DNA of 63,998 bases, the filler included, from Streblomastix strix (taxonomy: Eukaryota): NCBI GenBank assembly GCA_008636045.1. It is 4 parts of 4 records of this genome, joined end to end, with 100 filler letters (N's around TTAATTAATTAA, not from the genome) between each part and the next. Parts side by side here need not be neighbours in the genome. Positions count along the whole stretch, not along the records: positions 32,437 to 48,545 come from SNRW01000873.1; 3 more parts are not named here. One strand, 5' to 3'. The notes beneath the pieces were generated by a model. That model ran no database searches. It was not told where the DNA came from and worked only from the letters and a program-made list of their open reading frames with translations. A program made the position numbers and the translations under genes. Below are positions 1 to 63,998 of this stretch, in pieces. How positions within the stretch are numbered: position 1 is the first letter of the stretch; each line of letters begins with the position of its first letter.

Positions 1-465
1 ACTACAAATACAACCAATAATAGAAACAGTTAATGAATAATAATAATAGATAGAAATTAATGAAACTAATGATTCAATTATTATTCGGCAAATAATTACT
101 CAAAATTTGAATTAATTTCCTTTTGCTATTGAATTTAATCATCCAAATCAAATTTTTCTCTTAATATATCATTAATTGTTTATAGTGATTCTTCCAATTA
201 ATATATCCAATTAGTGATTTATTGTTAAATTTGTAGCAATTGTTACAAACGCTATCTTTGACCATTTTCATCAAATTTTTATTTATAATTAGCTCTGTAT
301 TTATCAGGATTGAATATGCCATCATCATAATTGTCAGATTAGTTCAATTCATTTATGATATCATCAATATTTTTGACTTATTATGGTTTTTTTTCATTAG
401 TTTCATTAATTTCTATCTATTATTATTATTCATTAACTGTTTCTATTATTGGTTGTATTTGTAGT
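1..465. repeat. Perfect 72-bp inverted duplication at window start (1-72 vs 394-465)
   Basis: 1-72 is the exact reverse complement of 394-465. Confidence 0.9.
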
Positions 466-1851
466 TGTTCAACTTATTCAAATTATTGTTAACCATTTAT
501 TTCCGCAAAAATTTGATTTACAAATGCTACTATTTCAGTTGTAACAGTTATATGACCTTAATAATTCAAACGTTATAATTCATTCGTTAATATGTTTCTT
601 AATTCAACTATAGCGTAATTAGGTAAATATTGAACTGATAATTGATCAAATTAATTTTAAATATAAGTTTAACTCATTGTATACTTCTCCGATATTTTAT
701 ATAACGAAAAATACTCATATATTTTGCGTTAGATTTTGGCGTAGTTTGTTATTTTTATTTTTTTAAAAAATGGCATAGGAATTGAAGTCGTTATTAATAT
801 AAATCCCATCAATCAAATCTCCTAAAAAAATGCGTTAATTTGTAAAAAAGATTCATGAATTATTGTCCTATATAACAACATTCACTTTAAATAGATATAT
901 GACAATACCATAATTTACATTTCTTCGATGACGTGGTTAGATTCATGTATATTGTGACCGTAAATGTAAAACTAGATAACCTGAATTATTGCTTTAAAAT
1001 ATTAATTAGTTAAGTGATTAGTCTGAAAATATTATTGAAAATACTGATATAAACTCTGTTAGTGGCATAAATACTAATACTTCGCATTCTGACTCTTCGA
1101 TTAATTGAATGTATATTAATTTTATCTATAATATTTTTAATTATTGATACATAAAGTATACACGTATTTGAAATTTTTTAAAAAATTTTAGTAATTTATT
1201 TCATAATATTTAAACACGCGACCCTATAGCACTATGTTAATTAGCATATATATTTGTGATGTATGTAGTGATATCGACTATACATAGAAGTAATTGATAT
1301 AATTAATCTATTAATAAGTGAAGAAATTAATAGTTAAAATTCTAAAATTTTTTCATTAATTTTAAAATAAGATACTTAATTTTTGAATAATTTTGAATAA
1401 TTTTTAAATATTAATTCATATCATTATTTGATGACCAATGTGCTATAGGTAGCATTTATGCCGTTAACATAGTTGATATTTGACTAGAATTACCAACTTC
1501 ATATGTATATTACATTGATTAATTGTGCTCATTTTGTCATAAGGTTTATGGGTATAAATAGCGTGAATAAAATAGTTGTCTGTGGTAAAAAAAATATACA
1601 TCATATTGATGAAACTGTCACCATACGTGGGGATTACGAGGATTTGGAGGTATAGTCACCTGCTGTGGAGATTATGGGTACATTTATCACGGCTGAATTG
1701 TGCCTTAGTATAGATAGTAATTTGGTGCGGAGATTATTGGTACAAATAGCGTGGCAGAATTAGTGCTCTCTGGTACAGCTCATATATATTATTTCCATAT
1801 CCATCTAGAGCTTTTTTTATTAATAAGACTTTGTCTATAGACGATTGCTAA

Positions 1852-2790
1852 TCATTATCTGGTTACATCATTATGGGTCCTATCGTAAAACCTTGCCACT
1901 GTATTCGGCCCTTTCTTATGCTTTGTCATTCGACTAATCTATTATTACGTCGCTCTAATTTTAACTTGTTTAGTTACTGATGAAGCTCTTATTGATGTCA
2001 CCGAATACGTTAACTCTATTCCCGAAAGTTTCATTATCTTATGCACTGCTTTTGAGCCATATTTAACCGAAGTCACTCTCTTTATCTTCAAGAGATATCT
2101 AAGATTCTCTGATTTTGTTCTCTTTTAATTGTTATTAATTCACGCAACTAATCAAAAAGATGGTGAAGTGCTCTAATGCCTACTCTTGCGAAATGCCACT
2201 ACGACGCCACCATTGCCGCCTTTCTAAGTTACAATTGATAATTACCTTACTCAATTATCGCCTTTTATCGCCTCAGATCTCAACACCTCTTCCAAATGAA
2301 GCACTGAGAATATCATTATTGAAACAATAGTACATCCCATCATAGTTTTCTCAGATATTTGTCCAATATTTCTTGCTTATTCGTCAAGTATCTAGAATAA
2401 ATCGTCCAAATTGTAGATTGATTCTTCTTTTTGTGTCTTTCTCAGCGCTGCTCTATATTTCATCGTAATTACCTATAAAATTTTCCCTTAAATCTATTAA
2501 TCTGTATGTCCCGACACCTTAAACAGTAATGTAAGAGCAGCTACTCTTACAACGATATTGTATGCTGATGCTCTATTCTACATAAAATGTATGATATAAT
2601 TGATTATTTCTGTTTCAGGATCCTTATGTGATATCAAATCTTGCAATAAAACCCCCTATTTCTTTCAAATAATCATTGAACTATCCGACCCTCTATCTGT
2701 GCTTCCTCCAGGCAATGTGCCAACTTTAGATTGAACTGTTGATGGCATCATCACTTAACTCTCTTAATCGAGCTAGCTTGAAGAATGTTT
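1852..2790 (-). pseudogene. Tyrosine recombinase of DIRS element
   Basis: EESIYNLDDL, IMIFSVLHLEE (box I, R>H), YSVTSIRASSVTK, MTKHKKGPNTVARFYDR (box II H and Y); TGA at 1854-1852. Confidence 0.85.
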
Positions 2791-4715
2791 CTTCACCCTT
2801 TTCCTCTTGAACTTTTCTACTTAGAAATCTCCCGGTGGGAGATGCCGTCTTTATTTTCTCATGCAACCGCCTAGGACTAGAATTTCTGCACATCTACCCA
2901 CATGAACTTGGCTAATTTGAACGCTTTAAAACGCAGGCCACCAATGTTGTGCCTTCCAATTAGGAATTATGATTACACATTCTGCTTAATCTTTCATTAT
3001 TTTATTCAATACTCTTTAAATCTATATTATTAGACGATGCATCAACAGCGTTTCCCCCTTCTAATTTAGCTTGAACTCGTCCTTCTTTAACGCCCTGCAA
3101 TCTTCCATCAATCTATAAAACCTCCAATATTTTCTGTTTTGGCTGTTTGCAAAGACATCCACAGTCGGTCTAACATCCGGACACCTCAGAGCATCTTCTA
3201 AAATCTCTTATCTTGTCCCGTAATCCTCCACTCGCGAACAATCGTGACAACACGTCTTCATCCTAATTACTTTTGCCAGGAATGTGAAATATCGATATTT
3301 ATATTTGCGTTAATTCTACATTCCTTAGTATCATGTTTATAAGTGAAACTAATGCTGGAGCAGCCGCACCTTGATTTTGGTTAAACACTACGTTCGAATT
3401 ATCTGTTTATATTCGAAAGCTGCTGATTTTGTAACTGATGCGTTTCTTCTTCATCTTATATAAAGCAAGATACATCGCGGCTGTTTCTCTTTAGTTGGAC
3501 GAGGTTAGTCTCCACCGAGAGCTCCAAGTATCAGATAGTTTAATCTCTATTCTTGTGTTTTTTATTTCTAAAGTGGTGCCCCATTATTCTATGCTTGCGT
3601 TGATAGTTATTACGCCTTTTGGTGGTGTATTTCTCAGAGGAATAGGACGATTAATCGCAATTGATTTATTTCACCATCTCAAATCTGTCAACACACTTCT
3701 GTTAATCCACATGTAACTGTTCCAGTTCTTGCATTCATTGCTAAATTCTTCTACTTATTTATTTTTCACATATACAAGCCTTCTATCTTTATCAAAACCA
3801 TAAGCAAATTTAATTTTCCTGTCAATGAGGCCAACCACTTTATCCTGATTATCTTTCTCTTCACTATCATTCTTCTTCATTTCGATATTTGTAACAGCAG
3901 CTCTGCTCTTCTAATCATTGTCATTAATATCTGATTCGTGATTGTGCTGAGGAACCATCCTACATACTCGAATTGCTGTGTCGGAATTAAGACAGACTTC
4001 TCTGCTGATACATTGCATCCAAACTTTGCTAATATTTCCAAGATTTAAGGTGAGTTAAATTAATGCCTTTTTTTTGATTGATGAAGAAACACCAGATCGT
4101 CGCAATACGACACGCTTCTAGTATGTAGAGTTCATCGAATGTATCTAATTGTGTGTTTCATTATTTTATATAAAGTCAGAGGGGCATTTGTGAGCCTGAA
4201 ACACATTGCTGTATAAACGTAACTCTTCCCCTTAAACTTAAATCCTAGGAATTATCGCTGATTCCTACTAACTTGTAGGTGATGATAAGCACTCGTTATG
4301 TCGATCTTTGTTGCCCAATCCTCTTGGCAAACTACTTCTCTCAATATTTATACGTCCTATATTTTGATACGCTCCATTAATAGATACTTGTATAGTAAAT
4401 GACAGTCTACTACTTTCCTCTATTTCCCACTTTTTTCTATTCTAGACTGCTATAATTGGGTTGAACCACTTCACATCTTCTTCCTTAACTTCATTAATCA
4501 CTTTTTGCTCCAGTTCTTTACTAATTAACTGCTCCAATACTGCCAACTGAGTTTTAAATTAAGTATGATATATAATGATTCTATGCTCTTAAAGCATCTA
4601 ACGACTTCAAGAATCTTTTCATTTGGCGCAAATTCCTTACTTTACTGCTTCTGTTGCCCCAACTGCTTCCCATTCTTTTGAATGATTTAATGTGCAACTT
4701 CCTACAGTTCCCATC
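2780..4715 (-). pseudogene. Reverse transcriptase / RNase H / DNA adenine methyltransferase-like pol ORF
   Basis: WFNP, RKVVDC, KIDITSAYHH, YCDD (4107-4096), SSNQRETAA, TDN, HIPGKSN..LSRL, PTVDVFA, IIPNWKAQHWW; frameshift near 4440 and an in-frame TGA upstream of YCDD. Confidence 0.9.
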
Positions 4716-4749
4716 TATAGTTACTGCTGAAGTAGGTGAACCAAACCTA

Positions 4750-7221
4750 ATTTTGGATCCTATTTGGATAGCTTTTCCTGTTTGGTTTATATCTAAGTGC
4801 TTGAAATCTTCAGAATTTAACTATTAGGTAAATGAGATATTGCACTATTATTAGCCATCCATAAGTTCATTTGAAGCGGAACTAATCTTTGCTTGATGTA
4901 ACTATCTTCCTTCATGCCTTCTAGCTTAATCTAATCTTAGAAGTGAGGATATGAGGTATTGATGAGCGACCGATTGAGCCAAATTGTTGTAACTCTCTCA
5001 TCTTCTTATTCCGTTTCCTATTTAAGAGATTGTTATTTATTTTGCTTAATCTTATCTATGTGAAGTGATGATTGGCACAATTGAGTTTGATCCATTTGAA
5101 TTGGATGAAATGAAATATTATTGACTTATTCACCCATTTTTCTTATCTACTTTGTTAATTGATGATCACACGAATTACGTTTGTTTCTTAATTCTAAATG
5201 ATATTCTTGATTTTTTCCATATCTTACTAATTATCAATTCTCTGAATCGAGTTTGCTCGAATAAGACCGGAATAATTAGTTGAATTGCGCAAATTGCTAA
5301 ATTTAAGATTATCTTAGTTAACAATTTATGACTAATTGCTGATTCTCAAAGTCCGACTCTTCAAACTTGAACCGGAAAAACTAGCCATGCTCTCTGTTAA
5401 ATCATACTGACCGCGTCACTGATTAGCAATACTCGACACTTGAGAGTGTGGATTGCATTAACCAATGGCGAGAATCGCAACAATCCGACTATTCCTCATT
5501 AACAGACTCAAATATGATCCTCCTTATCATCCACTTCTTCTATATTCTTCTTCATTTAACTACTGTTATCCATCCATATCTTTCCAAACCTAGAACCTTT
5601 TGGCCTTCCTCTGCCTGTTCCTTTTTAACGAGGAAATATACCAATTTGCTTAATTTACCGAAGTCGTCTTTGCTTCAACTGGTTTGATCGAAACTCACTG
5701 AAGCAGGAAACCCTAAAACTTCTCCGTTCAGTTTCGTTTTCTCCATAATACTTTATTTCGTCGTTTCAGAGTAAATTTACGTCGTATCTGGCTTTGCATA
5801 AACTCCATTAAGTTACTCTTGAACATTCTGCGCTTCTCCTGCAGCCAATAAAGCCAATTTGTATCATGCAATCAACTTCTTCATAAAGCCTTCTGGTTTG
5901 CCTAATCTAAGCTAAAACATCAAATCCAAAAACACATGCCATATTATTGCTGTAGACTCTAAGGCATTTCGATACATCAGCATTTCCTCTCCATTAGTTG
6001 GTAGGGCTACAAATGGTACCATCCAAAGCCGATTCGCCAACTTTCGTTAGATTTTCTAGAATAAAATCTGCTTCTCCATCAGATGCACCACAATTGCTTT
6101 TGGATCAAACTTTCTCATTTCAGAATTACAAATTCCTTCCATCATCTGCTCAAAATTTTTAGCAACTGCATCTTCCTCTCTCAAGTTGAACTTGGCGTTT
6201 TCTTTAAACTTAACATCAAACTATTGTGAAAGTGACATGATTCCAGCAGTACCTTGCAAACATACACCTTAGGAACTATATATGAAGTGGTTTAAGATAA
6301 TGAGCCTGTATGAACTGGGGTTTACAATATTGGAGCTTATTATTCTACAATATTGTACATCAAAGCTTGCACAACCGAAATCATATCAACCCTTTTTCGC
6401 TTATTCTTCTCAAATAGTGATTGCTGAGCTACTAGAGGATCCATTTTATACATCAATTGCCCCTAGCTATCATATAGATTTAAATTTCTTGAAGTATAAT
6501 CTCCATATGAACTGCTCGAGCTTTACAATATATTCAAGCGCTATTCCCAAACATCCTACTTCTTACTAGAAATCCAAGCCTTTTCTTCCTCTGTCGACTC
6601 GAATTATAATTGTTCGTGATGTTTCTCGAATCATAAATCATTCACTATTCCAGTATCTCTCACTACAGCTCTCACCACATCGTTTTCTAAAATGAAAATT
6701 TTACCACTTAGCTCCCCGAATACAACAGACAAATCGATGGTATTCATGTAAGTATCAGTTAACGCTAACATAACTTCATCTTCGTCGTACTCTTTAGCAT
6801 CAAGATGCAGTAGTTGGTCCAAATCGATTTTCTCCACTATTTACTCGCAACCAAACACACGCGGCGTCGGCTATTGCTCCTTTTCTAGACTGTTCTTGTC
6901 AGTTGCATCATCAGGTGAATCTCATGATCACGCCGCGCACTCATCCGCGAACTAATCGCACTAGCTTTGTTGACTAGACCCATTTATCACTAGCATTGAA
7001 AGTTTCATTAATAATAATGAGCTCTAGATGGATGTGGATTGAGTAAATAGTTACGGAGTAAAAGTAGTGGCTATTGATTCATACCTGTACAAATATCTGG
7101 ACAAGCAATATATTCATTAAATTATAGTGCTATCAAATCATCGAATGACTAGTTTAGAATGACTTTTCAGTTGGAATTTTGAAATTTTGAATTTAGTCTC
7201 GTTTCAATTATTATCAGACAT
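4750..7221 (-). pseudogene. Gag-like ORF1 region of DIRS element, disrupted
   Basis: Long coding-like minus-strand frames upstream of pol; assignment is by position only. Confidence 0.5.
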
Positions 7222-7831
7222 TCTTTAATAAATTATTGTTTAATGAAATCATTATAATGGTAAAAGTAAAATATAAATCTTCAAAAACGTCTACAAGCCG
7301 AGTTACATTTTGAAAATATATTCTGCTTAATTACTTGGCATATGATTAATTTGAAGAATTTTCATTATATAAGATTATTTTATAACTCCAAATTCTCAAT
7401 TAAACTTTTTGTTTTTCATACATTTGATGTGATTTGAGCGAGTTTGATTTCATGTTTTTATTGCTCGGAAAATTTGATTTCTATTATAAAAGTTAAATCG
7501 AATTTATTCTTGCTTGTTATATTTCAATACAATAAAATTATGTGATATCATTATATATGTTAAATATGTTGTACAACAGAACAATATTAAATTGACTTTT
7601 ACACGCTTATTGAAATAAATATCACTATGATATTATGTTATCTATATTTTAATTTTATTCCCTATTTTATTGTTTACTCCAAAACATATTAATTCACACT
7701 ATAAACAAGCTATCAAAATTTCTAAAAATAATTTGCGTTTTACCCATGATCCTTATTGTTTCATCCTTTAATATTTATTTATTTATTATTTTTAAATATT
7801 GATTTAATTCTAGTTAATTTCAACGTTTACT

Positions 7832-10800
7832 ATGCTTGAAACATGTCCGTCATTTTAATCAGGCGATATCATCGAAGGTACGTATAGAATTGTTGAATAG
7901 ATAGGTGGTGGATTGTATAGCGCTATTTTAGAAGGAGTTAGTAAGAACTAAACTGCTTCATAACATGTTGCGATCAAATTTGAGAATATAACTCTTGAAT
8001 GTCCAAAGCAACCAAATGAAATTTTAATTTTGTAAGCACTTGCTGGTATGATTGGGTTTCAAATTCTTTTATTCTGTAAATTATATTGTTTTTTCTTTAG
8101 ATTGCAAACATTTTGCATAGTTTTATGGATAAGGAACACATAAGAAATACAAATTTGTTGCTATGGAACTTCTTGGACCATCTTTGATGTATGAAAACTT
8201 TTTATTTTATTATATTTATATTTAACTATTAATTAATTTCATATTATTCTTATATATAGTGACCTTGTGAATCGTAAGATACCTAACAAATTCTGTCTTC
8301 ATTCTATTCTGAAGTTTGGTGTCTAAGCGATTGAAGCTCTTCAAGCACTACACAAAATTGGTTTTATTCATAGAGACTTAAAACCAGTTTGTTCAATTTT
8401 TTATATTTATTATCATTCGTTATTAATTGATACATTTTATATAAATTAGAGTAACTTTGTTATTGGAAGCACAGTTGAAACATCTTCCAAGATATATCTT
8501 ATTGATTTTGGAGTTAGTTAGTAATTGAACATAAAAGATGGAAATATTAATAAGGTTTAAATTTAGATTTATTTGTTTATTATATTTAATTTATTTATAT
8601 CTAATAATTTCATATTTAATAACAGCCATCAATTAAAGACAGTTACCAAGGCGCATTCAGATATGCATCAATAAATGCTCATCTTGGGAAAGAATTTGGT
8701 CGAAATGATGATTTGATGAGTTTAATCTACATTTTGGTTGAGTTATATACTGGAAGTCTTCCATGGGCTAATATAATTGATCCAGTTTGCAATTTAATAT
8801 ATTTTATATATCTTTTATTGTAAAATATTATATTTATTAAATATTATTTTATTTTATAAATTTTAATTATAATATTTTTTTTGTTTAATTAATTTACAAT
8901 TATTAGGATGAAGTATTACGATTGAAAGAACAATATCAAGATGGAATTTTATTAGCTTTTATGCCTCCAGAATTCAAATAGTTCGAAGATCACATTCTTT
9001 CTCTTGATTATACAACAAAACCCGATTATTAATTACTAACTTCAATTCTGTATAAAATAGCAGTAAATAATAAAATCGATATTAATGCACCATTTGATTG
9101 GGAAAAAGAGTTATTAATTATGAGAAATATATATAGATAAGAAAGGATATTAGAATGGTATAAAACGTAGATTCATGGACAATAAGCGAAAGACAATTTC
9201 AATACAGACTAAGATTGTACGATTTCATTGTTAAAAACAATTACATAATTGAATAATGAATAAATATCCTAAGAATAAAGTAAATTAGACTAGAAATCAT
9301 AATCAGATCAAATGAAATCAAGTAATAATATTGGTAACAAATAAAATTTAATTTCATCACACCATGATGCACCAATTTTAGATTCTTCAACTACATCTTC
9401 AAACATGATATAAGACTAATTGTATCAATTATCATAATAATAATCATAAACAAAATAAATCACATAATACTAAAGACAATAATTTTAAAGTCTAATGGCA
9501 TCACAAATAACAGATACAAATGAATAGGATCCATCATCAAATATATTTATAACTGATGATAATTATCGCGATGGTAATTATACCTTTCCATCAATAATAA
9601 CAAATATTACAAATTCAACTGGCAATCCATCGTAGATAGAAAATTCTCCTTAACATTCTCCATAAAATGATATTCTGAATTGATAATAATAATAATATTC
9701 AGATGATAAAGATTTAACTTTGGGTAATAATTCGAAACTAAATCATCATTAAAAAGCCCATAATAAAAGTTTAAGTAATAAACACTCTTTTAATCAGATA
9801 TTTCTAAAAACTATGAATAAATCTTTTAATTTAAATTATAATTAAAATTCAAAGAATAATTTATTAAAACATTAATCTGATACAGACCTGATTTTTCAGT
9901 AAAATTCAATTAATGATGATGAAGATGATAAAACTATTTATTAATCTGCAAACTTCCATAATTTAATGGACTAACAAGAAAACTCTTCCAATTAACTCAA
10001 TATTCAGCATTTATCTCAATAATCTTCATAATAAACATCAATTTAGGATGAAAACATGAATTTTGATCTTTCAATAACACCATATACATTTATTACATAG
10101 ACAACTCCTTAATCTTAAAATTTCTCAAATTTATTACCTATAAGAAATTCCTTTTAATCAACACCTAAAATCTCAGAACATTCTCCAAATTCCAATTTAA
10201 TTAATTCAAAATAAATGCATACAAATGAATAATTCATTAAATTAAAGTAAAATAATAATAATTATAAGGAAAAAGAAATAACTATTAAAACTTATGATAA
10301 AGAAAACAATAATTAAAATGTATTAAAAGCAAGTCCATAAAAGAAGAGATCATTTACTTAAACTATGAAGATGCAAATTAAATAGATTGTTCATATTCCA
10401 ACTCATGAACAATTTTCAAATTAAATATTAACACCAGTTAACTCCGACAATGAATAATTTGATTTTGTTGAATAACATCCAAATTAAATTAATTATTAAG
10501 AACACAATTAAAACGCAGATTTAAACAACCAAATTTCATAGCAGAAACATACCGTAGCAGACAATGATGCATTGATAAATAATAATTCACACAGTCATAC
10601 ATAACAAAACATCCCTTCACTTCAACCGAACACAACATCATTATCTTAATTTCCCGATCTAAATACTCCCACTCCCCATTAAAACATTTCATAATAATAA
10701 TTAACATTTATTAATATATAAGGAAATATTTCGTCTTCATAATAATCATTAATATAAAATAATGATTCAACCTTTGTAGACACATCTTCTATTCAAGATA

Positions 10801-11150
10801 AACCTATAACTCAAATATCATTTACAAATACCCATTCAGTGTCATAAGTTAAATCTAAAAGTGAAGAAGCGACAGAATATAAGTCAAAACAACAGAGTTC
10901 TTCATCACTTCATTAATAAGGAAATGCATGGAATTCAGACGATGATAGCTAGTGTTCATAATTAATATTATAAAAGGCGGATATAAATAATAAAGTAATT
11001 GATGAGAAATGTATAACAGATTAAAAACAATTGATTGATTAAATGGATTAAATAAATATATCAAAAATTCAATTGTAAATTAATCTGGATAAAAAATCCA
11101 ATTTGTTAGATACAGTTAATGACACTTAATGTGGATGTTGTATTCTTTGA
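7832..11150 (+). CDS. Casein kinase 1 / tau-tubulin kinase family Ser/Thr kinase, ~978 aa, 5 introns, N/Q/S-rich tail, C-terminal CGCCIL
   Basis: IGGGLYS, VAIKFE, MELLGPSL, HRDLKPSN, LIDFG, RYASINAH, GRNDDL..LPW; GT-AG introns 8046-8100, 8189-8259, 8387-8449, 8555-8625, 8785-8906; spliced length 2937 nt is in frame. Confidence 0.92.
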
Positions 11151-12199
11151 ATTTATTTAAAGGATCAACGTAAGAATTTTAGCTTAATTGTTTGTTGATT
11201 TGAATATTTTTCATTTTTGTTTACTTTACTCTTGTAATATTAATATTTTAGACGTGTTTTATAATTTTTTTTATTTTGGTTTTTGATTTTTAAATATTAA
11301 GTGATTTTTATTAACATTTATGAATATTTAAATGATTGCCTCATATCACCATTGGCAATCGAGTATAAATTTACTTTTATTCTTTAATTTAATATTTACT
11401 GTATATGTCGCAAAAACCGCCTAAAATCGTGTGACTGCATGGGAAGCTAGGGGCTTTCTCATAATTCAAATAAAAATTTATTATGATACAATTTTGAACG
11501 GATATTATTTCATAAAATATTAAAGCCTGTAAAGATGAAAAAAAATTTTCTTTTTTTTTCAATTAAACATATTTGGATCATCATTTATAATCCATAAATC
11601 ACTAATTGCGTGAAAATTTATAAAAGTAATAATTAAATACTTCAAATAAGTAAAATAATGAAGAAAAAACACTTTTTTCAGCAATTCCTTTTGAGTCTAT
11701 CTTAACTCAACAATTATATTAAATATTAAAACAAGAAAATTTAATATACATAATTACTTGAAATAATTCTATAAATTTAATTGTAATCTTCAAATTTTAA
11801 CTTTTTTTATTTTTAAGAAAAAAGTCTTGTTGCGCAATTTACAACAAAATTCCATTTATTTAGAGTTCATTATATTAATATTTTATTTTTTTAAGTCAAT
11901 TATAGGATAAGTGTTAACTTGATTAAACACATTTCGATGACGATCAGGTATTAATTATTTTTTTTTAAAGAATTATTTTGTGAATTTCTAAAATCTAAAT
12001 GTATTTATACTTTAAATTTTATTTAAAATTGTATATTTACGACAGATAGTGATAATCAGACTAAATTGACATAAATACTGAAGACTATCTTCGGGCAGTT
12101 TCATTTATTCACAAATATAAAATAAAGGATTATCAAATTTTTTTATGTTTTATTTTTTTTTGTTAAATTGAATTATTTATTTTAATTATTGAATTAAAA

Positions 12200-14775
12200 C
12201 AAGTAAAATATGCATATTGGAATCAATCACGCCAACTCGCAGAAAAATGTTTGCAAAGACACACGTTATCCACCAATCCCCATGAATCTTTTTGCCTGTG
12301 AGAACTTTCTCTCAATTCCAGCTTCTGAAGAAGGAATTGCAAGAACACTATCTGTAAAATCGACGAAAATTTTCATCATTGGATTTGATTTATTTTGACC
12401 CTGCCAATATCCGATTTAGTTATCAATGAGCATCTCATCATCCATTTCTCCATATTTTCCAGCCCAAAAAAGAACAGCTTCATTTGCAAAATATTATGAT
12501 AATATTAATTCTTCATCATTCAACGTTTGGTGTATCAATTGAACTTCTTGTTCTTATTCAAGATCATCAACTGTACTTGTAAGAAATGTAGCTGTTGGTG
12601 AATTAATACCAGATTTACCAGTGATGATTTGATTAAAAATTGGTGTACCTGTAACAGATAAATTAGGAGGCAATTTCGGATAAATATCATGAAGGATCTG
12701 GGTTCCATGAATTGAACTATTTGATTTTCTTTCAATTTATTTGGTATCTTCAATATCTTTTTCCATTGGTGAATTTGAAAATGGCGATTCTTGTTTGAAT
12801 TCATTCTATTAATTAATCGATGAAAACATTTATTGATCATCTGTTTCATTCAATTCTTGACAGTTGATGAATTGTAGTTTCTCATTTTATTCTTATTCTG
12901 ATTTATATAATTGATATATTTATTGGTTTGTTTCTTCTTCATTAAATTGGATGTGATGACTCAGTTTCAACCTAATATTTAGAGTTTATTCCCATTATTT
13001 AGCTTAATTTTGATTTTACTAATGCCTTGATAATGCGTAATCTTTCAATTCTTAATGATAAAAGCAAATTGATATCCTTTTAAGATAATCTAAGCACCTT
13101 GAATACCAATTGATCTTTTGAACAAGAATAAAACAAGGAGCAATGGGATCTGGTATTTGAATTTGAGACATGGCTAGTTGATATGCATTTTCAACTTTTT
13201 ATTTAAGTATTCTGTGCTCAGGATACTTGTCAGGTTTCTGAGGAATTTGAATTGATTTGATATCAAAGAATGGTAGAGGTGGAATAATTTCAGAAACATA
13301 ATTCATTGATCCAAAAGTTAATTTAAAAGACTAAGTTGTAGAACTGATCATTCCTAACTGTCGTTTTTCCATCAATTTCTTCCCTGAGTAACTAAATGCG
13401 AAGGCACAAGCAAATAAATCTGTGTGATCATCACCAAAGAAGTAGAAAAATATATTCTTGCAAAGTGTTTTGATGAATGAAAGCCATGGCTCATAGCTAA
13501 AGATTGTAACTGAAAGATGATAATAGTGAATAAGTAGAAAAACAGCTAATGGGAAAACATTTGAGACTTGTGATGTATTAGACTCAAGAACACTCGTTGT
13601 TTCAAATAAAGGCTTAGTCAAATAGTAAAAATGTGAAGCAAATTTAACAGAATTATATTTTCTACTTGATCTCAATTATATAATTTCTTCTGAATGATCC
13701 ATTACTTGCTCCGCAGCGAGAAATATTCCAATCCATCTTATTTTGCAATAAGATTTTAAATAAATACCAAGTTCTTTAGAATTCGATTATGAATGTAATG
13801 AACTTATATCTTCATCCACGATTGTTAACATAACATAAATGTCGTAATGCATATCAATAGCATTTTTTAGAGCTCTGTCAAGCAAATGATCAGCACATCT
13901 GTTTTGAATTAGTTTTGACAACCTTTTAGGTAGAAATCAAGAGTAGTTTTGCTTAGAAAATGGTGATAATGCTGATGTGAACGATGAACCACCATCTGTT
14001 GTGGCTCCTCCAACCCCAATTTTGAATTGCTACAAATCTATTGTTGTTTAAGCCACAAGTTTAGACAATCCTTCAGCTGTGCAAGGTCCACTATATATAG
14101 ATAAAAGTGTTGGTTCAGGAGAAATTAATGGATGAACTAGACACATTGGAACAGCATGAATATGAGACATCATTCCTGCATCAAGAATAAGAGTGCCTTC
14201 TTATTATGAAATACTCTCAACCTTTCATTACATTTCGAATGTGCTTTCTAAACAATTTTTTCTTTTAGTTTATAAATAGTTATCTTTGGTGATAAAGAAT
14301 CAGGATTTTCATCTGGAAATGTCTTTTACAATCCTAATGAAGTTTTGATTACTCTAAGCATTTAAGATGATATGCACACTTCAAATGGTACTCCGTGAAC
14401 TTTATGCAGATCTTCAAGTGCATCAATGATAGAATCTGAACTTAACTGAATTTTTAAACTCTATAAATTATCTCCTAAACAATCATGCTCGATGGAATCA
14501 ATATTATCTAGCCTTCTATCCCATTAACAAAAATTTCCTTCATATTTTACACAGCAATGAATATTTCGGTGGCCTGACCTTTTGCTACTTAGCAATTCCC
14601 CTTCACTGTTACATTTTGAATAGATGCAAACTTTATAAACACCTTTGCAGAAAAACTCACATCTAATTCTAAATTCATTCGCTAAAAACGGATGTGGTGT
14701 TACTTAAATGTATTCAGTATCGCATTGAGGCTCTGATTCATAATTGTTTAGAAAGGAAAATCTTTCCTACGTCTA
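12200..14775 (-). pseudogene. hAT-family DDE transposase, decayed
   Basis: TLILDAG, GATTDGG (~13990), RCADHLL CxxH (~13890), KIRW, C-terminal LAIPSSEAGIERKFS (~12300-12355); in-frame TGA near 13940 and frameshift near 14200. Confidence 0.8.
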
Positions 14776-16121
14776 AAATTATAAGAAATATATAGAAAAT
14801 TTTATAAAAAATTAAAAATTTTATACAATTTTTTTTCATTTCGTTTATCTTTCCATGCACCTAATTTTCTAATGTAATAATTAGTAAATTAAATCAATAA
14901 TGTTGGATATATATATTTCTAAATTTAAAATTTAAATTTATAACAAAACGAGAAAAATAAATTAAATATTTTTTAATTTATAATTAATAATAAATTGGAT
15001 TATTTAAGAAATCTTAGAAATATCAAAATATAGTTGAAAACGCAAGTTTATTAATGTTATTTATATTTAATATTAAATAAATATTCGCGAAACTTTAATA
15101 AAATGATTTATAATTTCAAAATAAAAATAAGCATTATGACTCATTAGTAAAGTATAACTTTATTGATAATGAATTTTATTTAATAGTATTACTTAATAAC
15201 TACTAAATTATAATAAATTTCGATTTGAATTAATTGATTACTTCAAAATTAACCTTTATAATTTTATTTTGAGAAAAATGCATTTTCCAAGTAAAATCGA
15301 AAATAAATCTTTTTCATATTTATTGATTTAGTATTAATTTTTACTAAAATCATTTTTATTGTTGGATAGATACTATTTAAATAAATAAACTAAAAAATGC
15401 TTTATTCTAGTCGCGCTACACTAATAATTATATTACTATGTATCTATTTACATTTATACAAAATATTTGATCAATATTTCTTATATAACTAGTAGAAAGA
15501 CCCTAATTTCATCATTTAATCAAAGTTTTTCATAATTTCTTGCTGCTCTTTGCATACATTAATGAGTTTGGTATCTGATATATTTTAAATTTATATAACC
15601 ATTATTATCAATTTGTTTATTTTATTATTTTTATCAAAAATTTAGCAGCAAAACTCTAGGAAGGAAAACTTTATAAAAATCAAAAAATGCAATTTTGTGC
15701 TACTAATCATAGTTTGAAACATTCTTTTATAATTTTAATTATATTATTAATATTTTGAATCAGTAAATTTGAAAAACGGGGAAAATTACACTCGTTTGTT
15801 AAGCGTCTTTTTTTGCATCAATTAATGGCAAAAGTCATAAATAAGTATGATATTTTAATCTAAATTTAAATTTTAACTATATATTTTACTTATTTATATT
15901 AATATAGTGACATTTGAACAATTTAGAAATACAGTATTAAATAGTTTTTTGCAAAAAATGGCGATAAATTTGGAGAAAAAAGAAAAATTTACGTTTATCG
16001 TTTGTCCATTTTCTAAGTATGACATACACTTTCTACGTATGGCATGTTTATTGAATTCGTAATGAAATATATAATAATGTTTAGCAAAACATTTTTGCAT
16101 TTTATATTTCTACATAAAGTT

Positions 16122-16221
16122 NNNNNNNNNNNNNNNNNNNNNNNNNNNNNNNNNNNNNNNNNNNNTTAATTAATTAANNNNNNNNNNNNNNNNNNNNNNN
16201 NNNNNNNNNNNNNNNNNNNNN
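16122..16221. other. Artificial contig-joining spacer
   Basis: 44 N + TTAATTAATTAA + 44 N. Confidence 0.97.
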
Positions 16222-17399
16222 CTAGAAAGAGTTGCGAATTCATAAGATGGAGTTGGGAGACGATGAGGTTGGAGGTAAGTCTTCCAAGTTAGAAAAGGAA
16301 GGAAATGAAGAAGTAGATTAGAAGATGGATACTGCATTCGATAGAAGGAACTAGAAGAAGGATCAAAGAGGTGGCGTCGTTGCAGGGAGAGTTGAATTTT
16401 CTGTGATTACAGATGGTGGAAGCTTCTCGACATTGCCAATTAATCAATTAAATGGAAACAATGACATTGAAGAGAGTAGGGTGGACGGCGAGGTGCATAG
16501 TTTTAAGGAGAATTTTGGGAGACTTGGTACGGTGGAAGGAGCACTTGAAGAATTATACTACGAGATTCTTTGCCAGACACACATTGAAGTGGATATTGTC
16601 AACGGATGCATCAGAAACAGGATGAGTGGCGATGCTCGAATAATAGAAGGTGCAGGAGGATCAACTGTTTGCTTGGGGGAAATGGTCAGCGAGATGGCAT
16701 CTGAAAAGCTCAAATTAGAGGAAATTGAGTGCTATATTGATGGGAAGGAAAAGATTCAGATGGATATTAAGAGATCACAAGGCCTTTTTGATTTAGACAG
16801 ATAATATAGTAACGGAGTATGATGTGATGAGATGGAGAAGAAAAAGAGATCTATAATCATTAATATGGAAGTTGATTTTGTTAACGATGGAGCTGGAACT
16901 GACAATCTAAACAGAACACATTCAAAGAATACTGAACATGACGACGGACACATTGAGTAGGATGGAGATCAGCGGGACTACAAGTTAAATGCAGATGTTC
17001 TGAGAAAGGCTTGCATGGATTTGAAGATTTGGCCAACCATCAACGGCTTCGCGAGTCGAACAAACAAACAACGGAGAAGATACTGCAGTTAGTTATTAGA
17101 CAGAAACGCTGTAAGATAGGATTGCTTTAACATGAACTGGAGCCCGGAGTGATTTCTTCTACATCCACCTATAAAGATGATTCTGAGAACCTTATCTATG
17201 TTGGACGGAGATTGAGAAACTGCACTAGTGATAATGCCTGAATGGAGAGGATAAATCTGGAGTGATTTGTAGCACAAGTTAACAGTTAGTTCTGTAGTTC
17301 TGGAGAAAGCGGAGGAGATTCTGAATGTTGGAGAGATGATAAAGAAGAACGAGTTGAAATTACCATCAGGAAATCTGATAGCCATTAAGATGACTGGCA

Positions 17400-18381
17400 C
17401 AAGGCCGGAGAAGTTTTGTTCAGAGAGATGTTGATGAAAACAGGACTTACTGAATAATCTGAAGACATAGTCATTGGAGCAATGAATATGGAAACATGCT
17501 GGAAGAGAAGATTGGTGATACGTTTTCAGAAAGAATATATGGATGAAAAGGTAATGAATCTGGATGAAATGAAAGAAATTGGACCTATAACGATGCTGAT
17601 AAGAATGTTGACATGGAAGAATGATAAAGATGGAACGAGATGTCTCGCAGATATGTAGAAGATAAGAACTCATGTTGGTGTGGCTTTAGGAATGTTCCAT
17701 AACAGTAATGATGTAGCAAAGTCGAGTATAGTAATTGCAGCAGTGAAAGATCTAGAGCATGCATAAAGAAGTTAATCCAAATTTAGTCAAACTTGGGATT
17801 TGGATCTGCTACTATCATACATGTTTAGAGAAGAATGGAAGTAGGATAAATAAACAACGAGCTATAATATGGCGCTATTTGTGGCATTTACAGCTGCAAG
17901 GATGACAGAACTGACAAGAATGAAGAGGAAAGATTTATAGATTGATGAATAGAAGATGATAATTTAAACTAAAATTATAAAGGGGAAGAAGATTAGAGAA
18001 TATTCAATCGAATTGAGAAGATAAGGAACACCATATTGCCCTGTTAGAGCTTTAGAAACTTGGTTATATGATGGGAATGCGTTGAAAAAAGAAGGAAGTG
18101 CGATTTGGATCAATATTGAGAAGAAGAAATGACCATTATCTCCTCAAGAATGTGGATAGATTTTGAGAAATATATTAGATGAGTTTGGTATAGAAAAGAA
18201 ACATGGTAGGGTTACTATTCGACATACAATGATGACAAATTTGAGAAGAGAAGGTGCAACACAAGAAGAATTTAATACATACACTAGAAATGTACCAGAA
18301 TCGAATGTGGTAGATGTTTTCTATATTAAGTCGGTTGGGAGAGTCCTAAGCGCCTTGTTGTTGATGATGTAGATAATCTGA
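17400..18381 (+). pseudogene. Tyrosine recombinase of second DIRS element
   Basis: TWDLDLLL, VAFTAARMTEL, YCPVRALETW, TIRHTMMT, YTRNVPESNVVDVFY; stop TGA 18379-18381; internal TGAs. Confidence 0.85.
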
Positions 18382-18634
18382 GGTGTGAGTATTGAATTAA
18401 ATAAATATATGTATAATATTAACTAATAGATATATGGAAACTGTATGTATTATATGTGGAGTGTGCGTTGGTTGAGGAATGGGAGGAGTTATAAATCTTT
18501 GTGTTGATGAACACGAAGATGATGCATTTCATGGACGGTAATTGCTTCGGGGTAGCAGTAAAGGATGGGAATAGGTGAGAGATTATATAGGTAATAGGTT
18601 ATATTTTATGTGGATATTATATGTTCAATGAGAA

Positions 18635-19050
18635 TATTCAAATAAATGGTGCTGTAACTTATAGGCCTCTGGTTCAGGTAGAAAACCAGAGGCAACGAAT
18701 GGTTTTTGAACTAAACCAAGGACTAAATAAGTTACAACACCGGGTTTTATGGGAGAAACGGGGAAAGCTTTATTGGTAATTTGTTTTGTTTTGATTGATT
18801 TTTATATAACAGTTGCAATACCAAAAGTTGAAGCGCTATTCACGAGCAGGAGGAGTGCCGAATGAGTGGTTCTAGTATCCAGCAAGGTTTTTCCCCATAA
18901 GTATTTTAGAGAGAGTTTAATTTTATTTACGTTATTATTATATTTGTACATCACTTCAACCTTTTATTCTATTCAATTTTTGTGAACTGGACCCATACGG
19001 GTATTCAAATAAACGGTGCTGTAACTTATTTAGTCCTTGGTTTAGTTCAA
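18635..19050. repeat. DIRS internal complementary region and right-terminal repeat
   Basis: 18706-18741 is the reverse complement of 19015-19050 (35/36); 18635-18662 is directly repeated at 19002-19029; hairpin GCCTCTGGTT..AACCAGAGGC at 18665-18693. Confidence 0.8.
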
Positions 19051-19300
19051 GAATATCCCTTCAAATCAATTATATTGATATTATGAGCGGCATGTATTGA
19101 TATAAATATCAAATTACTTCAATACGAACAGAAGCAATAATTAATCTATTTGTTATTGTACAAACAGCGGTTATCGTTGATTTATTCCCCCGCCATTCCG
19201 ACATCGATTCAACAATTTGATAGTATTATGATAAGAATAATAATGCCAATGCACATAGGGTCTTTGTAGAAATTTTGGAGAACGATGAAGTAAATGCCGA
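19051..19300 (+). pseudogene. C-terminal remnant of another tyrosine recombinase
   Basis: YQITSIRTEAI...DLFPRHSDIDSTI*QYYDKNNN matches the box II layout of the YR at 1852-2790. Confidence 0.65.
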
Positions 19301-22300
19301 GTTACCAACCACACTCTTCGAGCACTCTACATATAAATGTTTAGAAATTTCTCGTGATAGTTGAATTAATGAAAGCTGGATAGATTATAACACTGATCCT
19401 GAACCAGATTTAGAGAATAAAGAAATAATTAAAGATTGCATATATAAAGTTGCCTTAACTAAAGAAAGTTTGTATAACAATGATTAAGTGAGAGAACAAT
19501 AATATACTGTCATAATTAGAGATGGCCAAATAGACATATCACACTCCAATGATGGCAAAATTGAGCTCAAAATTCTAGTCTTTGAATATTTTAGGAGTCA
19601 ATAAAACAAAGAAGAGCTCACATGTCTTGCGGAGGAATATTCATTCTAATCAACATTTTTTTAATAATAAAAAAAAAGTTTTTTAAATTAAGTATATTTC
19701 AGTTAATCATTATTTTGTTCATTAAATATTAATTATGTAAATGCACTTTGATGATTTGGATGTTTGATTTTTATACTCATTTAGAATAATCTATAATATG
19801 AATGAATTTTAAAAATATTAATTCGAATAATATTGGGGATGCCAAATTGCCACAGGGGGTTAAGTGGGGCAGGACAAATCAGAAATGTGGGTCAGCATAA
19901 TATTCAATATAATACAAAAATAAAAATAATTTTTTTTCTAAATTTATTTAAAAAATATGAAGAAAAAAATGTGAGTTTATCTATCTTCACTAACTACTGT
20001 TATTTAGTAGTCTAAGAAATATAAAACAGCTTTAAAGTATCATAATTTGTATAAAATTAAATAGTATATAGTAATATTGTTTTGACTTGCTGATTAAAGT
20101 GAAAATTTGTCTTGAAATTTTTTATAAAATCATATTTGGTGTATAGTCATAAATATTTTGTTTTGATTTGCAAATTAAAATTCAAGTATTACGATATGAA
20201 AAAGAATTCAATAACAATTTTGAGTGTATAATTGTGATATTGATGATTAAATGAAAAATTAAAAAAAAGCACACTTTTTAACAGAAGTAAGTTAAATATT
20301 AACAATTATATTCAAATGTGCTAGCAAATATTCATATTAATTATATAAAATATAGAGAATGGAATAATGAATATTGATATATCGTAAAACAAGTGTGGCA
20401 AGCTTTTAATTAGGAGCATCAGTATTTAATTGGGGGCGGAAATTTAATTGGGGGCAGAATTTTTTAATTGGGGGCAGCTGCCCCTTTTTATTTTTGTGAC
20501 ATTTATGGGCAATTAATCAAAAAATTAATAATTAGAAAAGATTTAAAATATTATTGAGCACATTTTATACAATTATTAAATAAAATATATTGGATTTCTT
20601 GTCTTTAAAAGAGCTTGCCCCACTTTGCCCCTAGTTAATTTATATTTTGAGCTAGAAATATATTTGATATTAATTAATATAAATATTATTGACATGCAAT
20701 TTTGCTAAATTTTATATTATGGCGGGCTTAATTGCCAGTAAAAAATAAATTTTAGGCAAATTTGTTATTTTACTGAGTGGTAAAAAATATAGTAAAATTA
20801 TTTATTTCAATTTTCTGAAGATTAATAGTATAATAAAGGAAATTTTTAATATTTTCATATATAACTCATTTATACTAATAAAATAAAAGACAAATCGTAT
20901 ATATTGTATTTATTGAGTATGATTTTATTGGAATTTTAAACATAAAAAATTATTAAAAATGGAAAAGTAATTGTAAAATAAGCCAAAGATAACGATCTTA
21001 TTAATATAAAATTAAAGCATTTATGATATATACTTATATATGTATCAGCACAAACTGAAAGAATCATTTAGTTGAGAAAGCAAGAAAATAAAATAATAAA
21101 AAATTATATAAAAAATCAGAAAGTGCTGCGTGTGTAAAATTTATACTAGTATATAATATTAATTGGTATTTCATCAGAACATAATAGGTTCAGAATAAAG
21201 ATAAATATATAAAGTGGAAGTGTTAAAAGAAATATGCAATTTTATCAAAATGAATTTCCTAACTAAAATCCCGGATGTACAGTAGAAATCATTTATTAAA
21301 TTATACATGAATGAACTTTAAATATGCAAATTAAATTAATATAGCATAAAATTTAAAGTAAAAGTATGACTTGAATGATAAAAACAAAAATTATTACGCT
21401 GAAATGTACAACTGGTAATTTGTTTGAAAAGTTGTATAAATTTATTAAATGGGAAAAAAATAATCCAAATATAAAAAATGCAAACTAATTCATACTATGA
21501 ATATATTGGAAAATGTAAATTATACATTTTGTTCGTTATAATCTGGTTGTAACTTATAGAAATAACTTTTTGTTAAAGATTTTTTGAACGTATTTCCATT
21601 TTATAGATAGACTATTAGAATTAATACATGAATTTGTAGTTTATAACAAAAATTTGTTTTCCAATGTGTTCATTAGGCCAACATGACATTGAATATTTTG
21701 AAATTTTTATTTTTTTTATAGAATTAATTGTTACCTATTGATTTGAGTAACTAGGCAATTATGATGTATTGTTAATGACGATGAATTAGCCTTTGGCAAT
21801 GCATTTTTCCCTATTGGCGAAAAAATTACCATTTGGTAAAATTACGCCAAGCTAAAATTTTTCGCCATAGTGTAAAATGCACCGCCATCTGCCAATATCC
21901 TCATAGATACACATAATTATGATCGCCCTTATAATTTATTATAATTATATTTATAATATATATTATAATCATATATATTAACTCCTATTAATAATTTTTC
22001 TATGGAAATAAATCGCTAAAAATTTAATTTTTTTAAAAAAAACTTATTATTTAATAGCCGGATCAAATTAAATTTAATTTTAAATACATGTATTATTTTT
22101 AAATTTATATGAAATAACAATTTAAACTAATAAATGTTTTTATAGTTAATTTTTGTATATTTTTTTTCTATTAATTTTTGTTTTCAATCAATTCCTATTT
22201 GGCAACTACGCCATTCAAAAAAACTACATTTTGGCAATTTTGGCAAAATTGCAGAACACTAATATAAAATTTAGGATTCAAAAATATAAATGAATTGATA

Positions 22301-22906
22301 ATAGTGGAAAAACTATTTAAGCTTAATTCTCAAACGCTGTTTTGGAATATTTATCTTGAAATTCATTTCTTATAGAGTAAGAAGAGGAAAATTATATAAT
22401 TATAACTTAAATATGCAATTTTATCTAAAATAATAAATTTATTTAATGGGTTTAGTTATATTTGCCGAGTATTTAAAGATTTATAAAATATTTTTTATAA
22501 TTTATTTTGGAGCTTTAAATTCTTTTATTGAATTCAAAAAATTTATAAATATTAAATATATATTGATTTTATTGGTTATTGGATTATATTATTGAATCAC
22601 TTTTTATTTTCAATTTTTACACAAATCTTGCCTATAATTTCATTATTCAAATTAAATTTCTTAATTTAAATTTATTGTTAATTTGAATATTTACAATATC
22701 AGAATTAATAACTCTTATTTCACCTTTATTTTGTATTTTTTTAATCTAACGTTTATTATTCTTTTTCTCATTTATCACTAATCATTTTAATATACGTACT
22801 AATATTTTAATATTAGTTGACAGTAATTTTTTTAATTAACTATTTTTTAAAACAATAAATTCAAGAATACATTAAATTTTTATTTTATTTTATTTTATTT
22901 ATTTAG

Positions 22907-24514
22907 ATGGCTTCACAAATGAATATTTACTTCAATTCATCTTCATTTATTTCAAATCCATAATAATAAACTTCCTTTGATTAACAGCCTGCCCCATTTG
23001 ATCTTCTTAAATCGCTTCAATCAATTTCAAAAAAAACAATAAAAAAGAAATTAATAAAAATTCAAGAGTTAATTACAAGTATTGAATAATTTGAACGTTG
23101 CAATGATGAATTAATAATAAATGAATAAATATGCTTCGAGCTTCTGAAATTATTAAAAATGAAAAATCCAATAGTTGAATAATAACTGATAAATATTATT
23201 TGGAAAATTGCATAAATTGGATCAAGTTATTCAGAAAGATATTAATTAAATAAATTCTTTAATTCCTTTAAAAGATCCGATTTGAATAAAAAGATTGAAG
23301 AAATTCAATTTCGAGAATTCAGATAAGATGAATAATCATCTAAAATTACCATATTTTAATAATACACAATAAAACTAACTCAAACTCTTGCTTTCATTTA
23401 CAAATTTCAGACAGTAAATAATTCAACTTTGCCATATTGCATAAGTGTGATTAATAAACTTATAGATAAATTAATTATTTAATTAAAAGATTAAAATAAA
23501 ATTAAGTGGATAATTGAATTAAATAAGCAAACTAATGGTAATGATAATATTGACAATATGTTAGAAGATAATATTTATTCATTAAAAGGATTTTCAGGAT
23601 TAGTAGAAAAGCTTGATACATCTTTGTACTTCATTGATAATTGCAAAATACATCATTTGATTGCATAATTAATTCACATTTCATGTCCATCTGAAATTAA
23701 TTGCAAAAATCATATCAATCTTCCAGAATCAGAAATAAATTTGCAACTTCTTGGAATTGCATATAAAATTCTTGGTGAAATGGGATGGAATATGACTGTA
23801 ACATAATATTTAATTGAACATCATTCTATATTTAATCATATTATTCCTCTTGTCATTCAATATGGTTAATAAGAATAATCATAGTAATTAATTAAAATAT
23901 CTTCATTTAAATCATCTTAATTAGCAAATTCTTGTCATTCAACTTTAATTGATGGAATAATACTTCTTCTATCTCGTCTAGTTTATAATAATCCGAATCT
24001 TAATTATTATACATAATCAATCAAACAACTTATATTGGCATTGATTCCACTAACTAAATATAATAAATCAATACCATAGAATATTATTGATAGTATTCAA
24101 TCAGCAAGAATCAGATATAATACTAATTAATGTTTGAGATATATTTGGACTAATGGAACATCAGATATAATGATTGATATGATAAATGAATGTAATTATA
24201 TTAAATCGCTAATTGAAGGAGCTGGAATTGGAGGTGGAAATTAAGAATAGAATAATAATGTAATAAGTTAAACAGTATCTAATATACATATCATTTTCAA
24301 TGAATTGAGATATTCAATAAAATTGTCAATTCATTCCCATCCTGAAATAATTTCAAATACTGAAGAGCAAATTGAATAATTTGGAGGAAATGAAGAAATT
24401 GATTCTCATTTATTTCACTCAAAATTATTATTAAATAATCGAGTTAAATACATTGCTTAATAAGCAAAGAATATAATGGACCACTCATATTTGAATCAAA
24501 CTCATAATGATTGA
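22907..24514 (+). CDS. Hypothetical helical/ARM-like repeat protein, ~535 aa
   Basis: ATG to TGA in frame with TAR=Gln; C-terminal GIGGGN..EEQIEQFGGNEEIDSHLF motif; an upstream exon is possible. Confidence 0.65.
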
Positions 24515-25413
24515 TATGAATAAGAATAAAGATAATGATAGCAATAGAATTTAAATGAATGGTTTGAAAATTAATATTATTTAATGATAAAAATAATTAT
24601 TAAATAAATTAAATATTCTTTTTATATATTTTTAATAGAAAATAACATCAGAGTAGCTCTCATTCTTAATCTCATATAATAATCATTCCTAAATTCACTT
24701 AAATATTAACTATAAGATTGTAATTTACTTATTACACACACATTTTTCATCTATTTTTATCTTTCACTATTTGTTATTAATTTCTGTGTTAATTTCTAGA
24801 TTCAAAGTATAGTAATAAAACAAAAGATAATTTAAAAGGTTTTAATCATTATAAATAAGCAAGCAAAGATTAAATTTGATCTTTAAAGAATGGGAGAGAA
24901 ATCAAACAAATTGCTTGCTCTAAATTTCAGCAGTTTGTAAACGTAATGTAAAACATGAATGTTGATTAATGGATTCAAAAAATATCAATATTTAACTATT
25001 CTATTGAGAGAAAAAATTAATATAAATTAAAAACTTAACGAAGTATTTTACTTAATATGCTCTGTACTAATTCTAAATTAAATCATTTCAATGAATTAAA
25101 ATTTATATATTATACATCTTACTCATTAATAAATATCAATCATATTACACAATAACTCCAAAAATTATCCATGATATAAACGCATTTTTCTTCATTCATT
25201 GAGTGTGAATCATAATGATTTATATTTATTTGAAACTGGACTTTTCTAATCAAAACAGCTTACATTTAAAATGAAATATTTCTTTAATAAGTTATTTTCA
25301 AAAAAAACTTTTCTTTACTAAAACCATTTTGTCCATTTCTGCTTACTCACACATTAATACTTCTTCATTAATTAGTTTTTTGTTCAAATTTTATTTTTTT
25401 ATTAGTTATTCCA

Positions 25414-25991
25414 ATGTCAGGCATATCGTTTGATGAGCGAGCAAAAGAAATTGTCAAAAAAGAATTACTGATGAACAGCCTTGCTAAAACCATGTAGATT
25501 GCACGAATAGAAATTCGTAATGAGTAAAATTATTACATCTGTAGAGCTTGGAGTTTTATTATATTACTTTTGTTTTATATTTTTATTTATTTCATTTATC
25601 TTTCCCTTTAAATGAAGATCCTGTTACTCCAATATAAAATCAGATTGGAACTGTTTCCGGAGGAGTTGGATATTCACTGATGGAAATAGCAGGAGAATTA
25701 TTAATAAGAACGATTTTACCTGATTATCTTGTCTCTCCTAAGATATCAACAGTCAAATTCAGGAGATGGGTACCTGGACCATTTGCATTCGTGAAATGTG
25801 TGATTCTCAAAGATTCGGAAGAGAATATGAACATTGAGAAAATGAAACATGAAAATATTGAATCAGATATATAAGTGGAAGTTGGAATGTATTCTGTGAA
25901 TGAAGTTGGTGATGATATTTAAGACACTACAGTTCTGTCTCAATTTCTGATGGAATTCTAATTTCATGTTACACCACATTTTAGATTATGA
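25414..25991 (+). CDS. Hotdog-fold thioesterase-like protein (PaaI/YiiD-C-like), copy A, 170 aa
   Basis: One intron 25553-25617; PIQNQIGTVSGGVGYSLMEIAG and STVKFRRWV resemble the hotdog helix and strand motifs. Confidence 0.65.
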
Positions 25992-26813
25992 TGTTAATTT
26001 TATTTCTTGATGAGTTGAACTTCTGTTTATTTTCATTTTAATGTTGTAATAAATTACATTACTTTCTATTAGATTGATAAGCTTAACTAAAGTGATTTGA
26101 TTGGTTATAGTATGAAAATTCCAAACTTGATTAAGTTAAATTTTGAAATAAAAAAGTTTTTGTTTAAAACGAATAATAATTTTATTAAAATTAAATAAAA
26201 TTGTTTAAAAATAAATTTTGAGTTCATTATAATTGAATGTTTCTTCACTAATAGGCAAGCAAAGATTAAATTTGATTTGAAAAGAATCGGAAATAAATCA
26301 GCCAAATAACTTGTACCTAAATTCCAACTGTTTGTGAATGCAATGTAAATCATGAATATTGATTAATGGATACGAAAATTCTTTCTTAAACCTTCCAGCT
26401 GTGAAACACAGCGAGTGCTAAATGAAAATATTACGATGCAATTTACACATTATGCTCAGTACTAATTCTAAATTAATTCATTTCAATGAATTAAAATTTA
26501 TATATATTACATCTTTCCTGATAATTGACGCCAAATTTTAAACAAATTAACACCAAAAATTATTCACAGAAAAAACGAACATTTCTTGCTTTAATAAATT
26601 TGAATAATAATGATTTATATTTATTTATATGAAATAGAACTATTCTAATCAAAACAGCTTATATTTAAAATGAAATATCTCTTTTATTTGTTATTTTCGA
26701 TAAATTTCATTTTCTCTTCAATAACCATAATGTTTATTTCTACATATATGTTTATTAATACTTTTTCAAAAAAAAAATATTTATTATTCATATTTATTTA
26801 ACTAGTAATTCCA

Positions 26814-27400
26814 ATGTCACACATATTGTTTGATGAACGAGCGAAAGAAGTTATGAAGGAAATGCTAGAAATGAACGCACTTGTTGGGGCAATGTAGATT
26901 GTACGAATGGAAATTCACGATGAATAACAATATTACATCTGCAACATTTGGAGTATATTTTTTATTTATTTATTCAACAATCAAAAATAATTTCATATTG
27001 TACAGGTCCACTTGATTAAATAACGAATTGTGATGGATAAGCATTTGGAGGAGCAGTATTCTTCCTATTAACAACTGCAGGATGGTCATTACTATCTACA
27101 ATCTTATCTAAACATCGAGTTGTCCTCCAACAAACAAGCGTCGAATATAGAAAACAAATAAGTGGACCTTTCCTACTTTCAAAATGCGTGATTGAAAAGG
27201 ATTGCGAAGAGAATTCAAAGATATCGAAGATCAACAGTGATTTTATTTGGGGAAAAGTGAATGTGTAATCTAAAGGATATTCAGTGAATTCAATTGGTGA
27301 TGATGTTGATGAAAGTTTGATTGAAGCCGAGTCTGTTGCAAATATCAAATATCATATTGACACTGTTCCTATGGATTATGTTAAAAACAAACACAATTGA
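26814..27400 (+). CDS. Hotdog-fold thioesterase-like protein (YiiD-C-like), copy B, 177 aa
   Basis: One intron 26953-27005 at the same position as copy A; SPLDQITNCDGQAFGGAVFFLLTTAGW and VVLQQTSVEYRKQI. Confidence 0.7.
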
Positions 27401-29199
27401 ATTTTCATACACACTTTCTTTTATCTTTATCATCTTTGGGTATAAATTTTTTATTGATGAAATAAATTATTTGAATTTATTATCTGATTTAATAAATAGT
27501 TTGAAATGAAATCTTTTTAATTTACTTGTTCATTAAAGTCAGATTAGAATAGAAAGCAAGATAAAGTTGATATTAATTTATGAATGATATTCTTGACTTT
27601 AAGTATTAATGCAGACTATTACTTTTCTGTTCCTATTAAATTAATATTAAAATCAATGAAAAAGTGATCCTGATAAATATTTAATTATGAAATTAATATA
27701 CAACAGTTGTTGATTTTAAATTATTAATTATTTATTAAGTTTGAATTGAATACATTAAAAGTGATATGGATTTATAAAATATTAAATAAAGTTGTAAGTA
27801 AATTAAATTCAATAAAATAAATTATTTAATTCACAAATGAACAGCTTTTCAATTTTAACACAATCAGATGTTGGTGCTATGAGTTTGTTCAATGATCAAA
27901 TTATGAAAGATTTTCCATTCTTGAATTTGTATATTTAAATTACATAAATTGGTACAAAAATATAAAATAAATAAATTTAATAATTCAATTCTATCATACA
28001 ATGATTTGAACTCCTTAAACAAAGAAGAACCACAGTTCCTTTCTCAGAATTGTATTCTGTATTGATATTCAGAATACAAAGATATATAATACTGCTGAGA
28101 GTTCTAATTTCATTAGTATCAGAAACAATATTCACATGAATAATTAAGCTTTTCAAATTTCGTTTTCAAAGATTTTATGAAATCTTGGACGATTCTTCAA
28201 CTACTATGTTTACTCGTTCACTCCAACAAATTGAATTGCTTTTGGAATGTATCTCAATTCTGAAAGAATTTTAAATAACATGATCTTACCAAACCCAAGA
28301 TATCCTGCAATAACTTTATATTCATGATGAATCGCTTTTGAATAGATTCTGATTATAAAATATTAAAAATAAATAATATAATGTTATTAAAATCAATTAT
28401 CAAATTTAATTTAATACTTATTATTATTTTTCTATCTTATAAATTTATTAAAAATAAAATACCTTAAATATTGATTCCCCATGAATTAAACGTTATTAGA
28501 GGATTACCTAGAGTTGGGTAAGAGATATTAACGAATCTTCTATCAGAGATGAAAGAAATTCAAAATGCAATTCAATTCCTGGGAGTTTGCAAGAATACTT
28601 TAAATTTGAAGAATCGTTTAAGACACATTCAAATCATAGAAGAAATATCTTTGTGCTGGTAGATTGAAATAAAATATAAACAGAAATAAAATTTGAAAAA
28701 TTATAAAAATTAATGAAAGAAGCAAAAATATTTAGAGTATAATTAAATTAATTAGCTAAGTATAGCAGAATGAGTAAGTTAATTTTTTAAAAATTAATTT
28801 ATTGAATTCAGACTATAATAACCGTAATCGTATCAAATATTAGGATAATTCTGTTATAAATAAATTCATTTAAAATAATAAATTAAAAAAGCATATATAT
28901 GAAATTGATTATCACGAATTATTGCGAATTTTAGTTTTGTAGAAGTTTTTATTGAATAATATGTTTTATATAATTCATAAAAATTATATTTATAAACTCT
29001 CTAATCTCAATCATTTAGTTACAGTGGAATTGCATATGCGACAAATTACAGAGGAGTTGAATCTGAAAATATCAGTGAAATGTTTTGTTTATTATTAGTA
29101 GATAATAATTTGCCTTTAACTCTGTTCAATTGATCCTTATTATGAAGTGAACATACTAGTGTGATTCGAATCACAGTTTTTGAAGCGAAATTTTGTTTT

Positions 29200-30459
29200 C
29201 ACCAATTGTTGCTTTCTATCTCTTTGTTAAATTGCATCAAGAGAATGACTATTCTGTGGGTATTAGATTTCTATTGGAAAATCACGCGCTCTCATTTCTG
29301 GTCCATAAGAACTTGCTGGTTTCTTTGCTTTCTTCTAAAAAGTATGTTAAATGAATAAATTATTATTAATGAAAAGAATAGATTTAAAATGTATAAATTA
29401 ATTAGTATTAAGATGAAATATTAAATACTTTCTTCGATTTGAAAATAGCAACAATGATTATTATGACACTCACAGCAATAATGGCCAATGCTCCAACAGC
29501 AATACCCACAATTGCACCAATTGGAAGACCCTAATCTTGATCTTGTTCTTCTTCTTTTTCTTCTTCTTTAATAATCACTTCCAATTAAACTGCTGCATTT
29601 GAATCTTCTTCAATATCAATTCCATATCTTCCTGTGAATATGTTTCTATCATTCGATATTAATGCTGCGTATATCTTCTTTTTGTAATTAAGCCAACTTC
29701 CATCATTCATTTCAAATGTTGCTTTCTATTCATTTTCAATTTCACCTTCGATTTATATTGGATAATTTGATCCATCTTCTGGTGGATAAATGATCTCATT
29801 CGTTTGATCAAGAAGCAGTTTCTATTTGATTTTGAGATTTGTGCTAATGGAGATTTGTTATTGATTATCTTTCTAATGTTTTAGAGTGATTGGAAATTAT
29901 GATGAATGTACATTTAAAGGTTTGAGATTGTTCTTATTGTATTTATAATAAATTCCTTTTTATTCTTAATCTATTTCTTCTTATGTTTTATCTCTCAATT
30001 CAAATATCTTCACACTCAAATATTTTGGAATCATTCTTTATCCTCTAATATGAAATATTATTTTCCCATTTGGATTTGAGGCATTTACTACAACTTATGC
30101 ACTTTTCAGAATTCCTAATATTCTCCACAGAGGCTCAAGAGGTTTTGATTCCTATTATATTTAAATTTGATTTTGAGAATCTTTTTCTCCAAATGTGATC
30201 AAGTTCATGGGTATTCCTTCTAAATCATTCTCATCAGAATATGTATCACTATAATTCCCTTTTACATATTCACCTAATATTCCATATTAGCATAATTCTG
30301 CAACTTATGGAATTGCAACATATAAGCTTTTTCCATGTCTTTCTGCTGCATTCCCATCAAATTTCATTCCACGAAGATCAATAAGTTTGGAATTTGGATC
30401 ATAATCTCCATATATTCCAAGAAACAAGCCTCCACCGAATCCTGAAAAAGAATATGGAT
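29200..30459 (-). CDS. C-terminal part of a single-pass type I membrane/surface protein; possibly a pseudogene fragment
   Basis: GFGGGLFL, GKSLYV, YVKGNYSD, IIYPPEDG, acidic linker, TM helix LPIGAIVGIAVGALAIIAVSVIIIIVAIF then KSKK; short intron and cytoplasmic tail; 5' exons not found. Confidence 0.7.
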
Positions 30460-32336
30460 CTGTAAAATTATTATATTTTAATATTTTATTTAGCCATTTT
30501 TTCAAAATATTCAAAATTTGAGAAAGTTACCAACTCTGCAAAATGAATATATTTGATATAAAAAATAATTTGAAAAGAATGATATGATATATATCAATGA
30601 AATAATTATGTTAGAACTGTTTTATATCTACATACTATATCTTAAAATGACTAAAATTTTAATATATTATATATAGTTGAAAGAATTAATCTGAGTAAAT
30701 CGAGAAGGAATAAAATAATTACCATTTTCTTTATTATATAATATGCTCATATATTATAAAATAAAGTTCAGTAATACTATCATGAGTATTAGTTTAGCGA
30801 AGACTAAGAAACGATCTTATTTATATGGTATAGTAAACATTTTTTTTATTATATCAATTTTTAATTTTATTAAAAGTAGAACTATAATGATAGATTAAAA
30901 CTTAATTTATAGGAGATGAGGAAAGTAAGAATAAATGATAATTATATCTTATTGCTGTCTGATATGTTTATTTTATCATATGAATTAAACATTTCAAATT
31001 TTTATTATACAATTAGTATTTTATTCACATAATTAATTGTAAGAAATGTTTATTTTCATAAGATTTATATTAAATTAATAAAAAAATTAATATTATATTA
31101 TATAGTGTATTACCAATTTGAACTCAATTTAAATTTCTGTCTTATTCTGTTTCATCACAGCTTCTTCTATGGTTTTCTCCCTCCTTTAAATAACATTATC
31201 TTTTTCTTTACTGAAATCTTCTTCTTTTTTAACCTAATTATATAATAATTATAATATACATAAATATTATGTGAATGATATAATGTCATTAATAATAATA
31301 TATCATTATTAGATTTAATTTAATATTCAGAATATATAAATACCTTCTTTTGGATGGCAAGCTTCTCCTGTTCTCTCCATCTGCATTCATCTTATATAGC
31401 TATGATCTCTTTTCTATATAAATAATAAAATATAAAATAATAATTGTATTTATTTATTTAACTCCTAATCATTACAATTTATTCATATATAATCTTTTTT
31501 AACATATTTAAATTGCCTGTATTATGCATTCTCATCATCATTTCTCTTGATCTCTTTCTCAAAGAAGACAATTTTAACCTTCAAATCAGAATTTTCATCT
31601 TATATATAATATAATGGATTAATGAATAAATACAAAATAATATTAAATACATAATAATATTAAAAAAAAAAAATCAATTAATAATATTATTATACCTATT
31701 CCAATATATCCTCCGTTTTCTTGCCTGAATAATCCATATATAATGAACAAACAACCAAAAATTAATTAATCTATTATCATATATTATATATAGTATATTT
31801 ATCTCCAACTTTCCCTTTATCCTTAATATCATTACCGTCTCTATCTGATAATAATTACTATGTATTAGTTGATCCATTTGGAGATAATGGGAATGAAGGG
31901 CTTCTGATATGATTGAATTGTGGAAAGGTTGATTATGTAGACTTGTATCTATGACGATAAGCTAATATATATTGAATAGAATGTCTATAATAAAATATAT
32001 TAAATATATAAATGTAAATATTATAACCCTCATTTCTTTCGGATTTTGTCACCCACCTTTCATAAGGCGAACTGGCCTCTTTATTGCATAAGGGCTCACT
32101 CAATGGTGCCAGATCGCTCAAAAATGACTGAGTCCCAAGGTTCCGATACGCAAACGAGCACGCAAACCGAATTGTTGGCGAGAAAAGGTATCGAATACGC
32201 ATAAAATACGATAGCGATGACACGGGAGCGAGTGAAGCTGCTGCCTGACGCGGAAATACAAGTTATGCTTACGGAGAGCCTATTTCCCACAGCCACGTTT
32301 ACTGAACATGAGGAGGACTATGAGGCTAAGATGAAA

Positions 32337-32436
32337 NNNNNNNNNNNNNNNNNNNNNNNNNNNNNNNNNNNNNNNNNNNNTTAATTAATTAANNNNNNNN
32401 NNNNNNNNNNNNNNNNNNNNNNNNNNNNNNNNNNNN
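32337..32436. other. Artificial contig-joining spacer
   Basis: 44 N + TTAATTAATTAA + 44 N. Confidence 0.97.
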
Positions 32437-33025
32437 ACCTATAATTAGTAATATTGAAATTAAATTTAGTAAATATAATATAATAGTTGTTTATATACCA
32501 AGAAGACGAATAGGCTGTAGAGAAAACAGAAATTTTTATTTGAAATAAAAATGATTTATATTAAGGAATATTAAATTAAAATATTAATATAATGTCATAC
32601 AACAAGCATGTTTGACCGTAGAAAATTTTCATAGTCCATTGCGACTGGCAGAAAATTGATAATGAATTTTAATAATATAGGGGAGACGGGCGCTGCGCTC
32701 GTTTAAAAATCGCATTTATTTTTATTTTTTATCGGTTATATTGACATTTGTTTTTAATAAGTAGATATTAATAAATAGCGCCGTATTTTCTATATTTGGA
32801 TCCAGCAAGAATTTTTGAAAATTATTTTCTTTCTGAAATTTTAAATAAAACGATTTCATTTATGAATTATTTTAAAATTAATTAATTAATTATTGATTTC
32901 ATATATTAAAATTTAATTATAAAAAATTATTATTTTTAATTTCTATTCTTAAATTTTAAATTTTAGTTTTTCACAAATTCACTCTTTGCAAAAACATCGT
33001 TTCAAAATTTTAATAACATTTTCCA

Positions 33026-36000
33026 ATGACAAGTGCATATAACAAATCTCAATTAATTGAAGTTGGTCTACTTTTTGGAGAGGATTTACGTTATTCTACC
33101 AACAAAGTTAGGAGATGGGATTTAAATGCTTTATTGGATGAATATTAAATAGACAAACCGCATGGTTATTCAACAGATTTGAAAAACCGAGTAAAAGCGG
33201 CTGTAAAAAAGCGTAAGAAAGCGAAACAACAACGGGATTAACCTCTTGCAACGCGAAGCATTGCTAATGAATCCCTTCGGGATTCGTTTGAAAAATAAAG
33301 GTTGGAGAATGAGCAAAAGTAGGCCGCGCAACGTCGTCGGCACGAGGAGGAAGCGCGCGACAATTTTGAAAATTTACGGTATTTTGTTCAGCGTAATGAT
33401 TTTGATAATTTACAGTAACAAAGGGAATTACAGGAATATAAAAATGAATACTAGCGAAGAATATTTACAGAGGAGGCTCGAGAGAATTTATAAAATTTGC
33501 GTTAGTTTGTTCAACGAAATGATTTTGAAAATTTACAGCTACAAAGGGAATTACAGGAATATAGAGAGGAATAATAAAGAAAGGAACGAGAAGCAGATTA
33601 TAGAAATAATTTTGAAAATTTGCATTAATTTCTTTAACATGATGATTACCATAATCAATAATCTTAAAGAGAATTGTAAGAATATAACGAAGAATAATTA
33701 AGAAATGAAAGATACTAACGAATACACGATGAATTTAACAATTTATCCGATCTGGAATTACGAACATTCAAACTACTTGATGAAGAGATTGCTGAAGAAA
33801 TTCGAAAATTAGATTATAAAAATTTCAGAGAAATTGATTTTGAGGATGCTGATGCATTGATGTTAACAGAACCTTTTAACTAGGTACTGTTTAGAAGATA
33901 AATTAATAAATTTCGATAAAAATATCCGAAAGAAACTATAGAAAAAATATACTCAAAGAAGTAATCTGATAATTTTGAACCAACACGCCATTATTATAAT
34001 AATCATTTTACAAGTCAGGAGGATGTCGAAAATCATGTTAGAAGAGTTGGTTAATTAGAATTATAAATGAATAGTTTTAAAATATCTTTTGATTTTGGTT
34101 ATATTGTTGAGACAGTAAGATATGATGAAGATGGTATTCAAGAAGTAACTTACGATATAAGATATCCACATAACAATATCTTAAACGCATTAAATCCTGA
34201 ATCATTAATAGATTCTTAAGATGAATTAGAGAAATTTATTTAATATCTTCCAGCTAAGATAATTGAAAATTAAGAAAGAACTGTTGAAGATACTCATACA
34301 AGGTTTGTTGTGATTGTCTCAATGGTTGTTGTAGTATATCGTGAAAGACCTGGAGGTGCAGCACCAGCAGAATTATAAAAATATATTTAAAGATAGGAAA
34401 TGAAGTTCGTTGATAACTTGAATTATAGAAATAATTGTTTATTTGAAGCATTATCATTTATATCATTACCGGATGAATCAACAAAACGAAAATCAAACTA
34501 TAGCTGAGTTGCTGAAGGAAAACGTTTAATGAAATAATTTTATTCAGCAATTGGCAATGTATAAGTTAAGAATTTTACGGAGTTTTGTGAAAATTATCAA
34601 AGATTTGATCTTGCTTCTGAAGGTAAGTAACTTGCCAATGTGTTTAATATTAATATTTGTGTTTACGCATATCATCACTTAGATTTCGAGGACGAAAATT
34701 AAAATGATAAACCGGATCCAATTCCTTAAATCAATTCAAAAGGCAAACGAGTGCGTCGTAAAAAGGAAGATAGAGTTAAAGATGAAAAGTACGATAATTA
34801 TTTTCTTGATTTTGTAATTAAACCGGAGACCAGCGATTTGGATATTGAATTGGAAAAAGAAATTAAAGAACCAAAAGACTTTAACATCTTACTTGTTCAT
34901 TTCAGAAATAAGTTTCACATATTATATATTTCTGATACACTAGCCTTAACGGGTTTAGCATATTGCCCGATTTGTAAGTTACATGCATTGAAAGTAAACG
35001 ATATAAATGATAATTGGTAACGTGATTTAAAAAAGCATATAGAATTATGCAAATAAAACAATGGTAAGTAAGTTAAACTTTCAGGAAATTAAATACCTTT
35101 TGCGCCGTATATTATTGGAAATAAAACTTACGAATATTTCTGGTCACGTTAAGAATTATAAAAATTTAAAACAATAAAGTATTATACAACTTATGATTTT
35201 GAAACTATGGAATAATAAATTAATAAATATTTTGGGAAATCAACCAAGGAAGACGAAACGGTTCGTAATTCATTTCAGAATTCTGCTTTGGTGCCATTAT
35301 CAGTTGCATCAACAATTAAATCAAAGAATGGATTAAAATCAATTTATTTCGATGTTAGATCTAATAATTATTTAAGCGTCGCAGGTGAAAAAATATTGAC
35401 GTAAAATTTTATCCAATAATGGCTTGAAGCAATATTTGAAGAAGCTCTTTAAGTTAAATCTGATAATATGTATGATGATCCAGATGTTCCATATGATATT
35501 GCAGTTCCTACTTTAGGATTTAACTCCATACATTTCGATATGATTTTCATATTACCATATTTGACAAGCTCTAAGTGGCATATTACCAATTATCTTGGTA
35601 ACTTCTCTCATATTAAACAAGTAGGAGTTCATCACTTGATTACCGGCGTGAGAATTTAATTCTTAGACGCTGAGATGTTCGTTACAAAAATGAGACTTAA
35701 AGATGTTATCAAAGATTTTGGTAAGAAATCCAACAAAAGAAGTGATAATAAAGGAATATTCCCTTATACTGCTTTCAACACAACAAACTATGAAGAAGTT
35801 TTAAATATATCTTAACCATTTGAATAAAACTAGTTCTTTAACGAGTTAACTCAATAAAATTTATCAAATTCTGATTACTATGATTATTTGCTAGATTAAA
35901 TGATAATAATTGTTAACAAAAATGGTAAAGTAATAGATTCCATTAAGAAATTTAATAACAGATGGGATTACTTGTAATATTATAATGAACTTGACACATT

Positions 36001-38233
36001 CATCATGATAGAACCAATAGATAATCTAATTAAAATGAATTTTAATAATGATCTTGAAATGTTTAATTATTTATCTATGGCAAGCTGTGCAAATGGAACT
36101 AAGTATAAGATGTGTTGCGATGATTTAGACTTGAACTCACGATATGTTAACAAAGATGATCCAGCATTATTGTAATTTACTCCATTTGAGTTGACATAAG
36201 AACATTGGAGTAAAAAAGTTGCAAGCTATAATATGTAAGATACAAAAGCAGGACGTGATATAAAGGAAAATGTTAAAGAAGATGATTTTGAATACTTTCG
36301 AGATATAGTTTATAAAGGGTAATGCTGGTTCTGTGAAGTAAGATTCACAAATAAGAATCCACCTACATTGGATAGAATCGATAATAGTCTTGGGCATAGT
36401 AAAAGTAATGTTTAATTAGCTTGTTCATGGTGTAATGTTAAAAGAGGAAATAGAGATCCTTTCATAACTAAAGGCTTAATATAATTGAAAAGATATTACT
36501 TATCAAAAGGTTTACCAATGCCATTAACAGATGAAGAAACATATCATAAATTAAGGCCAAATATTACAGGTGGATTAGCAAATGCTTTTAATAGATATAA
36601 TGTTAAAGATGAAACTCATATTAATAAATTAAAATTTGAAGGTTAATATGTTGTAAGTTATGATCTTGATTATATAATGACTCATGTTTGTGGATATGAT
36701 TTTAATTCATTATATCCATCTGTTATGAGTGGAATTCCTCATGATTTTATTAAATACACTGGTAAAAGAATTTATATGCCAGGTTATGAATTAGATAGAA
36801 TTGAGTGTGATAGTGATTCTTAAAAAGAATTAGGTTAGATAATTATTAATAACCCATTAAGATTCTCAAATAAAAAATCTGAAATTAATAAGGTTTCTGT
36901 ATTCATTGCTGAAGTCAAAGGCCATATTGATTATAAATATATTAATGATTATATTAATTGTCCACCAATAATAAGAAAATATAAATATAAGACATTAGAA
37001 TCTGTTATTGGAGATTTTATGCATTAACATATGAAAAATAATAACTTGAAAACTGATGGTGAAGAAAATAAACTTACTGTTCTATTATCAACAATGAATA
37101 AGTATATGTGCTTCTATTCATATTATCTCTGGTTACTTATCGATGATTGCCATTTCATAATTGATGATGTTAAATGTGTTATGACATTCTCCAAGCATAT
37201 TGGATTTGAATCATTCGTTAGGAAATTCATGTAATAACGAATTTAATCAAAGATAGAAAGAAATTTTGGAGGTGAATAATTTAGTAAGATTACTATGAAT
37301 TCATCATATGGTTCTGATGGTATGAATCAAGAACATTTCTCAGATATTAAGCTATGTGATATACATGAAATATTTAGGAAACATCTCAATGGCAAATTCA
37401 AAAGTGATCGTAAATTAGGAGATAACTTATATGCTGTTGAGTTTGAATAATAAAAATTTAATTGTAAAACTTACTTATAAGTTGCATTTGCTGTATTAGA
37501 TTGTGCTAAATATTGGTTTATGACCTTCTACTATAATTTCTTAACTCCTATGGTTGATATGAATCGAGTGCATCTTATATATTGTGATACAGATTCTATG
37601 ATGTTAGCAGTTGCTGGTGATCCTAAATAAAATTATTAATAAGGATTCTCTGCTGTGATTAAGGATAAATAATTCTATGATTAAAATTTCTATAAGATTT
37701 TCCCAAAACCTAAGTCAGTAGTTACTCAAGAAAATAAGCCTTAACTAGATAAAATTGATGAAGGTAAAACAAAACTCAAAATAAAGGAATTGTAAATATA
37801 AGATGAAAAGAAACCATTGGGAGTTGCATATGAACATTGTGGTTCAACTCTTATAGCTTTAGCACAAAAGACTTATTGGTTACGATAAGAATTTGATAAG
37901 AAAGATCCAATAGTTGTTAAACTTAAAGGAATAAGTTTAAAAATGAATCCACAAATTAATAAAGAAGCTTATGGAAACAATATAAAAAATGGAATTGTTG
38001 TAAAAGGTAAGAATACTTCGTTACGATAACATTAAGAAAGAAATTCTGATGATGAAGTATTCAGTAAGATGAGTAGAATTAATACTACTATGAATGGAAT
38101 TACAGGAATTCATACAAAAATGATTGTATTAGAAAATTAATGTTGTTGCCCATATGTTGATGGAATATCTGCTGATAAATATAAAATTTAATATAAAATG
38201 TTAATGCCACCTTAAAAGCAACGAAGTTGCTGA
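33026..38233 (+). CDS. polB: Protein-primed family B DNA polymerase, ~1735 aa, with OTU-like protease, Zn finger and HNH insertion; in-frame TGA at 34505-34507
   Basis: Exo I YDFET, Exo II GFNSIHFD, KGIFPY, Exo III YNELDT, ITGGL, YDFNSLYP (36695), KITMNSSYG (37286), YCDTDS (37580), all in one frame. Confidence 0.95.
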
Positions 38234-38298
38234 ACACTTTGTGTGAATCAATGATTGAGGTATAATGTAACATAATTTATTTTTGTTTATTAAAGTTT

Positions 38299-39648
38299 AT
38301 GGCTTAACACAATTTACGCACTCGTAAGAGTAAATCATAAGCATAAATTCTTGATGAATTACTCAAAAGATTTGATAAAAACAAGAAGTAAACCGATATT
38401 GCAGAAGATTCTATGAAAATATCAATATAAACCATATTGAAATAACCTAAGAGATTAAATCTTACAGAATTTGTTGATGAAATTCAAATTCAAGATTCTG
38501 ACAATGAAATTCCGATAATTATTGAAAATGCTGATAAGATTCAATATGGTGGCAAAACTGTTTAGGATTGGTTTGATGATTATATTACAAAGGAATTGTA
38601 AAAAGGGAAGAGGAGATAAAATATTAGATTACCGCGAGCTTCGCTCGAGTCTGCTTTGCAGCCGTAAGGAAAAGCTGAGCAAACTTATTAAATCAAATTT
38701 CCATTCAAATCCAAAATAAAAGCATATGAATAAGTACATGGTGTTAAACTAGAGGATGATAAAAAATAATAAGTAGTTCCTGACTGTTAAATTAAATAAC
38801 TTCCTGAAAAATTTGGCAGACCATATTTCTCTTATGAATTTGGTTCTTGGGAGATAGATATAGTATTTTCAATGAATCCTGAGTTGGTACAGATAAATTA
38901 AATTTATTTATTCTGTATCAACATCAATACTAAATATCTTGTTGTATATCCTTTACATAGTAAATCTTAAGAAGATATTGAAAAAGCATTGTAAAATTTG
39001 GTTTAAACGTAGAACGTAACACATATCAGAGGTGATGGTGAAAAAGATTCGCAGGTAATTAACTTATGTAATTTTACAACAAGAATAGCATTAAAACTTA
39101 TTTTGTGAAAGGTTCAATTGAATTAACTAATCATAATCGTGTTGTAGATTCGGTAATAAGAACTATCAGAAATGCTTTTGGATATGATGACAGATCATTT
39201 TCAAATCCTAAGTTAATGTAATAAATGGTTGATATTTACAATGATACTCCGCACGGTGCATTTGAAAATAAATTTACACCGAAATAAGTAAATAGTTTAT
39301 AAGAACTTGAAGGATATTTCATAAGAAAGAATGATAAGAAGCTTCGTGAAGCGAAATAAGAGTAAAAAGATTAAGGATTTACTAAATATAAACCAGGAAA
39401 TGTTTTAATGATTCATGTTGATTATTTTACGTACAATGCATCGATATATGAAATAAAGAAGAAATTTCAATGAATTAGCCAAATTTATTAAATATGATAA
39501 TAGAAATGTTCAATGTTTATTATTAAAACCATTCACGGATTTGAATAGAATAACAGTTCCAATATATTATACAAAACTTATCTGTGAAAATGAATAATAA
39601 CTAAATTAGCCGTAATTTTAAAAATTTAAAGATTAATTTTTAAATTGA
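38299..39648 (+). pseudogene. Retroviral-like (rve) integrase, two frameshifts
   Basis: WEIDIVF, YLFCININTKYLVVYPL, IRGDGEK, frameshift ~39046, NHNRVVDSVIRTIR, YNDTPH..FTP; second shift ~39430-39455. Confidence 0.88.
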
Positions 39649-39740
39649 TTTAATTATATTAAACTTGTTCATCTGTGAAAAATTTATTTTCGAAAAATTC
39701 CAAATACGCAACTTCGTTGCTTAATCTTTAAGAGTATAAA

Positions 39741-40178
39741 ATGGAAAAGGAATTGGTTTAATAAATTGTACTTGAAACGTTAGCTGCTGTTAAAAAACTT
39801 CCTAAAATATAAATAAAACCTAAAATTTCGAGCGAAGCTTAGCCTCCTATAACACCCAGCGTTCAGGCGAAGCATTCAGGTTGCGAAAGCAATCTTGCAA
39901 AACAACGCGGAAGATAATATAAATATCAAACAAAGGAAGAAGCTTAATAAGTTGCTAAACAATAAAGAAAATAATGTGCAATTAAATATACTAAATAAAA
40001 ATAATATTTTAAATAGAATTAGTCAGAATCTTAATAACTTCTCATAAAAAGATTGTAAAATATGATTATAACAGATTCTGCAGAAATCAATAGAATGCAT
40101 GAAATAATAAATAAATTTGATTCAATTTTAAACAAAAATGATGATGAGGAATTAAAAAGCGAAACTGAAAATCTATGA
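39741..40178 (+). CDS. Hypothetical basic protein, 145 aa, possibly DNA-binding
   Basis: ATG-TGA in frame; RGRQYKYQTKEEA motif followed by a basic helix. Confidence 0.65.
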
Positions 40179-40224
40179 TTTAAAGCATTGATTTCGCACG
40201 GTGTTCAGCAACGAAGTTGCTTAT

Positions 40225-41192
40225 CATTTTTTAATGTGTTTCTTTTTCTTAAAATTACTTTATTCCTTTGCAGATTATAGTAATTAACTTGTTGGAATAT
40301 AATTCTTTTTTGTTTTAGGTTTCTTTTCCCCAGGTATTATTTTTGTATTTTCTTTATTGACAATTGCTGATATTGAACCATCTGCATTCATCTAATAACC
40401 AGTCTTTTGAGTTTTGAATTACTATCTGTTAAATAAATCATTAACTGGCATTCTACCCCAATCCAATGCTCCAATATCATAGATTTGTGCAAGATTTTCC
40501 TATAAAGCAAGATCTTTTTCAATTGCTTATTATTGTTTTTCTATGAGTTTCTCCTGCATTAACGGCATTGTTGGAGGTTAATCTTCAAATGATAAACTTT
40601 ATCCAAGATCTTATTAAGTTTGAATATCGTAAATATCGTCAATTTTATTGTTTTCTTTTTCTTTTTACTTCTACGACCCTGAATACATAATCTCATTATT
40701 AATTTGTTCTGGGCTTAAACCTGGTGAAGAACGTCCTAAATACATAGATGTTTAATCTAATCTAGCATTAGGATTTTAATCATATCGTTATGAATTCTCA
40801 ATAAACTTTTCAATTTTAAGTTTCCTTTCGTTATTTAACATTATTGTATTCTCAAAGAATTCTGCTCTTAATTCTTCACCAAATAATTGACCATAAACTC
40901 TTCTATTCATTGTTTTATTAGTTAAACCTAGTACACCTACTAATGCTTCATGTTTAGAAATTTCTGGATCAGCTGCATTAATTTAATCAGCAATTTATTA
41001 TTTTTATCTTGTGGACATACCTTTTTTAAGTTTGATACCTTTAGTTTTCAACATTTATGGTACTCTTTCTACATTAGAAGGATTAACTTCTTAACTGTCT
41101 ATAGTCATAGGATCTTTTATAGCCATTTCTTCTTCCCATGTTACAGGTTATACATAAGTGGGTATTAATCGTTTTTTACCTTTCTTTGACAT
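40225..41192 (-). pseudogene. Hypothetical viral protein, frameshifted
   Basis: Starts MSKKGKKRLIPT; long coding-like frames with apparent shifts. Confidence 0.55.
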
Positions 41193-41236
41193 TTTGTTTT
41201 AAACTAAATACAAATACAAATAAAGCAAATATAACA

Positions 41237-41323
41237 ATGAGCTGGGATTTATTAGTAGGAATTTCATCGTGTATATTACTCGTAGTACAGATCATTAATC
41301 TGTGCAAGCAACGAAGTTGCTGA
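41237..41323 (+). CDS. Putative 28-aa hydrophobic peptide
   Basis: MSWDLLVGISSCILLVVQIINLCKQRSC*; ends within the recurrent hairpin. Confidence 0.35.
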   Translation: MSWDLLVGISSCILLVVQIINLCKQRSC

Positions 41324-41390
41324 AGGCTTCACCTGAAGCAAAAATGATCAAAAAATGCGCAAAAAATTATTTTTCAAATATTTAAACCAA

Positions 41391-41615
41391 ATGCTTATTA
41401 CCGTTGAGGAATTTCTTGTTTACAATAATTTTTTAAGTTCATTGTTATGTGTTGCAACAAAAACAGATCCTGAAATTGAATTAAGATTTATCTTACGGCA
41501 ATATAATAAACGACTTAAAATGGAATAACTTAAGGAAATCATTAAGATTGCATAAGAAACAAGTGGATAAGAAGCTTCATTAAAACTAGTTTAACTCCTT
41601 GATTCTAAAAAATGA
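41391..41615 (+). CDS. Hypothetical protein, 74 aa
   Basis: MLITVEEFLVYNNF...LLDSKK*, in frame. Confidence 0.6.
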
Positions 41616-41721
41616 AAGCCAACGTAAAGAAGTTCAGTTTACGCCTGAACGGCCACATTCGTGGCGCCGAGCTTCGCAGGCTCTTAATCCCTTCGGGATA
41701 ATTTTTGATTGTTGTTTAAAG

Positions 41722-43203
41722 ATGACGTAACTTGGTTTATAAATTATTTGTTCTGACTCAGATACTGAATTCGTATAATGGAAAACTTCTATTCCAAGTG
41801 ACTCAAACTCGTTTCAAGTGAATTCTCTTAATAATATGCCGATTAATCTTACTTATTACCTGAATCAAGATTATCTTGAGATACATCATAACATGAAATC
41901 AACAGCAAATAAGAAATTATATGAATAAGTATCGAATCCAAATGGAACTTACAAATTAATTGAATTAACAGAAATTCCAGTAATAAAAATAAATTTTAAC
42001 ACTACAATCAATAATAGATTCACTAACGAATAGAATTATCAAGGATATTAATATGCTCCATTAATAATGGCTATTACAACCGCGTAATAAGATGAATTCG
42101 TTGATACATAAGAATAATACTTCAGAACTTCAAATACAAGTAATCGTGGTGCAATCTGTTTTAATAATGCTGTTAATGAACACACTTAGAAATTAGCTGA
42201 TGGAAAATTCTCATTGAATATTAATAATGGATAAGATATTGTATCATCCGCAATTAACTATATTAATCTGAGATTAGATTCATTTCTATATAAGTATTTT
42301 ATTTAATCCAATGGTTGTTTCTATAGATTAATTGGTATAATTCGTTTGTATTGCCCAACAGTCAATAATTTTATAACAACTATTGAACCATTCTTGACAA
42401 CAACATCAGTACATTCTGTAAAAATAAGATATTTGCATGGGAAGTAATACAATATCAATGACGATTAAACAATATAAGAAGTAATAGCTTTACCAATGAA
42501 TATTTAGGAAACTTCTATGTAATCAATCATAAACAGTATCAATACATTCCTAATAAGAATAATTTCATCATTCCTTGGTTAGAATTCTAATGACTGGGAT
42601 ATAATTTACACTGCTATTAACAGACTTTAATACTATAGTTAGTATATTCCTGATGTTTTAACTTAATTTTCATCTTTGAATTATACCAGTAACGCATAAT
42701 TGTTATGGTAACCTAAAAGAATAGTAGTATCTCCTAATTTATTCGTGTAATTAACAGGTGCATTAGATTTATATGACGGATTATCTGAGAATGGTGCAAA
42801 TTCTCTTGTTAATAATTCATCATCAGTGAAATTCATTGATTTGGAAACTTGGTACTATAAATCTTAATTTAATAATTAGAGTTTACTTTCTGATACTCCA
42901 ATTTAATGTCCCTTCATAGGAAATTTCCAGTAATATCCTCAGATGCTTATAATAAAAGTTTCAAATTAATCGTAAGGAATTACACTGTAAGGAATTGGTG
43001 GTTAAGGATTCTCTAATGTGTGTTATAAGTAAAATCTTATTGGTGCACCTGTATTAAGGGGTTAGAATATGTTATCTTAGTAATGCAATATAGGATAAAA
43101 TAAATCAGTTATATTTACATTGTATGATAATTATGGAAGAAAAATACCAAATTAATTTATGGATATGTATAATAATTTTTTGTTGGAAATACAGACTGCG
43201 TGA
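41722..43203 (+). CDS. Putative minor capsid (penton-like) protein, 493 aa
   Basis: Intact beta-rich ORF ending VIFTLYDNYGRKIPNQ...FLLEIQTA*, resembling the C-terminal motif of polinton/virophage pentons. Confidence 0.6.
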
Positions 43204-43239
43204 AACTCGTCGGCAACGAAGCGACACCAAACGTAATGA

Positions 43240-43974
43240 TAATCAAATTAGATCACAATCTTTGAATTGTATTTCTTATACTTATTCCTATTACTCAAAA
43301 TCGCTTGCGATTTAGCGACGAGCTGGCGCAGTCGCTTATTCCTATTCCTAAACTGGAATAGGTAGCGGTTGTTCTTCTTAATATTTCTTTGACTTATAAG
43401 ATTTGATTTTTGCTTTATATTTTTCGATTTACTTTACTGAATCTTGATGTTATTACTTAATGAAAGAGTTTTCAGTACGCAATCGTATTAATTCTTCTAA
43501 ATCCACTTATGGTGAGGTATAATTTAGTTACGGTTTCTTAATAATTTTCTTAGGTGTTTGTTTTTGTGTTTGCCTTGGTTAGGAGCCGGCAGGCAATATT
43601 GCTTCGCAACCTGAAGGCTCACGCCTGAATTTCATTGCTTATTCAACGATAGTTTAATCATCATCCTCGTCATAGTCATTCGTTAGTTACTCTTCTTATA
43701 TGAATTTACGATCATTTAATGATGTTTCATCTTCTTCATCTTCAATTCTCTCAATCTAACGTTTTGTTGCATGTTTTGATTGTTTTGTTTAACCTCCACC
43801 TCGTGCTTCTAATAACAATTTAGTTTACTAAGCTTATGTTAAAGTTCTCGCTGATTTCTTTCCTTCTTCATATACTTTGATCTTATCTTTAACTTACATA
43901 ATATATCCGTTACTGAAATATTCTATTGAAGTACCATTTTCCATAAGATTCTTGAGTGCTTATGCTTGATTCAT
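43240..43974 (-). CDS. Hypothetical charged protein; 3' end uncertain
   Basis: MNQAQALKNLMENGTSIEYFSNGY... with acidic and basic tracts. Confidence 0.55.
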
Positions 43975-44047
43975 CTTGATGTCTGATTTGATTTATATTT
44001 AAACTCGCAACTTTAAGTTGCAAGCAAACCAAAAGGTTTGCAAAATT

Positions 44048-44851
44048 ATGACAACAATCTAAACGAATCAGATTAGAGTTCATAAAAGCAAGCATGCGAG
44101 TGTTGTTAAGAAAGAACTTTCAGAAGAGGATAAGACGAGATTATAGGCTATTGATGACGCGACTACAAATGGTTTTAGGAAGGCGGTGTAAATTCCGTAG
44201 CTTTAAATTCCACAGAACTAGCTCTAACCTATATTTTCACATAAACTGAGCAACGTGGAGCATTGTTAACGAATTCCTTCGGAATTCGTTTCCGGTTCAT
44301 CAATCCAGACTCCTCAATAAAATAATGAATTCAATACAGATGAATAGGAGGAATTCTAAAGAGGAATATAAACCGATCGTCCACGACGTAGGGAGTATAA
44401 CATTCACAAATATAAAGAAGTTCCGCGTGAAACTGCATAAGTTGAACCAGAATAAGTTGTTAAGGATACATACTTATCTCATCCTAACTTAGAAGTATAG
44501 AAATTCATCATTGATACGATTTGGAGATGTGTTGATTCCCGTAAGAAAGGGGAAGATTTCATATTTAACTCTGATAACTATATTAAACTCTGGGTATTAA
44601 TAACCTAAGAAGAAGAGAAAGATATTGAGGTTGATATGGAAGAACCACTGATGAGATATAATAGTTGTACTTCAAAAAAATATAAGAAGAAAGAGATTGT
44701 AAGAGTTGATGATGTACTAATCAAGAATGTCTCAATTTCTAACATTGACAACGTTTTATGGAATAGTATTGAGAAACTGTATCGAGTAAATAAGGATTTC
44801 GTTAGATTATCTGATAAACTAGAATCCGACATTGGACCAGAAGATTTTTGA
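44048..44851 (+). CDS. Hypothetical protein, 267 aa
   Basis: ATG 44048 is in frame with track ORF 44636-44851, which ends in TGA. Confidence 0.65.
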
Positions 44852-44928
44852 TCAATATACCGCTATGAAATCAGTTTACTGAGTTTCACTCGGCAAGCAA
44901 CTTTGTTGTTTATTTTTGTTGAAAACCA

Positions 44929-45700
44929 ATGGAGTAAGCACAATAAATAACAAGTGATTTGGAAGATCCAACAGAAGAAGAACTAAAATAAATGATATAA
45001 GAATATGAGAAGATGAAGAAATAATAATAAGAAATAGAATCACTATAGAAGTTGTAAAAATAAATTACTTAATAAATAGAAAATGAAATAATAAAATATT
45101 TTACTTATTTTAGTTAATTTTTTAAGAAAACATCATTATCTGATTTAGTAAAATTAAAGACAGCATAAGTTATTACAGGAATCAATTCATTTACATAGCC
45201 TATCACAGCAAATTGAATCATTAAATTAGGTGGAACAAGTAATTAAATATTATTAGCTAATGGAGATACTATTAATAAGGATTAATTAGATTATGAACCC
45301 ATTGAAAATGCACGTTATTCATCAATTGCTTATGGAATGTATGAGTAACGAATATGAGGTACATTATCAACATAAAATAGTAGAGTATATATTTCTCTGT
45401 AAATAACTCACCATAATCCCGATACATTATGGTAATCAGGATATACTTTTTTCTCAATCGATGATAATGCTATAAAACCAAAATTCGGTGGAACACCAAC
45501 TAACATACCATTAAATGCTGTATTGTTTGCGTAAAAGGTATATGGTTATCCAATAGATTGGAATGGTGCAATTGTTATGGATTGCTATATTAATCTTAAT
45601 GAAAATGTTATAATAAATACAATGTGTTAGATTAATTTACCTGAAGATTTTTGTGTTTAAGTATGCGATTCATATGCTATTCATAACTAATCGGCAGATT
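44929..45700 (+). pseudogene. Fibre-like protein, disrupted
   Basis: N-terminal coiled coil, then AQVITGINSFTQPITAN*IIKLGGTSNQILLANGDT, similar to the motif in the 47317 gene; stops and frameshifts. Confidence 0.55.
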
Positions 45701-46140
45701 GATAAATAAAAATAAATTGATTAAATTGCGTTTCAATTACAATTATCATATGTTTTAAGATTCAATAACTTTAAATACAGAATGTATCTCTACATCTTTG
45801 CAAGTTCTTCGTCTTATTTTTCTATTGCTTCTTTGATGAAATCTTCTATTTATTCATTTGAATACTTGGACCAATGGAAACATCTAGCTTATTTATTTGG
45901 TTTATCCTAGTTTTCCATCTTATTTTTGTTTCTCCTCCGATAAAAGAATTAAAATATATATATAATTATATTCAATGGTACTAGAATCACATCAAAATAA
46001 CTGCATAACTACTTGATTGATGAGATTATTTATGTAAGTTATTCAGGAATTGATAATGAAATTATAGAAACTATGAAATTAACACCATAAAATATAGAAT
46101 TGATAATTATTATTAAAATATTCATTTGCATATTTGGTAA

Positions 46141-47211
46141 ATGACGTTATCCGAGATATAATCTGTAACATTTACTGATAATTCTATGTTAGATGAATAT
46201 AAAACTAAACCATCAACAAGGAATTCGTTATTATTAATCAATGGGAATCATTATATAGTTGGTGCAGTTGGTTCAGGAAAACCAACATTATTAAGCAAAC
46301 TGATAGTTATTTATAAATAAAGAATCAATCCACTCATTTTATACTTCTCCAACTTTGGTGCTGATGAGACTATGGCATTGAATTTAAACTCGAAGAATAT
46401 TGTATTATCTAATATAACTTATGAAGAAGCAATGTTTTTCTTACCAAATTTTGATGAAATCAAGTATATGGTAAAAGAAATCTATATGTACTGGAAGTTA
46501 AGAGAAGTCAACATACCTTATAAATCAGATTTCATATAACGAATGAAGGAAAGAATATTAGTAACTAATCCAATAAAAGAGATTTCTGCATCACTTCGTT
46601 CTTCGTAAGTGCCTTCGGCATAACTGAAAGAATCTTAAAAAGACTATATAAAACGAATTGCTGATTTATTTTAATATGAATGTATCGACATAATTATCAA
46701 ATACAGTGTTCCAACAAAAATAATGAGATTTACAATTCAAGCAATGATTCATAATGTATAACTCGAAAAGAAACTAAAAATCGTACCATAAAATACTTAA
46801 GCCGACGCTGAATTAAAAGTAATCAAAATTCCAATTCTATTTCATAGTTCATTATTAAATTCATTATTAATATTTGAAGACATCGGAAGTAATGCTGATA
46901 TTTAAAGATTCTCCTCAGGATTAGCTAAGACAATAACTCATTTAGTTTCTGACAGTCGACATAGCAAAAATACTGTTTTCTTTGTTGCATAACGTCCAAG
47001 TTACTTGTTCAAAACTGCAAGAATATTATCACATGTTATGTGTTTAGGAGTTAATCTATCAGAAAGTGATTTGAAACAAACGTATGAAGAAAGTTCTATT
47101 TAGAATCTTGATTTTGATGAGTTTATGTTATTGTATGGAACTCTTAATAAATATGAATTTATAATACTTAAGAAATGGTAGTGTAAATATGAAATACTAA
47201 AGAATCAGTGA
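46141..47211 (+). CDS. A32/FtsK-like genome-packaging ATPase, 356 aa
   Basis: Walker A GAVGSGKPT (46261), Walker B LLIFED (~46864), DSRHSKNTVFFVAQ and KTAR motifs. Confidence 0.85.
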
Positions 47212-47316
47212 TGTATAAATTTCGTGAGTACTTCCGTAGGAAGCGCTGACGAAGTCAGTACTCACAAAGTAAGCAAGCAACGAAGTTGATTAAATTTATT
47301 TCTGTATAACTTCCAA

Positions 47317-48545
47317 ATGACTTTGGCTAAAACCTTGAGTTAACAACAGATATAAGTAAATACGATCTTTAATATAATCAGATTTCCAATATTTGATATA
47401 ATATTCAAGGAAATCATCAAGTACATGTAGTTAATTATCGGGAAGTGAATATTAATTAACAATTGATGACTAAAACAGTTTAATATATGTACCAATAGAT
47501 AATGCTTAAAATTACGCAATGAAACTTGAAACTAATGGAGTAATGACATTGAAAAATATAAATTTATTAAATAATGATTTCTTAGCCAAAATTGCAACAT
47601 TGGAATAAGAAGTTAGTGTATTATAATAAACATTGGGAACTGCAACTTAAGATATTGGAGGATTATAATAATAAATTGATGTAATTAATGAAGAACTTAA
47701 TCGATAAACAGATTTTAGAGGATACTATTTATTAAACACAGATATATAATAATTAGAAAACTCTGCCAATGGCGATTTTGCATTCTCTGCTGAAAGTGGA
47801 ACAGTATGGATGTATGATGCGGCTTAGTATAACAGTGGAGATATAGTTCCTGATTAAGTAACTCCTGCAAGTGATGCTAATCCATTAGTTGATAGTGGAA
47901 CTGGAGTTGCAGGAACTTCAACTGAGTATTCACGAGGAGATCATTAATATCCACTATAAGTATCTACTGTATTACCAGCAAAAGATACATCAGTTGGTAC
48001 TGTTGGATAAGCAAGTACTTATGCTAGATCTGATCATTAACATCCAATTCAGACTGTAAGTACTATTCCTAATAGTGATTCTGCAGATGGATCTTATGGT
48101 ACAGTTGAATCAAACGCTAGAAATGATCATTCACATCCAATTAATGTCTAAACAAATGCTTCAATTGTACCTATAGTTAATGGAGTTGGTAACAATGGTA
48201 CTTCAGCATATTATTCAAGACATGATCATGTTCATCCATAGCAATTAACTTATGATGGAAACGTTACTGCAACTAAATTCATTAAAGCAGGAGGATCTGC
48301 TAATGAAATATTATTAGCAGATGGGACAACTAAAAATGTAGTTTTAGCTAAAAATAATTATTATGTATCAACTACAGAAAAATATATTAAATTATGTTAA
48401 TTTGTCCTTTATAATTAATCAAATAATGTTTCGGTTGAATTTTACATTAATTGTAGGTATGCTTTTGGATTATTACAATTCAATTAAAATTATATCACTG
48501 ATGGTATTGGTCAATATGATTATCATTTCGAATCTAATCAATTTT
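47317..48545 (+). CDS. Phage-tail-fibre-like protein with four (Y/N)(S/A)RxDHx(H/Y)P repeats; truncated by contig end, probable frameshift near 5' end
   Basis: Coiled coil, then YSRGDHQYP, YARSDHQHP, NARNDHSHP, YSRHDHVHP and KFIKAGGSANEILLADG. Confidence 0.75.
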
Positions 48546-48645
48546 NNNNNNNNNNNNNNNNNNNNNNNNNNNNNNNNNNNNNNNNNNNNTTAATTAATTA
48601 ANNNNNNNNNNNNNNNNNNNNNNNNNNNNNNNNNNNNNNNNNNNN
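48546..48645. other. Artificial contig-joining spacer
   Basis: 44 N + TTAATTAATTAA + 44 N. Confidence 0.97.
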
Positions 48646-49504
48646 AAACTTCAAAAGTTGCAGCTTGGAGTTTGAAACCAGCTTCATTTTCAGAAATATC
48701 AATCCTTTGTTCGCATTTCAATTCTTTCTAACAATTTATATGTATTAATGGATATACAACTTCGTGAAAATTGATATTAATGAAAAAATCCAAAATTTCC
48801 GAATTATATTCAAAATCTGCTGCTCTTTACAATATTTAAATTGCTATTTTCATGCCCTTATATAATTCATCATTTTCAACCTTCAAATTTTATTCTAATT
48901 CAATTTGTTAACTCTTGCATTACTTCAACTTATCAATTAGATTTGTAATTTGCGATAGAATCACTTTCTTAATCAACTAAAACGTTTGAATTCTCATCGT
49001 ACTATCTAATTTTAAGATGAAAAATGTATTAATAAGTTGAAGAATAAATTCAGAATATTAAATATTTTCTTATTTCATTTCTATATCTTTGATTTCTTGA
49101 ATCATAATTAATTCAATTGCAGCGGTCAAACCAGATCTGGTTATCATTCTAAGATATCTGGATTCGTTCCAATCTGTTGTAATATACTCTCTTTACTCAG
49201 CAATCAATCCAATTATACTCAAAACTTCTCTTTAAAATTATGTTTTTCCATCACCAATCAATTCTATTAATATTATGCAAAAATTGGTATTAATCTTCTG
49301 TTTTATAGGATTGTTAACAGCATTTAAAATATTTTAATTCAATTATTAAGCTTTTAGAATCTTTTCTTATTCATTTTATAATTTTCTGATAGATTTCAAC
49401 TCTGTGTAAATGTCCAATGAATTTTTCTCCTCAGATGAAATGTTTTTCTCATTACCCTGAGTTTCATTCTCTAATCTCGGATATTTATTCTGAAGAAAAG
49501 ACAT
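48646..49504 (-). CDS. Hypothetical helical protein, 3' truncated by contig end
   Basis: MSFLQNKYPRLENE... long open frame with TAR=Gln. Confidence 0.6.
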
Positions 49505-49976
49505 TTCTAAGCAAATAAAAAGAAAATTAATAAATTAAAAGTATATTACAATTAGAAGCGTGAATTAAAGTGAAATTCAATAAATAATGAAAAAATGTTA
49601 AAAGACGATTAAAAAAGATTGAATATAAAATATTTTTAATTGTCATATCAAAATAAAAGATCATTAATTAGAATAAAAACTAATAATAAAACAAAAAGTT
49701 GAATTATATTTATAAGCGACAAGAAATCAAACAACATTTTCAAAAAATAATTAATTAATCAAGCAATTTTCTCGCATATTAATTTATTAAAAAAATATAT
49801 TATTTTATGGTTGATTTAATGAATTGGATAAAAATATATATAAACAGTAGTTCGCCCTGTATTTTTCAATACAATTGAAAAAAAATAGTTGATCGCATAA
49901 TAAATAAATATTTTAAAAAATACAAATAAACATGTCGGCTCCCCAAGAATTAATTAACGCTGATTCACAGATATTT

Positions 49977-52900
49977 TCACTTCTTTTTATCCGCCGTCTG
50001 TTTCTTTTCGTCCTTTTATTTCGGTTTAGCAGGACAGTTCTTCGCCACATGACCAACTCCGCCGCATACGAAGCAGATCCTCTGATCCTTGTATGTGCAT
50101 TCTCTGGATGTGTGTCCAGGCCTCCCACAGCGAAAACACGCATCGCGCGCTACACTGGTTGAACTATTCATGATCCCGTTTGTATCGAGTAGTAGTTGTG
50201 AGTTCCCTTCTTAATTCTGTATTGGCGATATCTATTGATCAGATGGAATATCATTAATATTACCTGAAACATTTAACTGACTATCTCCGCTAATCTGTTT
50301 ATCATCTCCTTAATTCTGAAGACCAGATCTTTTCTATGCGCCCCTCCAGCCTTGCCCACCAACAGCTATTCTTTATTTCTCAATCATTTTTTCAGCCTAA
50401 ATTCGCTCTTCAGGTGTAGTCGCTTTGGTTAATGCATGATACGGGCAGTTCGCGAATATATGCCCCATCTGTCCACAGTGATAACACCTTTCTGTGCTGA
50501 CGGCATTTGTAGCTTTGATCCGGACGCCTTATGATGTTTATGTTGGCTTTAATTTATCGAGTTATTTCTCGCTCCTTTGCTATGGATGGGTTTGTGATAG
50601 TTGGATGCTATTGTTGTTTATATTTGGTTACTGTGGGGTGTTGAATTAGCTGGAATGCAGTTATTAACGAGGTTATGTCTGTAGAAGTGGAGATTTGTTT
50701 TATTATTATTGATGAGAATGTGTTGGCACTTATCTGATTTAATGCTGTTGGAGTTATTATTATTGCTTTTACAGTGGATGCAGTAATTACTATGATTATG
50801 CAAGGTTGTTTCTCTGAAGGGATTTATTTTCTTTTATTGGCGATTTTTTGTTTTAAATATTTTGTTAGTTGAGTGAGTTTCTAATCTGCAATTATCGATC
50901 AATAATATTTGTAACACGAGGAGAATTGGCATGAGTTTAATTAAAACGTAAGGAATTTGTTTATGTTGAATTAAAATGTGGAGAATTGGTTTGAATTTGA
51001 TTAAAACGCTGAGAAATAGAATGAATTTGGTTGAAACTGGGAGAATTTACTTGAATTTGATTAACTTAACCAATATTTGTAAAGATCGGATTGCTTGGCG
51101 GCATAACTAAAGGATATTGTTGCTAATTTTACGACTGAATGTTGATTTGTTATTAATTAAATGGCTGAAGCTGAAACAGCTATTAGTTTTATGGAAACGC
51201 ACTATTTTGAATGGGAACTAATACATAATATTATTGTTGTTATTAGTCATTTGGTTAATTATTAAACATTACTTGTTGCTAATTTTATTGTTATTCTTAT
51301 TATTATTGTTTAAGCTATTATTATTACTACTACAACTACTAATTCTTTTAAAACTGAAATGACGATGAATTAAAATCTGGATAAGATTAAGAGTTAGAAT
51401 TCATCTGTAATTATCTCGAATAAGAACTATTTAAATTAGGTTAATTTGGTTAATTTGGATAATTACGAGGATTTGTCAGTTAATCAAATTAATTTAATGG
51501 TGTCAGCTGTTATTATTATGTGTATGGAAGTTCAGATACAGACAAGTTTGAATTAGATAATGACAATGAAGACAAGAATGAATTAGAATCAACTGTTTAT
51601 GAAGATGAGGTCGGTTATTGTTATAATTGTTGCTATTGCGAAAAGGATAATAATCTTGGAAGTTATTGGGCAGGTTATTCGGAGTTATTCTGTTCTGGTA
51701 AATTTGATATAGAAACTGAATTGTTGTTTTATATTTCTTTTTATTCAGGTTATGATATATCACTATTAACCTTTATGTTATTTGATTACAAATTAATTTC
51801 TTTATTTTAATTGTCTGGTTTTTGTTTTTAATCTTTTTCTTTCTCTTTATTCTTTTCTTGTTCAATATCTGATAACTTATCATTAATTAATTTATTATCT
51901 TGAATTTAAGCATCTGTTATTTTTATTGGATCTTTTGATTATTCTTCATTCTTTTCTGATTCTTATTATTTTTCTTTATCTTGTGAAACATTTGGAGAAT
52001 GATTGATATCAGAAACTGATTTATTAACTTTTGAATGATTTTATTGTCCTTCCATGTTACTTTATGATCTTTAAATTGTTTGTTAATCCTTTTATTACTA
52101 AGATGGCTATGGTTGCATTGATTATGTAGTGTCTTAATGTTTTAAGGATGGATTTGAACCTGATGATGAAGAAGAAGAAAATTCATCTTCTGTTGAAGAT
52201 GATGATGATGATGATGACAAAGCTGACTGAATAGATATTGAAGAAGGTGTTTTAGATGAAAGTTTTGATGAAGGAGTTTTAGAAGACGAGAAAGAAGATT
52301 ATCTGTCAGATATGGATTAACTTTAATTTGAAGGTGGTGGTTTATTAGTTAAATCTTTTAAATGTTCTTAATTATTTTCATTTTCTTATTGTTTTTCTTT
52401 ATTTTAAAAATCATTAGTAGAATGATTGATGTCAGAAACTGATTTATTAGGTTTTGGAGGTTTTTATTTTTCTTCCTGATTGCTTAACGATCTTTAAATT
52501 GTTTGTTAATTTCCTTGTTATTAATCAGTTTATAGCTGCATTGATTATGAAGAAGTATCTTAATGTTTTAAAGAAGAACTTGAGTTATGAGAAGAAAAAG
52601 AAGACGAAAACGATTCCTATTTTAATGATGATTATGACAAAGCAGATTAAATTGACATTTACGAAGTAGTTTTCGTAGAAGCTTTGGAAGATGACCTTGT
52701 TGAATATCCAGACGATAACATAACAGAAGATTATTACGACTAACTCTGATTGGAAGAAGATTTCTGACTCACACTCAGATCTGAATTTGAAACCTGTGAT
52801 TTTTGATTAGATGAAACAGACGCTGATTTTACAGAGCTTTATTTCGGAGAATGAATATTTGATTTGGGCGAATGAATATTTGATTTGGGCGAATGAACTT

Positions 52901-55796
52901 ACATAGGAAGCGGATGTTTGATACTGGATTGGTGCATTTGGAGTAATGAGTTTCGTGGTGATGATTATAAGTAATCGTTCGTTGGTTACAGCTGCTGTTT
53001 ATTATTGGTAGAAATGATCTGCTTTGTTTCTGGTTTATCAGAATTGGTATTGTTTTATTCTTATTATTATTATTTATCTGCTTCTTATTATTATTTACCT
53101 GGTTCTTATTAATCTATCTCTTAATTCTAGTCGGATTAATGCTGAATCATATCATGGATGGATTTGTTTGTATTCATGAGCTTTTATACATCTATTTTTC
53201 TAGCTAATGATCTTGGGAAGGTCGACATATATTGCATCTATGATTCAAGTGATTGTTTAGAATCAATATTTGTTTGTGGCTATAGCTATTGTGACTAATC
53301 ATCTGATGATTCTATTTGATCTGGACTTTTGTAAGGATCTAAGATTTATGATGGATGTTGAGGAAGTGAAAGCAAAGCGGATGCTGATAAAGGTTTTGGC
53401 AAATTCAGAATGTTTTACAGCTAAATTAATTTATTTTATTCATTTTCAAAGTTATTTATATTTTCTTTCGTTTCTTTTTCTTTTTCAACATCTTTTGATT
53501 CATCATCAGATAGATGCTGTATAATGTCATGAATTGACTTGTTGGAGTTATTAAGTTGATTATTCTCAATTTTTTTAGTTTATGGAACAATATCACTTTT
53601 ATGCGGTTATTGTTGATATTGTTTCATAGCAAATTTCCGTGATGATTTTGGAGGTAATGTTCTTGTATTGAAATTTTCAGTTTATTCTTATTTTTAGTCA
53701 CTAATTTGTTGTTCAATGTGTTTTTCCTATCCTTTTTCTTGTTCTTCAAACATTTCGTCTCTCGTTGATGACTGTTTCTGAGGAAATATTTACGAAAATG
53801 CTGATATGGGAGTACGTCGTTACTCACTTTATTTTTATTATGAATTATTATTATCCAAATTCAAAGGATCCGATCCCTAAATCTCATTCTCTTTTATTCC
53901 ATCTTTCTTATTATCTATTTCATTCATCATCTGCTTCATCATTTCAATGGATGTGTTGTACAGTTATTTCACTTGTTCTCTTATCTTCAGCGGTTTCAGT
54001 CTTTCCCTTCCTCCAGATTATGGTTTGGGAAGTGGGAGCGGATTTGGGAAAGAAATATTCTGTGTCTGTGATTGAGTTTGTGTTTATGGTTATTAATCAT
54101 CAATTTGCTTTTATTGAAGTTGGAATATTATCAGGTTCAAAAGACGGATGTTTTTGGCGTACGAGTTCATCAGCGGGTTTCTAAGGCCCAAATTCCTCAA
54201 TTTTGCTGAATTTGGGATCTCTGCGATCTTCTGTGCCACTTCAATGGCCTAATTTACATCAGTTTGTGTTAAGCTGTTCACTGAAGAATCGGTTTATGAA
54301 ACTGTGTCGTCTGAATCTGAATGAACAGATTTGGGTTTTTTTGATTGTTCGGTGCTTGATGAGGACAGATGCGATGAAAAAGAAGATTGTTACTACGATT
54401 TGTCTGAAGAAGATTATGATTTATCTGATGATTTGATTGACAGAGAATTCTGCGATTGTCTTTATGAATTATCTGGAGATGATAGTTGTAATGTTTCTTA
54501 TGAATCAGATTATGATATTATTTGTTATATTTGTATTGGAGGAGGTGGAATTGGAGGGAAATTGTATCGTGGTTTGGGAAATGGTGGATAAATGATCTGA
54601 ATCTTCTGAACTGTGACGGTTTTGTATTCTGGATCTGAAGTTTGTTGCTGCTATTCTGAAAGTTAAGTATTAAGTTGATTATTAAATTAGTTTTATTGTT
54701 ATAAATCCTGATTAGAATCAGAAGACGATGAAGATGAATATGACAACTGCGAGTTAAGCTACGATTTATTCTAATCTCCCCCACTGTTCAAAGTACTTAT
54801 AGAAATTGAAGAGTCATTTGACTTAATAGATTATAGAGACCCCGTCTATTTAGATTGTTGTGAATCATATGTTGAAAAAGAAGGCGTGTCTGAACAACCT
54901 GATATTTTGGTAGCGACTGAAGATACAGTGACGTCTGATGTATGTGTGCTGAGAGATGCTTTTGTTCTGTTTGATGAACTTTCACCTGATGACTGTTCAG
55001 ATTTGGGAGTCGTGTTCGTTTTGTCTGATTTGGATGAGTGAAGAGATTTGAAGGATTTTGTGGTTTGATCTGAATTTTCTGGCGGATCTTGTTATTCTGA
55101 CTTTTCAGATAACTGCGAGTTTTCAGTTGTGGTCGATTTCAAGGATTGATCGAGTTTTTCCAACTAAACAGAGTAGATCGATTTTTGCGAATTTTCTGAG
55201 TAATTTTGTGAGTTTTCTGAGTAAATGTGCGAATTGATTGAATTTGAATCAGATGTTGCACTGGTGCTATTCTGAGGTGATTGCTAATTTAATGAGACTA
55301 AATTAGGAGAGAAAGTTTGATTGATCTTTTAAATATCTTATTTCCGTGTTTGTTTGTTGATTAGTTAATTCAAATCAAGATTACTCAAATTGTTATTCTG
55401 ATTTACTTATCCTTATTCGATATCATTTTTCTAATTCTTATTGTTATTAATATTCATTTCAGAATAATTATCTTATTCATGTTCACTTTCTTTCAAATTA
55501 TGATATTTTTGAATTTTATTAGCTTAATCTTTGTTTAATTAATCAAAATTATCCATATTTTGATCTTTTGGTTTTTATTCATTCAATATGTTACTTGGAT
55601 GAATTTATTGAACAATTGGCAGATTTGTTTGAATTTGATCTTATTAATTTTCTATTAATTTCTTATTATTCAAGTTGTTCGTTTTTAAAGGAAATTATGA
55701 GTTATCCAATGTTCCATTAGAGTTTTAATTTTTTTAAGGATTATCTTATTGTTAATCGGTATGATTCCCATTTGTCAAATCCTTGTTCGGTTCCAT
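49977..55796 (-). CDS. Large low-complexity S/Q/N-rich protein (~1939 aa) with three C-terminal CCHC zinc knuckles
   Basis: CYHCGQMGHIFANC, CFRCGRPGHTSREC, CFVCGGVGHVAKNC; ATG 55796 and TGA 49979-49977 are in the same frame; full continuity only spot-checked. Confidence 0.7.
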
Positions 55797-56617
55797 GAAT
55801 CTAAAAATTCAAAAATGCTTATAAAAATTCAAAAAAATAATTAGCCTCGTAAATTAATATTGTAACATCGAGGACTTATTTACAAATTTTAAAAAAAAAA
55901 TAAATATATTCAACTATTTGATTTAAAAAAAATGCCGTAAATTAGTTATATATATAAATAAATATTAAAAATATTATGAGGCACAAAAATAATTAAAATT
56001 TAATAAAAATTTAAAGTTTAGTTGATTAAATTTAGAGAGAGAAAATTATTTTTTGTGAAAATGTTACATTATTGACATATAAAATAATATAAGCATATAA
56101 TTGATTAATTGAAGTGAAATATTTTTAATATTATTAAAATGTCTAAAAAATATAATGTTTATAAGAAATTAATAGTTGTATATGATGAGAAAAATCGAGT
56201 TTTTCTTAGATCAGAAATTTCTATAATCATTGTAATTACAGTATATACGCATATTGAAATAAAATTAATTTTGCATTATTAAAAATATAGTTGTTAAATG
56301 AAAAACAAAATTATCTTTTTATACAGAAAATAAATTATAATAAATTTTATTGGTCATTTGTTGAATGACTATAAACTAATATTAAATTTTTTTTATTTGA
56401 TTTTATTAATAAATTTCATTTAAATTGTGCTATGTGTTAAAAACTTCAAACTGTTACAACAGAAATTGATAATTTTTATAAAAAAATTAAGTAAAAATCT
56501 GGCCTATCGCATTTTACTCCGGTTTAGCATTTCAATAAAAAATGAAGTACATTAAGAGGATGTAATATAGAAAATTCGATAGAAATTATGTGTTCTACCG
56601 CCAAATTAAATAATATA

Positions 56618-57481
56618 CAGCATGGTGAAAATGTCCGATGAAGAAATTTTTCTTAAGATCCAAAAGAGATAGTATGAAATTAATATTATATATGTATGTA
56701 ACAAATGTATATGTATAAATTTTATCTATTAAGAATTCATATCTGTTCTATTAGATTTTTTAATTTTATGGAAAAATAGCATTTAATGTATGAATTTTTT
56801 AAATAGCTGAACTGGAAGGTACTGATGAAACATGATATCATTAATTCATTCCTTTCATTATTATTATTACATCCAGACTCTATCATATTCCAACAAGACA
56901 ACATCTATAGATGAAAACTCATCTTATTGATTTTTAGCATATTTTTTGTTAAAAAATTTATTGGGAAAATAAGTATAATTTCATTTTATTTTTTACTTAC
57001 AATTTTAAATTACTTTTATTGAATATACACTTAATTTTAGATAAAATTAATATATTAATTAAAATTAATTATAATAAATCATTTATATAAACAAATTATA
57101 TGAAATTCGAAGATATGGAATTATGCTTATTTTCCCAATAAATTTTTTTGTATAAAATATGCAAAAAATCAATAAAATGAATTTTCATCTATGGATGTTG
57201 TCCTTTTGGAATATAATAGAGTAGGAATGTAATAATAATAATGAAAGGAATGAATTAATAAAATCATGGTTCATCAATACCTTCCAGATCAGTTATTTAA
57301 AAAATCTATTCCTTAAATGCTATTTTTCCATAAAATTAAGAAATCTAAATGAACAGATATGAATTCTTAATAGATAAAATTTATACATATACATTTGTTA
57401 CATACACATATAATATTAATTTCATAATATCTCATTTGGATCTTTAGAAAAATTTCTTCATCGGACATTTTCACCATGCTG
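56618..57481. mobile_element. Non-autonomous foldback/MITE element with ~365-bp imperfect inverted arms and TA flanks
   Basis: TA|CAGCATGGTGAAAATGTCCGATG ... CATCGGACATTTTCACCATGCTG|TA; arms ~56618-56983 and ~57114-57481. Confidence 0.85.
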
Positions 57482-59475
57482 TAGGAGGTTTTGAACATTG
57501 TTGAAAATTTTTCACTTTCATAAAAACGTCAAAAAATGCATTTTGATCAAAGACACAAAATAAATAATGAGTAATTTAATTCATAAATTGATAATAAAAA
57601 ATGAGGTCCCCCACTTGTGGTTAGATAAATTTATTGTTTCAAAATGATAATGAATGAGTAGATCTATATAAAAAATTAAGAGTGAAAAAATTTTTCTCTA
57701 AAACTAATTATTTCAAAAATATTTATTTTTTTTAGATATTTATCAGTTATAGGATAGAATAAAAGAAAATATAATTTAATTTTTAAAATATATTATTCAA
57801 ACAGAAATAGCTCTGAAAATAAGAAAAGATTCTTGAAATGTACCTATCATATATAATCTATTAGTTTTATTTGCATTGATAGCAAATTAAGCGCATTACT
57901 TAATAAATTTGAAAATAATTAAATTTGAAAATTCAGATTGGCTGTTAAGCAATTTTTTATTATTTTGTTGAATATTATCATGGTGCTATTTAAATTATGA
58001 TAGTTAATAAATTAAGTAAATAAATAATAATATTTTTATTAAGTATTTTAAATTTATTTGAAACTTGGTTGTATATATGTGAGGTGATTGATCTTTTAAT
58101 TTTCACAATTAACATCTCGTATTTAGATCAGTCAAGCTTCTATAACAATGTTTAGCATTATATTCTATAATTAAATATCATATATGCATAAAATATTATA
58201 CTCATTTAAAATATAACCTTAATGCTGCAAAATTATAACTCAATAAAAATTTTCATATCTTAAAAATGAAATATTCTTCATTAAAAATTGCTCATTATTA
58301 ATTTACTTTATTAATTTTTCTTATATCAACGATACTAAATACAATTATTATATATGTATATTAAAATTCATTAAATTCAATTTCCAATTTATTACAAAAA
58401 GAAACTAAGTTTTCTCGATAGTTTTCAATTTAATGTCTATGAAATTTATCACCAAAATATGAAATAATAATCAAAGAATACAAAAATATGAAAAACTCAA
58501 ATTTTATAACTTTGACATTTAATTTGACTATTTATAAAAATAAAAATTTTTCACATTGGCTAAAATTCTTTGCTAACTGCGAAAATGTACAAAGTATCAT
58601 TTTTTAAAAAACGCGATATATATTATTAGGCTGAGATAAGGAAAATGGTTCAGAAAATATGTATACCGTCTAAATATTTAATTAATTTAAAGGTATTAAA
58701 ATAATAATTAAAGTTTAAGTTATAAAAAAAAAGGAATTTTTTGTCAAAGAAATTATTTAAGTGCTTTCAATTTTCTAAAAAATTGTTTAAATCAAGGGAG
58801 AATGAAATAAATAATTTAAGATTTAATTTAATTATTATTATTGTTGTAAAAGTTGAAACTGAAAATTTGAAAAACTTCTCATTTTATAAAAGAATAAATT
58901 GTTAGATTTTTTCATATTTAATTGTTGTTCATGCAATAATAATTAGTAGTAATGCATAAATGAATCGATTTATTAATTTTGGTTGAACAACGTTCAATTT
59001 TTTTTAAATCCAATAAAAAAATTTCAAATAAATGCACAAGATTTAAATAGTGAATGGTAAAATATATCTCGCAAAAAAGGTGTTTCTTTTCTGAAATTTC
59101 ATAATTTGAATCCGAAGCAGCGAAATTGTAAACATTGTCAATTTTTTTTTAATTTTGGAATTCTGATTTTAGAAAAATAAACGAAATAATGCTAATTATG
59201 CAAATTAAAAATTAACATCTTCATTGCCATGATCTTAGCCGGGATATATTAACTTCAATAAATATCAGGATTCATCTAATTCAAGCTATTGAATTCATAT
59301 CATGTCCAAATGATTGAAATGATGAAACATTACTTTTTACGCTTTAAATTTTTATTTTAATAAAAAATTAATTAAAATTTACATATTTATATTAAACTTT
59401 TATAATTAGTTTTTGATTTTAACTTTTATTTTTTCAATGTTAGAATCGAAAAGAATAAAATTTTAAATTATTATA

Positions 59476-59609
<134 letters not shown>

Positions 59610-60174
59610 AAAAATTTCTGGGAATTTATCAAAAAAAATTTTAAAAGATTTATTTGATAAAAATTGATTTGGGAAAAGAAGTATTTTTTAAAAATATTTA
59701 AAATAATAATTTAAAAGATGAGTTATCAAGAATTGTTACATTTTCAAAAAGACTTTAATTTAATGTACATATGAATAATGAAATCAAAAAATAAGAAATA
59801 TTATCAGATAAGTACCATATTTTCTAAATTTCTGCAATTAAACAGTTATATATTTCAAAAATTTTTTTCACTAAATTTGAACAAGCTTAAATATATTTAT
59901 AAGTTCTTCATTTTTAGGAAAATGATAAAGCGAATCAATTCATTTGCGTTAATTATAAATATATAATAAATGAATAAAATTTAAATAAATTTAAATTTTT
60001 TTTTTTAAAAATTAATTTTTAAAATTATTTTTTTTAAAAAAAAATTGTTTATATTTTTGGATTTAATAATATTTTGCATTAAAAATACACTATATGTTAA
60101 AAACTTCAAACTGTTTCAAAAGTAATTTAAAAATTATAATAAATTTTGATGGTTTGTACTTGGCATACTATAAT

Positions 60175-60470
60175 AAACCATGGTTTAACCTCAGTTTTTT
60201 TTTAAAAACATGGTTTTTTTTATGGTTTAACCATGATTTTTTAAAATAATGGTTTTTTTATGGTTTAACCATGAGTTTTTAAAATAATGGTTTTTTATGG
60301 TTTAACCATGATTTTTTAAAATAATGGTTTTTTATTGTTTAACCATGGTTTTTTTTCAAACCATCATTTTTTTATTGATTTACCATAGTTTTTTTTTTAG
60401 ATTAAATCAAGGTTTTTTTTTAAACTATGTTTTTTTAAGTCAAAGTTTTTTTTAACCAAGATTTTTTTAA
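60175..60470. repeat. Degenerate ~38-bp tandem repeat with ATGGTTTAACCAT near-palindromic core
   Basis: Repeated TTTTTTATGGTTTAACCATGATTTTTTAAAATAATGG units decaying to the right. Confidence 0.85.
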
Positions 60471-60699
60471 AGTTTTTTTGTGTTTTTTACAGTTTAGTTA
60501 ATATATGGATTAATTTAATCAAATTTTGAAATATTTTTTATTATTAAAATTTTTAAATATTTATTTAAATTTAAATTTTTTAAATTAAATATATTTATTT
60601 GAATATAAATAAAAAATAAAAAACTATATTAAAGGAATATTAAAATTTTTTCAGATATCTTTCTTATTACTATTATTAACCTCATCGTCATCTTTTTCC

Positions 60700-62420
60700 T
60701 ATAATTGTTCCTATTGCATATGTTCGAATCTTGAAAGCAGTCTCCTTTTCTTCATTTTATGTTTCTTATTCATTTTGTGAAAGAATAGTGAATTTGAATT
60801 ACCCGAATTATTTTGAGCGGTATTTGATAAATTTTATTAAATTGGAGGTTATTGTAATGGTTATATATCTTATATCTATCATTATTCTAAAAAATCTTCA
60901 ATTTATAATATCTAAATCTAATTTTCCAATAATTTTTATTTAATAAAATAGGAACAAGGAATACCTATAATTTTATTGAATGTAGATGTATATTAAGAAT
61001 TAAAAGTTTTTGATTAAATTTCTTCATACTATTCTTAAAGTTTAATTAATGCATAATGGAAAATCGATCCTTAAATATTTGAAAAAAGCAATATTTGTTT
61101 AATTTGGATAAACTTATTGCTATTCGCACTTTATACAATTATTTGTTTAAATGATTTAATTTTATATGAATGAAGTTAAATATGGAATAATTGAAATAAT
61201 GAGAAGTGGCGTAGTTGGTAGCCACATTTTTAGAGCTGAATTTAAATCTTCAGCTGGGTTATTTGTTACCTTATGAAGATATTAGCAGTTCTAAAGTGCA
61301 AAGTTCATGAAGAACTGTTTATATTTAAGCCATTATTCAAATATGAATTTTCCAAACTAAGATTTATATCCGACAATTTTCATCATATTATATATATTCA
61401 TATTAGTTTGATATTCATTATTTGGTTTAATTGTATTTTAATATAATTCAAGAACAGAATATATTTAATATTCAGACAAATATTTTATGGCATATGCTTC
61501 TATGTCGCAATTCATATGCAAAGTGCAAATTATTCTTTATGATTGAGGAAAAACTGTTACAATTGCGTTTAATAATGCTAATTACCTGTCTGAGAGAATA
61601 AAAGCAGGATTCCAATCTGCTATTTTGCTATGAATTTATAAAGCTTAAACATAAGATTCTTCATTTTTATCCAGCATGAAAATGAAGGAAACGCACATGT
61701 AGTGCATAGTTGGAAGTAAGGTGGAAATGATTATCAGTTGATACTCATTGGAATTATTGCCAAAAGTTCTGTCTATATTTATGTTTTGATGATATCTACT
61801 ACAAAATTATTTGCATTGTTACTGCACGATACATAAAATTTATATTTCATCATTAAATTATATTGTTTATAATTTCCATTTTTATTTGTTTAATAAATTG
61901 AAAAAGTTCTGAATTGGGTATTGTGATGGCTTATCTAATTACTTTTAAAAATATCTTATATTTATAGCTTTGACTTTAACTAAATCTTTACCATCTCCTT
62001 ATCATTTTTAATTTATTGCAGTCTTTGTCTTTTTTAGTGCAATATTGGCTAAACGCATATCGTTTATTTACTCTTTCTCGTCGTTCATTAATCTACCTCC
62101 TTACTTTAGAGCTGATTTTCCTAAGAACTAATTATTATGCGAACTGTTTCGAGCATATTTTCTTCAGTTTTCACTTCTTTTGCTATATGACGCATACATG
62201 CAAAATTAGCTGCCAGCTAATTTACAATATTTTGTACTTATTTTATTTTTTTGTTCTTTTCTTTCTTTATCACTTTTTTCTCCATATCAGAATCCTCAAA
62301 TTCATTTATTTATTCTATAATTGAATCTTTTTCTAAGTTCGATTCTTTATGGATTTAAATGTTAGATTCGTTTTCTTTTTCTATGTTTGATTCTTTTTCG
62401 ATTTTTTTAATTCTAAATTT
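60700..62420 (-). pseudogene. Mutator-like (MULE) transposase remnant
   Basis: FILSDRQLALLNAIVTVFPQSQRIICTLHM (~61600-61513) and VTNNPAEDLNSALK (~61270-61230); multiple disruptions. Confidence 0.82.
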
Positions 62421-62640
62421 ATGGTAACAAAATAAAATTTAAATAGATTTAAATTTTTTTTGTTTACGAAATTAATTTCTTAAATTTTTTTTAAAAAATA
62501 TTAAAAATTTACTATATTTGAAAAAATTTAAATTAATAATGTTGTTTCGAATGAGATTCACTCATTTATTTAAATTTGTGAAAATTGTAAATTCGTAAAT
62601 ATTATTATTTTTTTAAATTCTAATATTGAAATTATTTAAT

Positions 62641-62821
62641 ATTAATCTGAATTACTCTGAATTGTTCTTGGATAGCACTTAATTCAAATGAAACTTCAAT
62701 TAAAATCAGAATCAATCATAACTATTCCTCTTATTCACACTATTAAATTGATTTATCAATATTAATCTGAATTACTCAGAATTGTTCCTGGAAAGCACTT
62801 AATTCAAACGAAACTTCAATT
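62641..62821. repeat. Two ~61-bp direct repeats 120 bp apart
   Basis: ATTAATCTGAATTACTC..GAAACTTCAATT at 62641-62701 and 62761-62821. Confidence 0.8.
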
Positions 62822-63998
62822 TAATTCATAATTAATTACATTTGATTTTTTATTTGTTCATTTCTTTAAAAAATTCCTCAATGTCATTCAGAATAATTAT
62901 CAGTTTTGTTAAACTAATATATCTTTTTATCAATGATTTTTTTTTAATTATTTATACTCATCAAAATAAAAAAATTTATTTATTTACATTCAAAAAAAGT
63001 TTGTCACCCCCAAATGCAACGTTGCCACTAACAAAAAAAATGAAAATAACCCTGAGTATTTCAATCATAATAATATTCAGAATCAGATTCAGAATTGGAT
63101 TCAAAATCAAATTCAAAATAATGGATATAAATTTAAAATTAATTTATAATTTGTTTATAAATTTATTATATAATTTGAAAATGTATAGAAGTACAAAATT
63201 GGTAAGCAAATGCATAAAAAAAAAGCTTTTTAAATTAAATCATAAAATGTAGTCAGATTGTGCTTAAATATGATTGAGTTAGTGAAGATTTGTATTTATT
63301 AATAATTATTAATAATTATTGATCTGTATTGGATAAGTGAAGTTGCGCTAGGCTTAATATGAGCAAATAATGCGAAAACATTCTATCATTACTCAAGACT
63401 GTCTGTTTAAATATTGCTATTAACCATTTTATTTTATTTTAATATAAATATTAAATCCTCTCACAATTAATGTATATATTTTTATTTTTATAAAAGATTA
63501 TATTGATTATATAACATTTTTTCATATAAAAGCTAAATTATAAAATAAATTAAAATAAATAATTTAATATTTACAATTAAATATAATAATAATTATATTT
63601 TCTAAATTTTTCCAACAAAATTTTAATATATTCTATTTCAGAAATTTTTTATGAAACAAAAATATATTTTTTTTAAGAAATATCGTTTTATTTTCTAAAT
63701 TTATATTTAAACCAATTATATATTTACTATTTTTATATATCACTTATATTTTTATATATTAATATATAATATATCTATATATAGATGATTAGTCAACACA
63801 GAAATTAGTGTAACCCCAACGATGTGAATTAGGGATGGTTCTATGAAGACAGTTCTGATATAAATAGTCACAGGTGGCGTAAAATTCAAATCCCCCAAAA
63901 GAAAAGTCAAAATTAAACTTCATTTTATGGAAATCCTTACAATTAACATGCGCCTCAATAAGCAAGCAACTTTTAACCTGAATATCAAAATCAGAAGC

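What the first reader, a model, noticed from the sequence alone, without database searches (positions are those of the whole stretch)
32437..48545. Polinton-like virus written in the TAA/TAG=Gln code
Seen: a compact, intronless ~16 kb cluster with pPolB, rve integrase, A32-like ATPase, a penton-like ORF, two fibre-like genes and several unknown ORFs. These ORFs read through many TAA/TAG codons and end in TGA. Known: pPolB + integrase + ATPase + capsids define Polintons/Mavericks. Inference: this is a virus lineage long adapted to a host with a reassigned code, invisible to standard-code ORF callers and possibly undescribed. Scattered frameshifts suggest an integrated, recently decayed copy. 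No double jelly-roll major capsid or adenain-type protease was recognised before the contig ends.
Basis: partly seen in the sequence, partly recalled or inferred. Interest (0 to 1): 0.92.

Follow-up and report, generated by a model that had tools for sequence, protein, structure and literature searches.

The report
Recoded Maverick virus, hairpin-studded, already reported
This is a broken, incomplete copy of a virus-like Maverick/Polinton element whose genes use TAA and TAG for glutamine like its likely host, the termite-gut protist Streblomastix; such elements were reported in 2023, but this copy is also studded with tiny DNA hairpins that related copies often lack and that likely spread on their own.

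Summary
The 16.1-kb stretch is one whole contig with a protein-primed polymerase (TP-vOTU-Exo-HNH-palm motifs), a DDD integrase, an A32-type ATPase, a possible penton and two fibre-like genes. All read TAA/TAG as Gln. Close relatives (82-90% identical) are annotated as Streblomastix strix proteins. The headline is not new: Bellas et al. 2023 reported 820 major-capsid hits in S. strix and said these elements use the host's code (Metamonada group). A complete standard-code relative (L021) has AGTAGT ends, long inverted repeats, a 6-bp duplication and a double jelly-roll capsid gene. That capsid gene is absent here and probably lies beyond the contig end. This copy is decayed: three in-frame TGA stops, three frame breaks and an altered Walker A motif. 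Two extras. (1) Ten C-GNA-G mini-hairpins occur where 0.2 are expected, with none in 48 kb of neighbouring host contigs. Eight of ten lie in short segments that sibling contigs skip or replace, in frame when inside genes, like mitochondrial GC clusters; my searches found no report of this. (2) An HNH insertion in pPolB, published as unique to oomycete and nematode Polintons, is also present across this group.

The parts
32671..32695 (+). Candidate left terminus (weak lead). It resembles the AGTAGTATAGGG.GACGGG start of relatives and lies 355 bp before pPolB.
   Evidence: best + strand match in the window to the L005 terminus, but 24 of 60 whole-window shuffles score as high
33026..38233 (+). 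[quoted passage not shown] Broken by an in-frame TGA at 34505-34507.
   Evidence: (sibling P0002 is continuous across the break)
36323..36440 (+). HNH/endonuclease-VII-like domain (CxxC...LDRID...CxxCN) inserted between ExoIII and palm motif A
   Evidence: PHROG endonuclease VII 1.1e-12; motifs in 20 of 20 long standard-code relatives
38299..39650 (+). Integrase of the retroviral/DDD type (third acidic residue Asp, shared with relatives); frame breaks near 39045 and 39415
   Evidence: one-base indel at 39045 in sibling contigs of all 4 runs
39741..40178 (+). Unknown basic protein
   Evidence: no family or relative found
40224..41192 (-). Unknown protein with Lys-rich ends
41355..41615 (+). Small conserved ORF, 67% identical to the N-terminus of S. 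strix P0018
41722..43203 (+). 493-aa protein, possible minor capsid (penton)
   Evidence: 13 S. strix homologs. Distant homolog P0159 (E 9.7e-4; hhalign 94%), whose Atlas lead is Sputnik V18/19 minor capsid at 0.87, below the 0.9 bar. Own model unusable (pLDDT 29).
43243..43974 (-). Unknown protein
43979..44851 (+). Unknown protein; carries an in-frame hairpin segment near 44258-44340
44929..45702 (+). Fibre-like gene 1 (coiled-coil start; motif shared with gene 2); in-frame TGA at 45214 and 45355
   Evidence: repeat D5; no family hit
45733..46131 (-). Unknown small protein
46141..47211 (+). A32-type packaging ATPase (Walker A, Walker B, RH and Q motifs); Walker A reads GKP in this copy; about 90-aa insertion relative to standard-code relatives
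47317..48545 (+). Fibre-like gene 2 with repeated RxDHxHP units; frame break near 47358; cut by the contig end
   Evidence: no family hit
33269..47258 (.). Ten C-GNA-G mini-hairpins with perfect stems of 5 bp or more, at 33269, 38217, 38635, 39708, 40207, 41307, 41687, 44268, 47231 and 47246. Four share the GCAAC-GAA-GTTGC core and a fifth shorter copy lies at 47276. 47222-47266 folds as a T-shaped double hairpin.

Best explanation
This contig holds the polymerase, integrase, ATPase and other genes of a decayed and likely integrated copy of a multicopy Metamonada-group Maverick/Polinton, most likely of Streblomastix strix, written in the TAA/TAG=Gln code, with the capsid gene probably cut off by the contig end. 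Predicted mechanism of intact copies, by analogy with known Polintons: the integrase inserts and excises the element at inverted-repeat ends with a 6-bp duplication. The pPolB polypeptide primes replication through its terminal-protein domain, which the vOTU domain would cut free. The ATPase would package DNA into a double jelly-roll capsid with penton and fibres. Having no translation genes, the element depends on host tRNAs and release factor, so its Gln codons drifted to the AT-rich TAA, which likely confines it to hosts with this code. This copy could not replicate by itself, since polymerase, integrase and both fibre-like genes are broken. The GC-rich C-GNA-G hairpins are shown to be enriched and to lie in segments that vary between copies. 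They are inferred to be selfish micro-insertions, copied between sites and copies by recombination or template switching when replication exposes single strands.
For: Code and genes. Host: 12 of 14 pPolB hits and 13 of 13 ORF7 hits are named S. strix. Multicopy: thousands of 85-99% alike contig pieces over all 30 bins in 4 gut-type runs from 3 studies. Group: 50 metagenome loci carry the same polymerase type at 26-42% identity. Several also carry a 540-aa protein whose family includes T. vaginalis TVAGG3_0055640 and whose low-confidence model hits double jelly-roll capsids (E 6e-5). L021 is complete, with AGTAGT ends, a roughly 190-bp TIR and a 6-bp TSD. Prior report. Hairpins: 10 observed against 0.21 in shuffles, 0 of 200 shuffles reach it, 0 in the other three contigs. 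8 of 10 lie within sibling-skipped segments, 0 of 200000 class-matched placements do as well, and 3 of 3 measurable skips wholly inside genes are multiples of 3.
Against: No capsid gene in the contig: a 77-sequence MCP profile gives nothing better than E 0.42 in the window. No TIR pair or TSD. No S. strix contig linking this polymerase clade to an MCP was obtained. The tree is quick and unrooted, with no named Polinton references. The independent test of Gln identity is modest: Q is the consensus at only 3 of 19 conserved columns opposite TAA/TAG, against 13 of about 680 columns overall, and K is commoner at 4. The strong Q match to S. strix proteins is partly circular. Some lesions could be assembly errors, as Bellas et al. 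warn. The skip list is only the 16 short joints displayed of about 250, and the best-covering run may be the source sample.
Confidence: 0.85

Rival explanations
1. A capsid-less or non-autonomous derivative: this polymerase lineage lost the major capsid gene and moves only as a self-synthesising transposon, or borrows capsids from other S. strix elements.
For: No MCP in 16 kb, already longer than the complete 14.3-kb relative L021. ORF7 siblings sit next to a different polymerase in annotated fusion proteins P0018, P0021, P0024 and P0027, so modules are shuffled.
Against: The contig ends inside a gene. ATPase and probable penton/fibre genes are kept. In L021 the MCP lies between the ATPase and a 466-aa gene of possible fibre type. 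The genome has 820 MCP hits.
Confidence: 0.1
2. A free (non-integrated) virus or linear episome from the same sample, or a mosaic of several copies produced by amplification and assembly.
For: The element fills the whole contig with no proven host flank. No laid contig spans it. Bellas et al. show that stops in such elements can be assembly artefacts.
Against: At least seven lesions in different genes, with siblings intact at some of them. The siblings are annotated in the host assembly at many divergence levels. Relatives are integrated with a TSD.
Confidence: 0.07
3. The hairpins are functional signals (transcript 3'-end or termination marks, as recalled for giant viruses and virophages) rather than selfish insertions.
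For: 6 of 10 lie between genes, and another overlaps the pPolB stop. The same core recurs at successive gene boundaries.
Against: Sibling contigs lack or replace them at 8 of 10 sites. They also sit inside coding sequence, here and as hairpin-encoded peptides in sibling polymerases P0002 and P0004. Standard-code relatives show only 7 in 437 kb. Orientation is mixed.
Confidence: 0.2

Closest known systems
Streblomastix strix endogenous viral elements, 'Metamonada group' of Bellas et al. 2023 (PMC10120064; passages and supplement rows read)
   Same: Same likely host and same TAA/TAG=Gln code. Relatives with this polymerase carry an MCP about 33% identical to a T. vaginalis protein, as the paper's S. 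strix MCPs are about 32% identical to T. vaginalis hits.
   Different: The passages I read define the group by MCP only. This contig lacks the MCP, so it is placed through polymerase, integrase and ATPase. I saw no description there of gene order, the HNH insertion or hairpins.
Trichomonas vaginalis Mavericks (TvMav; PMC12289875 passages) and trichomonad 'Polintons' left ungrouped in bioRxiv 10.64898/2026.06.19.733378 (passages)
   Same: pPolB, integrase, ATPase, divergent capsid module; 10-28 kb; very high copy number.
   Different: Reassigned genetic code. No T. vaginalis polymerase was retrieved for direct comparison.
pPolB2 Polintons of nematodes and oomycetes (Jeong et al. 2023, bioRxiv 10.1101/2023.08.22.554363; passages, section 8, supplement search of PMC10748475)
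   Same: HNH endonuclease domain inside pPolB; Metamonada Polintons are all pPolB2 in their table.
   Different: They call the HNH unique to oomycete and nematode pPolB2. Here it is in the S. strix clade and in 20 of 20 long relatives. Same insertion site and homology to their domain were not tested. Streblomastix does not occur in their supplement.
TP-vOTU-Exo-palm polymerases of polintons (Krupovic et al. 2024, PMC11161782; passages)
   Same: Cys and His motifs of the vOTU type upstream of ExoI, conserved in relatives.
   Different: The TP fold was not modelled here.
Palindromic GC clusters of yeast mitochondrial DNA (Wu and Hao 2015, PMC4478555; passages) and fungal double-hairpin elements (recalled; search listing only)
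   Same: Short GC-rich palindromes in AT-rich DNA, with presence/absence polymorphism and merged units.
   Different: Here they lie in a nuclear virus-like element, have 3-nt GNA loops closed by C:G (a very stable DNA loop, PMC3201870 passages) and shorter stems; no target-site rule was established.

Membership tests
Maverick/Polinton | [quoted passage not shown] | tested here: met
   (PF03175 on 4 homologs)
Maverick/Polinton | Retroviral-type integrase | tested here: met
   D, D, D motifs shared with relatives; transposase 1e-4; no Pfam rve or PDB hit
Maverick/Polinton | A32-like packaging ATPase | tested here: met
   Pox_A32 on relative L005
Maverick/Polinton | Double jelly-roll major capsid protein | tested here: inconclusive
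   Absent from the contig, which is truncated; present in standard-code relatives
Maverick/Polinton | Minor capsid protein (penton) | tested here: inconclusive
   ORF 41722-43203: indirect lead only; own fold failed
Maverick/Polinton | Terminal inverted repeats starting AG and 6-bp target duplication | tested here: inconclusive
   No TIR pair in the contig; weak left-end candidate; met in relative L021
Polintoviricetes-type (animal) Polintons | Adenain-type maturation protease | tested here: inconclusive
   None recognised in the truncated contig, nor among the 7 larger ORFs of L021 scanned with Pfam; its small ORFs were not scanned
Metamonada group (Bellas 2023) | MCP clustering with the T. 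vaginalis MCP | tested here: inconclusive
   No MCP in this copy; shown for relatives with the same polymerase type
Metamonada group, S. strix elements | TAA/TAG read as Gln, TGA as sole stop | tested here: met
   independent alignment test modest
Virophage or Tlr1/TVpol-type PLV | Loss of the exonuclease and a helicase-polymerase fusion | tested here: not met
   ExoI-III intact and no helicase seen
Mobile palindromic elements (GC-cluster-like) | Presence/absence polymorphism among homologous loci | tested here: met
   (from displayed joints only)
Mobile palindromic elements (GC-cluster-like) | Defined insertion site or target duplication; proof of movement | not testable with these tools
   No sibling DNA or host genome was available

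The most novel reading that the evidence does not exclude
Streblomastix Mavericks carry their own layer of parasites. These are 13-45-bp C-GNA-G DNA hairpins that copy themselves between sites and between hundreds of element copies, land in frame inside polymerase and other genes, and avoid the host DNA sampled here. They would be a viral counterpart of mitochondrial GC clusters, perhaps spread by the polymerase's HNH domain or by template switching during protein-primed replication.
Probability: 0.45. Interest if true: 0.62.

Novelty: new member of a known kind. Interest (0 to 1): 0.36.

Why it matters
The recoded Polinton-like virus itself is in print, so the main finding is confirmatory. 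It still adds replication-gene evidence that these elements radiated inside a recoded host, for a group that a 2026 framework preprint leaves unplaced. It also shows why standard-code surveys miss them. If the hairpins are mobile, they give a countable case of palindromic micro-elements confined to a nuclear DNA virus, which would tie their spread to the virus's own replication. The HNH domain across this group weakens one published argument for oomycete-to-nematode transfer of pPolB2, if the domains prove homologous.

Tried and rejected
No host genome was held, so no copy census, TIR or TSD for S. strix copies. Pfam gave no significant hit for any of 14 window ORFs. PDB sequence searches found nothing useful for pPolB, ATPase or integrase. 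IMG/VR: no relative with the single protein, and only HNH-domain matches with the alignment (78 loci). A metagenome scan with the ATPase confirmed 0 of 91 stretches. Loci L051-L075 were HNH-only matches and were dropped; L001-L050 were analysed. The ORF7 model (pLDDT 29) gave no fold match, and ORF7 matched none of the relatives' protein clusters. The MCP model was also low confidence (pLDDT 38). Fibre 2 has no similarity to the relatives' 914-aa protein. The Atlas gave no usable hit for the L021 367-aa protein. No Rfam match. No RNA holder listed, which is no evidence on expression. The left-terminus match is not significant window-wide. A hairpin peptide signature scan was uninformative overall: 4 hits in 22,065 aa, 3 of them in P0002, against 2 in 43,299 control aa. 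The ORFs 45218-45673(-) and 45083-46144(+) were rejected as shadows of fibre 1, and the 41344 start of ORF7 as spurious. Searches for a prior report of such hairpins in Polintons found none: plus 'hairpin' absent from two 2026 preprints. 'Streblomastix' with 'polinton' returned only Bellas 2023. bioRxiv supplements and the Figshare data of Bellas et al. were not seen and may hold more on these elements.
Full report
Layout. The window is four contigs joined by N spacers, and the finding is the whole third contig, 32437-48545. Table 11 yields 2 short ORFs in it, while table 6 yields a compact gene set. A codon-bias scan and frame-by-frame reading fixed the gene calls. The first two ORFs are one frame, 33026-38233, interrupted by a TGA at 34505; sibling P0002 runs through that point. 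Other lesions are integrase frame breaks near 39045 and 39415, two in-frame TGA in fibre-like gene 1, a frame break near 47358 and GKP in the ATPase Walker A motif. Sibling contigs show one-base indels at 39045 and 47358. No introns are needed to read the genes.

Genetic code. TAA/TAG make up 83 of 109 Gln codons in pPolB and, for example, 199 of 335 in a host ORF of contig 4. A TGA-free frame of 1241 codons has a chance near 1e-12. Close S. strix siblings have Q opposite 26 of 29, 31 of 39, 21 of 25 and 25 of 33 TAA/TAG codons, but those records were themselves probably translated with table 6. The independent test is weaker. In 20 standard-code relatives Q is the consensus at 3 of 19 conserved columns opposite TAA/TAG (two of them invariant), against 13 of about 680 columns overall, and K is the consensus at 4. 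In the unnamed homolog P0010, Q is the commonest opposite residue (8 of 35); in P0012 it is second (6 of 53).

Host and copy number. 12 of 14 pPolB hits and 13 of 13 ORF7 hits are named Streblomastix strix, the best at 80-90% identity. The host is therefore most likely this oxymonad or a close relative. Contigs from 4 runs (3 studies) cover all 30 bins with thousands of pieces, mostly 85-99% alike. The best of these runs may be the source sample.

Gene identities. pPolB aligns with relatives at Cys and His motifs of the vOTU type (the Cys region is missing in 3 of 20 truncated rows), at ExoI-III, at an HNH-type domain and at palm motifs A-C. PHROGs gives DNA polymerase 5.9e-13 and endonuclease VII 1.1e-12. 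The TP-vOTU reading follows Krupovic et al. (PMC11161782, passages); the TP fold was not tested. The integrase is hit by a profile of 7 relatives and shows D, D and a third Asp shared by all rows that cover it. The ATPase matches a 19-member family (4.9e-10), one member of which hits Pox_A32. ORF7 has one distant homolog, P0159, for which the Atlas lists a Sputnik V18/19 minor-capsid cluster at 0.87, a lead only. The fibre labels rest on pattern and on my recall of such proteins; no library supports them.

Relatives. An alignment-based metagenome scan returned 75 loci, 50 with substantial polymerase matches at 26-42% identity. Their long ORFs are open in the standard code. Thirteen ORFs form a family of about 540 aa that retrieves 85 proteins, including T. 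vaginalis TVAGG3_0055640 at 33%. Its low-confidence model ranks double jelly-roll capsids first (iridovirus and PBCV-1 at E 6e-5, Sputnik at 1e-3). L021 is a complete element of about 14.3 kb with AGTAGT ends, a roughly 190-bp TIR and a CATATG duplication, in the order pPolB ... MCP ... ATPase ... integrase. A profile of 77 such MCPs finds nothing in the window. In a quick unrooted tree of 35 polymerases, the window and 10 named S. strix proteins form one clade (98% SH-aLRT) with three deep branches. This fits a long radiation inside the recoded host. The careful search did not finish, and no named Polinton outgroup was included.

Prior art. Bellas et al. 2023 (PMC10120064; passages and supplement rows) place S. 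strix MCPs in a Metamonada group with T. vaginalis. [quoted passage not shown] A 2026 preprint (10.64898/2026.06.19.733378, passages) still leaves Metamonada Maverick-Polintons ungrouped.

Hairpins. The repeat search showed AGCAACGAAGTTGCT recurring at gene boundaries. Perfect stems of 5 bp or more closed by C-GNA-G number 10 in this contig against 0.21 in dinucleotide shuffles (0 of 200 reach it). There are none in the other three contigs and 7 in 437 kb of standard-code relatives. One search displayed 16 short joints out of about 250. Eight of the 10 hairpins lie inside segments that sibling contigs skip or replace. Placements matched for coding versus non-coding position reach this in 0 of 200000 trials, and the coding subset (3 of 4) in 62 of 200000. 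All three skips wholly within genes whose replacement length is known remove 42, 33 and 45 bases, multiples of three. Conversely, a sibling has an extra hairpin at 46123, and sibling polymerases P0002 and P0004 carry in-frame inserts whose peptides match hairpin translations. The region 47222-47266 folds as a T-shaped double hairpin. d(GNA) loops with a C:G closing pair are unusually stable in DNA (PMC3201870, passages). The nearest precedent I found is the mobile palindromic GC cluster of yeast mitochondria (PMC4478555, passages). Because one stem sequence recurs at five sites, copying from a common source is more likely than independent fold-back. The mechanism of spread is inferred, not shown. 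The comparison with host DNA rests on only 48 kb.

HNH. Jeong et al. (bioRxiv 10.1101/2023.08.22.554363, section 8) call the pPolB2 HNH a synapomorphy of oomycete and nematode Polintons. The same kind of domain is in this element and in 20 of 20 long relatives. Whether it is the same insertion was not tested.

Verdict. The element is real and correctly read, and is a decayed partial member of a published group. Interest is modest and rests mainly on the hairpin polymorphism.

Noticed in passing
window 43714-48545 versus 33026-41000: Summed contig depth is several- to more than tenfold higher over the ATPase/fibre half than over pPolB in runs X1 and X3, and less so in X2 and X4. ORF7 siblings are fused in annotation to a different polymerase (P0018, P0021, P0024, P0027). 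This hints that one structural module pairs with several replication modules. Depth is not a copy number.
   Followed up: partly
window 33347-33704: Three 123-bp direct repeats (41-aa Gln/Glu-rich units) in the N-terminal region of pPolB.
   Followed up: no
window 39066-39200 and relatives L001, L003, L004, L021, L028, L031: The third catalytic position of the integrase is Asp (NHNxxxDxxxxTxRxAxG) in all rows that cover it, so DDD rather than DDE.
   Followed up: partly
window 1-1233 (minus strand): A sequence resembling the relatives' AGTAGT terminus at 1233(-) precedes a Gln-rich ORF running off contig 1. It might be another element's end, but no protein match was found.
   Followed up: partly
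window 17428-18132; 2615-4597: Tyrosine-recombinase-like ORF (Phage_integrase E 6e-4) in a GC-richer block, and degraded ORFs in contig 1 that look by eye like a retroelement: probable DIRS-type retrotransposons.
   Followed up: no
window 49977-55796 (-): 1939-aa Gln/Ser-rich ORF ending in CCHC zinc knuckles.
   Followed up: no
L021:8222-22526: A complete 14.3-kb standard-code Metamonada-type Maverick with TIRs, 6-bp TSD and MCP, useful as a reference for this unplaced group. L017 and L018 are a further low-GC lineage in which no MCP of this family was detected.
   Followed up: partly
L005, L006, L007, L035: L006, L007 and L035 each carry two C-GNA-G hairpins (adjacent in L006 and L007), while the closely related L005 has none, so the phenomenon may occur sparsely outside S. 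strix.
   Followed up: no
P0005, P0014: Two S. strix sibling polymerases carry a large extra insertion of several hundred residues within the vOTU region; identity not examined.
   Followed up: no

What the first reader, a model, noticed from the sequence alone, without database searches (positions are those of the whole stretch)
38217..47290. Recurrent AGCAAC-GAA-GTTGCT hairpin at viral gene boundaries
Seen: the 15-nt hairpin sits at 38217-38231 (overlapping the polB stop), 40207-40221 (between convergent ends) and 41307-41321 (overlapping a stop). It also occurs inverted at 39708-39720 (after integrase), with one mismatch at 47276-47290 (after ATPase), and as weaker variants near 43212, 44007 and 44896. 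I did not notice it in the other three contigs. Known: mimiviruses and the virophage Sputnik end transcripts at hairpins, and C-GAA-G triloops are unusually stable in ssDNA. Inference: an element-specific termination/polyadenylation signal or an ssDNA replication/packaging mark, possibly implying non-host transcription machinery.
Basis: partly seen in the sequence, partly recalled or inferred. Interest (0 to 1): 0.8.

Follow-up and report, generated by a model that had tools for sequence, protein, structure and literature searches.

The report
Jumping DNA mini-hairpins inside endogenous virus
The repeated hairpin belongs to a set of short hairpin cassettes in a virus-like element of a termite-gut protist; sister copies lack them at the same places and carry like ones inside other genes, so they are likely tiny selfish inserts that spread while the virus copies its DNA, rather than stop signals for transcription.

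Summary
The hairpin is real and far above chance, but it is one module of a larger set. Contig 32437-48545 is a Polinton/Maverick-type element read in code 6, whose closest relatives are Streblomastix strix proteins. It holds 12 perfect C-GAA-G triloop hairpins with different stems (0.2 expected; 0 in the other 47.6 kb), on both strands, in about 16 GC-rich cassettes of 15-75 nt. Nine lie in spacers or at gene ends, seven inside reading frames. Sister copies skip many cassettes. The ATPase insert is a derived gain. Peptides that translate the same cassettes sit as in-frame inserts at other sites, frames and orientations in sister copies, including inside pPolB. Loops flip and modules shuffle. 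This argues against an obligatory terminator, and the Mimivirus hairpin rule is not met. Best reading: selfish mobile DNA mini-hairpin cassettes, like yeast mitochondrial GC clusters or Rickettsia palindromic elements, but in a nuclear-integrating DNA virus. How they are copied is inferred, not shown, and no RNA data were available.

The parts
32437..48545 (.). Contig holding a truncated, partly decayed Polinton/Maverick-type element (code 6, TAA/TAG = Gln)
   Evidence: linkers; ORFs; homologs
33026..38233 (+). Protein-primed DNA polymerase B, one internal stop at 34505-34507; carries an HNH-like zinc-finger insertion at about 36290-36470
   Evidence: (PF03175 on homologs)
38251..39648 (+). 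Integrase-like gene in pieces (frameshifts near 39045 and 39425)
   Evidence: table 4, 54 (P0211 named integrase catalytic domain), 102
46141..47211 (+). A32-like packaging ATPase (Walker A reads GSGKP here, GSGKT in sisters)
   Evidence: (PF04665 on homologs)
33243..33292 (.). Double-hairpin cassette inside pPolB: GCGAAGC mini-hairpin on +, C-GAA-G hairpin on -; net 42-nt insert; 86% like 44250-44291
   Evidence: (D8), 19 joint 33242>33314, 34, 63
38217..38254 (+).
   Evidence: joint 38208>38296, 62, 63
38630..38672 (-). C-GAA-G hairpin cassette inside the integrase frame (empty allele not seen)
39707..39721 (-).
   Evidence: joints 39704>39736 and 39704>39739
39826..39900 (+). Cassette(s) inside ORF 39741-40178; 39864-39897 is a net 33-nt in-frame insert; like the reverse complement of 43596-43632
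   Evidence: joint 39863>39898, 63
40184..40221 (+).
   Evidence: joint 40144>40221 in X1, X2, X3
41237..41323 (+). Small hydrophobic ORF whose stop lies in the 41307 hairpin; in P0288 the same N-terminal peptide is followed by peptides of other cassette types
41301..41339 (+).
41632..41700 (.). Row of four hairpins in a head-to-tail spacer; skipped in sister forms
   Evidence: joint 41599>41701, 26, 33 table 5c
43200..43232 (+). Degenerate hairpin cassette between convergent 3' ends; its NEATPN reading recurs as an insert in P0136
43292..43336 (-). Double-hairpin cassette (loops not GAA) inside ORF 43243-43974; recurs at three sites, three frames and both orientations in the neighbouring gene of other copies
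43580..43632 (-). Cassette inside ORF 43243-43974; its readings recur in P0003 (pPolB), P0128 and P0120
44004..44039 (.). Decayed double hairpin between divergent 5' ends; net 32-nt insert
   Evidence: joint 43974>44047 and table 5c
44250..44291 (.). 42-nt double-hairpin cassette, 14-aa in-frame insert in ORF 44048-44851, found in 1 of 115 spanning sequences (the window's own)
44884..44910 (-).
   Evidence: joint 44852>44906
46587..46625 (-). 13-aa in-frame insert with C-GAA-G hairpin in the ATPase; absent from closest sisters and outgroups
47222..47290 (+).
   Evidence: joints 47207>47318 and 47212>47317, 26

Best explanation
The hairpins are modules of short GC-rich cassettes that are present in some copies of this Polinton-type element and absent from others, and that likely spread selfishly by being copied to new places while the viral DNA is single-stranded. 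Shown: presence/absence between sister copies; recurrence of the same cassette in different genes, frames and orientations; a constant C-GAA-G loop with varied, fully paired stems; module shuffling and loop flips. Inferred: pPolB strand-displacement replication exposes long single strands. C-GNA-G mini-hairpins fold there, resist nucleases and bind single-strand-binding protein poorly, so they would act as donors in template switching or break patching, joined without a fixed target duplication. Selection on the replicating element would then keep only in-frame inserts in tolerant protein loops, and any length in spacers, which is why most spacers hold one. The HNH-like domain of pPolB may make the breaks, but that step is untested.
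For: Enrichment: 12 perfect C-GAA-G hairpins against 0.2 expected (max 1 in 20 shuffles), 0 in the other three contigs; 9 of the 15 strong hairpins in the contig have this loop; control loops C-AGA-G and C-AAG-G occur once each. Empty alleles: joints in contigs of public termite-gut DNA runs skip 10 of the 16 cassettes among the joints shown, several in runs of two or three studies. Where the letters between were printed they hold no such hairpin, and one X1 contig has an extra hairpin insert near 46121 that the window lacks. Length filter: net inserts of 42, 33 and 33 nt in or at the end of coding frames (DNA joints) and of 14 and 13 codons (proteins), against 31, 69, 32, 35 and 67 nt in spacers (1 of 5 a multiple of 3). 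Gain, not loss: the window's ATPase groups with an empty sister (support 0.98, clade 0.93) and the outgroups are empty; 5 of 5 further cluster members covering the site are empty. Mobility: 11 of 31 internal inserts in 117 homologs of ORF 44048 match six-frame translations of window cassettes better than all 30 shuffled-cassette controls; the 43292 cassette is at 3 sites, in 3 frames and both orientations. Sister pPolB P0003 has in-frame inserts reading FSNEIACKIASQPER and ASNEV, absent from the window. Shared modules: 25 cassette pairs align at score 22 or more against 1.0 in shuffles; the 33248/44250 pair shows a compensatory stem change; 38217 is the inverted 40184 cassette with a flipped loop. 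Mini-hairpin stability, nuclease resistance and poor SSB binding: PMC13037366 (passages).
Against: No DNA of sister copies was held whole: mobility rests on peptides of automatic gene models and on capped tables of contig joints, and several of the 11 matches share one ancestral event (about 6 independent events by my count). 20 of the 31 inserts did not beat all controls. Whole-protein scans at score 36 were no better than controls for the pPolB and ATPase sets. Spacers diverge fast, so some joints may be replaced spacers rather than clean insertions. No empty allele was shown directly for 38630, 41301, 43200, 43292 or 43580. No mobilising enzyme or fixed junction signature was found. The HNH-like motif is also in distant relatives that show no hairpin enrichment. 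Host DNA was tested only on 47.6 kb; no whole genome is held.
Confidence: 0.62

Rival explanations
1. The hairpins are useful to the element: added single-strand signals (internal priming or pausing sites, SSB-free landmarks, exonuclease shields) that give hairpin-rich genomes a replication advantage, gained again and again by ectopic copying.
For: Constant DNA-type loop on both strands, often one GAA loop per strand in a pair; mini-hairpins occur at G4, ssiA and N4 origins or promoters (PMC13037366); one site carries different cassette types in the window and in P0288; a lone distant locus, L005, has a similar two-strand pair in a spacer.
Against: Many copies lack cassettes at given sites; 57 distant loci show no GAA excess (18 C-GAA-G against 20 and 20 for control loops); no primase gene was seen; places in genes vary from copy to copy.
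Confidence: 0.18
2. The AGCAAC-GAA-GTTGCT module is a transcription termination or polyadenylation signal, perhaps recruited late in this lineage from mobile cassettes.
For: 7 of its 8 places follow a 3' end and two supply the stop codon; 3 of its copies score as terminator-like (7 sites against 3.9 +/- 2.0, not significant); Mimivirus and Sputnik use 3' hairpins (passages).
Against: Absent at the same ends in sisters; in a compact, mostly one-strand genome nearly every spacer follows a 3' end; the loop is GAA or UUC in the RNA depending on the copy; reads in sense inside pPolB of P0003; stems far shorter than 13 bp and GC-rich.
Confidence: 0.1
3. Neutral mutational by-product: palindromes arise and are copied by polymerase slippage and gene conversion with no self-promotion, or partly by amplification or assembly artefacts.
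For: No transposition signature; loop flips are typical of palindrome-prone replication (recalled); the window's alleles are rare among copies.
Against: De novo palindromes would not share one loop or recur as 30-45-nt modules in several genes; filled and empty forms at 39707 are both covered in X2, a study other than the best holder; in-frame bias in coding regions implies passage through selection.
Confidence: 0.1

Closest known systems
Yeast mitochondrial GC clusters (GC42; Wu and Hao 2015, PMC4478555, passages seen)
   Same: About 40-nt GC-rich palindromic inserts in AT-rich DNA; sporadic presence/absence; merger and shuffling of units; mover unknown, an endonuclease proposed.
   Different: Mitochondrial; AG target-site duplication; changes gather in the loops. 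Here the loop is the constant part and stems vary, no fixed duplication was seen, and the host is a nuclear-integrating DNA virus.
Fungal mitochondrial double-hairpin elements and short inverted repeats (Paquin et al. 2000, title only; PMC3787672, passages)
   Same: Small twin-hairpin units that vary between isolates and are taken to be mobile; 47222-47266 and 33248-33289 have twin-hairpin form.
   Different: Organelle DNA; consensus and size not compared here; no sequence test was possible.
Rickettsia palindromic elements (as summarised in PMC6649704, passages)
   Same: Selfish palindromes inserted in frame in protein-coding genes without destroying them.
   Different: Bacterial; about 150 nt (size recalled); here 33-42-nt coding inserts built from mini-hairpins.
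Pithovirus M1/M2 palindromic repeats (PMC10664404, abstract and passages)
   Same: Palindromic repeats that invaded one virus lineage and are absent from its sisters; mover unknown.
   Different: About 140 nt, MITE-like with terminal inverted repeats of 47-54 bp and TA duplication, intergenic; giant virus.
Mimivirus and Sputnik 3'-hairpin polyadenylation rule (PMC8557863 and PMC11172284, passages)
   Same: Hairpins downstream of stop codons.
   Different: A/T-rich stems of 13 bp or more; here GC-rich stems of 4-10 bp with a fixed DNA-type triloop, polymorphic, also intragenic.
Metamonad Maverick-Polintons (PMC10120064; pPolB2 group in bioRxiv 10.1101/2023.08.22.554363; passages)
   Same: The carrier element: pPolB about 42% like a Trichomonas vaginalis protein, integrase, A32-like ATPase, code 6; S. 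strix endogenous viruses are already listed; an HNH (PacI-like) domain in pPolB2 is described for nematode and oomycete elements.
   Different: Neither text has the words hairpin or palindrom; the major capsid gene was not found in this truncated contig.

Membership tests
Mimivirus-type hairpin polyadenylation signal | Stem of 13 bp or more, loop of 5 or fewer, A/T-rich | tested here: not met
   longest perfect stem in the contig is 10 bp and intragenic; rule
Mimivirus-type hairpin polyadenylation signal | Kept at gene 3' ends across copies | tested here: not met
   sisters skip the hairpins
Mimivirus-type hairpin polyadenylation signal | Poly(A) sites map to the hairpin | not testable with these tools
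   no RNA holder listed
GC-cluster-like mobile palindromes | Short GC-rich palindromic unit in AT-rich DNA | tested here: met
   cassettes 49% GC against 28% for the contig
GC-cluster-like mobile palindromes | Presence/absence at orthologous sites and recurrence at unrelated sites | tested here: met
GC-cluster-like mobile palindromes | Merger and shuffling of units | tested here: met
   composite inserts in P0003 and P0288
GC-cluster-like mobile palindromes | Fixed short target-site duplication (AG) | tested here: inconclusive
   one search found no common flanking repeat; few clean junction pairs were available
GC-cluster-like mobile palindromes | Mitochondrial location | tested here: not met
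   code-6 viral element; so it works like a GC cluster but is not one
MITE | Terminal inverted repeats around an internal stretch, with target duplication and a partner transposase | tested here: not met
   cassettes are rows of small hairpins without shared termini; no transposase ORF seen
DNA mini-hairpin (C-GNA-G) | GNA triloop closed by a C-G pair | tested here: met
   the strict GCGAAGC core is at 33253 and 39830 among others
DNA mini-hairpin (C-GNA-G) | Extra stability and nuclease resistance of these very sequences | not testable with these tools
   ViennaRNA gives both strands the same energy; property taken from PMC13037366
Maverick-Polinton (carrier) | pPolB, integrase, packaging ATPase | tested here: met
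   (by homologs; a direct Pfam scan found none above cut-off)
Maverick-Polinton (carrier) | Major capsid protein | tested here: inconclusive
   candidate ORF 41722-43203 gave a poor model (pLDDT 48) and no fold match; contig truncated
Maverick-Polinton (carrier) | Terminal inverted repeats and target duplication | not testable with these tools
   the right end is not on the contig; no long inverted repeat
Known RNA family | Rfam match | tested here: not met
   3 hits, all far below gathering score

The most novel reading that the evidence does not exclude
The cassettes are 30-45-nt hyperparasites of a eukaryotic DNA virus. Their replicator is the single-stranded C-GAA-G mini-hairpin itself, copied by the virus's own strand-displacing polymerase and possibly seeded at cuts by its fused HNH domain. 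They write new peptide loops into viral proteins, helped by a genetic code with one stop codon, and hundreds of endogenous copies in one genome record their spread insertion by insertion.
Probability: 0.3. Interest if true: 0.8.

Novelty: new variant of a known kind. Interest (0 to 1): 0.62.

Why it matters
How tiny palindromic repeats (GC clusters, double-hairpin elements, Rickettsia elements, pithovirus repeats) move has stayed open. Here a similar invasion sits in a 16-kb element with few enzymes and at least 212 homologous gene copies on record for one host. Filled and empty sites, junctions and order of gains can therefore be read off directly, and the candidate movers (pPolB, its HNH-like domain, the integrase) can be assayed. 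The constant DNA mini-hairpin loop points to a single-stranded-DNA route rather than an RNA route. It also warns that hairpins at viral gene ends need not be terminators.

Tried and rejected
Table 11 ORFs: none in the region; code 6 used instead. Whole genome: none held, so no host-wide scan. Expression: no RNA holder listed. Close DNA relatives: none in IMG/VR (one search gave 5 short HNH-like matches only) and none in GTDB with the ATPase. Metagenome and GTDB scans with pPolB gave only distant elements. An 18-mer scan of IMG/VR gave 3 unrelated GC-rich contigs. Hairpin excess in distant relatives was rejected: pooled over 57 loci (L001-L045, L060-L071; L046-L056 left out as short partial matches), 18 C-GAA-G in 442 kb against 20 and 20 for control loops; my first impression of L020/L023/L037 as related cassettes is not backed by that count. 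Cassette DNA against the other contigs and loci: only 12-14-nt chance matches. Whole-protein cassette scans: noisy. My early note that 41307 lies between 5' ends was wrong; it ends a small ORF. HNH-like domain: single-sequence model useless (pLDDT 38); best PDB sequence hit PacI is weak (E 0.36 and 0.055). ORF 41722-43203 as capsid: no verdict. The 11-aa ATPase insert of another sub-lineage resembles cassette readings by eye only and is not counted. Rfam and sigma-70 scans uninformative. The tree failed at display and was redone with the insertion columns left out (26 rows given, P0089 and the shorter hits not aligned). Literature: searches found no description of such cassettes in Polintons; the library lacks most subscription papers, the primary Mimivirus and translational-bypass papers were not held, and no supplements were read, where such repeats might be noted.

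Full report
Setting. The window is four contigs joined by N-linkers. The third, 32437-48545, has no long table-11 ORFs in the region but reads well in code 6. It encodes a pPolB (33026-38233, one internal stop), an integrase in pieces, several small ORFs, an A32-like ATPase and a repeat-rich ORF cut by the contig end. The nearest proteins are Streblomastix strix hypotheticals (pPolB up to 90%; all 42 ATPase hits), then gut-metagenome proteins and a Trichomonas vaginalis polymerase at about 42%. Endogenous viruses of S. strix are already listed in PMC10120064 (passages). The carrier is thus a known kind of element. Its capsid gene was not identified here.

Observation. The constant feature, however, is the loop. 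The contig has 12 perfect C-GAA-G triloop hairpins with stems of 4 bp or more and eight or so different stems, against 0.2 expected and 0 in the other 47.6 kb. Nine of the 15 strong hairpins of any loop have it, and control loops of like make-up occur once each. They lie on both strands and group into about 16 cassettes of 15-75 nt (boundaries set by eye), 49% GC in a 28% GC contig. Many are twin hairpins, often with one GAA loop on each strand, and 47222-47266 is T-shaped. Nine cassettes lie in spacers or at gene ends, seven inside ORFs.

The cassettes are a shared vocabulary. 25 pairs align at score 22 or more against 1.0 in shuffles. A 42-nt unit is at 33248 and 44250 (86%, with a paired C-G to T-A change in a stem). 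39864 matches the reverse complement of 43596. The 38217 cassette is the inverted 40184 cassette, except that the loop is flipped relative to the tail.

They are absent from many sister copies. Four public termite-gut DNA runs (three studies; X1 may be the window's own source and is not independent) were laid as contigs. Among the capped lists of joints, contigs skip 33243, 38217, 39707, 39864, 40184, 41632, 44004, 44250, 44884 and 47222. The joints at 39707, 40184, 41632, 44884 and 47222 are also seen in X2 or X4. Where the letters between are printed they hold no such hairpin, and one X1 contig carries an extra hairpin insert near 46121. At 39707 both forms are covered in X1 and in X2. Net insert lengths are multiples of three in coding frames (42, 33, 33 nt) but mostly not in spacers (31, 69, 32, 35, 67). 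At protein level the window's ATPase has a 13-residue insert that its closest sisters lack. The tree nests it among empty sequences with empty outgroups, so it is a gain. The 14-residue insert in ORF 44048 is in 1 of 115 spanning sequences. A sister pPolB ends without the hairpin-encoded tail.

They turn up elsewhere in other copies. Of the 120 listed homologs of ORF 44048 (212 found), 118 were aligned, the window's included (two long ones left out). Of 31 internal inserts in the other 117, 11 match six-frame translations of window cassettes better than all 30 shuffled controls; 20 do not. The cassette that the window has in ORF 43243-43974 appears in this other gene at three sites, in three frames and both orientations. 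Shared ancestry reduces the 11 to about six events. P0288 has other cassette readings right after the small ORF that ends at 41307 here, though that gene model is probably of a decayed copy. These are peptide-level inferences, since the DNA of those copies was not on hand, and unrestricted whole-protein scans were noisy.

Range. In 57 distant loci (pPolB 31-48% identical) C-GAA-G hairpins are no commoner than control loops (0.41 per 10 kb against 7.4 here); only L005 has three in 3.6 kb. The invasion looks lineage-specific.

Against a terminator. The published Mimivirus rule is an A/T-rich stem of 13 bp or more (PMC8557863, passage); the longest perfect stem here is 10 bp and intragenic. The loop would read GAA or UUC in the RNA depending on the copy, one cassette lies between divergent starts, sisters lack the hairpins, and the motif reads in sense inside a sister pPolB. 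Transcript ends were not testable.

Mechanism. C-GNA-G loops are the DNA mini-hairpins described as very stable, nuclease-resistant and poorly bound by SSB (PMC13037366, passages and section 4.2). pPolB elements are taken to replicate by strand displacement, which exposes single strands (established for protein-primed replicons; recalled). I infer that folded cassettes act there as donors in template switching or break patching. No common target duplication was seen, and two junction pairs read by eye (39863>39898, 43974>44047) show the insert replacing a single base. In-frame survival implies passage through selection on a replicating element, eased by code 6 having one stop codon. pPolB carries an HNH-like insertion whose best, weak PDB hit is PacI, as reported for other pPolB2 enzymes (bioRxiv 10.1101/2023.08.22.554363, passages). 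It could supply breaks, but distant relatives have the same motif without cassettes, so it is not sufficient.

Comparison and verdict. The cassettes behave like yeast GC clusters (PMC4478555, passages), fungal double-hairpin elements and short inverted repeats, Rickettsia palindromic elements and pithovirus repeats. They belong to none of these: different host replicon, smaller size, constant loop with variable stem, no fixed duplication seen. Ten literature searches found no account of such cassettes in Polintons; coverage of subscription journals and supplements is poor. Earlier scan notes gave nothing on this genome or sequence; two notes on GAA-loop mini-elements in prokaryotes are unchecked parallels only. 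Verdict: observation confirmed and extended; terminator reading unlikely (0.1); selfish mobile mini-hairpin cassettes most likely (0.62); new variant of a known kind; interest 0.62.

Noticed in passing
window 36290-36470 (+): HNH-like zinc-finger insertion in a metamonad pPolB, weakly like PacI; the passages seen give this domain as unique to nematode and oomycete pPolB2, yet the motif also fetched many gut-protist-like loci.
   Followed up: partly
window 41237-41323 (+): 28-codon hydrophobic ORF, N-terminal part conserved in P0288; possible small membrane peptide of the virus.
   Followed up: partly
window 46141-47211 (+): A second ATPase sub-lineage has a different 11-residue insert at the same loop as the window's 13-residue insert, suggesting an insertion-tolerant site.
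   Followed up: partly
window 32679-32702: GC-rich island with a GC-GCA-GC mini-hairpin on the minus strand near the left end of the element; possible terminus or origin.
   Followed up: no
window 33347-33704 (+): Three 123-nt tandem repeats (41 codons) in the pPolB N-terminal region.
   Followed up: no
window 44004-44039, 44884-44910, 38234-38246: Decayed loops read as if CpG had changed to TpG or CpA, which would fit methylation of integrated copies; by eye only.
   Followed up: no
L005 2340-2373; L020 7751-7782; L035 7589: Isolated two-strand hairpin pairs or GAA hairpins in distant elements; not above controls when pooled.
   Followed up: partly
L060-L071: Polinton-type pPolB contigs filed within bacterial genome records, probably protist DNA binned in by mistake.
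   Followed up: no
window 49977-55796 (-): 1939-codon Gln/Ser-rich ORF ending in CCHC zinc knuckles in contig 4 (gag-like?); a long (TA)n tract lies near 59477-59600.
   Followed up: no
window 41722-43203 (+): 493-residue beta-rich ORF with 51 homolog clusters and no fold match; candidate structural protein.
   Followed up: partly
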